From positions 434,001 through 498,000 of the forward strand of contig NIVC01000426.1 in NCBI GenBank assembly GCA_002269645.1: 64,000 nucleotides of DNA, given 5' to 3'. Position numbers and translations under genes: made by a program. The number at the start of each line of letters is the position of its first letter. The first letter of the stretch is position 1. The stretch comes from Macrostomum lignano (Eukaryota). Below are positions 1 through 64,000 of this stretch, piece by piece. The notes beneath the pieces are model-generated. The model was not told the origin of the DNA. It saw only the letters and a list, made by a program, of their open reading frames with translations, and made no database searches.

Positions 1-1280
1 TAAAGCCCCTGGTGCTAAAGCCCCTGGTGCTAAAGCCCCTGGTGCTAAAGCCCCTGGTGCTAAAGCCCCTGGTGCTAAAGCCCCTGGTGCTAAAGCCCCT
101 GGTGCTAAAGCCCCTGGTGCTAAAGCCCCTGGTGCTAAAGCCCCTGGTGCTAAAGCCCCTGGTGCTAAAGCCCCTGGTGCTAAAGCCCCTGGTGCTAAAG
201 CCCCTGGTGCTAAAGCCCCTGGTGCTAAAGCCCCTGGTGCTAAAGCCCCTGGTGCTAAAGCCCCTGGTGCTAAAGCCCCTGGTGCTAAAGCCCCTGGTGC
301 TAAAGCCCCTGGTGCTGGCGCCCCTGGTGCTAAAGCCCCTGGTGCTAAAGCCCCTGGTGCTAAAGCCCCTGGTGCTAAAGCCCCTGGTGCTAAAGCCCCT
401 GGTGCTAAAGCCCCTGGTGCTAAAGCCCCTGGTGCTAAAGCCCCTGGTGCTAAAGCCCCTGGTGCTAAAGCCCCTGGTGCTAAAGCCCCTGGTGCTAAAG
501 CCCCTGGTGCTAAAGCCCCTGGTGCTAAAGCCCCTGGTGCTAAAGCCCCTGGTGCTAAAGCCCCTGGTGCTAAAGCCCCTGGTGCTAAAGCCCCTGGTGC
601 TGGCGCCCCTGGTGCTAAAGCCCCTGGTGCTGGCGCCCCTGGTGCTAAAGCCCCTGGTGCTAAAGCCCCTGGTGCTAAAGCCCCTGGTGCTAAAGCCCCT
701 GGTGCTGGCGCCCCTGGTGCTAAAGCCCCTGGTGCTAAAGCCCCTGGTGCTAAAGCCCCTGGTGCTAAAGCCCCTGGTGCTAAAGCCCCTGGTGCTAAAG
801 CCCCTGGTGCTAAAGCCCCTGGTGCTAAAGCCCCTGGTGCTAAAGCCCCTGGTGCTAAAGCCCCTGGTGCTAAAGCCCCTGGTGCTAAAGCCCCTGGTGC
901 TAAAGCCCCTGGTGCTAAAGCCCCTGGTGCTAAAGCCCCTGGTGCTAAAGCCCCTGGTGCTGGCGCCCCTGGTGCTAAAGCCCCTGGTGCTAAAGCCCCT
1001 GGTGCTAAAGCCCCTGGTGCTAAAGCCCCTGGTGCTAAAGCCCCTGGTGCTAAAGCCCCTGGTGCTAAAGCCCCTGGTGCTAAAGCCCCTGGTGCTAAAG
1101 CCCCTGGTGCTAAAGCCCCTGGTGCTAAAGCCCCTGGTGCTAAAGCCCCTGGTGCTAAAGCCCCTGGTGCTAAAGCCCCTGGTGCTAAAGCCCCTGGTGC
1201 TAAAGCCCCTGGTGCTAAAGCCCCTGGTGCTAAAGCCCCTGGTGCTAAAGCCCCTGGTGCTAAAGCCCCTGTTGCTAAAG
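1..1280. repeat. 15-bp minisatellite TAAAGCCCCTGGTGC, ~85 copies, runs off window start
   Basis: Near-perfect tandem; variant unit TGGCGCCCCTGGTGC at 316, 601, 631, 706, 961. Confidence 0.98.
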
Positions 1281-2609
1281 CTATTTGTGTGAAATTGTTT
1301 CGCTCAAAAAAATTTCGGGAATTTTATTCAAGTCCCTGCCAAATGGGGAGCTCAATGCATACTCCTAGTAACCGTGAGCGCAAGAGTTTTGGTGGTACAG
1401 AGAGAGAGAGGAACGGAGGGACCAGGGTCAGGCGTAAGATGAGGATTTAGTTAGTTAGAGTAGCCAGATGATGGAAGCCGTTTGGGGGTGTCCAGGTGTG
1501 TCAATCCGTCCTCCGTACATCTGTGGCAGCGCTACCTATATGGAATTGAATTTGGACAGAGGCTGAGGTGAACCCACTGGCTTGGCAGCAGCAGAAGTCG
1601 CGTGCTGTCAAGGGGAGAGCAGGGAAACGGATTGAGAGGGGAGAGCAAACTCTCCAGAACTTGCATAATTGATGCCGTGAGAGGAAGCTTGAATAATGGA
1701 CAAGTGGGGGAGGCTGAGGCAGGCAGGAATTGTTGGGAGGAGATGAAGCCGAGAGGCTGAGAGGAAGCTGCAATGATGCTGCTGGACAAATTTGAGGTGC
1801 AGGGGTGCAGGGGCGAGGGAAGGCAGTCTCCACACTGAGTCCCATTCAGCTACTCTGCCATTGTCCGCCAAGCCCCCACCACATAATACAACAAGGCCCT
1901 GTCAATCAAAAACCGCTGGAAATGATGACGATGCCCCTGGAGTTATAGCACGAGAGCAGCATCCGTGACCCGCGCAAAAATATAGACCCCAACCCTATCC
2001 CCTCATGCCACTCCTTCCCCTCCTCGTCTATGTGTTAATCAGCATTAAAGACTACCCATAACCAAATCATCAGCCAATAGGCACACAGCTTGGCTCTGAT
2101 TGGCTGTCAGCTGGGGGTTGGGACCTTCGCCTCACCCTGTCCCCCTGGTTGTGTTCCATCATTGCAAGGGTTGAGCAGTGCACGGAAGGTTGGGCCGGAC
2201 AGCTTATTGGGGATGAGATATTAGACCATTCGACACCTCATCTCTTCTTACTTCTCTCCCCTCCCCTCATACAATTCTTTCCGCCTATAAACTGCAGTCC
2301 CGGCCCCGCCCTATTAATTTATTACTGTCAATCGCCGCCGTCTCCTTCCGTTCCCAGGTGACAGCTTTAAGGTCGTAAGAATTTTAAAACTAAAAAACTG
2401 TACCATAAAAGCTTTACGAAAGCAGAAATTGAAAAGAAATACAATTTCTGGCGCGTTGAACACAGCGACCTCTGAGCTGCCAAAATGCATGGGTGAGCAA
2501 TCATTGATCAATCAAACTTTTATTATTAACTTTTTCGGGGATCGGGCATGTTTGCACCATCTAGAGACTCGGTTGCACACACCTTCGTACCTGCTTAGGG
2601 ATCCTGGCA

Positions 2610-3345
2610 CCTTCTCTAGAGATCCTGCCCAATTTTTTAGATATCTCATGGCTCCTCATCTAGAGATCTCACGGCTCTTCATCTAGAGAGCTCATGTCTC
2701 CTCATCTAGAGATCTCACGGCTCTTCATCTAGAGAGCTCATGTCTCCTCATCTAGAGATCTCACGGCTCTTCATCTAGAGAGCTCATGTCTCCTCATCTA
2801 GAGATTTCGTGTCTCCTCATCAAAGATCTCATTTCTCCTCATCTCGAGATCCCATGTCTCCTCATGTCTCACGGCTTTTCATCTAGAGATCTCACGGCTT
2901 TTCATCTAGAGATCTCGTCTCTTCATCTAGAGATCTTATGCCTCCTCATCTAGAGATCTCATGGCTTCTCATCTAAGATCTCATGTCTCCTCGTCTAGAG
3001 ATCTCATGGCTCCTCGTCTAGAGATCTCATGGCTCCTTATCTAGCGATCTCATGGCTTCTCATCTAAAGATCTCACGGCTTTTCATCTAGAGATCTCTCG
3101 TCTCCTCATCTAGAGATCTCATATCTCATCATCTAGGGATCTCATATCTCCTCATCTAGGGATCTCATATCTCCTCATCTAGGGATCTCATATCTCCTCA
3201 TCTAGAGATTTTATGGCTCCTCATCTAGAGATCTCATGGCTTCTCATCTAGAGATCTAACGGCTCTTCATCTAGAGATCTCACGGCTCTTCATCTGGAGA
3301 TTCTGATTCGGGAGTTTCAGATTCTAAGCTTCTCGTCTAGAGACC
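2610..3345. repeat. ~23-bp degenerate minisatellite CATCTAGAGATCTCATGTCTCCT
   Basis: CATCTAGA recurs at 23-bp spacing (2657, 2680, 2703); palindromic GAGATCTC core. Confidence 0.93.
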
Positions 3346-3744
3346 CTATCGCCTCATGCAGAGACTAAGAGGTATGTGAGACTTAACTAAATAAAAAGTA
3401 TGTCAGAGTGTATGTTAACCCCACTGCCATTTCCGCCAGTGCAGAATACATAACGCACACCTAAGCCTCGTGAAACTGCAGCGGTCGCTCCTTCCTGCAT
3501 GACTGACAGACTGTATGTATACCGTTAAAGGAAAAAAATCCCCTTGCAGGGCTGCGTAGCCTAATCTAACCGAGCAATCGTTATTTCCCAAAAAAGCTTG
3601 CTGGGATAGGAGCAGCGTTATCCTATGCAGCATCAGCCCTTACCTGTGCTGTGGGGATTGTAGCTGATGCTTTCGCTGTAGGGCCTCAATTTGTGAATGC
3701 GCGAGCTAAACGCTTCTTAATGAACTGATCATCAGACTTAGTCT

Positions 3745-4915
3745 TTTCTTCCTAGTGTTAGATTGCCAGTCTTCCCTAGTGTCAGATGGCCGGTCTTCCC
3801 TAGTGTCAGATGGCCGGTCTTCCCTAGTGTCAGATGGCCGGTCTTCCCTAGTGTCAGATGGCCGGTCTTCCCTAGTGTCAGGCGGCCAGTCTTCCCTAGT
3901 GTCAGGCGGCCAGTCTTCCCTAGTGTCAGGCGGCCAGTCTTCCCTAGTGTCAGATGGCCGGTCTTCCCTAGTGTTAGATTGCCAGTCTTCCCTAGTGTTA
4001 GATTGCCAGTCTTCCCTAGTGTCAGGCGGCCAGTCTTCCCTAGTGTCAGATGGCCGGTCTTCCCTAGTGTCAGGCGGCCAGTCTTCCCTAGTGTCAGGCG
4101 GCCAGTCTTCCCTAGTGTCAGGCGGCCAGTCTTCCCTAGTGTCAGATGGCCGGTCTTCCCTAGTGTCAGCTTGCTGGTCTTCCCTAGTGTCAGATGGCCG
4201 GTCTTCCCTAGTGTCAGATGGCCAGTCTCCCCTAGTGTCAGATTGCTGGTCTCCCCTAGTGTCAGATGGCCGGTCTCCCCTAGTGTCAGATGGCCGGTCT
4301 CCCCTAGTGTCAGATTGCTGGTCTCCCCTAGTGTCAGATGGTCCGTCTCCCCTAGTGTCAGATTGCTGGTCTCCCCTAGTGTCAGATGGCCGGTCTCCCC
4401 AAGTGTCAGATTGCTGGTCTCTCCTAGTGTCAGATTGCTGGTCTCCCCTAGTGTCAGATGGCCGGTCTCCCCTAGTGTCAGATTGCTGGTCTCCCCTAGT
4501 GTCAGATGGCCGGTCTCCCCTAGTGTCAGATTGCTGGTCTCCCCTAGTGTCAGATTGCTGGTCTCCCCTAGTGTCAGATTGCTGGTCTCCCCTAGTGTCA
4601 GATGGCCGGTCTTCCCTAGTGTCAGATGGCCGGTCTTCCCTAGTGTCAGATGGCCGGTCTTCCCTAGTGTCAGATGGCCGGTCTTCCCTAGTGTCAGATG
4701 GCCGGTCTTCCCTAGTGTCAGATTGCCAGTCTTCCCTAGTGTCAGATGGCCGGTCTCTCCTAGTGTCAGCTTGCTAGTCTTCCCTAGTGTCAGGCGGCCA
4801 GTCTTCTCTAGTGTCAGATTGCCAGTCTCCCCTAGTGTCAGATGGCCGGTCTCCCCTAGTGTCAGCTTGCTAGTCTTCCCTAGTGTCAGGCGGCCAGTCT
4901 ACCCTAGTGTCGTCT
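3745..4915. repeat. 24-bp minisatellite CCTAGTGTCAGATGGCCGGTCTTC, ~48 copies
   Basis: Direct tandem; source of ORFs 3755-4777 and 3763-5046. Confidence 0.97.
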
Positions 4916-7900
4916 GGCTGGATCCAACCAGTCAGACGCCCACACTGATGGGGGTCAAATTGTTACTAAAAAATCTCAACTTCCCGTGTCAGGTTGCACC
5001 AGCTCGCACAGTGCAGCAGCAGTACCGATTACCTATGCAAGGGTAGCAACAAGCTTCTGACTAGCACCTTCCCTCGCCTTTCTCTTCGCTGCAATAAATA
5101 ACAAATTACTGATTTGCTGAGGTGAAGGTTGTTCGCGCATGGAATGACTGAGAATTTGACTGACAGCCAAAGGCACCCCCCAAGCAGCCCCATCGACTCC
5201 GCCCCCAAACTGCATGTCAGTCAAGCGCACTAAGAATATCAATTAGAAGGTCTATACAGTATTAGACTGATGTCGATTGATAGACACTGGAATTGCCTAG
5301 ACAAGTTCAGGCAGACACTAGAGGCTTTACCCATTGTACGTATTTTTGCACAGATTATTTAGCATTAACAAATCTTGCTAGTAATGACCCTGCAACATAT
5401 GAACATGAAGCAGGCTGATGCTGGCAATCCTAAGTTCAAAAACAATTCAGTGAAATTGCTTTAAAACATAGTGAAATTAGTTATATGTCTGTAAATTAAC
5501 CAGATTTTTGCTTTCTTGATTGAATTTCTTACAATAATAAATCTCTGGCAAACCGACCGCCACCCTGACAACTGCAGTGCCTGCTCCTGCCAATCAAGTC
5601 CCCTTCCTGAGCAGCTGTCCCAACTATATGAGACTTTTCAGACTTGAAGCCACTCCACTACTCTGCTACTGTTCAATGCAGTGCAGACAGGCAGGAAGTG
5701 GAGTGAGCTGTTTTTTTCACAGAAAACTGCCAACTTTCTGCTCCCTGCAGCTCCGCCCTCTCTTTGAGTCTCTCTCTCCCCTCTGTCTGCTGTTGTCATT
5801 CTCTCGCAGAAGAAGCGCGCCTTCAAATCAAGCAAAGAGCCCAGGGAGCGGATTAAGCCAGCCAGTGGGTCCCCTTCTCCACCCCCTCCCTACCGCAAGT
5901 CATAGAGAGCGGATTCTCTGTGTGAGTCACGGCTTGCATGCTGATTAACGTTAATTGTGTGCTCAAATCCACTTGTCCGCCGCGCTGCAGGCTTTGGGAC
6001 TCAGCGAGTTTTTGCGGCGCTGTAAGCAGATTTTCTGAAGTGGGTCTCGGGTAGCCATCTCGGTTCAATGCGACTGTCGCTGCTTCTTTTGCAGCTCCAC
6101 CACCACTCTCTATCCAATCCAGGCTTATAGCTGCTGTCCGCTGATTCACCCACACACACCAGCTCACCTCTCCGTGATGGCACCGGGGTGGGTGGGAGGG
6201 GAGGGCAGAGACAGGACAGACAAAGGACCCGTTTTCACTTTTTCCTCTAGCAGTGTAGCATTTGCGGTTGAGTCGCCTCTGCATTATGGTGCACGTGAAA
6301 AAGTCGCAATACGGTTTTCAGTCTGTCTGGCGTGTTTTAAAAAAAATATCCCTGTGACTAAATAGAGCGGGGGGACTCAGTGTTTACTCAGCGCGAGGGA
6401 AAATATAAGGAAATTGCCCTTGCAGAGAAAACGCCTCTATAATGGACCGGCCCGGTTACAGTTTCCAGTTTCCAACGACAAATTTACAGGCTTCAAGAAG
6501 CCTTTAAAACTCTCCTATTTAGGAACAGTTGGAATGCCGAAGGAGTTGCCGACACATGACGTTGGAGACAAGCCGTAATCCCTGCGCAATCTCCGGGTAT
6601 TTTCCTAAGTCCTCGGAACCGGGGGAAAGTGACGCCCGCAGCTGACTGTCGCGCGCAGGTCCCGCCGTGGAGCGGCTTGGCCCCCGAGTTTTTGCTTTTC
6701 TAAGCCGACTATTCAGGCGGGCAGGCCGGGGGGTTCCTTTTTAAAAGAGAAAGAAAAGGAAAAAGAGAAATCAGGAGGATTTCAAGCTCTGACGAGGCAG
6801 GACTGGGATTACCGCCTGTTTTGGGAGTGACCCCTTACAAGTGACACCGGTGCGTTTGTTAATCAGCTGTTACATCTGTCTGATTCTGTCTGGTCTGACT
6901 CATCGAGTCGGCTTAAGCTGCAGAGACATGTATATTGGGGTATAAGGTATTTGAATACTCCAAGATGCCAATCGGTAGCCCCCTTATCCATCCGGGAAGT
7001 TGGAATTCTGGCTGATAGTTAAAAGAGTGACACACGGACTTCCCTTGGGCTGCTTAGTCCCCATAATCCCTTTAATACTCGCTAAGAAATGGAGGGAGAT
7101 TTGTGCAGATCCTATCCTTACAGCTATTAACTGTCACGGGCCTGCAACTGGCAATATTAAACTTTCATTTCGGTATTAGGGGGTTCAGACAGTCAGTCAC
7201 TGAGCTGTAACACGGTTCTCGAACGGAGAGACGAGGTTGCTGGGCTGGCTGAGGGGCTGATTTTAGGAGGAGAGCAGTCCCACCCCCCCGCGGGGTAGAT
7301 CTCGCCTTTCGCCGTCTGTCCTGTTTTGAGAAACCCGACAAGCCCGGTTGAGCAAAGGGGTTGCGCATGTCCTGACAAGACAGGACAAGACAAGCAAGCC
7401 CGTGTTCAAGTGAGGGATTCGGGTAGTATCAAATTTTACTTTTCCAGTTAATTAGAGGCTGTCTTTAACAGCCAAGGAGCCCGAGCCGTGGCTGGGAGAG
7501 ACAGAGACCCGTTCTTAGATTGAGAGAGCACGGACTCAAGAATCCGCTTTCGCGAGCTAGTTAGCGAACGGGTGAGCGACAGATGAAAGAGAACAGAACC
7601 AAGACAAGGGGGGATCAGACTCTCACTCAACGGGCCGAATTGCAGTGTTTGCAAGCCATTAGCTCGGCAGGCCCATGGAGTTGAATCAATAATCCTTCCA
7701 GTGTGTCAAAAATTCTGCGATCCCACGGTACACAGCTGAGTATTGCGTGGGATCGATCGGCAGTTTTGCAACCATTTTTTTCTCCTCCTTGAAGGCACCT
7801 GAATGCCTTCTCTGGCGCACACAGTGGTGAGGGAGGGCGCCACCCAGAATTTTTTTATATCGTATTGTTTCACTCGGTGAAGACGTTGGTTGAGCCGACA

Positions 7901-8454
7901 ATTGGAAATCTTAACAGAGAGCAACCCGGAACCATGAATATTGCAGCAGCTCCTTTGTCTTTGGGACAAGGAACAGGAACAGGGAAGGGGGGCACACCTG
8001 GCGCGAAGGCTCAGCTAAAGGAATCAAAGGAATAGAAATGGAGTGTCGGCGCGGCATGTTTGTTTCTGAGCTACAAGCTATTTCCCCAAAAGAGTAAGAT
8101 GCAGCTGCCTTTGATGAGTATACTCTTTGTATTGGCGCTTCTACATTCCGTTAGCTGATACACTTGCGGCTGGCTGCGAAAAAAATTGGATGCAATGAAA
8201 AGAGATTGGAATTCAATCATAATACAATACAAAACTGTGTTTCTTTTTGTGGCATACGGGTGCCAAGGCACGCGTCTTTGCTTATTTTGGCACCCTGGCA
8301 TTAGATGTTAGATTCCAGTACCTAGGCACAAGTCATTGACTACCGACAACATTAAAAATATTCAATGCTTTATGCCAACTGGCATTTAAATTGATTTTCA
8401 GCTTGGCACACAAACTTTGGAAATGGCGGGATGCCATTTTTAAATCGCGTATCC

Positions 8455-8818
8455 AGCTACCTTTCACTCGATCTATGGTAGCTTATCTCGTGTCTACCTC
8501 TCACTCTATGGTAGCTTATCTCGTGTCTACCTCTCACTCTATGGTAGCTTATCTCGTGTCTACCTCTCACTCTATGGTAGCTTATCTCGTGTCTACCTCT
8601 CACTCTATGGTAGCTTATCTCGTGTCTACCTCTCTCACCATGTGGTATCTTGTCTTGTGTCTACCTCTCACTCTATGGTATCTTGTCTCGTATCTATCTC
8701 TCTCACTATGTGGTATCTTGTCTTGTGTCTACCTCTCACTCTATGGTATCTTGTCTCGTATCTACCTCTCTCACCATGTGGTATCTTGTCTTGTGTCTAC
8801 CTCTCACTCTATGGTATC
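8455..8818. repeat. 33-bp minisatellite TCTCACTCTATGGTAGCTTATCTCGTGTCTACC upstream of frizzled exon 1
   Basis: Tandem copies giving the 11-aa HSMVAYLVSTS pseudo-repeat. Confidence 0.93.
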
Positions 8819-8873
8819 CACACCCAACCCGTTCCCCTCCTCAATACTCAGATCCCAAGTCCGTCGAGATCCC

Positions 8874-11800
8874 ATGAGCCGACAGCTGCTGCTGCTGGGC
8901 CTGCTGTTGGCACTGGTGTCCGCCTGCGGCTCCATCGAACGGTCTTCGCCGCCAACTCGGCCACTTGGCCTCGGCTATTCGGACTACCCGGACGGCCGGA
9001 CGGGCCACTTCGGCTCCAGTCACATCCCCATAGCTGGCAGCCTGCCAAGCGATATGGGTTCGGGCAAGCGTTGCCAGCCGATCACTATACCGGTTTGCCA
9101 GGGCATCGGGTATAACTACACTTTCATGCCGAATCACTACAATCACGAGACCCAGGCGGAAGCTGGAATATCCGTAAGCAATGATGCATGTACTGCCTTT
9201 TGAATGCTCTGTGTAGCTCTTTGTAACTGCCATTTGAAGAGTTTGTAGCTCTTTGAAATTGTTCCTCTATGCATTGAATTCCTACCTCTCACTCTATGTT
9301 AGCTTGTCTCGTGTCCACTTCTCACTCTATGGTAACCTGTCTTGTGTCTACCTCTCACTCTATGGTAGCTTGTCTTGTGTCTACCTTTCACTCTATGATA
9401 GCTTGTCTTGTGTCTACCTCTCTATGGTAACCTGTCTTGTGTCTACCTCTCACTCTATGGTAACCTGTCTCGCGTCTACTTTTTACGCTATATACTATTC
9501 TGTCTCGTGTCTACCTTTCCTCGTGTCTCAGTAGTTTGCCTTCAATTTGACTTCGCAATTACCCGCTGTAGTAATTGCTAGATCGAAATCTACAACATTA
9601 TCCCTTTATATACATCGGGGATTTTTACTCCAAATGCAATTTTAATCTCCTTGTTCAAGCTTTCGGAATCATTTGACTTCAATGCAACACAGAATTGACG
9701 GAATGGCCTGTGACTGCCGGCTAAATTGCTATTACGGCATTTTGCATAAGGTAGAGATTATCTAATCCTGCATTCCATTACAAGACTGCATTATCCGAGA
9801 TTTGCATCAGCAAAAGAATAGAACTGGGCTACGAGCTGATGTTGTTTTTAGGCAACAGAAATCCCAGTCAGCTGCAGTGATTGACACATCATCCAGACCG
9901 ATCAAGCATCATCACAGCCCGGCAGCTTGTGCGATCTGACAATTAAAGAAAGAAAAGTTTTATGTTTCACCAGACACTCTGGCCTACTAGCTGTTAATGC
10001 CGCCTTTCTTTCAGAAGATTTTACACTTTCTTGGTGTCCGATTATAAGCAAAATAATCAGGCAGCCCCAAGATTCCTGAGCTTTTGCAGCCAGTGCCAAA
10101 TATAATAATTATTGTTAAGCCTTTTATCGACGGCTTGGTGACTCATCATCAACCGGGGGCCCCAGTTCCCGGTCCTAATTCCTATTAATTTTCTTTCCTC
10201 TTCTCTGCATGTGCATCTCCGCGGCTCCATGGGCGGGAGGCACCTTCGCCGCCGACGTCTGCTCAGCGGGGGGTCCCGCCCCCCCCCCCCACTGCCCCAC
10301 CGGAGTCCTGGGCAACATCTGGGGGAGGGCGGCCTTTCAAGGACCCCCCACCGTCTCAAGTGCCCTCCGTTTCGCTATAGCTTTGCTGTCTGTATATACA
10401 TATGCATAATATTCGTTCGCTCTTTATTAAAAGCAACGTCTGTTCCGTCTCCCAAATTCTGTCGCCAGTTCTCCGTTAGACAGAATTTTCGGGGAATGAA
10501 TGAATGAATAAAAGCAAAGCCCTTCTATGCCGGTTGAAGAGCCCCCCGAAATCACCCTCTGGCAATGCCAACCCCCACCACCCCCCGCTGGCAAGCCCAC
10601 ATGCGCTTAGGGTTACATCATCATTCCTCTGGCATTATCGAGCTGGCGGAGTACTCCAACTCGCCCCTCTAACTCGAAAGTCTCGCTTCGCACCCCTCAG
10701 TCTCTGCTCTGTTTATTATTCTTCTCTATATTCTTAGTGGACAAAGACCCACTGCGTAATAATTGAGTCACGTGATCGACACAGTCGGTCTCTATCTTTT
10801 AGTTGCTTATATAACCCATTAGTAGGACAATTATCTTTTGCATAAAGCTATTGTATTATTGTATTCTATTGTTCAGACTTAACCCGCACATCCGCAAACT
10901 TAAAAGGTTTGATAGCTATCAGAACTTGCTCATCTCACATTCCTTTTATCGCTCCGTTTAGCGATTTAGAGGTACTACTAGAGGGCGATTCAGACACTGA
11001 ATTCGGGGCGATTTAGGCACTGAATTAGGGGCGATTTAGACACTGAATTAGGGGTGATTTAGTCATTGAATTAGGGGCGATTTAGACACTGAATTAGGGG
11101 TGATTCAGGCACTGAATTAGGGGCGATTTAGACGCTGAATTAGGGGGGGTTTAGTCATTGAATTAGGGGCGATTTAGACACTGAATTAGGGGTGATTCAG
11201 GCACTGAATTAGGGGCGATTTAGACGCTGAATTAGGGGGGGTTTAGTCATTGAATTAGGGGCGATTTAGACACTGAATTAGGGGTGTTTCAGGCACTGAA
11301 TTAGGGGTGTTTCAGGCACTGAATTAGAGGAGATTTAGGCACTGAATTCGGAGTGATTTAGACACTAAATTAAAGGAGATTTAGACACTAAATTAGGGGC
11401 GATTTAGGCACTGAATTAGGGGCGATTCAGGCTCTGAATTTGAGGCGATTTAGGCGACTTTGACCTTTTTAGCTTTCGGATTTTTTGTGTAATTTTTTAT
11501 CTCAAAAAAGCAGCAGTTTGCGGAAGCAGAAGCAGCAGATTTCTCTAACCAACAGTCAGCAGCAGAAGTGGCAAAGCTGCGAGGAAGCCAGAGGAAACGA
11601 CAGCCGCAGGGGAGCTCAAGCAGGGGATTTGGGAACTGATTTATTTTCACTACTATATACACGCGCTGCTCGCCACGGCCGGGCCCTAATGCCAATCCGA
11701 TGATTCGCTCCCATCCCCCACATGCCATGCAGCACAAGCTCTGGCCAGGCCCTGAGCAGTATATACAGTATGTATATATAAGATTCGTGTTGGGCGAAGT

Positions 11801-14800
11801 TGCCGCAGCTTACCCCTAGAGACGGGGGGGAGGGCAGCGGGGCGTTCTTCATCCGCTTCCCTCGGAGCTTCTCTATCTCTTTCTTCCTTTCTCTCTCTTT
11901 AGCCTCTGCTGCTCGGGTCGGGTCGGTTGGCCGGGAGGGGGGGACATGCCAAAGCTTTAGAAGCAGATGCAGAGTAGAGATGCAGCATTTTCGCAGGATG
12001 CTGCTGGGGACACTCACTCCCCCACCCCACACCCTGCCCGCCGAACTCAATCAACTCTCTTCGCCCCATCCCTTATAGCTACTCGCTAATAAGGCGTTTG
12101 GCTTATCGAACGAATATTCGCTCACTCTGTCTGCCCGACTCTTCTTCAGTTAGCTTCCTCCGCAACCCCGCAGTCATAAAGCACGCACAATGTCGCAGCT
12201 CCAACACGCTCTTCTTCCTGCTTCTGTCACGCCTTAACATTTGCCCCGCTTCCTGCTTGAGGACCAACTGATTGACTGACTGCTAACTCATTTGAGAAAT
12301 TTTCCCAAACCGAATTAGGCATTGAAATTGTTATTATCGATTGATCGCTACGCTGCGGGTCTTTTTAAGCGTATTGGGGGCATTGATTTTTATCGATTCT
12401 CTGGGTCCCCGCCTGGCAGAATTCCTTCGGGTAGAATTTATCTATTGAATGTTTGTTGATTGGAATCTGGAATTGGAAATTACTGCCCGGCTCTGTATCT
12501 TCTGTTCTGTCCGGTTCTCTGTATCTTCTGTTCTGTCCGGTTCTGTATCTTCTGTTCTGTCCGGTTCTCTGTATCTTCTGTTCTGTCCGGTTCTCTGTAT
12601 CTTCTTTTCCGTCCGGTTCTCTGTATCTTCTTTTCCGTCCGGTTCTCTGTATCTTCTGTTCTGTCCGGTTCTCTGTATCTTCTGTTCTGTCCGGTTCTCT
12701 GTATCTTCTTTTCCGTCCGGTTCTCTGTATCTTCTGTTCTGTCCGGTTCTCTGTATCTTCTTTTCCGTCCGGTTCTCTGTATCTTCTGTTCTGTCCGGTT
12801 CTCTGTATATTTGTTCTGTCCGGTTCTCTGTATCTTCTGTTCTGTCCGGTTCTCTGTATCTTCTTTTCCGTCCGGTTCTCTGTATCTTCTGTTCTGTCCG
12901 GTTCTCTGTATCTTCTTTTCCGTCCGGTTCTCTGTATCTTCTGTTCTGTCCGGTTCTCTGTATCTTTGTTCTGTCCGGTTCTCTGTATCTTCTGTTCTGT
13001 CCGGTTCTCTGTATCTTCTTTTCCGTCCGGTTCTCTGTATCTTCTGTTCTGTCCGGTTCTCTGTATCTTCTTTTCCGTCCGGTTCTCTGTATCTTCTGTT
13101 CTGTCCGGTTCTCTGTATCTTTGTTCTGTCCGGTTCTCTGTATCTTCTGTTCTGTCCGGTTCTCTGTATCTTCTGTTCTGTCCGGTTCTCTGTATCTTCT
13201 TTTCCGTCCGGTTCTCTGTATCTTCTGTTCTGTCCGGTTCTCTGTATCTTCTGTTCTGTCCGGTTCTCTGTATCTTCTGTTCTGTCCGGTTCTCTGTATC
13301 TTCTGTTCTGTCCGGTTCTCTGTATCTTCTGTTCTGTCCGGTTCTGTGTCTTCTGTTCTGTCCGGTTCTCTGTATCTGCTGTTCTGTCCGGTTCTCTGTA
13401 TCTTCTTTTCCGTCTGGTTCTCTGTATCTTCTGTTCTGTCCGGTTCTCTGTATCTGCTGTTCTGTCCGGTTCTCTGTATTTTCTGTTCTGTCCGGTTCTC
13501 TGTATCTTCTTTTCCGTCCGGTTCTCTGTATCTTCTGTTCTGTCCGGTTCTCTGTATCTTCTGTTCTGTCCGGTTCTCTGTATCTTCTGTTCTGTCCGGT
13601 TCTCTGTATCTTCTGTTCTGTCCGGTTCTCTGTATCTTCTGTTCTGTCCGGTTCTCTGTATCTTCTGTTCTGTCCGGTTCTCTGTATCTTCTTTTCCGTC
13701 CGGTTCTCTGTATCTTCTGTTCTGTCCGGTTCTCTGTATCTTCTGTTCTGTCCGGTTCTCTGTATCTTCTGTTCTGTCCGGTTCTCTGTATCTTCTGTTC
13801 TGTCCGGTTCTGCATCTTCTGTTCTGTCCGGTTCTCTGTATCTTCTTTTCCGTCCGGTTCTCTGTATCTTCTGTTCTGTCCGGTTCTCTGTATCTTCTGT
13901 TCTGTCCGGTTCTCTGTATCTTCTTTTCCGTCCGGTTCTCTGTATCTTCTGTTCTGTCTGGTTCTCTGTATCTTCTGTTCTGTCCGGTTCTGTGTATCTT
14001 TTGTTCTGTCTGGTTCTCTGTATCTTCTGTTCTGTCCGTTTCTGCATCTGCTTTTCTGTCCGGTTCTGCATCTTCTGTTCTGTCCGGTTCTGTGTCTTCT
14101 GTTCTGTCCGGTTCTGCATCTTCTGTTCTGTCCGGTTCTGTATCTGCTGTTCTGTTCTGATTGTTAACCTACTTAAATTTCAAAGCAAAGCCCCCCTGCT
14201 TTCTGTACAGGTCCATCAATTCTGGCCACTAATTGAAATTGGCTGCAGCCAAGATCTGCGCTTCTTCCTATGCAGCATCTATGCACCGATTTGCATTCAA
14301 AACTACGACAAACACCTGCCCGTCTGTCGGTCAGTCTGCGAGAGGGCCAGGAGCGGCTGCGCGCCCCTCATGCGGCAATACGGGTTCAGCTGGCCTGAGC
14401 ACATGGACTGCTCCAGACTGCCTGGTAAGCGGTGCTGGTACAGGGTACTCGCATCTGGTACAGGGTACTCGCATCTGGTACAGGGTACTCGCATCTGGTA
14501 CAGGGTACTCGCATCTGGTACAGGGTACTCGCATCTGGTACAGGGTACTCGCATCTGGTACAGGGTACTCGCATCTAGTACAGGGTACTCGCATCTGGTA
14601 CAGGGTACTCGCATCTGGTACAGGGTACTCGCATCTGGTACAGGGTACTCGCATCTGGTACAGGGTACTCACATCTGGTACAGGGTACTCGCATCTGGTA
14701 CAGGGTACTCACATCTGGTACAGGGTACTCGCATCTAGTACAGGGTACTCGCATCTGGTACAGGGTACTCGCATCTGGTACAGGGTACTCGCATCTGGTA

Positions 14801-17800
14801 CAGGGTACTCGCATCTGGTACAGGGTACTCACATCTGGTACAGGGTACTCGCATCTGGTACAGGGTACTCGCATCTGGTACAGGGTACTCGCAGCTGGTA
14901 CAGGGTACCCTCGCATCTGGTACAGAGTAGAAAGTATTAGTATCTTGTACAGATGGAAAGCACTCGATCTCCTAGTAGACGAGCACAGCGGACAGGTACA
15001 AAAATCTAAGAAGGAAGTCGGAATTCGAAGAACTCAGAAAGGAAGGACGCGAGAATCCGCCAGCACGCACGAAAATCCCAGTGAAGAGCCTGAAGCCTCT
15101 CCTCTCCCCGCCTCCGTTCTTCATCATATTCTACTCTCGCTTGCCTCCTTTCAATCATCTCTCAGCCATGCAGCTGGGGGCAGACTTTACTGCAGGTCTC
15201 AGGCCGCACTCACCTGCTAATGCAGCGGTTCAGAGGGGGGAGAGAATCGAGTGCAAGCTCATGGCAAAATGCTCTGCTTGGGCGTGGCCTCGCGGGGAAG
15301 TCGGGATTAAAGAGACACGCTAAAAGATGGCGGCCTCCGCCTCCGAGGGCACGGGGAGGAAAGGAGAGGGTGGGAGGAAGCGAGTCGCATGGCGAAGGGG
15401 CGAGCTTAGATGAAGGCGAGAAAAGCTTTGGCTTTTTAACAGAGGGCGGAGAGAGGAATTGTTGTGCGCTCTCTCTCTGTGTATTTTTTCAATTCGCAAA
15501 TATCCCAAATTCCCTCTAAGCCTAGCCTCAGAGCAGCCTCTCTGTTTGTTCCTCATCATCCCTAAACACGCGAGACAGGCAGGCCGGGATGAGGGAGGGC
15601 GAGGACGCGTGGGATCTCGGGGAAGGTGGGAGCAGCGCGGGCGCCAGGAGGGATGAGAAGGGGAAGCGAGGGCGGAGGGGAAAGTGACAAAAATGAGTTT
15701 GTCACTCTGCCAGCTTTGATGAGGTGGCTGACGGGCAGGCGGGGCAGCTTTGGGGAGGGAAACATCCCATCGAGCCTGTCTAATCCCCGTCATCCTCTCG
15801 TCCGCTTTCAAGCCCGACTTTCGGTAGGCAGGTAGGAAATTAGTTTTGACGAATTGAATGTCAGCGACTGTCAGGACAAGCCGGAACTGACCGACAGGTC
15901 AGTCTGTTGGAGCTGATAAATCACACTTTCATAAATCATGGAAGCTTGGTAAAAGTGACGAGGCAGTTTCGAGTATGAAGGCAGTGAGTATTAAGCAGTG
16001 GCGGACCCAGACTGGGTCAAAGTAGATCAGCTGAACACTGATCTACATTAGAATATTTGCACCTGGCATAAAATTTTAGTGGTAAATAATAATATTTAAA
16101 CAGCACGAGATGTCCGAGCTCACGGGGAGGGGGTCGTTGAAATTCTGTGGCTCATGGGGGGTTGAAATGCCAAAGGATCAATTGAAAGTTGTTGGTAGAC
16201 CGAGCAAAGGTAGATCGAAGGGAGAGTTAGGGTTAAGCCATGGCTTAAAGGGAAGCTTTGATGCCAATGCTCACAGGGGATGCTGATATCTTAGGCTAGA
16301 TAGCTGGACTTCAATGGTGATGATTTTTTGCTTAAAGCATGATTTTCTTTAGGATACTAACAATAGTGACTGTACAAGGTCAAATGCTACTTGTATAGTT
16401 TATTCAAACATTTTCATTCCTTTCTTTGTTGCCTCCCCCAACGGGGGGGGCGGTGATTGCTAGTCCATTATACTAAAATCGTTATCTACATTCTACTATT
16501 AGAAATTGGCACTAACTGAAGAGAAACTAGAATTAGGAAAGGGGCATAGCAGGAAGGCAGGGTAGGGTAGCCATGCCGACCATCCGGCGTGGAGTATGCT
16601 TGAGACTGAGGAGAAAAAAGCGGTAGCCCACGGCGTCTTTCCGCTTCTTCGTCTGCTGCTTCTGCTGCTCCTGCTGCTGAACCTCTTCTGCCCTGGCGCT
16701 GCATTAAAAGCTCTGCACTCAAAATGTTTCCAGGTTGAAGCGGGGAGGGGAAGGGGCGGTTTAAAAATATGAGAAGCCAAAGATGATGCCCGATGATGAC
16801 TAAGAAGCTGAGCCGAAGGAAGGGGCGGGAAGAATTTTAGACTTGAGAGGAAGTAAGAGAGGGGGAGATGAAGAGAGAAAGAAGTTTCTCTACGCACGCA
16901 ATTTTCTCCCGTAGAGCTTGAGTGGGCAAAATTTGGGGAAAGAATTTCCCACCTTTCTCAATTGAGTAGAATCACTCATCCCTTGGCCTTGTCGCGGGGT
17001 TGCCAGGGCGACGGCTCTAGGGGCTATGGCTTCGGGAATGTGGGGAGACTGAAGATGATGAGGCGGGCGGAGGCTGGTCCGGGGCGAGCTCAGGTGAGAG
17101 AGGCGGTGATGTGACGATTTTTTCGATCGATTTTTTGCAGCAATTTTGTCGAACCTCTTCTTCTTCTTCTTACTGCTTATCGACCTTCCTCTCTCCACCC
17201 TCTCTCTCTGTTCCACCCACCTTCTCTTTCTTGTTTCTAGAAATGCTCCGTGCCCGATCCCTATCTCAGCGGACTCACGGCTGCCCGGCTCATTAGCGCG
17301 AATCCTTCCCTCATCCCCCCTGCTGCTCCTCCAGCTTCCCTTGAAATCCCAAACTGCCCCTGCAGGGTGAACACGGAATGAGATCGGCTTACCTTGTGCA
17401 ACCCCCCTCCCCCCGCGGCTCGGGGTCTCTTCCTCTTGCTTGTCTGCCTCTTCGGCGCTTTTTCTATACCTTTCTTCTGGTTTTTTTGCAAGTCTATCGA
17501 TTGAATCCTGCGCAGGCTTGAGGGACCCAGCTACCTGCCGACGGCTCCCAGCTAGAGCACAAAGAGACCTCAAAAACTGGGTAATTCTATCTCAAATCTT
17601 GCTTAGCTTCATCATATAACTGGATTCATATCTCGTTCGGCAATCTTTTCTCTGATTCTCCAATTTTGTTTCATGGAGTCTGGACCTGTCTCTCCATCAA
17701 TCGGGGCTTCTGCTGCTCGTCCCGCTCTTTTTTAGTCGTCTCAAATTCAGTTCGCGAGCGGCCCCTAATGGTTTCGGATCTGGAAATCGGGGGTCGAGTT

Positions 17801-19806
17801 GCTGCTGTTACTGCCGCTAAATGCAGGTCACGTGCTGGCGTATCTGTCAATCTTGATAGATAAAATTAATTTAGTGTAAAAATTTTTAGCCATGTAACTT
17901 ATTTTTCTATAAGACTCAAGTACCGTACTAGTCTACTAACCCGTTGTTAGTAGTATAGAGGGTTTAAATATTCAAATTCGTGTCAAAAAGTTACAGAGTC
18001 CTAGGTTTCGTGTAGGAATTGGATTTTTCTATAGCGCGGATCTCTCTCCATCGAATTTGTCTATGGCTAAATCCCATTCAACGCCATGAGTTCTCTAGTA
18101 GAGCAAACTAAAATGCACCAGCGATGCCACAAATCGATATTCCTATCGGGTCTCCAGCTCATTTCTAAGAAAATCGAGTGTTTCGGCCTACGAATTGTCT
18201 AGCTATACACTTTTTGAAGATACGAGCTTTCCAGCTAGTAAAAGATTCTGTTTTTAGATGTCAAATTTCCAGTTTATTATGAAACTATTCTTGGATGAGA
18301 AATCAATAAATGAATCAATGAAACCCGCAGTATTCGGCGATCCGGACATCCTGTGCATGGACGTCAACAACACGCAGCAGAGCAGCAGCAAGACTCCGGA
18401 GCCGCTGTCCTCCGATCCGACTCTGCCGCCGGCTGATCCGGATTCGCCGTCGTCAACGTTCGGCATTGAATGCGACTGCAAGTGCCGCAAGCCGTTGGTG
18501 ACGCTCACCGAGGCGGATCAGGGCTACTATAATCGGGTGCACACTGGTGGAGTTGACAATTGCGCTCTGCCCTGCGAGGGCGCCTTCTTCGCCGACAGGT
18601 CGCAGCTGGCCACCGTCTGGATGGGCATCTGGTCGATTCTGTGCGCGGCCAGTTCAACCCTGACTGTGCTCACCTTCCTGCTGGACACCAGACGGTTCAG
18701 CTATCCTGAGCGGCCCATCGTGATGATGTCCGCCTGCTACATGATGGTGTCAGCTGGCTACATCCTGCGACTGGCCGTCGGGCGGGATGCCATCGCTTGC
18801 GATGGTCGACTGTTGCGCTACGGCTCCACCGGGCCCTGGTTGTGCACCGTGGTGTTCCTGCTGACCTACTTGTTCGGCATGGCCAGCTGCGTGTGGTGGG
18901 TCATGCTGTGCGTGGCCTGGTTCCTGGCGGCCGGGCTCAAGTGGGGCAGCGAGGCCATCGCCAAATACAGCGAGGTTTGTCGCATCTTATCTGAGTGTGC
19001 TTCTGTGTATCTGAGTGTGTTGCTGTGTATCTGAGGGTGTTGTTGTGTATTTGAGTGTGTTGCTGGGCTCACTAGGTCCATGTAAATAATGGTAATTACA
19101 ATATACAAAACAAAAACAAAACTCCTTCAAACAGGTGTTCCACGGCATTGCCTGGCTCCTGCCCATCGTGCAGTTCATCCTGGCTCTCACCTTCTCATTG
19201 GTTGACGGCGATCCAATATCCGGCATCTGCTCCGTCGGGAACACCAGCCTCACAGCTCTGCAGGTGTTCGTGCTGGCTCCCATGGTGACCTACCTGTTAC
19301 TGGGCAGCGCCTTCCTGCTCACCGGCTTTGTGGCGCTATTCCGCATCCGTTCTGTGATCAAGCAGCAGGCCTGCGCCAAGACCTACAAGCTGGAGAAGCT
19401 GATGATCCGCATCGGGATCTTCTCCATCCTGTACACCCTGCCAGCCTGCGTGGTGATCGCCTGCCATTTCTACGAAGCCCAGCTGCGCGAGGCCTGGCTG
19501 AGAGGCAAAACCTGCCGCTGCCTCGGCCAGAACCAGGCGCCGGCTCCGGAGCCAGAGTACGGCGTGTTCATGCTGCGCCAGTTCATGCAGCTGGCCGTTG
19601 GCATCACCAGCGGTGTGTGGGTCTGGTCTGGCAAGACTCTGCACACTTGGCGCTCGTTTTTCTACCGCCTGTTTTGCTGTCAGCCGCGCGCGATGCACTC
19701 TGCAGATCCGAGGCCGTATTATAAATTCAATGTGGCTCCGGGACACCCGCCTCTGCCGCCGCTGCCGCCGCTGCCACCAATGCCGGGTCACATGTCGCAG
19801 GTGTGA
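8874..19806 (+). CDS. fzd5/8: Frizzled 5/8-class Wnt receptor, ~609 aa; join(8874-9173,14211-14424,18331-18974,19135-19806)
   Basis: Signal peptide MSRQLLLLGLLLALV; CRD CQPITIPVCQGIGYNYTFMPN...EAGIS|VHQFWPLIEIGCS; 7TM with RRFSYPERPI and KLEKLMIRIG; KTLHTW (KTxxxW) and C-terminal SQV as in FZD8. All introns GT-AG with consistent phases (0,1,0); 1830 nt. Confidence 0.95.
9280..9530. repeat. Second, more degenerate array of the same 33-bp unit, in frizzled intron 1
   Basis: TCTCACTCTATGGTAACCTGTCTTGTGTCTACC copies in the same orientation as 8455-8818. Confidence 0.9.
10984..11458. repeat. 23-bp minisatellite GGCGATTTAGACACTGAATTAGG, frizzled intron 1
   Basis: ~20 tandem copies. Confidence 0.95.
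12488..14158. repeat. 26-bp pyrimidine-rich minisatellite GTTCTCTGTATCTTCTGTTCTGTCCG, ~64 copies, frizzled intron 1
   Basis: Stop-free unit explains five overlapping long ORFs; ends ~50 nt before the exon 2 acceptor. Confidence 0.98.
14435..14925. repeat. 20-bp minisatellite CTGGTACAGGGTACTCGCAT, ~24 copies, frizzled intron 2
   Basis: Starts ~10 nt after the GT donor at 14425. Confidence 0.97.
18995..19065. repeat. Short ~20-bp repeat TGTGTATCTGAGTGTGTTGC, frizzled intron 3
   Basis: 3-4 imperfect copies in a 160-nt intron. Confidence 0.7.
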
Positions 19807-19946
19807 ATGCGATGGTGTTGGCATTTCTGCTGCTTTTTTGTGTACCCGACACAGAAACTGACTGGAGTTCTGCCATTAAGTTCGGCTGAAGCCGTCTTAT
19901 CATTGATTTGTACTTTTGCTAGCGTTCTCACGGTGTGTTTGCAACA

Positions 19947-20340
19947 ACTGAGGGAGCGGAGAGGCAGATTCAAGGACACTGAGGGAGCGGAGAGGCAGAT
20001 TCAAGGACACTGAGGGAGCGGAGAAGCAGATTCAAGGACACTGAGGGAGCGGAGAGGCAGATTCAAGGACACTGAGGGAGCGGAGAGGCAGATTCAAGGA
20101 CACTGAAGGAGCGGAGAGGCAGATTCAAGGACACTGAAGGAGCGGAGAGGCAGATTCAAGGACACTGAGGGAGCGGAGAGGCAGATTCAAGGACACTGAA
20201 GGAGCGGAGAGGCAGATTCAAGGACACTGAGGGAGCGGAGAGGCAGATTCAAGGACACTGAGGGAGCGGAGAGGCAGATTCAAGGACACTGAAGGAGCGG
20301 AGAGGCAGATTCAAGGACACTGAGGGAGCGGTAAGGCAGA
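19947..20340. repeat. 31-bp minisatellite GAGGGAGCGGAGAGGCAGATTCAAGGACACT downstream of frizzled stop
   Basis: ~12 copies. Confidence 0.96.
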
Positions 20341-21254
20341 TCAAGTGACTCTAGGCTAATAACCAAGATGAGAACGGACATAACTTAGCGTTAATATGCA
20401 CCATGACTGAACAAATTAATATCTGAAAACTTCACATATTATCATGCAGTACCAAGATTTTTTTCTAAAAAACACTGTTGCGTCTAAAGAAAATGAATTC
20501 TCAGAAAAGCTACCGAATTTTTAACCTCACTGTTGTCAAGCGGTTCTTGTTAAACGAATTAACCATTGCAGTGACAATCTAGCTATCTGTCGAATATTCA
20601 AACCTACGTTTAACATAACTGTTCAATATTGATGATGTAACAATATCGCTTATATCAAAGCAACACTTGCCACCTCACTCTTTCAACACCCGTGTGCGAG
20701 AGAGTGCAAATTTAAACTTTTTTTACACGATGTTTGCACTACTTTCAGCAATATCCATAGCTTTTGTTGCGTATTTTGTAATTATAATTGTTTCTATATT
20801 CTATCTCTATGTGGTCCATACAAATGTTCGAGCTTAAAAAAGCAATTTTTTTGCGTTTTCCTTTGTTTTCAATTCATTATTTCCAAGAACCAGTAACTTG
20901 CCTCCACACTCGTCACCCTATGCGAACTAATTTTGCCGATTGAGCTAAACCCCTATGTTTTGTTTATGTGTACAAAATACTGTACTTGCATTACAGTTGT
21001 GAGTCGCAACTTTTGTCTTAGATTATTAATTTCCAAACCCATGCGAACTTGCAAACCGTGCAGCACTTTTCTGTCTGACAGTTCACTGCAGTTCTACGTG
21101 TACATGACTACAATTTTTGTGTTAACCTTGCACCTGAACAATTTATTGGTCTATTTGAACGAATCTCAATACAGTCGCACGGACACTGCACTGACATTCA
21201 AATGTTCAGTTTTGGTTTATTTTCGTTTGGAATAGCGATCCGATTTCAAGCTGA

Positions 21255-21480
21255 AACTGGTGATCTGCATGGGAGGTTGGCCCAGCAACTGAGGATCTGG
21301 GAGGCTGGCCCAGCAACTAGGGATCTGGGAGGCTGGCCCAGCAACTGAGAATCTGGGAGGCTGGACCAGCAACTGAGGATCTGGGAGGCTGGACCAGCAA
21401 CTGAGGATCTGGAAGGTTGGCCCAGCAACTGATGATCTGGGAGGCTGGCCCAGCAACTGCGGATCTGGGAGACTGGAAAC
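21255..21480. repeat. 28-bp minisatellite GGAGGCTGGCCCAGCAACTGAGGATCTG
   Basis: ~8 copies; GATCTG at 21294 and 21322. Confidence 0.93.
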
Positions 21481-22034
21481 CAAACTTATGAGGCTGCAAG
21501 CGAATTTGAGCATGAGGAGGGCCTATAATTAAGTATTGCGAAAAAATGAAGAAGCACATTCCTGCTCCATTTTGCACATCATAGCAAAGATTATAATTTT
21601 CAGCAATGTAATAATTTCAGTGCACTTGCTTCATTCACAATTCAACTTTGGCAGCATTTATTGCAATGGTACTTCAGACAAAAAAATCATCTCAAAAACT
21701 AAGCCTGTTGAGCAGAGACATTCGAGTTGTAGATCTCAAACAGTTTCACTGAATATGGAGCTCGCGTTGCAAAGAAATGAAATTCGGCAAATTAACTACA
21801 CGAATGACAACCCATACTACAAATATGCAGTTCCTGAAGACTCTCTTAAACACAGTATAAAATTTGATACAAAGACATCATTTTACAATACTGGCACACA
21901 ATCAGCTGAAGCTTAAAACAAACGCAATCGCTCGTATTTACAATTATGCTTTGATTAAATCTTTTTACTAGTTTATTCTCAGCATTATAACTTTACAAGT
22001 TGTTTTCTAAAATTCACCACCAAAAGGGTAGCAG

Positions 22035-22720
22035 CAGCCACTGAAGGAGCGGGGGGCAGGTCACCACAGCCCTGAAGGAGCGGGGGGCAGGTCACCACAG
22101 CCCTGAAGGAGCGGGGGGCAGGTCACCACAGCCCTGAAGGAGCGGGGGGCAGGTCACAACAGCCCTGAAGGAGCGGGGGGCAGGTCACAACAGCCCTGAA
22201 GGAGCGGGGGGCAGGTCACAACAGCCCTGAAGGAGCGGGGGCAGATCACAGCAGCCCTGAAGGAGCGGGGGGCAGGTCACAACAGCCCTGAAGGAGCGGG
22301 GGGCAGGTCACAACAGCCCTGAAGGAGCGGGGGGCAGGTCACAACAGCCCTGAAGGAGCGGGGGCAGATCACAGCAGCCCTGAAGGAGCGGGGGGCAGGT
22401 CACAACAGCCACTGAAGGAGCGGGGGCAGGGACAGCAGCAGCCACTGAAGCAGCGGGGACAGGGACAGCAGCAGTCACTGAAGGAGCGGGGACAGGGACA
22501 GCAGCAGTCACTGAAGCAGCAGCGACAGGGACAGCAGCAGTCACTGAAGCAGCGGGGACAGGGACAGCAGCAGTCACTGAAGCAGCGGGGACAGGGACAG
22601 CAGCAGTCACTGAAGCAGCGGGGACAGGGACAGCAGCAGTCACTGAAGGAGCGGGGACAGGGACAGCAGCAGTCACTGAAGCAGCGGGGACAGGGACAGC
22701 AGCAGCCACTGAAGCAGCGG
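22035..22720. repeat. Compound minisatellite: 31-bp CCTGAAGGAGCGGGGGGCAGGTCACAACAGC grading into 33-bp GCAGCAGTCACTGAAGCAGCGGGGACAGGGACA
   Basis: Two related unit types meeting near 22430; source of the AAVPVPAASVT ORF. Confidence 0.95.
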
Positions 22721-22796
22721 AGGCCAGTTAATTTGCTAGTTTAGATTGCGTTGTCAAAGCCAGGCACAGAGCAAACGTCAATGCCAGATTTTACCA

Positions 22797-24068
22797 TTAC
22801 AGACGCGATTTATCAACAGAGACGAAGCTGCCTGCCAGTCGGACCGGGCGGCCGCTGATCCAGGCGTAGCTGACCGCGTGCTCCAGCCGCTGCTCGGCCA
22901 ATGCGATTCGACTGGCATCGGCTAGTCGGACAAAGATAAGCATGCCGCAGTTGAGCACCCGCCGAAATTGAGCCCGGACAGTTGGCCGGCCAGCCAGTAG
23001 GTGGCCGAGAGTGGCTGGTCGACCGGCCGCCAGCACCCGGCCAAACAAGGGACAACGGCAGGCGCTGTCGCTTCGCGGTTGAACGGCCAGCTCGACGGCC
23101 AACGGAGCGTCGGTGAGCGGCGAATCGACCCCCGCCACCGACCCAGGCAGCAGCGACCGGCGTATGACGCTTTTCGTGCCCTTGTACGGTTGCCATGACA
23201 ACCGGTCTGCTCTGAGGGCGGGGCGGCTGCGGCTCGGCCGGCCAATCAAGCGCCAAGGCGACCAGACGAGCTCATCTAGCGGCGCTGGGAGACTGAGCCC
23301 TGTGCAGGACTCTCTGGCAACCCGGACAGCTGTCTGAGTTTTCCTGTCAACTGGCGTCTCCGATGCATCTCCGAATTCCTCGTCGTCAAGGATGACGGTC
23401 TCGGCCGAGGCGCGCCTCACCAGCGACAACATCCCGACGGCTTCGCAGTGGGGCGAGCGCCGGGACCGGACCTCGCACTCGTAGGCGTATTGAAGGCGAC
23501 TGCTGCCGCTGGCTCGGTAGGCCGCGGCGGTCAAGAAGTCTGGCAGGTCGCGCAGCTCAGCCAGCTGCAGGCAGAGGCCGCCGGTTTCATTCGCCAGGTG
23601 TCGCATGAAGGTCAAGCTGCAGCAGCTGTCAGCTGACTGCGCAGGCGGGCCGCAGTGCACAGAATAGACGGCGACGCCGAGCTGCTTCAGCTGAGGAACC
23701 GCAGAGGAGTCGTGGCTGACGGGCTGGTCAACGAGGACGAGAGCGCGCGAGCTGCCTTGGCGCCAGGAGATCTTTTCGACCGCCAACTTCAGCAGTTGCT
23801 CGGTGCGGCCCCGTGGCAGAGCGCAGTCGCCTGTACCGGGCAATTGGCTGGTCAAAAACTGAGCCAGGACTTCGGATGCTGCTCCGAGATTCTGGTATCT
23901 AGTGGTGACGATGACTGCTAGTTGACTGTTGGGAATGTCGCCTGATAGGCGAGGAAAAATTTTTGCAACCTCGACAAGAATTCGGTTGTCAAGGGCGCAT
24001 CCGTAGGAGTCGAATAGCTGGATTGTATTGAATGCAAACACAAGGTCTACTGGCTTGGCTGCTGCCAT
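22797..24068 (-). CDS. Uncharacterised 423-aa protein: degenerate vWA domain plus ET/HRT-type GIY-YIG-like C-terminal domain; CDS intronless
   Basis: Non-repetitive GC-rich ORF. vWA-like motifs PVDLVFAF, SWRQGSSRALVLV, LGVAVYSV, LANETGG; C-terminal WSPWRLIG...VELAV...GMLIFVR...AEQRL...SYAW. Possible 5'UTR exon with GTAAG donor at 24224 (-). Confidence 0.75.
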   Translation of the reverse strand: MAAAKPVDLVFAFNTIQLFDSYGCALDNRILVEVAKIFPRLSGDIPNSQLAVIVTTRYQNLGAASEVLAQFLTSQLPGTGDCALPRGRTEQLLKLAVEKISWRQGSSRALVLVDQPVSHDSSAVPQLKQLGVAVYSVHCGPPAQSADSCCSLTFMRHLANETGGLCLQLAELRDLPDFLTAAAYRASGSSRLQYAYECEVRSRRSPHCEAVGMLSLVRRASAETVILDDEEFGDASETPVDRKTQTAVRVARESCTGLSLPAPLDELVWSPWRLIGRPSRSRPALRADRLSWQPYKGTKSVIRRSLLPGSVAGVDSPLTDAPLAVELAVQPRSDSACRCPLFGRVLAAGRPATLGHLLAGRPTVRAQFRRVLNCGMLIFVRLADASRIALAEQRLEHAVSYAWISGRPVRLAGSFVSVDKSRL

Positions 24069-25109
24069 TTGCTTATCGGAATTGACCGCCTGTCTGCATC
24101 GATTCGGTAAGCTTTGAATAGGCTTTTATAATTAACTGGGGGGGGGGGCTGCCGTTCAGCGTGCGGCGACACGCGGTCACATGAGCTATTTTTAGGCATT
24201 ACCAGTTTGCTAATTGGTCCTTACCTGCCGAGATGTGAAACTCTACAGCAAGTCACGACACGTCGTTGTATTCTATTTTTAGATCAATTATTAGTGTTGT
24301 AATCATATTTGAGATTTTTCAATTTTTGTTCTAAGAATTATTGGGTAAATTTTATGCAGATAGTTTTATTTTGACAAGTTAGCTATAGGTCTCTTTTTTA
24401 AGCAGAATAATTTTTTGCACAAAGTCACTTGAAACTCGTGTGGAGTTTACAAAATTGATTGTTAAATTATGGAACAAAAATGATTTTTAAGCAATGAAAA
24501 CTGCCAGGTTTAATAGAGAAAACTGTTTACCTCTAGTCTGATTTTAGTAACCCTCACTTTGTTTGATTCGTGGCATAGAAAGCATTCTATAATTTTCTAT
24601 AGCACTATTTATTTATAGCAGCGTTTAAGCTTCAGTATGCCTTCCGCCCAAATATTGGTGTTATTCAGCGGGGCTGTCTTCAAAAATTGCAGCTGTCCAA
24701 CTGTTTCTGCGGTCCTGCAGGGGATCCAACCCATTAAGGGCAGCAGGGCATAGACGGTTAGCGTCTCCAGATGCACTGCACCTCTCGCGGGCATATTAAT
24801 TTACAGCGTCGATGGACTCTTATTTTATTGCTTATAATTAATCAAGGACCGGCCGCTTATGTACAGTGTACATGCATGCACACAAAATTCTTCAAGAAGC
24901 GGAAAAGAGCCCCATATCGGGAAACCGATATATCGATCAATTGCCTTCTTCTGCCAAGTAAGCTAGCTTCGCTTTTTGACAATGGTTTTAAATTTGCACT
25001 ATGCATGCCAGGACCACTATTGTAAAACAGAATGTAAAACTCAAATATCGTGTAATTTTTAAGGGCTAATTCTTAGAAAAAAATACAACTGCGGAGATAG
25101 GAAAAAATG

Positions 25110-25330
25110 CATAAGCGTAGGAATGTTTCAAAATGTGAGTTGGGGGCAGGTTCAGTTGCGGATTTAGGGGGGGGGGGGCGGCGCACGCCTCCGTCGAGTT
25201 AGATTTTTTGTATGGAAAATGCACATTACCATGTACCGATTATTTTCAGAATCCGTCTTGTCAGCACACATTTTATAAAGTGGGGGGGGGGCCATGGCCC
25301 CACTGTCCCCCCGCAATTCCTACGCCTATG
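25110..25330. mobile_element. Putative MITE with 15-bp TIRs
   Basis: CATAAGCGTAGGAAT at 25110 and ATTCCTACGCCTATG ending 25330 (14/15 complementary); G-run interior; TSD unclear. Confidence 0.5.
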
Positions 25331-26199
25331 AAAAAATACTTTTTGTCACAAAATCAATGCATGCAGATTGCATTAATTTATCTGGGGACGTGAAGATTAC
25401 CATTAGCTTTTAATTTAACAAGCACAAAATGTTGCTCGGTTGCATTTTGTGTAGTTGTTTAGTGAATGTTTCATTTTCGTAATTTTTCTTTTTACTTCAT
25501 AAGCCCAAGCCAAAGTTGTAAATACAACTTTAGTGCAATTGAATTTATACCACTACACAGCAGAGGCCTTTGTAGTGATAGGACATATTACTGTCATGAT
25601 TTTGAAACAAGGGTTTCTTTTGCTAAAATTCAGATCGCTTAGCCACTGATAAATTTGATCGGCTAACTACAATAATAATCGCCCTATGCATAATTGCAAT
25701 TGATTTCGTAAAGTATTCATGACCATTTAGGCCTTGAATCGTTGAGTTGAAGAGCTGAAGGTTAAATATTTTGCTATTAAAGAATCCTTGAGCTTTTAAG
25801 TACTATCTATAGTATATGCATAGCAGCTGTTTCCTGGAACGCTTTATTTTGTTTTAAAATCTGAATGGGTAAAATACCGTATTTTCAAAATGATCATAAA
25901 ACAGCTATAAGTCCCGCGGTGACTCTCTCTCGTTACTAACTAGTCTGTACATTTTAGTTTGTGAATTATGATTATGATTATCTATTAACTTTAAAATTTT
26001 GTCTATTTTTTAGCAATACTTAAAAATATTTTTTTCTTTGATAAGATCAATACGAAGTTTCAAATAAATAAGTCACTGAGTCACTGAGTGAGACTAGTTT
26101 AAAAGTTGGCAGAATTTTAGACAAGCCTAATAAGGCTAAATTTTTTGAGCATAAATTTTCAGAACGCAATTAAGCAATAAGAATATCAGCTGCTCCAAA

Positions 26200-34486
<8,287 letters not shown>

Positions 34487-35679
34487 TTGAGCTAGTCTTA
34501 ACAATCTACCTATGAGCATAAAGCATAACTGCTAGCCTTTGATGTTTTTTGATTTGTGTACTTCAATTGACCCAAAACTGACATTATTTAGATATATAAT
34601 ACTTTAAGTAGTTCACGTGTGCCAAACAGAACATTTCTAAACGCTCTGCTGCTAGATTTAATCTGACTCTAATCAAAATGCAGCTTTTTATTATGAGTAG
34701 TTTATTTGTGTTTTCTCTATTTAATTTATTTGTTTGCCTTGAGCGTTGCTAAAAAAATCTTGCAATTTTTTAGGTAAACAGCGAGAGTAACTATGACTAT
34801 ATTTGAATGGTTGAATAGCTTGTCATCTAATTAGTTTTTTCCTACGACAAAAACGAACAAAAGATTTATTGTTAGATTAAAGAAACTGCACAGTATATGG
34901 CAGTCGCTTTTCTGTTCTCGTTGTATTGATCTCTTGGTGGGCACTCAGCAACTCGTTTTTGTATTAAAGATTAAACAGCTGACTTCTTTGCGCTTATGGA
35001 TAAAATATACTTAAATAATTCTTTTGGCCTACTTTCGAGCCCAGCATTGTTCTGCTATCTCAACTTCTGATATGCTAGGTATGTATTGTACGTTTATTCA
35101 ACGAAGTGCCCAAACTAAGCACTAGACCAGTCTTTTTACAGATCCAGAATAGAGCAAGAACTCATAAAGATCGCAATGTCCCAATCTTGTTGAGCACTAA
35201 ATCTTATTAATGAACTTCCTTCATTCGTTTAATTTCTGCTTTTTTCGGTTCATGGAAGGGTTTTTTCTTCATTTTAAATTCAAATTGGTGCCAGTAAAAC
35301 ACTAGTATAAGTAGTATAGTAGCACTTCGAATTTTGTGGTTTATTTTTATTTTTTGTCAGACGGTTGTTTTCTGCCATTGATTTTCTCATTTTCTCTACA
35401 TTTTTCAAGTTTGAATTACCAGTATCAGTAGAATCTCCTCATAGAAACGGTGTTTGCAACGCTTTTGTTTAAAGTCAACTCAATAAAAATCGCACAATTT
35501 CAAAAAAACTTCTGTTGGAAGGTACTTTACTTGTTTATTATTTGTCATTCCAGTCTTGAAGTTTTCGCTAGTTAGGCATAATAATTAGCATTGTATCACT
35601 CCGGCCTGTTCCGAAAATCACCACTGAATCATATCTAATAAATCGTCTTTGAATTACTTCGGAAGAATCTCATGTCTAT

Positions 35680-36165
35680 GGAGAATCGCCCCTGAATCAA
35701 GTCTATAGAGAATCACCGCTGAATCATGTCTATAAATAATCGCCACTGAATCATGTCTATAGAAAATCGCCCCTGAATCAAATCTTATAAAGAATCGCCC
35801 CTGAATTAAGTCTATAAAGAATCGCCCCTAAATCAAGTCTATAAAGAATCGCCCCTGAATCAAATCAATAGAGAATCGCCCCTGAATCAAGTCTATAGAG
35901 AATCGCCCCTGAATCAAGTCTATAGAGAATCGCCCCTGAATCAAGTCTATAGAGAATCGCCCCTTAATCAAGTCTATAGAGAATCGCCCCTGAATCAAGT
36001 CTATAGAGAATCGCCCCTGAATCAAGTCTATAGAGAATCGCCCCTGAATCAAGTCTATAGAGAATCGCCCCTGAATCAAGTCTATAGAGAATCGTCTCTG
36101 AATCAAGTCTATAGAGAATCGCCCCTGAATCAGTATATAAAGAATCGACTCTGAAAATCGCCCTT
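35680..36165. repeat. 27-bp minisatellite AGAGAATCGCCCCTGAATCAAGTCTAT, ERGIC1-CHCHD2 spacer
   Basis: ~17 copies. Confidence 0.96.
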
Positions 36166-36331
36166 ATTTTTGTCATGCCTTCAAGTTCTATAGAAGATTC
36201 TTAGGTTCCAGGGTTAACCTGGAAGGTTCCAGGGTTAGAAGAATTAAATAGCCATTTTAATCCGAGGCCGAGTCATTGCGCAATCTCATTCGCTGCATGC
36301 TCGCAAGTCTCTCACCTATTAATTATTAACA

Positions 36332-36769
36332 ATGGGTCGCAGATCTGGAGGAGGAGGCGGTGGCGGCGGCTTCATGCGCAGGCCGGCCGCCCCGCCACTG
36401 GCCGCTCCGCGGCCCAGCAACAATGTGCCAGCCGCTAGGCCGCCGGCACAGCCCGCCCCGGCTGCATCGGCCCCCTCGGGCGGCGGCGGCTTCCTGTCGA
36501 ACATGGCATCCACAGCCGGCGGAGTGGCCATCGGGCACACCATCGGACACGCCATCACTGGCAGCTTCGGCGGCAGCGGCGGAGCTGTCGAATCTGCCGC
36601 TGACCCGGGTGCTGCCCAGCAGCAGCAGCAGCAGCAGCCCTGCCAATACGAGATGGAGCAGCTAATGAACTGCAGCGTTAACCAGCAGGATATTAGCCTG
36701 TGCGCCGGCTATAGCGAGATTCTTAAACAATGCCGACAGCGCTTCGGCACCGGGGCTCAGTGGCAGTGA
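36332..36769 (+). CDS. CHCHD2: CHCHD2/CHCHD10-family mitochondrial protein, 145 aa, intronless
   Basis: Arg/Pro/Ala N-terminus, GGGFLSNMASTAGGVAIGHTIGHAITGSFGG helix, twin CX9C (PCQYEMEQLMNC, LCAGYSEILKQC). Confidence 0.93.
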   Translation: MGRRSGGGGGGGGFMRRPAAPPLAAPRPSNNVPAARPPAQPAPAASAPSGGGGFLSNMASTAGGVAIGHTIGHAITGSFGGSGGAVESAADPGAAQQQQQQQPCQYEMEQLMNCSVNQQDISLCAGYSEILKQCRQRFGTGAQWQ

Positions 36770-37184
36770 GCGATTCAATTAGCCACCAAAATGGAACTTG
36801 TCTGTTCAGTTAGATAAAAAAGAGAAGCAGTTAGCCGTAGTAGTAATAGTAGTAGTAGTAGCTGTGACACCTTGAATTTGTGTTTATCCAGAGTAAAAAA
36901 GTCCTGGTCAATATTTAAGCTTACTAAACTATATGCACTATTCTACTAACAGTAGTGTAATGAACATTTATCCAGCATATTTTCTACCATCGTTATTGTT
37001 TTCTCAAGAACTTGTTCAACAAAAGCGAATAATTAACATAAACGTCGCCAATGAGATTAAAATAGAAGCAAATGCACTGGCTAAAGCGCTGTCAACTTTG
37101 TCCTGCGTAAGTTGATGTCTTTTTCTCAGTTATTTTCTTAGTATTAAGAAATGGTCATGCAGTTTTGTGATACCAATTTGTTCC

Positions 37185-38030
37185 TTTAGTTCCTCCTGTC
37201 TTCACTTTCCCTGTCCTTCATTATTCTTCTGTCCTTTTGTTCCCATATCCTCATGTGATTCAGTTCCCATATCCTTCAGTTCCTCCTGTCCTTCAGTTCC
37301 TCCTGTCCTTCAGTTCCTCCTGTCCTTCAGTTCCTCCTGTCCTTCAGTTCCTCCTGTCCTTCAGTTCCTCCTGTCCTTCAGTTCCTCCTGTCCTTCAGTT
37401 CCTCCTGTCCTTCAGTTCCTCCTGTCCTTCAGTTCCTCCTGTCCTTCAGTTCCTCCTGTCCTTCAGTTCCTCCTGTCCTTCAGTTCCTCCTGTCCTTCAG
37501 TTCCTCCTGTCCTTCAGTTCCTCCTGTCCTTCAGTTCCTCCTGTCCTTCAGTTCCTCCTGTCCTTCAGTTCCTCCTGTCCTTCAGTTCCTCCTGTCCTTC
37601 AGTTCCTCCTGTCCTTCAGTTCCTCCTGTCCTTCAGTTCCTCCTGTCCTTCAGTTCCTTCTGTCCTTCAGTTCCTCCTGTCCTTCAGTTCCTCCTGTCCT
37701 TCAGTTCCTTCTGTCCTTCAGTTCCTCCTGTCCTACAGTTCCCCTTATCTCCTCTCCTGTCCTTAAGTTCCCTTATCTTTCAGTTCCTCCTGTCCTTCAG
37801 TTCTTCCTGTCCTACAGTTCCCCTTATCTCCTCTCCTGTCCTTAAGTTCCCTTATCTTTCAGTTCCTCCTGTCCTTCAGTTCCTCCTGTCCTTCGTTTCC
37901 TCCTGTCCTTCAGTTCCTCCTGTCCTTCAGTTCCTCCTGTCCTTCAGTTCCTCATCCTTCAGTTCCTCGTCCTTCAGTTCCTCGTCCTTCAGTTCCTCAT
38001 CCTTCAGTTCCTCCTGTCCTTCAGTTGCCA
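37185..38030. repeat. 17-bp pyrimidine-rich minisatellite CCTTCAGTTCCTCCTGT, CHCHD2-CHMP3 spacer
   Basis: ~45 copies. Confidence 0.97.
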
Positions 38031-38217
38031 TTTTCCCCAGTCCTTAATTCTTCAGCAATTCTGAAGCTAAATAGGTGCTAAACACTGCATTCTAGTCTAG
38101 ATCTAAATTCCTGCACTTTCTCATGCTAAATTCATGTCAAACTCGTCCCAGTGCTTAACCGCGAAAGCTATTAGCCAAGTCCTGTAAACCACATTCCCCT
38201 ACAAAGCGAAGCAAAGC

Positions 38218-39587
38218 ATGGGCCTCTTCGGCGAGAAACCCAAAGACCCGAAGGAGCAGGTTCGCGAGATGAAGTCTAAGCTGCGTAAAGAGGGCTACAG
38301 ACTCGACCGAGACATTAATGCTATACAACGCAAGCAGAAAACTGCCGAGGCGGAAATTAAAAAGTATTGCAAATCTGGCAATAAATCAGCCGCCATGGTG
38401 GTTGCCAAGGAGGTGCTGCAGACGCGCAAAGCTGTTGGCCGATTGTACGCCGCCAAGGCCCAGATGAACTCCGTGATGATGGAGATGGACCACCAGCTGG
38501 CTGTCACCCGGATGGCCGGAGCTATGCAAAAGAGTACCGAGGTGTGTGATGCGTGCTAGCACTATCGATGAACATTTGAGTGCCCGACTGTCTTCATCGC
38601 ACCTTATGTTTTTAGACATGAGTAGGCTGAGTGCAGTTTTTTTATTTACATACAGTAGCTGGGGCGAGTCATTGAAGCTAATGGGCTAATATGTACGAGC
38701 GGCTCAATGAAACAAAACCTATAAACCATTGACTTGATTAACTAATGACTAAACAAGTTTGTCACCTGTAGAGATTTGAGCCTTAACCACACAGTGTTCA
38801 TGTGACAGTTCTTTCATGATGTAAGACAACAATCTTACATCATTCATGTCGTGTATCCCAAGGTTGGGAGTTTTGGCCATAGACTAACCATGCACAGAGT
38901 GAAGGAGCAAGCAACACAAGCCATGGACTCACCAACTGGAAGTTAAAATGTATCTTCGATTCTGTGGCTAATCGAGTAAATTGTTTACACGTTTTATTAC
39001 ATATTGGCCCATTTTTGTGTAAATTTTTTAACCTGATAAACAGATGCACAGATTTGAAGGGTCTCGCTAGAAAGCCTACAGTGGTATAAAAATAGGCAGT
39101 TTGGCAAAGAGCAGCAGGCACTCTAATCTCTGGTTCCAGATGCCTGGGCTCCATCTACACGCAGATCAATCGCCAACTCTAGTGCTCTTTTTATGTCATT
39201 TAGTTATAAATCGCTTTTACTATCGCCAATCAACAGGTGATGCATGCCATGCAGAAGCTGGTCAAGGTGCCGGAGATCCAGCAGACTATGATGGAGATGA
39301 GCCGCGAGATGACCAAAATGGGCATCATGGACGAAATGATGGAGGACGCTATGAGCGACGTGCTTGGCGACGACGATCAATTGGAAGCTGACGCCGACAA
39401 GGAGGTTGACAAGGTCCTATTTGACTTGACTAACGGCGTGATGGGCACCGCGCCAGACGCTGTCCAGGATCGTCTGCCAGACGCCGCCGCCGATGCGGCC
39501 GCGGCCGGAGCCACCGGAGGCGCCGAGCCAGAAGAGGAGGAGGACATGGACGCTATGCGGGATCGGCTAGCCGCGCTTCGATCCTAA
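38218..39587 (+). CDS. CHMP3: CHMP3/Vps24 (ESCRT-III), ~224 aa; join(38218-38541,39237-39587)
   Basis: MGLFG...KDPKEQVRE start, AKAQMNSV, MAGAMQKSTE|VMHAMQKLVKVPEI, C-terminal MRDRLAALRS MIM; phase-0 GT-AG intron. Confidence 0.95.
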
Positions 39588-39769
39588 TCAGTTGCTGAAC
39601 GAATCTACTCCCTGCTTTGTTTGGGTATTGACTGCTCAGAGGCTTATAGAGGAGTAGATATTTGCTTATTGCTGGTTTATATAGCTGGATTTTTTATTTA
39701 TCAAAAACTTTTTTTCCTGAACGGACTGGATGTAAATGAAACTTTCACCAGAAATAACTGAAATCGATG

Positions 39770-40195
39770 GGACTCTCACCGGAAATACCGGAAGTACTCG
39801 TAGATAAAACTTCCACCGGAAATACCAGACTTGGATAGAACTCTCACCGGAAGTAGATAAAACTCTCACCGGAAATACCCGAAGTAGATAACTCTCACTG
39901 GAAATACCCGAAGTAGATAAAACTCTCACCGGAAATACCCGGAGTAGACAAAACTCTCACCGGAAATTCCGGAAGTAGATAAAACTCTCACCGGAAAATA
40001 CCGGATGTAGATAAAACTCTCACCGGAAATTCCGGAAGTAGATAAAACTCTCACCGGAAAATACCGGATGTAGATAAAACTCTCACCGGAAATTCCGGAA
40101 GTAGATAAAACTCACCGGAAAATACCGGATGTAGATAAAACTCTCACCGGAAATTCCGGAAGTAGATAAAACTCTCACCGGAAAATACCGAATAA
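39770..40195. repeat. 31/32-bp minisatellite GAAGTAGATAAAACTCTCACCGGAAATTCCG
   Basis: ~13 copies, alternating 31/32 dimers at the 3' end. Confidence 0.93.
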
Positions 40196-40628
40196 CCCTA
40201 GTTAGAAGTAACTAAACTAGAGACGGAACTCCCACTAGAAGAACCGGAAGTAGATGGAGCTTTCCCCGGAAGAGTCGAAAACGCAGAGAAAGTACCGGAA
40301 ACAGATGTAACTCCCATTCTAGCACTGTTCCTCACTGCAGATTCCAGCCTATGTTCTACAATGAAGAGCTAATACGGGTCGGAGTCGTTCTCCCTCAGTT
40401 TTTTATTCAGTTACATTTTTGAGCTTCAGTCCTGCTTAGAGATGTGCAGGTGTTGAGAAATATTGCTATGTATATTTTATACCTGAATGACTACTCCGTG
40501 TTTCATCAACAGCCGTATAGCCTCTGCCACACTAATTGAAAGTTTTCTGTACGTTTATTCCATCAATTATAACAAACACTATTTGCTACTGCAAGTAGCA
40601 ATCACAGATTCTAAATTGAAATAACTAA

Positions 40629-41045
40629 ATGGGCCACTCAGGCATGTATACTTAGTAAAACAGCTTTCTACTTTCAGTTCAGTAGCAAAGAAGAATACAT
40701 AAGCTTTTTTATAAAAAATAGAGGCAGCTAAAATGACTGATAAGTTTAGAATCTCAAACAAAAGCTTGCAGGCGAAAACAGCTTGCTAATTGGTTCAGCA
40801 GTAATGTACATTAGCCAGTCCACTGAAATGTACATGGCAGCTTTAGGCTGGAATTCCGAGAAAGGCAATAAAAATTGGGGCGGGGCGGGGGGTAGATTGG
40901 AAAGGCGCGGTTGGGGGGTTTTAGCTAGGGGGGGGGGGTAAGAGCCAATAAATGAGCCTTGGCTTTAAAAATACATTAAAATGCTTCTGTTTAGCTTACT
41001 ACTGAACTGAAAGTAGCTTACACGCAAATGTGCTAAGTGGCCCAT
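40629..41045. mobile_element. Degenerate foldback element/MITE
   Basis: ATGGGCCACT / AGTGGCCCAT ends and a 17-bp perfect inner pair TACTTTCAGTTCAGTAG / CTACTGAACTGAAAGTA. Confidence 0.5.
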
Positions 41046-41739
41046 CTAGTTATTCTAGTATCTAGTATCTAGTATCTGTGGTAACAATATAACATTGTAA
41101 TGTGCAGTTTTTACAATCAGTTTGAACATTAAAAAAATCCGCTCTTCTGTACATTTTGTTTAATTTTTCAATTCGTTGACGTTAGAATCAAGCTCTTCAT
41201 TTACTGTTCATTATCTTAATTTGTTGACAAGCCTCTTTAATTGCTCTTAATAGCCTATGTTTATTTGTGGTTTTAATAACTATTTTCCTTCTTGATAAAC
41301 GGGTAACGGTCATCTGTTACTGAAAGAGAGGGAGCCCTGTAAATACAAAACTTTCTTAAGAAATATAGTTCATAAGTATTTTTAACTGTGATATATGCTA
41401 TTCTTCAAGTACTGTACTACAGAAAAATGAAACTTCTGTGGCTCTGTGCTGCAGCAACCAACAAACTGTTTACTTTAAAGAATACAAATATATATCATTC
41501 AATTTATAATAAAAAACATTTATTTTCACATTACTGCTGATGCATTATGATGGCATGTAGCAATAATGCAATCGATTGTGTGATTTTTTTTTGAAAACTG
41601 AATTATTTTATTAAATCGTACATTTTTGAGTACTGTGGATTGTTTATCGATTAGATTGTCGGTAAACCACTGCAAGATGTTTCTTTGGCAAGGCAAAAAA
41701 TTAATTGTTACAGATTATTTTCACCCTCACCTCAATGTA

Positions 41740-42095
41740 CTTAGCTCTAAGCCAACCCCAATGCACTCACTCCAGCTCCAACTCAACCCCAATGTACTCA
41801 CTCCAGCTCTAAGCCAACCCAAATGCACTCACTCCAGCTCCAACTCAACCCCAATGTACTCACTCCAGCTCTAAGCCAACCCCAATGTACTCACTCCAGC
41901 TCTAAGCCAACCCCAATGTACTCACTTCAGCTCTAACCCAACCCCCAATGTACTCACTCCAGCTCTAACCCAACCCCCAATGTACTCACTCCAGCTCTAA
42001 CCCAACCCCAAATGTACTCACTCCAGCTCTAACCCAACCCCAAATGTACTCACTCCAGCTCTAACCCCACCCCAAATGTACTCACTTTAGCTCTT
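41740..42095. repeat. 31-bp minisatellite AATGTACTCACTCCAGCTCTAAGCCAACCCC
   Basis: ~11 copies, ending ~180 nt before the next ATG. Confidence 0.94.
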
Positions 42096-42277
42096 ACCCA
42101 TACTCGTATAGCTATAAATTTAAAATTTAATAGTGTCTTCTAGCTGCTAAAAATATTGCTTATTTTTTTAATTTTTAAATATAAAAATCTTTCAACTTGT
42201 GTTCCGATACTACTCAAAACCGCAGTAGTAATATTTGCGCGCGTTTATTTTGTTTCTTTTAACTATTCAACTATTGC

Positions 42278-45200
42278 ATGGCTAGCAAAGACGCTCAGCA
42301 ACAGCAGCTGTGCTATTTTTATCAGCGTGGCAACTGTCGCCATGGCAACCAGTGCCGATTCTTGCACGCTCGTCCCCCGGCACCGCTTGCAGCAGCAGCA
42401 GAATCATCAGTGGAAGGAGGTCCCGCCGTTGCCCGGGTAACCATCAGCACAGTCTGCTGGTATTTGAAACGCGACGGAGTCTGTCCCCATGGCGACCGGT
42501 GCCGGTTCAGCCACGACCTGAGCAGCGCCGTCAGGCAGGACAGCTCGAAGAGTTCTGCCAAGGCGCAGACGCTCCAAGCGTGCGTGTTCTACCAGCGCGG
42601 CAGTTGCAAGCGCGGCCAGAACTGCTGGTATCGGCATATTGATCCGGCGGGCGCCGCCCCGTTGGCTCAGGTGAGCAGCTTTATCTTCTACTCGGCAGAT
42701 AAACTGCTAGCTCGAAATTGCACGCATTCGAAAACGAGTAAAATTTACAGCTCGTAAGCTTGAAACTTCACAATGGGAATACCGTTACTTTACAAACGTT
42801 TAATTATGAAACTTAATTAGCTCGAATCTTCATCAGCTCAAAACTCCATTAGCTCAAAACTTCATTAGCTCAAACCTCCATTAGCTCAAAACTCCATTAG
42901 CTCAAAACTTCATTAGCTCAAAACTCCATTAGCTCAAAACTCCATTAGCTCAAAACTCCATTAGCTCAAAACTCCATTAGCTCAAACCTCCATTAGCTCA
43001 AAACTCCATTAGCTCAAAACTTCATTAGCTCAAAACTCCATTAGCTCAAAACTCCATTAGCTCAAAACTCCATTAGCTCAAAACTCCATTAGCTCAAACC
43101 TTCATTAGCTCAAAACTCCATTAGCTCAAAACTCCATTAGCTCAAAACTCCATTAGCTCAAAACTCTATTAGCTCAAAACTCCATTAGCTCAAAACTCCA
43201 TTAGCTCAAAACTCTATTAGCTCAAAACTCCATTAGCTCAAACCTTCATTAGCTCAAAACTCCATTAGCTCAAACCTTCATCAGCTCAAAACTCCATTAG
43301 CTCAAACCTTCATTAGCTCAAACCTTCATTAGCTCGAACCTTCATTAGCTCAAACCTTCATTAGCTCAAAACTCTATTAGCTCAAACCTTCATTAGCTCA
43401 AAACGCCATCAACTCAAAACTTAATTAGCTCAAACCTTCATTAGCTCAAAACTCAATTAGCTCAAAACTTCATTAGCTCAAACCTTCATTAGCTCAAACC
43501 TTCATTAGCTCAAACCTTCATCAGCTCAAACCTTCATTAGCTCAAACCTTCATTAGCTCAAACCTTCATTAGCTCAAACCTTCATCAGCTCAAACCTTCA
43601 TTAGCTCAAACCTTCATTAGCTCAAAACTCCATTAGCTCAAACCTTCATTAGCTCAAAACTCCATTAGCTCAAACCTTCATTAGCTCAAAACTCCATTAG
43701 CTCAAAACTCCATTAGCTCAAACCTTCATTAGCTCAAACCTTCATTAGCTCAAAACTCCATCAACTCAAAACTCAATTAGCTCAAAACTTCATTAGCTCA
43801 AACCTTCATTAGCTCAAAACTCCATTAGCTCAAACCTTCATCAGCTCAAAACTCCATTAGCTCAAAACTCCATTAGCTCGAACCTTCATTAGCTCAAACC
43901 TTCATTAGCTCAAAACTCCATTAGCTCAAACCTTCATTAGCTCAAAACGCCATCAACTCAAAACTTAATTAGCTCAAAACTTCATTAGCTCAAACCTTCA
44001 TTAGCTCAAAACTCAATTAGCTCAAAACTTCATTAGCTCAAAACTTCATTAGCTCAAACCTTCATTAGCTCAAACCTTCATTAGCTCAAAACTCCATCAG
44101 CTCAAACCTTCATTAGCTCAAACCTTCATTAGCTCAAAACTCCATCAGCTCAAACCTTCATTAGCTCAAAACTTCATTAGCTCAAAACTCCATTAGCTCA
44201 AACCTTCATTAGCTCAAAACTCCATTAGCTCAAACCTTCATTAGCTCAAAACTTCATTAGCTCAAAACTCCATTAGCTCAAAACTCCATTAGCTCAAAAC
44301 TCCATTAGCTCAAAACTCCATTAGCTCAAACCTTCATTAGCTCAAAACTCCATTAGCTCAAACCTTCATCAGCTCAAAACTCCATTAGCTCAAACCTTCA
44401 TTAGCTCGAACCTTCATTAGCTCAAACCTTCATTAGCTCAAAACTCCATTAGCTCAAACCTTCATTAGCTCAAAACGCCATCAACTCAAAACTTAATTAG
44501 CTCAAACCTTCATTAGCTCAAAACTCAATTAGCTCAAAACTTCATTAGCTCAAACCTTCATTAGCTCAAACCTTCATTAGCTCAAACCTTCATCAGCTCA
44601 AACCTTCATTAGCTCAAACCTTCATTAGCTCAAAACTCCATTAGCTCAAACCTTCATTAGCTCAAACCTTCATTAGCTCAAAACTCCATTAGCTCAAACC
44701 TTCATTAGCTCAAAACTCCATCAACTCAAAACTTAATTAGCTCAAACCTTCATTAGCTCAAAACTCCATTAGCTCAAAACTCCATTAGCTCAAACCTTCA
44801 TTAGCTCAAACCTTCATTAGCTCAAAACTCCATCAACTCAAAACTCAATTAGCTCAAAACTTCATTAGCTCAAACCTTCATTAGCTCAAAACTCAATTAG
44901 CTAAAAACTTCATTAGCTCAAAACTTCATTAGCTCAAACCTTCATTAGCTCAAACCTTCATTAGCTCAAAACTCCATCAGCTCAAACCTTCATTAGCTCA
45001 AACCTTCATTAGCTCAAAACTCCATCAGCTCAAACCTTCATTAGCTCAAAACTTCATTAGCTCAAAACTCCATTAGCTCAAACCTTCATTAGCTCAAAAC
45101 TTCATTAGCTCAAAACTCCATTAGCTCAAACCTTCATTAGCTCAAAACTCCATTAGTTTAAAACTTCATTAGCTCAAAACTCCATTAGCTCAAAACTCCA

Positions 45201-48200
45201 TTAGCTCAAACCTTCATTAGCTCAAAACTCCATTAGCTCAAAACTCCATTAGCTCAAACCTTCATTAGCTCAAACCTTCATTAGCTCGAAACTTCATTAG
45301 CTCAAAACTCCATTAGCTCAAAACTCCATTAGCTCAAACCTTCATTAGCTCAAACCTTCATTAGCTCGAAACTCCATTGCTCAAAACTGCATTAGCTCTA
45401 AACTCCAGTGGCTCAAAACTCCATTAGATGCTGAATTAACTGCCAGTCTCCGCCCCTTAAAACTAAATTGCCTGTAAAAATGGAGTTCAAAATGGTGGTA
45501 CACCTGTTGCTCTTTTCAGTCAAAAACCGATGCTGCTGCTGCTTCTGCAGAAGAAGAAAAAGAAGAGCCGACCGATAAAGCCAGCTCAGCAGCCGTTAAA
45601 GAAAGCGGCAGCGGATTTGTGATTAGCCGACCTGCTCAGACTCGTCAGTCGCCAGCTGCTGCATCAGCAAATCCGTCCATGGCAACTAAGAAGTCGCTGT
45701 CAGGCCTGACCGAAGCTTCCGCTGCCGAACTCCGTCAGGCTGAGATGGCCACTCTGATTCGACGCGTGCCCAAAAGCGAACTGCTGACGCGAACGTTTGA
45801 CAATGGCGAACAGGTGTTCGAGTTCGATTTCCAGTCTAGCGATCCGGATTGGCCGTACGATGTGAAATCTCTGCCCCTTGCTGTGGCCTTTCCCATTGGC
45901 TTTCCTAAGGAGGTAACTGCGTTCTGATGTTAATTCGGATTGTTGCATGTGTTCTAGCGCTGGGTTCCATCAGGTGTTCTAGCGCTGGGTTCCATCAGGT
46001 GTTCTAGCGCTGGTTTCCATCAGGTGTTCTAGCGTTGGGTTTTATCAGGTGTTTTAGCGCTGGGTTCCATCAGGTGTTTTAGCGCTGGGTTCCATCAGGT
46101 GTTCTAGCGCTGGGTTCCATCAGGTGTTCTAGCGTTGGGTTCCATCAGGTGTTTTAGCGCTGGGTTCCATCAGGTGTTTTAGCGCTGGGTTCCATCAGGT
46201 GTTTTAGCGCTTGGTTCCATCAGGTGTTTTAGCGCTGGGTTTCATCAGGTGTTTTAGCGCTGGGTTTTATCAGGTGTTTTAGCGCTTGGTTCCATCAAGT
46301 GTTCCAGTGCTTGGTTCCATCAGGTGTTCTAGCGCTTGGTTCCATCAGGTGTTCTAGCGTTGGGTTCCATCAGGTGTTCTAGCGCTGGGTTCCATCAGGT
46401 GTTCTAGCGCTGGGTTCCATCAGGTGTTCTAGCGCTGGGTTCCATCAGGTGTTTTAGCGCTTGGTTCCATCAGGTGTTCTAGCGTTGGGTTCCATCAGGT
46501 GTTCTAGCGCTGGGTTCCATCAGGTGTTCTAGCGCTGGGTTCCATCAGGTGTTTTAGTGCTGGGTTCCATCAGGTGTTCTAGCGCTGCGTTCCATCAGGT
46601 GTTCTAGCGCTGGGTTCCATCAGGTGTTTTAGTGCTGGGTTCCATCAGGTGTTCTAGCGCTGGGTTCCATCAGGTGTTTTAGTGCTGGGTTCCATCAGGT
46701 GTTCTAGCGCTGCGTTCCATCAGGTGTTCTAGCGCTGGGTTCCATCAGGTGTTTTAGTGCTGGGTTCCATCAGGTGTTCTAGCGCTGGGTTCCATCAGGT
46801 GTTCTAGCGCTGGGTTCCATCAGGTGTTCTAGCGTTGGGTTTTATCAGGTGTTCCAGTGCTTGGTTCCATCAGGTGTTCTAGCGCTGGGTTCCATCAGGT
46901 GTTTTAGCGCTTGGTTCCATCAGGTGTTCCAGTGCTTGGTTCCATCAGGTGTTCTAGCGCTGGGTTCCATCAGGTGTTCCAGTGCTTGGTTCCATCAGGT
47001 GTTCTAGCGCTGGGTTCCATCAGGTGTTTTAGCGCTTGGTTCCATCAGGTGTTCCAGTGCTTGGTTCCATCAGGTGTTCTAGCGCTGGGTTCCATCAGGT
47101 GTTCCAGTGCTTGGTTCCATCAGGTGTTCTAGCGCTGGGTTCCATCAGGTGTTCCAGTGCTTGGTTCCATCAGGTGTTCTAGCGCTGGGTTCCATCAGGT
47201 GTTCTAGCGCTGGGTTCCATCAGGTGTTCCAGTGCTTGGTTCCATCAGGTGTTCCAGTGCTTGGTTCCATCAGGTGTTCCAGTGCTTGGTTCCATCAGGT
47301 GTTCTAGCGCTGGGTTCCATCAGGTGTTCCAGTGCTTGGTTCCATCAGGTGTTCTAGCGCTGGGTTCCATCAGGTGTTCCAGTGCTTGGTTCCATCAGGT
47401 GTTCTAGCGCTGGGTTCCATCAGGTGTTCCAGTGCTTGGTTCCATCAGGTGTTCTAGCGCTGGGTTCCATCAGGTGTTCTAGCGCTGGGTTCCATCAGGT
47501 GTTCTAGCGCTGGGTTCCATCAGGTGTTTTAGCGCTTGGTTCCATCAGGTGTTTTAGCGCTGGGTTCCATCAGGTGTTCTAGCGCTGGGTTCCATCAGGT
47601 GTTCTAGCGCTTGGTTCCATCAGGTGTTTTAGCGCTGGGTTCCATCAGGTGTTTTAGCGCTTGGTTCCATCAGGTGTTTTAGCGCTGGGTTCCATCAGGT
47701 GTTCTAGCGCTGGGTTCCATCAGGTGTTCTAGCGCTGGGTTCCATCAGGTGTTTTAGCGCTTGGTTCCATCAGGTGTTTTAGCGCTGGGTTCCATCAGGT
47801 GTTCTAGCGCTGGGTTCCATCAGGTGTTCTAGCGCTTGGTTCCATCAGGTGTTTTAGCGCTGGGTTCCATCAGGTGTTTTAGCGCTTGGTTCCATCAGGT
47901 GTTTTAGCGCTGGGTTCCATCAGGTGTTCTAGCGCTGGGTTCCATCAGGTGTTCTAGCGCTGGGTTCCATCAGGTGTTTTAGCGCTTGGTTCCATCAGGT
48001 GTTTTAGCGCTGGGTTCCATCAGGTGTTTTAGCGCTGGGTTCCATCAGGTGTTCTAGCGCTTGGTTCCATCAGGTGTTTTAGCGCTGGGTTCCATCAGGT
48101 GTTTTAGCGCTGGGTTCCATCAGGTGTTCTAGCGCTGGGTTCCATCAGGTGTTCCAGCGCTGGGTTTCATCAGGTGTTTTAGCGCTGGGTTCCATCAGGT

Positions 48201-51200
48201 GTTTTAGTGCTGGGTTCCATCAGGTGTTCCAGCGCTGGGTTTCATCAGGTGTTTTAGCGCTGGGTTCCATCAGGTGTTTTAGTGCTGGGTTTCATCAGGT
48301 GTTCCAGTGCTTGGTTCCATCAGGTGTTCCAGTGCTTGGTTCCATCAGGTGTTCTAGCGCTGGGTTCCATCAGGTGTTTTAGCGCTTGGTTCCATCAGGT
48401 GTTTTAGCGCTTGGTTCCATCAGGTGTTTTAGCGCTTGGTTCCATCAGGTGTTTTAGCGCTTGGTTCCATCAGGTGTTTTAGCGCTGGGTTCCATCAGGT
48501 GTTTTAGCGCTGGGTTCCATCAGGTGTTCTAGCGCTGGGTTCCATCAGGTGTTCCAGTGCTTGGTTCCATCAGGTGTTCTAGCGCTGGGTTCCATCAGGT
48601 GTTTTAGCGCTTGGTTCCATCAGGTGTTTTAGCGCTGGGTTCCATCAGGTGTTTTAGCGCTTGGTTCCATCAGGTGTTTTAGCGCTTGGTTCCATCAGGT
48701 GTTTTAGCGCTTGGTTCCATCAGGTGTTTTAGCGCTTGGTTCCATCAGGTGTTTTAGCGCTTGGTTCCATCAGGTGTTTTAGCGCTGGGTTCCATCAGGT
48801 GTTTTAGCGCTTGGTTCCATCAGGTGTTTTAGCGCTGGGTTCCATCAGGTGTTTTAGCGCTTGGTTCCATCAGGTGTTTTAGCGCTTGGTTCCATCAGGT
48901 GTTTTAGCGCTGGGTTCCATCAGGTGTTTTAGCGCTTGGTTCCATCAGGTGTTTTAGCGCTTGGTTCCATCAGGTGTTTTAGCGCTTGGTTCCATCAGGT
49001 GTTTTAGCGCTTGGTTCCATCAGGTGTTTTAGCGCTTGGTTCCATCAGGTGTTTTAGCGCTGGGTTCCATCAGGTGTTTTAGCGCTTGGTTCCATCAGGT
49101 GTTTTAGCGCTGGGTTCCATCAGGTGTTCTAGCGCTGGGTTCCATCAGGTGTTCTAGCGCTGGGTTCCATCAGGTGTTTTAGCGCTTGGTTCCATCAGGT
49201 GTTTTAGCGCTGGGTTCCATCAGGTGTTTTAGCGCTGGGTTCCATCAGGTGTTCTAGCGCTGGGTTCCATCAGGTGTTCCAGCGCTGGGTTTCATCAGGT
49301 GTTTTAGCGCTGGGTTCCATCAGGTGTTTTAGTGCTGGGTTTCATCAGGTGTTCCAGTGCTTGGTTCCATCAGGTGTTCCAGTGCTTGGTTCCATCAGGT
49401 GTTCTAGCGCTGGGTTCCATCAGGTGTTCTAGTGCTGGGTTCCATCAGGTGTTCTAGTGCTTGGTTCCATCAGGTGTTCTAGCGCTGGGTTCCATCAGGT
49501 GTTCCAGTGTGCATCGTCCTGTATGTGTAATTCTAGCTTTTTTCACTTGAAATAAAGTTCATTATGCACTTTTAACCCGGACGGCAGGCAATGCAGGTGA
49601 CGGTGCGCGAGTCCCCACAGCTGCCCAGACGCCTGCTGAAAACTTGCCAGTCCGGCATCAACAAATGGCTGTCGGAGAGGCAGACGAACTGCTTGAAGAA
49701 CGACTGCGCCTGTCCAGTGTTTCGCCAGTTCCTGCGCTGGCTGGACCGCGGCCTCGAGGATCTGTTCACCACAGGGCTTCAGCTGGTGCGTCTATCACCC
49801 GATGCGGTAATCTGTCACTCCCAATCACCCGATGCGGCAGTCTGTCACTCTCAATCACCCGATGCGGCAGACTGTCACTCCCAATCACCCGATGCGGCAG
49901 TCTGTCACTCTCAATCACCCGATGCGACAGGCTGTCATTCTCAATCACCCGATACGGCAGTCTGTCACTCCCTATCGCCCAGTGCGGCAGTCTGTCACCC
50001 CAATCACCCGATGCTGCAGTCTCACTCCCAATCACCCGATGCGGCAGACTGTCACTGTCAATCACCAGATGCGGCAGACTGTCACTGTCAATCACCAGAT
50101 GCGGCAGTCTGTCACTCCCAATCACCCGATGCTGCAGTCTGTCACTCCCAATCACCCTATGCGGCAGTCTGTCACTCTCAATCACCCGATGCTGCAGTCT
50201 GTCACTCCCAATCACCCTATGCGGCAGTCTGTCACTCCCAATCACCCTATGCGGCAGTCTGTCACTCTCAATCACCCGATGCTGCAGTCTCACTCCCAAT
50301 CACCCGATGCGGCAGACTGTCACTCCCAATCACCCGATGCGGCAGACTGTCACTGTCAATCACCAGATGCGGCAGACTGTCACTGTCAATCACCAGATGC
50401 GGCAGTCTGTCACTCCCAATCACCCGATGCTGCAGTCTGTCACTCCCAATCACCCTATGCGGCAGTCTGTCACTCTCAATCACCCGATGCTGCAGTCTGT
50501 CACTCCCAATCACCCGATGCTGCAGTCTGTCACTCCCAATCACCCGATGCGGCAGACTGTCACTCCCAATCACCCGATGCGGCAGTCTGTCACTCCCAAT
50601 CACCCGATGCGGCAGTCTGCCACTCCCAATCACCCGATGCGGCAGACTGTCACTCCCAATCACCCGATGCGGCAGTCTGTCACTCCCAATCACCCGATGC
50701 GGCAGTCTGTCACTCCCAATCACCTGATGTGGCAGTCTGTCACTCTCAATCACCCGATGCGGCAGACTGTCACTCCCAATCACCTGATGCTGCAGTCTGT
50801 CACTCCCAATCACCCGATGCGGCAAACTGTCACTCCCAATCACCCGATGCGGCAAACTGTCACTCCCAATCACCTGATGCGGCAGTCTGTCACTCCCAAT
50901 CACCCGATGCGGCAGTCTGTCACTTCCAATCACCTGATGTGGCAGTCTGTCACTCTCAATCACCCGATGCGGCAGACTGTCACTCCCAATCACCTGATGC
51001 GGCAGTCTGTCACTCCCAATCACCTGATGCGGCAGTCTGTCACTCCCAATCACCCGATGCGGCAGTCTGTCACTCCCAATCACCTGATGCGGCAGTCTGT
51101 CACTCTCAATCACCCGATGCGGCAGACTGTCACTCCCAATCACCTGATGCGGCAGTCTGTCACTCCCAATCACCTGATGCGGCAGTCTGTCACTCCCAAT

Positions 51201-53303
51201 CACCCGATGCGGCAGACTGTCCCTCCTGCCTATCGATATCCCAAAGGCGTACTCCGCCCCACCCCCGCAGTACAAGCGCGAGCTGGAAGCGGCCCAAGCG
51301 GGCATCTTAATCTACACTCCCGAGCAGCTGAGGGAAAAATTTGCCCAGGCAGCAGCGGCAACCGCAGAATCAAAGGATTCCGCAGACGTAAGAGAAGACG
51401 AAACAGAAGAGGCTGATGACAACAATGATGAAGACGACTATGACGAAGATTCCAGCGATGAGAACGAAGAAGGCGACTCTGTGCAGCGACCGTCGCAGCA
51501 GCAGCTTCGCGATCCTGTCCGCCGCGGCACCGAGATCGCACTGCGCCGTCTGGAACTGCGCGACAGCGTCGCCTCCTTGACTGTCCGTCGGCTGGTCGTT
51601 GAGCTTCGCTGTCTCCGCTGTCGCCGGAAGCTGGCGGCCAACCTTAGCGCCGATTCCAAAGCCGGCTACGTGTCGATGGCCTGTGCTCAGTGCGGCTCCG
51701 ACCTGCGCGCCGGCTTCCGGCCGAGCCTGCTGCACTCGTTTAGCGGCAATCCGGCCGTTGTTGGCTTCTTAGACTTGACCGGCTGCTCGGCCGAGGATGC
51801 CCTGCTGTCCGCCGGCGACTGCGAATTCGTCACTGTCTGTCTGGGTTGCCAGCTGCCGCACACGCACCACGGACAGCTAGCTGGTAACGGCGGACAGCCG
51901 ATGCGCCACTGCTGCCTCCGCTGCCATGCCTGGGGCGGCTTCGTGGCCGAGGGCGTCCGACTGACCGTGCTCAGCGCGCCGGATGTGGCCGATGGGAAAG
52001 TGAGTCGGGGACCGTTAGGACTTCCTTTGGTTTTTATGATTCCTTGATTCCTTTTGGTATGGGATTCCCGTTATTTTGGGATTCCCATTGGTTTGAGATT
52101 CCCGTTAGTTTGGGAATCCCGTTGGTTGGGGATTCTCGTTGGTTTTGGAATCCCGTTGGTTTGGGATTCCCGTTGGTTTGGGAATCCCATTGGTTAGGGA
52201 TTCCCATTGGTTAGGGATTCCCGTTGGTTAGGGATTCCCATTGGTTAGGGATTCCCGTTGGTTAGGGATTCCCATTGGTTAGGAATTCCCGTTGGTTTAG
52301 AATTTCTTTTGGAGATGGGATTTACTTCGGACTGCAGTTTCCTTTGATTTTTCGATTCCCTTTGTGTATGGGATTCCCTTTGGGCTTGAGATTCCTTTGT
52401 GTATGAGATTTCCTGCAGGTTTGAGATTCCCTTTGAGTTTTGAGTCCCTTAGATTCCTTGGGATTTTAAAAGATTTTTTATTACTTTGGTTCGAGAATTC
52501 TATTGAAGTTGGGATTTTTTATTGGTTGAGTATTCGCAATCTTCTTTTGCAATCAATTATTGAACAGTTTAATCTTCATATTCAGAATAAATACTGTAAC
52601 GTATTTAGCGTACAATGAATCCAATTAAATATAATTAAGTGACTCAGATCAAGCATGGAAAATATGGAATATAATGATAATGTACCAATTTGCCTAAATA
52701 TCAGTTGCGCTCTCGTCACTTTAAAACACTGGAACGGTTGAATCACAGATTTATATTTTTAGAGTTGTTAATTCCTAACAAAAATATTCAGTCATATAGA
52801 CTAGCCATTTTGCCCCCTGTTGGGCAACTCAATAGTATTTTCATTGGGATTCCGCAAATATTTCTACCGTATATTTTGTTCAGTCAAGCGGAGCAGCCAA
52901 GCAACAGCAGAAGAAGCCGAAGAAGCCAATAGAGCCGGACATCCGGCCCGGCCAGCCGTTGCCTAGCAACGGCACCTGTCGTCACTACAAGCGCAGCTAT
53001 CGCTGGCTTCGCTTCCCCTGCTGCGGCCGGGCATTCCCATGCGACATTTGTCACGATGAGGCCGCGCCAGGCGATCACGAGATGGCGTGGGCGGTCAGGA
53101 TGCTGTGCGGCTACTGCGCCAAGGAGCAGCCGGTCAGCGACAAGTGCTCCAGCTGCGGCGCCGGCATGTCGCGGGCGCGCACCTCGCACTGGGAGGGCGG
53201 CCGCGGCTGTCGCGACGTTAAACGAATGTCGCGCAACGAGAAGAAGAAGTACGCAAATTTGAATAAAACTGTTAGCAGGCGGGCAGCCGCTGCTGGCAAA
53301 TGA
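42278..53303 (+). CDS. 3xCCCH + CHY-type zinc-finger protein (S. pombe C18H10.09-like), ~710 aa; join(42278-42670,45520-45912,49588-49785,51271-51999,52884-53303)
   Basis: Three C-x7/8-C-x5-C-x3-H fingers; acidic tract; Cys-rich CLRC/CAQC/CLGC region; C-terminal GTCRHYKRSYRWLRFPCCGRAFPCDICHD...WEGGRGCRD. All introns GT-AG, phase 0; exon 3 has an alternative in-frame acceptor at 49597. Confidence 0.85.
42815..45430. repeat. 16-bp minisatellite TTAGCTCAAAACTCCA with variants, ~163 copies, zinc-finger gene intron 1
   Basis: Unit spacing 16; variants ACTCC/CCTTC/ACTTC. Confidence 0.98.
45950..49508. repeat. 25-bp minisatellite GTGTTCTAGCGCTGGGTTCCATCAG, ~142 copies, intron 2
   Basis: Fills ~97% of the 3.67-kb intron. 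Confidence 0.98.
49795..51222. repeat. 30-bp minisatellite CACTCCCAATCACCCGATGCGGCAGTCTGT, ~47 copies, intron 3
   Basis: Starts <10 nt after the donor at 49786. Confidence 0.98.
52035..52470. repeat. Degenerate ~21-bp repeat GGGATTCCCGTTGGTT, intron 4
   Basis: GGGATTCCC palindromic core repeated and decaying 3'-ward. Confidence 0.8.
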
Positions 53304-54650
53304 TAGACTACAAGCTACTGTTAGTAATATGTAGTCGGCGACATTGAAGTGTAGCTGTACATGAATTTAGAAAATACATAAAAATGTACTGCCTAAACAT
53401 TTATGACACTGCCATAATTACTCAAATCTTTTGAATGTCAGATTTCTCTTTTGTGTTTTCAAAGTACAATTATATTTAGTCATATGGACTAGCCATTGTG
53501 CCCCCTTCGGGGAACTCTATAATAACTATATAGTACTCCGATATGCAAAAATACGGTACGGTTACGGAAAAAAATAATTAAACTTCTTTTGAATTTGTCG
53601 CTGAGAATGTATTTTCATATCATATTTTCAGATACAGTCAAATATCTTATGTTGAATTAGTGATAGGCGGTATCTGGACTGCTCTCATTACGATTAAATT
53701 AATCTGTCAAAATGGTCGCAACATGCATAGAAACTACCACTGCATAGACTCATGGATAGTCATTAAAAGCATGTCTGCGCCCTTGTTATTAGATGTCTAG
53801 ATGGTGGCGTTAGAATCTGAGTCTTTAATGGTCCGACCGGGCGTAGCTTGGTTGGGTGTTAAACCAGTGGGGCGTGGCTCTTGTGCGTTAGTGCGGGGGT
53901 GGTGGGCCGGGCCTTGGTCACGTGCCCGCGGCCTGGGTGGCGTTTATTTAATACGGTGCGGGCTGTCGCTGACCCGCCAAGCGCGTATTGATTTTTTTTC
54001 TCGCTTTTAAGTCTCCAAGGTTTTATTTGGCTTTCAAGTCCGGTAAATTAAAGTTAATAAATACGCTCGAATACTCGTACAATAGGGCCAGGCTCGAACC
54101 TGCGCCTCTCGTGCCAACTGCCTTGACTTCGTCTCACTGGTTTAATGTGTTTAAGAGTTCAATGTCAATGCACGCTGCCAGTTCAAGAAGGGTTCACTGA
54201 TCTTTGACGCTGCCTGTCTTAAAAATCAATTGAATATGCCAAAATGATCCCAATTTTCTGCTCAATTTAGCATAAAATATTCAAATATATACTTATTTTG
54301 TTTATTTTCTCTTGTTTGCAAATAGTTGACTCTTTCAATTATGCCTTGTAAAGTTAAATTCGATACATATCGGCTAAAATTGATGCGTAAAATTCACATC
54401 AGCCAAGCTGAGCACGCAGACGGACACACGGAATACTGCGCAGGCACGCGCTCACAGGTTGTACATGTATGTCTTCAGTGGTCCCTGGATGGTGGGATTA
54501 GCGATAATGCCACAAGTTCACAAATGCCAAGTTTATTGTGTGACCGCGTGCGGAATCGAACCCGCGGCATTTTAGTTTGAGAACAGACTTGGTACCGCTC
54601 CGCTTCGTTTCCAACAATCACTTCTACGAGTATATAATTGTTAATATAAG

Positions 54651-54855
54651 GGTTCTAGCGTAGTGGTTAGAGCGTCGGACTTGCGACTGAAAGGTCGGGG
54701 GTTTGATTCTCGACCCAATCGAAACAATTTGTGTCCTTGAGCAAGACACTTAACTCCATCTTTCAAATGGGTACCAGCATTTAGTTGAGGTGTGTGGCAA
54801 CCCCCCCTCCCCAGTCCTTGGACTGAACAGCCGTACGCAGCCTTAAGATGCGCCA
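54651..54855 (+). mobile_element. tRNA-derived SINE
   Basis: A-box TAGCGTAGTGG, B-box-like GGTTTGATTCTC; body GTGTCCTTGAGCAAGACACTTAACTC...GGACTGAACAGCCGTACGCAGC shared with 62746-62955. Confidence 0.85.
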
Positions 54856-54884
54856 CGCAAGGCGCAATAGCTGCGGCTGAGCTG

Positions 54885-54977
54885 TCGGTTGCACACCTGC
54901 CCATTGGGTCGAGAATCGAAGCCCCCCCCCCGACCTTTCAGTCGCGAGTCCGACGCTCTAACCACTAGGCTACAACC
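54885..54977 (-). mobile_element. Internally deleted copy of the same SINE (tRNA head joined to tail)
   Basis: Minus strand reads GGTTGTAGCCTAGTGGTTAGAGCGTCGGACTCGCGACTGAAAGGTC...TTCGATTCTCGACCCAAT then GGGCAGGTGTG, the tail seen in the 62.9-kb copy. Confidence 0.8.
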
Positions 54978-56528
54978 GCTGTGCCACAATCTGCAGTATA
55001 TAAAATACTAAAACTACTAACAAAACCACCGTGCAAATAACGTTTTCGATTCGACAAAAAGAGACAGTTTGACATTTTTTATTATCATGCAGTTATACAT
55101 GTATATATATATTTGTCTACTTTGTGCTTCTGCGCCTCTAGAGTCGGGCCAGTAGACACTGCTAAAAAAATCGGTCAAAAATTGCCAGCTGCAGAGTGCG
55201 CAGAAGCAATGCAAGTTCTTGCCGTGTGTGAAGCGTGTGTTTTTATCATAGCATTTTTAATATTAATAACTAAGCAATCTTAGCAAAAATTAGCATTTGC
55301 GTGGGTACTAAACACGAAAAAATCGTGTGTGTTTTCAGTTGGCAGTTCGATGCGTGGGTTAATTGGAGTGGCTAGGTTCTCTCTCTCTTGGGGATCTGTC
55401 GTTAAACAGCATTTTTTGCGGGAAAACGCGAAAAGCATGGAAATTACGCTGAGTATGTTTAAAAAACAGTTTAACATGCATTATTATGGTAAATGGTTGA
55501 TAACTATGTATACGAAGTACTCGACTCGTATGCGCGCAAACAGAGCAGCAGTGCCATGTCGGGTTACATTGAACGAGAGCGCGTTGGGGGTTCAGAATTC
55601 AACTTGCTAAATCCAGGTTTGATTAAGGATCTTAATTGTATAATAATTATATTGATAAGCAAGTTATACAAAGCTCGATGCGAGCTTAAACATGGACAGG
55701 GGCCAGAATGGATGATGAAGGATTAAAGCAGCTGTCAAGTTGAGCAAATGTTAACACAATGCCTGTTACTTCTTACATGGCAAGCATGCATTTGTGCGGT
55801 GCAGAACGGGGCTGGCTGCTTTTCGTTGCGTTCGGATAAAATTACTATGAGTAGCTAGGAGTGCTTTTTTAAAACTGATTTTCTGTGTTGCGTGCCAAAA
55901 AGTCAGATCATGAATTAGACTTAATTAGTTTTTTTTTACATCTAAGAGCGAGCGAGTGGTGAACTCGAAACAAAATTAATAAAACAAGAATTGGCTGAAC
56001 AATATTTGTTAGCATAAATCTCATTCAACAGGATCTGAGGAATATTTTGCAGTCAGCCAGTTCTTGTTTAGCGCAGATAGGCAAAATACGACAGCTACAG
56101 AAGCTTAAATCACAATGCATTAATCTCGTGCTCAAGGTGTGCTCATAAACAATTGACAAGAACAGCTGGGAGAGGGAGAGAGAGTCAAGGGGAGGCGGCA
56201 TGTGCACAGCGTCAAAATTACAATCGGGTACAAAAATCACAAAGTAGAAAAACACGAAAGCAGCACAAATCACACCAGAGTTCGTGGTGTCCTTTATTAT
56301 AAATATTTTAATGCTATCCTCACGACGATGCAGCAGTTTAAAACGGGACAAGTTTGGATTTTTGTGCTGGGAGGATTTTAAGGGCGTAAGGGTGCGCATT
56401 GCGGGTTAATACCAGTTACAAAAGCGTGAGCAGTCGTGCTTTTGACTGTTGCTCAATAAAATGGGACTCTCCAACAGTCATGGCCAACCAGTCGGCTAAC
56501 AAGGCATGGGAAATCAGTTGGGGTCTGG

Positions 56529-59503
56529 TCAGTGGGCCTGCTGGAAGCTCACAGCTGCCGATGTCGGGGTGCCGAACGCGGCGGCGTGGCTGGCCGCGGC
56601 CAGTTGAGCAGCGGCAGCCGCGGCTGCTGCAGCCGGGTTGCCTCCGGCGGCGCCGAAACCGTTGAGCAGGCCGCCGCTGCGGGTTGTGGAGGGGGGGGCG
56701 AATTATTTATATTTATAACATTGGAATTGGCTGTTCAGTGTCTATGAGCGAACCTGTGTGCCTTCACCTGATACTGTCCATGGCCGAGACTCCCACCTGC
56801 ACCATTCATGCAGCCCCATGCACCCTGACACACTGTCTATGGCCGAGACCCCCACCTGCACCATTCATGCAGCCCCATGCACCCTGACACACTGTCTATG
56901 GCCGAGACCTGTGCCATTCACGCAGCTTCACGCACCCTGACACACTGTCTATGGCCGAGACCTGTGCCATTCACGCAGCTTCACGCACCCTGACACACTG
57001 TCTATGGCCGAGACCCCACCTGCCCCATTCACGCAGCCCCACGTACCCTGACACACTTTCTATGGCCGAGACCATTGCCGAGAACCCCACCTGCGCCAAT
57101 CACGCAGCTCCATGCACCCTGACTGTCTATGGCCGAGACCCTACCTGCGCCAATCACATGTATATTTACCTGGCGGCTCCACCTTGATAAGCGGAGGAGG
57201 CGGCAGCAGCGGCGGCGGCAGCTGCGGACGCATAATTAGCGTAGTTGATTGGCTGCTGCAGGTAGCTGAGCTGGTTGTAGGCCTGGTAAGCCAGCGGGCT
57301 GGCCGCCGTGGCGCCAGCCGTCGCCGCGTAGTAACCGTATGGCGTCATTAGAGCCTGCATAAAAAATATAGAAAATAAAACAGTTAGTTATTAATCTATA
57401 TTGATTGATTCTTTCATTGGGTTCAATTTAATTAAAATAATTGGCTTGGTGGTAGAGGGCCAAGTCTAAACCAATTGTCAGCTGCCCTAACCCGGATATC
57501 TGTTGCTTTTGTGGTGTCCTGAACCGTGAACAAGCAACAATGCTCTTTCAGTCCCGAATGCTCGCTGCAGTAAGGCTGCACGCGGATGATCCCACAGTCA
57601 CGCCAAGCTGATTTCACTGGCTGGTTCCCGGGATTTTCCGTTCCGCATCCTTTCGTTGCAGCTGGCGGGGTGGCCTGTGAATCGCTGATTTATTGACGGA
57701 AGCCTTGCTAGTGGCGCTTCTCACGCAGGTGAGGTCAGCTTGAGCCTTGTTCGGGGCAGTCAGGGTTTCATGTGCTCGGGCACAAACTTGGCTATCAGTG
57801 ACTGTGCCAGAGACTGGCTATCAGTGACTGTGCCGGACAATTGGCTATCAGTGACTGCGCCACAAAATTGGCTATCAGTGACTGTGCCAGAGACTTGGCT
57901 ATCAGTGACTGTGCCACAAACTTGGCTATCAGTGACTGTGCCAGACAATTGGCTATCAGTCAGTGACTGTGCCAGCGACTGGCTATCAGTGACTGTTACA
58001 CAAACTTGGCTATCAGTGACTGTGCCAGACAATTGGCTATCAGTGACTGTGCCAGAGACTTGTCTATCAGTGACTGTGCGAGACAATTGGCTATCAGTGA
58101 CTGTGCCAGACAAATTGGCTATCAGTGACTGTGCCAGACAATTGGCTATCAGTGACTGTGCCGGACAATTGGCTATCAGTGACTGTGCCAGAGACTTGTC
58201 TATCAGTGACTGTGTCAGACAATTGGCTATCAGTGACTGTGCGAGACAATTGGCTATCAGTGACTGTGCCAGACAATTGGCTATCAGTGACTGTGCCAGA
58301 CAATTGGCTATCAGTGACTGTGCCAGACAATTGGCTATCAGTGACTGTGCCAGACATTTGGCTATCAGCGACTGTGCCAGACAATTGGCTATCAGTGACT
58401 GTGCCAGAGACTGGCTATCAGTGGCTGTGCCGGACAATTGGCTATCAGTGACTGTGCCAGAGACTGGCTATCAGTGGCTGTGCCGGACAATTGGCTATCA
58501 GTGACTGTGCCAGAGACTGGCTATCAGTGGCTGTGCCAGAGACTTGGCTATACTATCAGTGACTGCGCCACAAACTTGGCTATCAGTGACTGTGCCGGAC
58601 AATTGGCTATCAGTGACTGTGCCGGACAATTGGCTATCAGTGACTGTGCCGGACAATTGGCTATCAGTGACTGTGCCGGACAATTGGCTATCAGTGACTG
58701 TGCCAGAATGTCTCAGTGACTCACCGCGGCATTCTCCTTGTCGTTGCTCTCCTTGCCCCAGGAGCACTTGCAGGGCTGGCCGCCGACATCCTTGCCGTGC
58801 ATGGTGATGATGGCCTTGGTTGCGCCCTCGTGCGTGTCGAAGCGGACAAAGGCGTAGCCCTTCTCTTTGAACACGCGGACTTCAAGGATCTCGCCGAAGT
58901 CTTTGAATGCTTCTCTGAGCAGCTCCTCTGCAAGTGATAGGAATATAGGATCAATAAGAATTCTGTTTTTTTTAAGATTGATCAGAATGGGGTTTGGGAT
59001 CGATCAGAATTAGGTTTTTGGATCGATCAGGATGGGGTTCGGGATCAATCAGAGTGGGTTTTGGGATCATGGGTGGGTTTTGGGATATATCAGGATGGGT
59101 TTTGGGATCGATCAGGATGGTTTTTGGGATCGATCAGGATTAGGTTTGGGATCAATCAGAGTGGGTTTTGGGATTGATGAAGATTGGTTTTGGGATCGAC
59201 CAGGATTGGGTTTGGGATCGATTAGGATTGGGTTCGGGATCAATCAGAGTGGGTTTTGGATCGATCAGGATTGGGTTCGGGATCGATCAGGATTGGGTTT
59301 GGGATCGATTAGGATTGGATTCGGGATCAATCAGAGTGGGTTTTGGATCGATCAGGATTGGGTTCGGGATCGATCAGCATCAGTTTAGGTATCAAATTGG
59401 GACTCACCGCACAGCCCACGCGTGATGCCGCCAACGTAGACAGTGCAGTTTGAGTTGGAAGCTGCCTGAGCAACTTCATCGTAGTTCAGCGGTTTCTGAT
59501 CGG
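56529..59503 (-). CDS. TIA1/TIAL1: TIA-1/TIAR (nucleolysin) RNA-binding protein, 3' part; exons 59408-59503, 58725-58927, 57170-57354, 56529-56676; RRM1-2 exons presumably beyond 64000
   Basis: KPLNYDEVAQAASNSNCTVYVGGITRGLC|EELLREAF...VFKEKGYAFVRF...CKCSWGKE matches TIA-1 RRM3; Tyr/Ala/Gln low-complexity tail; GT-AG phases consistent. Confidence 0.9.
56765..57150. repeat. ~59-bp minisatellite in the last TIA-1 intron
   Basis: CTGACACACTGTCTATGGCCGAGAC... at 56825 and 56884; ~7 copies. Confidence 0.92.
57785..58720. repeat. 27-bp minisatellite CAATTGGCTATCAGTGACTGTGCCAGA, TIA-1 intron
   Basis: ~34 copies abutting the donor at 58724. Confidence 0.97.
58980..59390. repeat. Degenerate ~21-bp repeat GGGTTTGGGATCGATCAGGATT, TIA-1 intron
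   Basis: Fills most of the 480-nt intron. Confidence 0.88.
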
Positions 59504-60354
59504 CTGCAATTTTGAAAAAATTTTACAGTTTCCAACTGAAATTTGGTTAGAACACTTGGAATACACTGTGTAGACTGCGTGAGCCGCGCCAACAATGCCC
59601 GCCACCAGTGCGCTCAAAATTGAGAACTCCCAGCCGGAAACGGCTCCTTCTCTCCCTCTCTGACTGCTTCGTCGGCCTGATCCTTTTTAAAAAAGTCAGT
59701 CTCCACGCAGGTGGGGCCTCATCAGTGTTGGAATGGGATCCGTCAGGGCAGGATATCCTCTTCAGAGTCTGGCTGAATCCACTGGGTCTCTTCATTAGTT
59801 CTCCACCTGAGGTGCTCCGATTCAATTCCCTCAGAATTCTGGCCTGAGATGAGGCTGAGGCGGGCGGGCCAGCGTTCCCATTGTGAGCTGGGATTCTCCA
59901 ATTTTCTTTAACAAAAGAACCAGCAGCCAGCCAGAGATCCCAGCGCGCGGTGCTAAACCGCTTTAACAGGATTCATCCATAGCCTCTGGCTTGAGTTCGG
60001 GTGTGTTGCGCAGATTCCGAGTCGAGAATGCGGAGAGCGAGAGGATCGGAGTTGAAAAAAGAGGAGAAACAAGGAGGGGAGAGGAGGGGAGGAGGGACAC
60101 GCGTCACTCAAAGTCTTCTATGCAGACTGGTGCAGTGGCGGAGTCCCTGTCCGGCCGATCAATAAGTATCGATATTGGGCTGATCTCTGCAAGCAAGTTT
60201 TTTTTACTTTTTTTACTCTGCAGGGCAGCGCTGGCTGTCTACGTAATTTAATTGACTTGTGCCGGGCGGGAGACAGCCCCCCCCCCCCTGCAGGCGTGCC
60301 TCCATCGACAGGCACTTGTTGACTAGTGGCTGTCCGAAGGGGGTTGTGATTGCC

Positions 60355-61655
60355 ACCTCAATGTCCTCATGATCCTCCAGTGTCTGTCACTGCTGCTGCC
60401 ACCTCAATGTCCTCATGATCCTCCAGTGTCTGTCACTGCTGCTGCCGCCTCAATGTCCTCATGATCCTCCAGTGTCTGTCACTGCTGCTGCCACCTCAAT
60501 GTCCTCATGATCCTCCAGTGTCTGTCACTGCTGCTGCCGCCTCAATGTCCTCATGATCCTCCAGTGTCTGTCACTGCTGCTGCCGCCTCAATGTCCTCAT
60601 GATCCTCCAGTGTCTGTCACTGCTGCTGCCACCTCAATGTCCTCATGATCCTTCAGTGTCTGTCACTGCTGCTGCCACCTCAATGTCCTCATGATCCTTC
60701 AGTGTCTGTCACTGCTGCTGCCACCTCAATGTCCTCATGATCCTTCAGTGTCTGTCACTGCTGCTGCCACCTCAATGTCCTCATGATCCTTCAGTGTCTG
60801 TCACTGCTGCTGCCACCTCAATGTCCTCATGATCCTTCAGTGTCTGTCACTGCTGCTGCCGCCTCAATGTCCTCATGATCCTCCAGTGTCTGTCACTGCT
60901 GCTGCCACCTCAATGTCCTCATGATCCTCCAGTGTCTGTCACTGCTGCTGCCACCTCAATGTCCTCATGATCCTTCAGTGTCTGTCACTGCTGCTGCCAC
61001 CTCAATGTCCTCATGATCCTTCAATGTCTGTCACTGCTGCTGCCACCTCAATGTCCTCATGATCCTTCAGTGTCTGTCACTGCTGCTGCCACCTCAATGT
61101 CCTCATGATCCTTCAGTGTCTGTCACTGCTGCTGCCGCCTCAATGTCCTCATGATCCTCCAGTGTCTGTCACTGCTGCTGCCACCTCAATGTCCTCATGA
61201 TCCTCCAGTGTCTGTCACTGCTGCTGCCACCTCAATGTCCTCATGATCCTTCAGTGTCTGTCACTGCTGCTGCCACCTCAATGTCCTCATGATCCTTCAA
61301 TGTCTGTCACTGCTGCTGCCACCTCAATGTCCTCATGATCCTTCAGTGTCTGTCACTGCTGCTGCCACCTCAATGTCCTCATGATCCTTCAGTGTCTGTC
61401 ACTGCTGCTGCCACCTCAATGTCCTCATGATCCTTCAGTGTCTGTCACTGCTGCTGCCACCTCAATGTCCTCATGATCCTTCAGTGTCTGTCACTGCTGC
61501 TGCCGCCTCAATGTCCTCATGATCCTCCAGTGTCTGTCACTGCTGCTGCCGCCTCAATGTCCTCATGATCCTCCAGTGTCTGTCACTGCTGCTGCCACCT
61601 CAATGTCCTCATGATCCTTCAATGTCTGTCACTGCTGCTGCCGCCTCAATGTCTT
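60355..61655. repeat. 46-bp minisatellite CCTCAATGTCCTCATGATCCTTCAGTGTCTGTCACTGCTGCTGCCA, ~28 copies
   Basis: Highly homogeneous tandem in the presumed TIA-1 intron. Confidence 0.98.
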
Positions 61656-62715
61656 CAGTGGTGCCGTGCCGCCATGGCCCCGGATGTTTCAATTCGCCTT
61701 TAATTTCGCCCTCTTTGCCCACAGTGCAATGTCAATCATCCAGAAGTGCATGCATCAGAAGTTCTACTAAAAAGCAGTCATGTATTTCGCATGCACTTGT
61801 ACACCCCTATAGCCGTGTCTCTGCAAGAGAGGTAGGAGAGAGAAGTCGCTGGGCAGGGGCAAAGAATGGCTAAGTGAATTCACACACTTTGCGGGAGTCG
61901 CCTGGAACACCGGAAGTGAGCGCTGAGAAGCGGAGGGTACGGGGGAAGCAGATGTGTATGCGGATGGAGGCCCCAGTCTCCTCTCCTCTCACCGTGCCGT
62001 GCAACTTCTTCAACCATCGTTTTTCTCTCCTTCACGCAGCCAGCTGGTAGCCCCATTCTCGCACTCCACAGCGTATCACGTGAGTCACGCTGCATGCGGG
62101 AGGCGGACAGAATTTTGGCATACATAAATGACTAAAGTGTGCAGAGTGAGTCTGCGCCCTCGCGACGGGACCGCCAGCACGCCTGTTTAACAGCAGTCGC
62201 TGTCAGGGGCATCTCATTGTTGAGCATGAGCACCGCAGAGTATGGAGCGAGAGAGAGAGAGAGCGGATGGAGAAGATTTGGATTAGAGGGATTTGGGCTT
62301 AGACTGCGGACTGCTGCCCTTCCCCCTCCTCCTTGCCCTTCCCAGGTGAGGCGCAGCGCCAGCGATGGCGGAGGCTGAGGCTGGGCTTTTGTCAGCAACT
62401 GACAGGTCATGTTTTATGCAGCTGCCGGTGCCGCTTTGCTCTGCGCTGCTCCCACAGCTGAGCAGGTGGCTGAGCCCGGCAGACTCAGTGGCGGCTATTA
62501 TACTGCCAGAGCTGCTGCTCAAGGTGAGGCCACCAAGCGGCATTCATATTTCATGCGCAAACGCAAATGGACGGGGGGCGTCGGTGCCGCATCATCGGTC
62601 CCGCTCTCAGAGCAGCTTCAAACAGCTCCACAACACTCCTCCCTGACTCAATTGTTCCTCTTTCTGATGGAGTTTATTTTTTGTGCGAGAGATTTCCAAT
62701 AGATAGCAGAGTCCA

Positions 62716-62746
62716 GAGTCTTCGCTGTAAGAGACCGTCGATATGG
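62716..62746 (-). other. Spliced-leader-like fragment (5' part of flatworm SL exon)
   Basis: Minus strand CCATATC-GACGGTCTCTTACAGCGAAGACTC vs recalled Macrostomum SL CCGTAAA-GACGGTCTCTTACTGCGAAGACTC-AATTTATTGCATG: 23/24 core, 27/31 ungapped. Reference is from memory. Confidence 0.6.
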
Positions 62747-62955
62747 ATTGAAGCCTAATAGTTAGAGTGTCGGGGGTTCGATTCCCGACCCACTCGGAAC
62801 AATTTGTGTCCTTGAGCAAGACACTTAACTCTGCACTGCTTCAGTTCACCCAGCTGTAAAATGGGTTCCAGCATTAGCTGGAGTAATTGAGGCTGTGTGG
62901 CGACCCCCCAGTCTTTGGACTGAACAGCCGTACGCAGCTTTCAGATGCGGGCAGG
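62746..62955 (+). mobile_element. tRNA-derived SINE, same family as 54651, anticodon arm deleted
   Basis: B-box GGTTCGATTCCC; CORE-like CAGCTGTAAAATGGG; deletion lies between two GTCGG microhomologies relative to the 54651 copy. Confidence 0.85.
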
Positions 62956-64000
62956 TGTGATCAATTATTTATCATTATTAGAGTCCAGGTATCGATGGCT
63001 AGCCTATGAAAGCTCGGCCCCAACTCGTATTAGATGTGTCAGCTGAGCTCAATTCGCCTGAAAGAAAGACAGAGTCAGAGTCAGAGTCAGAGTCAGAGAG
63101 AGGGGCATCTGAGAAGACAGATCTAGGCAACAACTTGTGCGATGTTTGCACAATGATGCTCCGTCTATATTGTATCTCAGAAAATTGCAGTCACGAACAG
63201 TACGCCTCCCAACCTCTCAGCATTTCCTGGCTCCGATAGAGAGCTCGGCTCGTGTGGAAGAGCCTCGGTTTCTTGTATTATCCGAGTACAACTGTGTTTA
63301 TACACCAGTACATCCACTATACTCTTCTGGCGTGACAGTTGGTCAGCAGTCAGCACCCTGGCAGGTAGCTACGGTTGCCTGTAGAAAGTCAGGGCTGCTG
63401 TACACCCTGTGTGAGCGTGTGTGTGAGTGCGTGCGGACAGTATTGACACGCTTGGATGCGCTCCCAATGCCGTTGGCTGTTGCGTTGGCGCTGCACCAAC
63501 TTTGCTAACCCCTGAGCACCAGGAAACAAACAGGAGGGAGAAAAATTAGATTGAAAAGAGAAGAGCGGAGAGACAGAGACCGATGACGGACGTGCTTAGA
63601 AGTCTGGCCTGATCATCTCAGCTCAGCTCTGTCTGTAATAACTCAGGCCACCGCACAAGCACCTCATTGTGAGCCGCCACTTCTGCTCTCCGTATGCATG
63701 CCCTCTCCCCCTCTCTTTCCGCTTCCTACGCCATCATTTTTATCGATTTCTTGTTTCCTTTTTGCCTCCAGGCGGCTGCTCCTCCCATCCCTCTGGTGTA
63801 GGTCGGTGCTGGGGGGGGGGGGGGTAAAAAAGCGGAGGGATGAGTTTTGGGTTGGACCACGACAGGGCCAAGCTGTATAGCAGCGATCCATTGTCATGCA
63901 ATGCGTTCAACTCTGCTGCTGCTGCTGCTGCTGCTTCTAGCGCTGCTGCAGAGAGGTGGAGAGATAGCCAGGGGGGGGGGAGAAAGACCCTATATGGTAT

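Follow-up and report, generated by a model that had tools for sequence, protein, structure and literature searches.

We identified, on the minus strand of the 64,000-nt stretch of Macrostomum lignano DNA that was analysed (hereafter the window), a complete intronless CDS of 423 aa plus TAA (22797..24068, ATG to TAA) as a fast-evolving paralogue of a spiralian protein family joining a vWA domain to an ET-like C-terminal module (hereafter C-module). The ORF, which an earlier sequence-only reading had delimited identically, is a genuine M. lignano gene, and we hold its identification, together with that of its family, with high confidence. On balance, we lean towards the explanation that the window gene is a copy with a MIDAS-dead vWA domain and a conserved C-module, and that its selected function lies in this C-module.

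Searched alone, the window protein matched no Pfam family at E<=10 and gave weak chance matches only (nitrilase, phage terminase) against NCBIfam and PDB sequences. A word-index homologue search with the window protein as the query returned only itself, and the same search with a C-module profile only 3 proteins. The relatives were found by exhaustive HMMER search: M. lignano paralogues matched the window protein at E=1.6e-50 (P0003) and 1.8e-31, many further proteins aligned to it over residues 5-250, and it matched a profile of 10 family sequences at E=9.6e-105. The family is hosted by gastropods, bivalves, the brachiopod Lingula, a nemertean and environmental eukaryotes, besides the M. lignano paralogues, and Haliotis scaffolds carry at least 7 copies, some of them in tandem ~7 kb apart. 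In a distance tree, the window protein is sister to the M. lignano paralogues and nested in spiralian sequences, its branch exceeding theirs two- to threefold in length; an orthologue of it in another species was absent from the databases searched. The duplication that gave rise to the window copy occurred within the Macrostomum lineage. Family members are annotated just as uncharacterized or VWFA domain-containing, and searches of the literature for PF19239, for vWA plus GIY-YIG in molluscs and for the gene-model name returned no description of the family. This invertebrate family combining vWA and an ET-type module is thus undescribed, some of its members already carrying automatic PF19239 matches, and it is uncharacterised, with no demonstrated function.

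The family order comprises a MIDAS-bearing vWA domain (motifs FSFDTTGSM, AHGDY, GGxDxPECYELVL and LVLIGDAxPHE), a helical extension with the motif MAICYRE...YE.EVR.R, a low-complexity linker that is long, basic, NLS-like and rich in Lys, Arg, Ser, Thr and Pro, and, adjoining this linker, a C-terminal module of ~150 residues (W-S-x-W, ALYE[IV][AG]VQ, RAQ, GC.VFVRR and YDYAW). Scanned against Pfam, the 86 members matched VWA_4 (82/86), VWA (63/86) and PF19239 (19/86 at E<=0.01), and no family besides the vWA types and PF19239. Neither the C-module profile nor that of the entire family found a real match among PDB sequences.

The window protein was modelled by AlphaFold with an 86-sequence MSA at a pLDDT of 83.2, the single-sequence model being unusable at 32.6. 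Foldseek against PDB matched the model across residues ~5-200, at E about 3e-07 and a probability of 1.00, to TFIIH p44/Ssl1, vWF A1 and integrin I domains, with a TM to target of 0.6-0.68 and an identity of 11-18%. These matches support a vWA fold for the N-terminal half, in a model that is driven by the relatives' MSA. Within this half, the degenerate vWA domain (residues ~5-172, 23553..24056, minus strand) keeps the fold in the model and has undergone deletion of the AHGDYCD and N..DWR blocks. Its MIDAS loop is dead, reading NTIQL (residues 14-18, 24015..24029, minus strand) where the family has DTTGS. The family ligands D14, T16, S18, T79 and D115 correspond to N14, I16, L18, T79 and Q115 in the window protein, so that four of the five are replaced (D14N, T16I, S18L, D115Q) and T79 alone is kept; the four replaced positions are near-invariant across members, and D115Q lies in the beta4 loop (LVLVDQ versus LVLIGD in the family). 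The helical extension that follows the vWA domain (residues 175-224, 23397..23546, minus strand) partly keeps the family motif ..A.Y R....Y E.EVR.R, and a short acidic low-confidence linker (residues 225-262, 23283..23396, minus strand) stands in place of the relatives' long basic one.

The relatives share the DxTxS...T...D MIDAS with TFIIH p44/Ssl1, vWF A1 and integrin I domains, a site that is destroyed in the window protein, and by sequence none of these PDB proteins is matched. A matrix or adhesion role is unlikely, since a signal peptide and an extracellular context are both missing. In structure, the family vWA most resembles that of the p44 type, which is intracellular. Viral structural matches (Foldseek, BFVD) were best for phage VWFA proteins and for giant-virus ariadne-like RING/RBR proteins, whose alignments take in the helical extension as well as the vWA domain (260-278 aligned columns, E about 3e-11); the RING/RBR domain is absent from the window family and the C-module is absent from the viral proteins. 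Scallop family members are automatically named after mimivirus R811. The likeness to stress or conflict systems that had been proposed found no echo among known prokaryotic defence proteins: PADLOC models gave none at E<=1 for the window protein and four relatives, PHROGs gave none, and a known prokaryotic conflict system was discarded.

The C-module (residues 263-423, 22800..23282, minus strand) shares homology with its counterpart in the relatives, the PF19239 (ET-type GIY_YIG_domain) module. We take PF19239 to be a Pfam family built on the plant EFFECTOR OF TRANSCRIPTION GIY-YIG-like domain, the Pfam scan itself labelling it just "GIY-YIG domain-containing protein". With a gathering score of 21.4 bits, modules scanned alone scored 28.5 (consensus), 30.1 (Haliotis), 31.1 (Gigantopelta) and 21.7 (Lingula) bits, the above-threshold matches covering profile positions ~104-162. 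The Gigantopelta segment from W-S-P-W to ALYEVAVQ aligned weakly with positions 2-53 (E=0.039, one member), which would make the match colinear, and positions ~54-103 were without a match. The window C-module gave nothing at E<=10 against PF19239, so its membership would be by transitive homology only.

The sequence-only reading had anticipated the pairing of a vWA domain with an ET-like domain, and this architecture is borne out by the Foldseek vWA probability of 1.00 and by relatives that pass the PF19239 cut-off (28-31 bits versus 21.4) with no competing family. It had placed the second domain at 22830-23270, in good agreement with residues 269-410 (about 22839-23264), and the motifs that it quoted sit where it put them: NTIQL at 14-18, WSPWRLIG at 269-276, PLAVELAV at 322-329, RVLNCGMLIFVR at 370-381 and AEQRL...SYAW at 391-403. 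Those motifs coincide with the best-conserved family columns (W269, W272, E326, V329, Q330, R381, Y401, A402 and W403), each of which is kept in the window C-module and five of which (W269, W272, E326, R381 and W403) are invariant in the family C-module. Its proposal that both domains had been inactivated holds for the vWA domain, with four of five MIDAS ligands lost, but not for the C-module, which keeps 13 of 18 conserved positions and every invariant residue. Likewise, the loss of the GIY Tyr is real, V325 occupying the position (family Y59/V10/F9), but Y325V and D400S are common to every flatworm paralogue and to two further relatives, so that no copy-specific inactivation can be read from it. 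The YIG position is variable in the family (H/Y/F/C), and the family columns hold neither a conserved Arg in helix 1 nor a conserved Glu or Asn in the last helix; E392 of AEQRL, taken earlier for the retained catalytic Glu, lies in a non-conserved column. The family shows conservation instead of E326, a Glu of the first core strand, and of R381, an Arg of the third.

Comparison with plant ET/HRT proteins argues for an ET-type assignment, PF19239 being the sole Pfam family that the relatives' C-module matches above the gathering score, in a match that looks colinear, running from W..W through to ..DYAW. The family also shares Y-E-[LIV]-[GA]-V, which is presumably an ET motif. In contrast to ET/HRT, the window protein lacks the cysteine-rich, zinc- and DNA-binding ET repeats by which plant ET proteins are defined and ends ~20 residues past the module, and here the ET-type module is C-terminal, fused to a vWA domain and found in animals, the window protein itself being below the PF19239 threshold. 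Plant ET genes have been described as plant-specific, the ET domain was reported to nick DNA, and the ET2 domain was reported to replace the nicking domain of UvrC (PMC6585611).

With regard to canonical GIY-YIG nucleases, AlphaFold predicts a C-module core consisting of strands at 323-330 and 339-346, helices at 354-358 and 362-373, a strand at 377-384 and a helix at 391-398, most 10-residue blocks of the module averaging a pLDDT above 85. This predicted order agrees with the beta-beta-alpha-alpha-beta-alpha order of the GIY-YIG core, as in I-TevI and UvrC. For comparison, we built one profile of UvrC and one of phage I-TevI-type proteins plus UvrC, the latter with invariant G4, Y6, Y17, G19, R27 and E75 and a nearly invariant N87; the invariant Tyr, Tyr, Arg, Glu and Asn of these nucleases have no conserved counterparts in the family C-module. 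hhalign of the C-module against the two profiles gave probabilities of 0.5% and 0.3%, respectively, that is, no relationship, and the modules gave nothing at E<=10 against PF01541. Among the 50 matches listed, Foldseek searches of PDB and BFVD with the full-length model showed vWA only. The ET-type assignment thus appears supported, the link to the canonical GIY-YIG superfamily being negative by sequence.

We propose a model in which the family would act as a nuclear adaptor, with a MIDAS-dependent protein-binding vWA domain, a basic segment and an ET-type module contacting nucleic acid. In the window copy, selected function would reside in the C-module, which would most likely bind nucleic acid or chromatin and not perform canonical GIY-YIG cleavage. 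Binding is favoured over cleavage because E326 and R381 are conserved and not the textbook Tyr/Tyr/Arg/Glu/Asn, and because the flatworm clade is without the Tyr and the Asp of most members. DNA binding or nicking comes into consideration solely because of the Pfam family name and the plant literature. The vWA half of the window protein would persist as a metal-independent scaffold and, more speculatively, the protein might reach the target of the C-module without MIDAS contacts and thereby act as a modulator or competitor of the intact paralogues. This fuller version, in which function of the tail module is combined with a metal-independent vWA scaffold in a modulator or competitor, is put forward tentatively. 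It is rather doubtful, moreover, that the ET-type module is an old eukaryotic DNA-binding or nicking domain, not confined to plants, that was fused in spiralians to a nuclear vWA domain bearing a MIDAS and amplified in tandem for genome surveillance or for a response to DNA damage or foreign DNA, the window gene then being a naturally MIDAS-dead regulator or decoy of the intact members.

An unlikely alternative, the least so of those weighed against our preferred reading, is that the similarity of the C-module to PF19239 is genuine, that the GIY-YIG label of PF19239 is nominal, and that the C-module binds a protein or a small ligand and no nucleic acid. The near-zero hhalign probabilities against both canonical GIY-YIG profiles are consistent with this alternative, as are a family profile that matches no PDB sequence and invariant residues that are mainly Trp and Tyr plus one Glu and one Arg. 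However, the order predicted for the module (strand-strand-helix-helix-strand-helix) agrees with a GIY-YIG core, the long basic NLS-like linker of the relatives adjoins the module, and the plant domain has a published complementation (PMC6585611).

Less probable still is a window protein that continues to nick DNA through a non-canonical active site (e.g., E326 and R381), using the vWA domain as a tether, so that MIDAS loss would alter targeting only. Each invariant polar residue of the C-module is present, the module is conserved to the same degree as in the paralogues, and the ET2 domain of plants can reportedly stand in for the nicking domain of UvrC (PMC6585611). These points are countered by the flatworm clade having Val for the GIY Tyr and Ser for the Asp of YDYAW, by the missing profile similarity to catalytic GIY-YIG domains and by the lack of a conserved Glu/Asn pair in the last helix. 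We retain the preferred reading, in which the C-module of a MIDAS-dead copy would bind its target without canonical cleavage.

If the assignment is true, the hallmark domain of the plant-specific ET regulators also occurs in animals, where it would have vWA as its different partner and, in molluscs, dozens of copies per genome, and the ET module would acquire an evolutionary setting and a second system for experiments. The window gene, its MIDAS dead and its tail module intact, would then amount to a naturally occurring separation-of-function allele, usable to dissect the two halves in M. lignano, for which RNAi and transgenesis are available (PMC5730564).

The argument for selection on the C-module comes from the uneven decay of the two halves. 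Taking as conserved those columns that are the same in at least 80% of family members, 41 of the 101 conserved positions of the N-terminal half survive in the window protein, versus 77 to 80 in the M. lignano paralogues, and 13 of 18 in the C-module, versus 12 to 15 in the paralogues, whose MIDAS, as in Mlig013221, is intact. Mean identity to non-flatworm members follows the same pattern, at 28% for the N-terminal half (paralogues, 43-46%) and 22% for the C-module (paralogues, 20-25%). Together with the MIDAS loss, the conserved-position counts indicate that constraint was lifted from the metal site and the partner surface of the vWA half, and that it was not lifted from the C-module.

A second version of the gene (P0002), 99% identical and corresponding to the hypothetical protein BOX15_Mlig028846g1, is found on two other contigs, and the synteny ERGIC-ORF-Frizzled is common to both copies. 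The M. lignano assembly is known for redundancy, which would account for a second copy in the same neighbourhood (PMC5730564). The copies differ at 12 sites of the 1272 nt (7 non-synonymous and 5 synonymous), with no indels in the ORF, compared with 14 substitutions and 5 indels in the 627 nt upstream. The 12 differences lie at window positions 23877, 23871, 23834, 23822, 23796, 23577, 23335, 23142, 23028, 22891, 22879 and 22848. The dN/dS check that had been called for gave 0.50 between the two copies, a value that is based on these 12 substitutions and not significantly different from 1 (P=0.32). The ORF diverges less than the upstream sequence (0.94% versus 2.2%, P=0.03), and in each of the two sequenced versions it is intact, at an amino-acid divergence of ~55% from the paralogues.

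Upstream of the ORF, a TATA-like element (TATAAAAG, 24123..24130, minus strand) is located 62 nt before the ATG in both genomic copies and may be a promoter element. Directly upstream of it, a 185-nt block (24134..24318, minus strand) is 100% identical in both copies, the other 442 upstream nt holding all 14 substitutions and 5 indels (P about 0.003), which makes this block a candidate promoter. The GenBank gene models of the M. lignano assembly derive only from RNA-seq transcripts (PMC5730564). The near-identical copy bears one of these models (Mlig028846g1), and hence at least one of the two copies is transcribed, the transcript evidence not being assignable between 99% identical twins.

These data bear on the possibility that the ORF is a decaying duplicate, i.e., a nascent pseudogene that is open by chance and transcribed as noise, which we consider improbable. 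The massive loss of conserved positions in the vWA domain, its two deletions and the disappearance of the basic linker would all be expected of such a duplicate, and the dN/dS of 0.5, not significantly different from 1, and the absence of an orthologue from the databases searched point the same way. However, a frame of 1272 nt has stayed open despite the ~55% divergence from the paralogues, and the conserved positions of the C-module are kept at the rate of functional-looking paralogues. Moreover, the ORF is free of indels between the copies versus five in the flanks, the upstream block is conserved, and a gene model derived from RNA-seq is present. A copy with a dead MIDAS and selected function in the C-module remains the reading that we favour.

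The ORF (M. lignano GCA_002269645.1, NIVC01000426.1) is flanked by an ERGIC/ERV gene and by a multi-exon Frizzled gene. It forms a GC island (63% versus ~40% in the flanks) with minisatellite arrays on both sides; a repeat search around it found these minisatellites only, and no terminal inverted repeats, LTRs, target-site duplications or poly(A). The intronless CDS in an intron-rich region had been recognised correctly, the ORF being uninterrupted, the neighbouring Frizzled gene consisting of many exons and M. lignano genes having a mean of 4.9 introns (PMC5730564). Any retro-origin drawn from it would nevertheless not be peculiar to this gene. All M. lignano paralogues are intronless (the annotated intron of P0003 is an in-frame KPVT repeat, and P0034 translates directly), and the Haliotis and Lingula genes are spliced. 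The intron loss is therefore old and not specific to the window gene, and a processed retrogene was rejected, since the paralogues are intronless too and neither a poly(A) tract nor flanking direct repeats were found. An ancient retroposition may have preceded the split of the paralogues, given the spliced Haliotis and Lingula genes.

A recent arrival of the gene out of a plant, alga, bacterium or virus, through retro-insertion or through the lateral transfer that had likewise been suggested, is very improbable: an intronless gene in an intron-rich genome, its GC island and a vWA type also found in phage and giant-virus proteins might recall such an event, but the protein nests inside the spiralian homologues as sister to the M. 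lignano paralogues, the intronless state is shared by all of these paralogues while the Haliotis and Lingula genes have introns, the GC3 of the ORF (0.70) resembles that of the Frizzled exons (0.76-0.80) and is host-like, both copies show the same synteny, and the ORF is accompanied by neither terminal repeats nor target-site duplications nor a trace of poly(A). Further ORFs that overlap it in other frames (22813-23256, 22922-23245 and others) were dismissed as by-products of GC-rich coding sequence.

Two scallop family members (Mizuhopecten P0089 and P0090) bear the automatic name 'Ariadne-like RING finger protein R811', which comes from mimivirus, and among the structural matches are RING/RBR proteins of Megavirus and Yasminevirus as well as a VWFA protein of a crAss-like phage. 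The vWA subtype with its helical extension is therefore common to the family, large DNA viruses and phages.

The same vWA domain type was also found joined to a third module of ~100 residues (FKTGRGFY..TKPE...FVQSTSYNR...FLYEVD), for which Pfam gave no match. In the Lingula protein P0081 (exon 1, L006 8001-8933), this module is N-terminal and the ET-like module is present as well, while in coral and environmental proteins (P0120-P0127 and P0143) it forms the C-terminus in place of the ET-like module. The ET-like module also occurs on its own, in short proteins of 160 aa (P0151) and 194 aa (P0152) from Logan/ENA assemblies, which carry the motifs GVYELAVQ or GIYELAVQ with DFAW and have a Mytilus californianus family member as their nearest relative.

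Two GC-rich, full-length family members, P0012 and P0030, were recovered from a Logan assembly (DRR639838, L003) and an ENA metagenome scaffold (L004); both display the SYAWNSGR motif of flatworm type and group adjacent to the flatworm clade. Within M. lignano, the locus of the paralogue P0003 (Mlig013221, L005 8001-9443) is an uninterrupted genomic ORF of 480 aa, of which the annotated 463-aa product leaves out 51 nt of in-frame (KPVT)n repeat, and this gap seems to have arisen in annotation or assembly and not to be an intron.

Upstream of the window gene, a TATAAAAG element lies 62 nt before the ATG (window 24123-24130), and the 185 nt directly upstream of it (24134-24318) show no differences between the two genomic copies, against 14 substitutions and 5 indels in the upstream region outside this block. 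The block with its TATAAAAG element is a likely core promoter. Downstream, minisatellites with units of 31-33 nt and 28 nt (22030-22727 and 21270-21476) begin ~70 nt past the stop codon, and the repeat-variant composition of the array is unlike between the two copies. Long ORFs in these repeats (e.g., 22308-22709, with an AAVPVPAASVT repeat) are mechanical by-products and not genes.

Minisatellites also fill the introns of the neighboring Frizzled receptor gene (about 8900-19800, plus strand), where ORFs of 400 to 760 aa are artefacts of the repeats; its CRD exons lie near 9000-9200 and 14200-14500 and its 7TM exons at 18258-19034 and 19135-19806. Further probable coding exons are one of ERGIC/ERV type (32412-32954), one for a Gly/Ala/Pro-rich protein that has a CHCH-like Cys motif at its end (36332-36769), and one for a protein in which CCCH zinc-finger motifs recur (42278-42757).

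What the first reader, a model, noticed from the sequence alone, without database searches (positions are those of the whole stretch)
62716..62955. Spliced-leader fragment fused head-to-head with a tRNA-SINE
A 31-nt match to the 5' part of the recalled Macrostomum SL (27/31, core 23/24) lies on the minus strand, and its 5' end abuts the SINE 5' end at ~62746. The SL 3' end, AUG/GT donor and Sm site are missing, so it is not an SL RNA gene. The geometry fits capture of SL RNA or an SL-capped transcript during retrotransposition (template switch or 5' inversion), a possible link between trans-splicing and SINE mobility. It is sense to the TIA-1 pre-mRNA.
Basis: partly seen in the sequence, partly recalled or inferred. 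Interest (0 to 1): 0.75.

Follow-up and report, generated by a model that had tools for sequence, protein, structure and literature searches.

The report
Spliced-leader scrap inside one SINE insertion
A 24-base piece of the flatworm's spliced-leader RNA was copied backwards into the genome together with one short mobile element (a MIR-like SINE), apparently in a single insertion event. It is an inert scar of a kind already known from mammalian snRNA/LINE-1 chimeras, not a working gene.

Summary
Window 62716-62739 (minus strand) reads GACGGTCTCTTACaGCGAAGACTC. This is 23/24 identical to positions 9-32 of the published 45-nt Macrostomum spliced leader, and to a real SL RNA gene I recovered from a metagenome (L003). 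It is the only SL-like stretch in the window. Five bases further on, a tRNA-headed, MIR-like CORE-SINE starts in the opposite orientation and runs to 62979, not 62955.

An exact 9-bp direct repeat, AGAGTCCAG, occurs only twice in the window. One copy abuts the outer end of the SL piece and the other abuts the SINE's AT-rich tail. The SL piece and the SINE therefore most likely entered in one target-primed reverse-transcription event.

Head-to-head geometry excludes simple template switching. It fits twin priming, as described for inverted, 3'-truncated U5/U1/U2-L1 chimeras in mammals.

The piece is not an SL RNA gene or a broken one. Two other SINE heads in the window carry no SL piece, and the rest of the genome could not be reached. 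A general link between trans-splicing and SINE mobility is therefore untested.

Verdict: real, a new member of a known kind, of modest interest.

The parts
62708..62716 (.). Left target-site duplication, AGAGTCCAG
   Evidence: This exact 9-mer occurs only at 62708 and 62980 in the whole window, on either strand. Its last base (G62716) is also the first base of the SL-derived stretch, a 1-nt overlap. The chance of such a pair within +-2 nt of two fixed boundaries is about 2.5e-4 in the non-tandem part of the window.
62716..62739 (-). Spliced-leader fragment, SL positions 9-32 of 45 (GACGGTCTCTTACaGCGAAGACTC), inverted relative to the SINE
   Evidence: 23/24 to the published SL and to the L003 SL RNA gene. 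Unique in the window. Its 3' end (SL nt 32) abuts the left TSD and its 5' end faces the SINE 5' end. SL nt 30-35 form the predicted apical loop of stem-loop I in the L003 SL RNA.
62740..62744 (.). 5-nt filler GATAT at the head-to-head junction
   Evidence: It matches neither SL nt 1-8 (GCCGTAAA) nor the SINE head consensus. T62744 could instead be base 1 of the tRNA-like acceptor arm.
62745..62959 (+). CORE-SINE (MIR-like) body. It has a tRNA-like head with a box A-like site (62752-62764), box B GGTTCGATTCC (62775-62785) and an internal 20-nt deletion of the anticodon arm. The CORE-like domain is about 62803-62865, followed by a 3' region ending in GGCAGGTGTG.
   Evidence: The head aligns with the heads at 54650 (plus strand) and 54982 (minus strand). 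B box and core searches found 3 and 2 sites against about 0 expected. Local alignment to the MIR consensus, recalled from memory, scored 35 against shuffles of 9.3 +- 1.3. The 3' region aligns with copy A and with the SINE fragment in L003. ARAGORN and Rfam call no tRNA here.
62960..62979 (+). AT-rich SINE tail, ATCAATTATTTATCATTATT
   Evidence: It follows ...AGGTGTG, just as the ATT-rich tail follows ...AGGTGTT in the related SINE copy at L003 about 141-410. The right TSD follows immediately.
62980..62988 (.). Right target-site duplication, AGAGTCCAG
   Evidence: See the left TSD. Inferred empty site...CCAATAGATAGCAGAGTCCAG|GTATCGATGGCTAGCC...

Best explanation
This is one old retrotransposition scar. 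A LINE-encoded endonuclease/reverse transcriptase nicked the bottom strand and copied a full-length CORE-SINE RNA from its AT-rich tail up to its 5' end. After the staggered second nick, 9 bp away, the free 3' end of the top strand (...AGAGTCCAG-3') primed a second, short reverse transcription. The template was a different RNA: either SL RNA or the SL at the 5' end of a trans-spliced mRNA. This copy started at SL nt 32, in the predicted apical loop of the first SL hairpin, and ran towards the SL 5' end as far as nt 9. The two cDNA ends were then joined head-to-head with 5 nt of filler. The product is TSD - antisense SL(32->9) - GATAT - SINE(5'->3') - tail - TSD.

This is twin priming on a second template. 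The SL piece has no donor site, no Sm site and no promoter context, so it is inert.

Shown: the sequence identities, the orientation, the boundaries and the flanking 9-bp repeat. Inferred: the order of events, the priming step, which RNA served as template, and the enzyme (the partner LINE was not identified).
For: 1. The SL piece is real and unique: 23/24.
2. The exact 9-bp repeat occurs only twice in the window, at the outer end of the SL piece and directly after the SINE tail. The positional null is about 2.5e-4. The SL piece therefore lies inside the insertion, not beside it.
3. The geometry is that of twin priming. The 3'-most SL base touches the upstream TSD, and the SL 5' side faces the SINE 5' end.
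4. The literature describes the same anatomy for snRNA/L1 chimeras: an inverted, 3'-truncated snRNA with TSDs around the whole. U5 truncations there fall in a loop (PMC4476161). Antisense tRNA-half, 5S and U5 chimeras are likewise attributed to twin priming (PMC13174262).
5. The SL truncation point, nt 32, lies in the predicted apical loop (nt 30-35) of stem-loop I of a genuine SL RNA (L003).
6. The SL piece is not part of the SINE family. Heads A and B lack it.
7. The SINE 3' end and tail are corroborated by a related copy in L003.
Against: - This is a single locus. No empty site from an allele, homeologue or sister species could be fetched.
- Complementarity between the top-strand end and the SL is only 1 nt (G:C). 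This is weaker than typically reported for twin priming.
- The SL copy stops at nt 9 rather than at the cap, and 5 unexplained bases lie at the junction.
- The sense partner is a full-length SINE. In the mammalian cases it is a 5'-truncated LINE.
- The partner LINE and its cleavage preference are unknown.
- The loop assignment rests on a predicted fold of an environmental SL RNA gene, not this organism's own.
- A nearby (CAGAGT)n microsatellite (63072-63100) shows that AGAGTC-type motifs are locally common. This slightly weakens the TSD statistic.
Confidence: 0.55

Rival explanations
1. End-joining capture. A short free cDNA of SL RNA, or another SL-derived DNA scrap, was ligated as filler DNA between the upstream target end and the completed SINE cDNA during repair of the insertion intermediate. 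The target DNA did not prime on the SL.
For: Overlap at the TSD/SL junction is only 1 nt, and 5 nt of filler lie at the SL/SINE junction. The SL piece is truncated at both ends, covering nt 9-32 of 45. Copies A and B also seem to carry 12-15 unexplained bases between a candidate 9-bp repeat and their 5' ends.
Against: Either orientation would be equally likely, so this does not explain the twin-priming geometry. The coincidence of the break point with the predicted SL loop is also left unexplained. The final sequence alone can hardly distinguish this from twin priming.
Confidence: 0.15
2. 5' transduction or a subfamily. The source SINE copy already had an antisense SL piece just upstream, for example because it sat in or next to an SL RNA gene or pseudogene. 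A transcript starting upstream of the SINE carried that leader to this site.
For: The TSD encloses both parts, which this model also predicts. SINEs of this family do land near SL RNA genes: L003 has a related SINE fragment about 200 bp upstream of a genuine SL RNA gene, although in the same orientation.
Against: It only moves the head-to-head juxtaposition one step back. Pol III starts at the tRNA-like head, so an upstream start is needed. It needs the transcript (or its cDNA) to have begun or been cut off exactly at SL nt 32, with nothing of the rest of the SL gene carried along. No second copy with the leader is present in the window.
Confidence: 0.12
3. Two independent events. An SL relic was already at the site, and a SINE later landed next to it by chance. 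The 9-bp repeat is coincidental.
For: AGAGTC-type motifs are locally frequent: CAGAGTC occurs twice at 62707-62720 and there is a (CAGAGT)n run at 63072-63100. SL sequence encoded in the genome outside SL genes has been reported in M. lignano (PMC8629364).
Against: The 9-mer is unique to the two boundaries. No repeat of 6 nt or more directly flanks the SINE alone. The only candidate is the 5-mer TCGAT, which is expected by chance and is displaced from the tail. Finally, a free-standing 24-nt internal SL piece, with no mRNA body and no rest of the SL gene, would still need its own explanation.
Confidence: 0.06
4. A degraded SL RNA gene or pseudogene disrupted by a SINE insertion.
For: The SL core is 23/24 identical.
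Against: Homology to the L003 SL RNA gene ends at SL nt 32 on one side. Beyond the SINE there is nothing resembling SL nt 1-8 or the upstream gene sequence. There is no GT donor and no Sm site. No Rfam hit was found.
Confidence: 0.02
5. Chance resemblance to the SL.
For: None beyond the short length of 24 nt.
Against: 0 matches in 100 dinucleotide shuffles allowing up to 3 mismatches. Score 21 against a maximum of 12 in shuffles.
Confidence: 0.01

Closest known systems
Inverted snRNA/LINE-1 chimeras formed by twin priming (U5/L1, U1/L1, U2/L1; 'Group IV' snRNA pseudogenes, Doucet et al. 2015, PMC4476161), and antisense tRNA-half, 5S and U5/L1 chimeras (PMC13174262)
   Same: An Sm-class small nuclear RNA is 3'-truncated at an internal, probably single-stranded site and inverted relative to the retroelement. 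Its truncated end lies next to the upstream TSD. One TSD pair encloses the whole chimera.
   Different: The captured RNA is the spliced-leader RNA, or the SL on an mRNA, which mammals lack. The partner is a full-length tRNA-headed CORE-SINE, not a 5'-truncated L1. The host is a flatworm with an unidentified LINE partner. Junction complementarity is only 1 nt. The SL copy also lacks its first 8 nt.
[quoted passage not shown]
   Same: Two reverse transcriptions start from the two ends of the staggered break. The products join with their template-5' ends facing each other.
   Different: In L1 inversions both cDNAs come from the same RNA. Here the second template is a different RNA.
U6/L1 sense chimeras (template switching or RtcB RNA ligation; PMC6789731, PMC4476161)
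   Same: A small nuclear RNA is fused to the 5' end of a retroelement copy inside one TSD pair.
   Different: Those chimeras are in the same orientation and the snRNA is usually full length. Here the SL is inverted and truncated, so that mechanism does not apply.
Relict spliced leaders of dinoflagellate retrogenes (PMC6050394, PMC5585692)
   Same: SL sequence is fixed in genomic DNA through reverse transcription of SL-bearing RNA.
   Different: Those relics are sense-oriented, run up to the splice junction and are followed by the mRNA body. Here an internal 24-nt SL piece is inverted and attached to a SINE.
CORE-SINEs / MIR
   Same: A tRNA-like head with A and B boxes is followed by the conserved core (...TGTGTCCTTGAGCAAGACACTTAAC...CAGCTGTAAAATGGG) and then a different 3' part and tail.
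   Different: This is a flatworm family with an ATT-rich tail. Published RepeatMasker tables for three Macrostomum genomes list no SINEs at all. The comparison to MIR used a consensus recalled from memory.

Membership tests
Inverted small-RNA/retroelement chimera (twin priming) | The small-RNA segment lies in the opposite orientation to the retroelement | tested here: met
   The SL match is on the minus strand and the SINE on the plus strand.
Inverted small-RNA/retroelement chimera (twin priming) | The small RNA is 3'-truncated. Its 3'-most copied base abuts the upstream TSD and its 5' side faces the retroelement's 5' side. | tested here: met
   SL nt 32 is at 62716, the last base of the left TSD. 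SL nt 9 is at 62739, 5 nt from the SINE start.
Inverted small-RNA/retroelement chimera (twin priming) | One pair of target-site duplications encloses the whole chimera | tested here: met
   AGAGTCCAG at 62708 and 62980 are its only two occurrences in the window. The positional null is about 2.5e-4. No empty site was available to confirm this.
Inverted small-RNA/retroelement chimera (twin priming) | Complementarity between the top-strand target end and the small RNA at the priming site | tested here: inconclusive
   Only a 1-nt overlap (G62716 with SL C32).
Inverted small-RNA/retroelement chimera (twin priming) | The retroelement's 3' tail abuts the downstream TSD, at a cleavage site typical of the partner LINE endonuclease | tested here: inconclusive
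   The AT-rich tail ends at 62979 and the TSD starts at 62980. The partner LINE and its cleavage preference are unknown, so that half cannot be tested here.
SL RNA gene | A complete SL exon followed by a GT splice donor | tested here: not met
   Only SL nt 9-32 are present and the next bases are TGGACTC. Compare L003, which reads ...TTGCATG|GTAAG.
SL RNA gene | An Sm-binding site between two 3' hairpins, in a three-stem-loop fold | tested here: not met
   No homology to the L003 SL RNA beyond the 24-31 nt. L003 itself folds into three stem-loops with AGUAUUUUUAG between them.
Template-switch or RNA-ligation chimera (U6/L1 type) | The small RNA is in the same orientation as the retroelement, upstream of it | tested here: not met
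   The orientations are opposite. The orientation rule is stated in PMC13174262.
Relict SL of a retrogene | A sense SL reaching the splice junction, followed by the mRNA body | tested here: not met
   The SL stops 13 nt before its 3' end. The downstream minus-strand sequence contains the left TSD copy and target DNA. No Pfam hit was found in the nearby ORFs.
CORE-SINE (MIR-like) | A tRNA-derived head with A and B boxes | tested here: inconclusive
   Box B GGTTCGATTCC is present, as is an A-box-like AGCCTAATAG. Fuller heads at 54650 and 54982 carry TAGCGTAGTGG and TAGCCTAGTGG. However, ARAGORN and Rfam call no tRNA.
CORE-SINE (MIR-like) | The conserved central core domain | tested here: met
   Local alignment to the MIR consensus scored 35, against shuffles of 9.3 +- 1.3. 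The first 24 nt of the core recur exactly in SINE-like sequences of other organisms.
CORE-SINE (MIR-like) | A 3' end shared with a partner LINE | not testable with these tools
   No LINE with this 3' end is in the window and no TE library is available. RTE is the commonest LINE clade in Macrostomum according to PMC10468722.

The most novel reading that the evidence does not exclude
SL RNA might be a recurrent second template for the flatworm's LINE machinery, or this copy might belong to a propagating SINE subfamily with a 24-nt antisense-SL leader. In the first case, antisense SL scraps would mark many TE 5' junctions. In the second, SINE transcripts could base-pair with SL RNA. Either would give a genome-wide record of an interaction between the trans-splicing RNA pool and retrotransposition.
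Probability: 0.07. Interest if true: 0.6.

Novelty: new member of a known kind. Interest (0 to 1): 0.3.

Why it matters
If the reading is right, spliced-leader RNA joins U5, U1, U2, 5S and tRNA halves as a small RNA that retrotransposon reverse transcriptase can copy from the second end of an insertion break. It would also show that twin priming operates in a flatworm with a non-L1 LINE and a SINE partner.

On the practical side, it flags an unannotated CORE-SINE family in Macrostomum. It also warns that SL-seeded genome searches will pick up such scraps. As a single inert scar it has no expected effect on TIA-1 or on trans-splicing.

Tried and rejected
1. More SINE copies through the protein databases. 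I queried a SINE-spanning ORF and, as a control, the conserved TIA-1 RRM3. Both returned nothing, so that index does not reach this organism. The look-up of encoding contigs with a 423-aa window ORF had no record. Genome-wide enrichment and an empty site could therefore not be tested.
2. Viral-contig scans for the SL core and the SINE core gave 0 hits.
3. ARAGORN and Rfam, at gathering and permissive thresholds, gave no tRNA, no SL family and nothing credible.
4. An alternative TSD hugging the SINE alone. Only the 5-mer TCGAT was found (62738 and 62992), displaced 12 nt from the tail, and a 5-mer match at that spacing is expected by chance. Rejected.
5. My first TSD statistic, from unmasked random windows, was inflated because about 35% of the window is tandem repeat. 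I redid it with tandem repeats masked.
6. I first read GGCAGGTGTG after head B as a second SINE family. Alignment to L003 showed it is simply the reverse strand of copy A's 3' part.
7. A literature search for a printed MIR/core consensus found only unrelated primer sequences.
8. Searches for published SL-SINE chimeras found nothing.

Full report
**1. What is in the sequence**

The plus strand at 62708-62988 reads as follows:
- AGAGTCCAG, whose final G (62716) is also the first base of the next stretch
- (G)AGTCTTCGCTGTAAGAGACCGTC
- GATAT
- GGATTGAAGCC ... GGCAGGTGTG
- ATCAATTATTTATCATTATT
- AGAGTCCAG

The reverse complement of 62716-62739 is GACGGTCTCTTACAGCGAAGACTC.

The M. lignano spliced leader is given in the literature as CGGTCTCTTACTGCGAAGACTCAATTTATTGCATG (PMC8629364). 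[quoted passage not shown] The window stretch therefore equals SL positions 9-32 with a single T-to-A difference, 23/24.

It is the only SL-like stretch in the 64 kb. There were 0 matches in 100 shuffles allowing up to 3 mismatches. The ungapped score was 21 against a maximum of 12 in shuffles.

**2. An independent check of the SL**

A scan of metagenome contigs for the SL core gave three contigs. Two carry the SL at a contig end followed by coding-looking sequence, like trans-spliced transcripts.

The third, L003, holds a genuine SL RNA gene. It has the 45-nt exon, then GTAAG, then a hairpin, then AGUAUUUUUAG, then a second hairpin. It folds into three stem-loops with a z-score of -3.6.

It also shows that homology stops on both sides of the fragment.

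**3. The neighbour is a SINE, and its ends can be placed**

Three tRNA-like heads occur in the window: A at 54650 (plus), B at 54982 (minus) and C at 62744/5 (plus). A and B have TAGCGTAGTGG / TAGCCTAGTGG and GGTTTGATTC / CTTCGATTC boxes. C has the same head with a 20-nt internal deletion. The alignment puts the 5' end of C at 62744/62745, 5 nt from the SL piece.

Behind the head lies TGTGTCCTTGAGCAAGACACTTAAC...CAGCTGTAAAATGGG. This aligns with the core of mammalian MIR at score 35, against 9.3 +- 1.3 for shuffles. I call the element a CORE-SINE on that basis.

ARAGORN and Rfam do not recognise the head as a tRNA.

The 3' part of C (...CAGCCGTACGCAGCTTTCAGATGCG-GGCAGGTGTG-ATCAATTATTTATCATTATT) aligns with copy A. 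It also aligns with a 5'-truncated relative at L003 141-410, which ends ...CCAGGTGTTATTCTATTTAATTCTAATTTATTATTAATT.... The family therefore ends in an ATT-rich tail, and C ends at 62979, not at 62955.

**4. One insertion or two?**

The 9-mer AGAGTCCAG occurs exactly twice in the window on either strand. One copy is at 62708-62716, with its last base overlapping the outer end of the SL piece. The other is at 62980-62988, starting directly after the SINE tail.

My first null estimates were inflated because about 35% of this window is tandem repeat. With tandem repeats masked, a 9-mer pair within +-2 nt of two fixed boundaries turns up at about 2.5e-4 of positions.

No comparable repeat flanks the SINE alone. 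The best candidate is the 5-mer TCGAT, which is displaced from the tail.

The SL piece, the 5-nt filler, the SINE and its tail are therefore most simply one unit inserted with a 9-bp target-site duplication. The inferred empty site is ...GATAGCAGAGTCCAG|GTATCGATGG...

One caveat applies. AGAGTC-type motifs are locally common, including a (CAGAGT)n run at 63072-63100.

**5. Mechanism**

A template switch at the 5' end of the SINE RNA, or ligation of two RNAs, would place the second RNA upstream in the same orientation. That is the U6/L1 type (PMC13174262; PMC4476161). Here the orientation is opposite.

The arrangement is the one expected from twin priming. The top-strand 3' end left by the second nick is extended on an RNA. 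The base next to the upstream TSD is then the complement of the 3'-most copied RNA position (SL nt 32), and copying proceeds towards the RNA 5' end (SL nt 9). The result meets the 5' end of the first cDNA head-to-head.

Doucet et al. describe the same anatomy for U5/L1, U1/L1 and U2/L1 chimeras. The snRNA is 3'-truncated and inverted, TSDs surround the whole, and the U5 truncations fall in a loop. The 2026 catalogue attributes antisense tRNA-half, 5S and U5 chimeras to twin priming.

In the predicted fold of the L003 SL RNA, nt 30-35 form the apical loop of stem-loop I. The window fragment starts at nt 32, inside that loop. This is suggestive, but it rests on a predicted fold.

Several points are weak:
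- Only 1 nt of complementarity at the priming junction.
- 5 unexplained bases at the inner junction.
- The SL copy lacks nt 1-8.
- The partner LINE is unidentified. RTE is the commonest LINE clade in Macrostomum.

Because priming lies within the SL exon, free SL RNA and the 5' end of a trans-spliced mRNA cannot be told apart as templates.

**6. Rivals**

- End-joining capture of a free SL cDNA scrap fits the weak microhomology and the filler. It does not predict the orientation or the loop break point.
- 5' transduction from a source copy that already had an antisense SL upstream, or a subfamily with such a leader, only moves the problem back one step. It cannot be excluded without the genome. 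L003 shows that this SINE family does land near SL RNA genes, there about 200 bp upstream and in the same orientation.
- Independent adjacent events are disfavoured by the TSD.
- A disrupted SL gene is contradicted.
- Chance is contradicted.

**7. What is not supported**

The two other SINE heads in the window have no SL piece, so the piece is not part of the family. Nothing here shows enrichment of SL fragments at SINE ends. Nothing here implicates trans-splicing itself.

Attempts to reach the rest of the genome failed.

A macrostomid origin is consistent with three observations:
- The SL match.
- The SINE relative beside a Macrostomum-type SL RNA gene in L003.
- The animal gene content: TIA-1, Frizzled, ERGIC and CCCH zinc finger.

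TIA-1 RRM3 and the C-terminal exons are on the minus strand at 57169-59522. I saw no upstream RRM exons among the minus-strand frames listed for the rest of the window (read by eye). The insertion is therefore probably intronic and the SL piece sense to the gene, but this is not shown.

**8. Verdict**

It is best read as a single chimeric retro-insertion: an inverted SL fragment plus a CORE-SINE inside one 9-bp TSD, made by twin priming or a closely related junction-repair route.

This is a new member of a known kind. It has a new captured RNA, a new host and a SINE partner. It is inert, and it is so far a single case.

Noticed in passing
L003 (Ga0302322_100095745) 141-410 and 615-716: An environmental contig carries a complete Macrostomum-type SL RNA gene: a 45-nt exon, a GTAAG donor, an Sm-like AGUAUUUUUAG and a three-stem-loop fold. 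A 5'-truncated relative of the window's SINE lies about 200 bp upstream in the same orientation, after a (GGCA)n run.
   Followed up: partly
window 54629-55003: SINE copy A (54650 plus strand, full head, core with a deletion) is 3'-truncated at ...CACACCTGCC. It is abutted by an inverted solo head B (54982 to 54906, minus strand). Both 5' ends point outwards, which is the opposite of twin-priming geometry. The pair, plus 12-15 extra bases on each side, is flanked by the 9-mer AGTATATAA (54629 and 54995, with a third occurrence at 36132). The origin is unexplained.
   Followed up: partly
window 54540-54575 (minus strand): A further isolated B-box-like T-arm (GGTTCGATTCC on the minus strand) lies just upstream of copy A. 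It is possibly another SINE or tRNA-like fragment.
   Followed up: no
window 54650-54982 and 62745-62979: These are clear CORE-SINE copies. Yet the RepeatMasker tables published for M. lignano, M. cliftonense and M. hystrix list zero SINEs (PMC10468722 supplement). If the window is from Macrostomum, the family seems to be unannotated.
   Followed up: partly
window, e.g. 12-1292, 3755-5046, 12365-14940, 31781-32233, 37167-37845, 49591-51416, 57740-58807, 59032-59425: About 35% of the window consists of minisatellite or tandem arrays, measured as 12-mers recurring within 1.5 kb. Several sit inside introns of the Frizzled-like and TIA-1 genes. They produce long spurious ORFs and inflate naive repeat statistics.
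   Followed up: partly
window 63072-63100: A (CAGAGT)n microsatellite lies about 90 bp right of the insertion. Its unit resembles the TSD (AGAGTCCAG) and the duplicated CAGAGTC at 62707-62720.
   Followed up: partly
window 8391-19806 (plus strand), 32412-32954, 36332-36769, 42278-42757: Gene context: a Frizzled-family receptor (Fz domain plus 7TM, Pfam 3e-46 and 9e-64), an ERGIC/ERV-type exon, a CHCH-domain protein and a CCCH zinc-finger protein.
   Followed up: partly
L004 (Enterovibrio MAG CAMRBZ010000228.1), L005 (Alcanivorax profundi NZ_QYYA01000223.1), L006 (Nitrospirales MAG CBDFIV010000002.1): Contigs filed under bacterial genomes contain tRNA-headed SINE-like sequences with the same 24-nt core start (GTGTCCTTGRGCAAGACACTTAAC). 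They look like animal DNA contaminating these assemblies.
   Followed up: no
The search for homologous proteins returned no hits even for the highly conserved TIA-1 RRM3 segment, which matches PDB TIA-1 at 4e-39.
   Followed up: no
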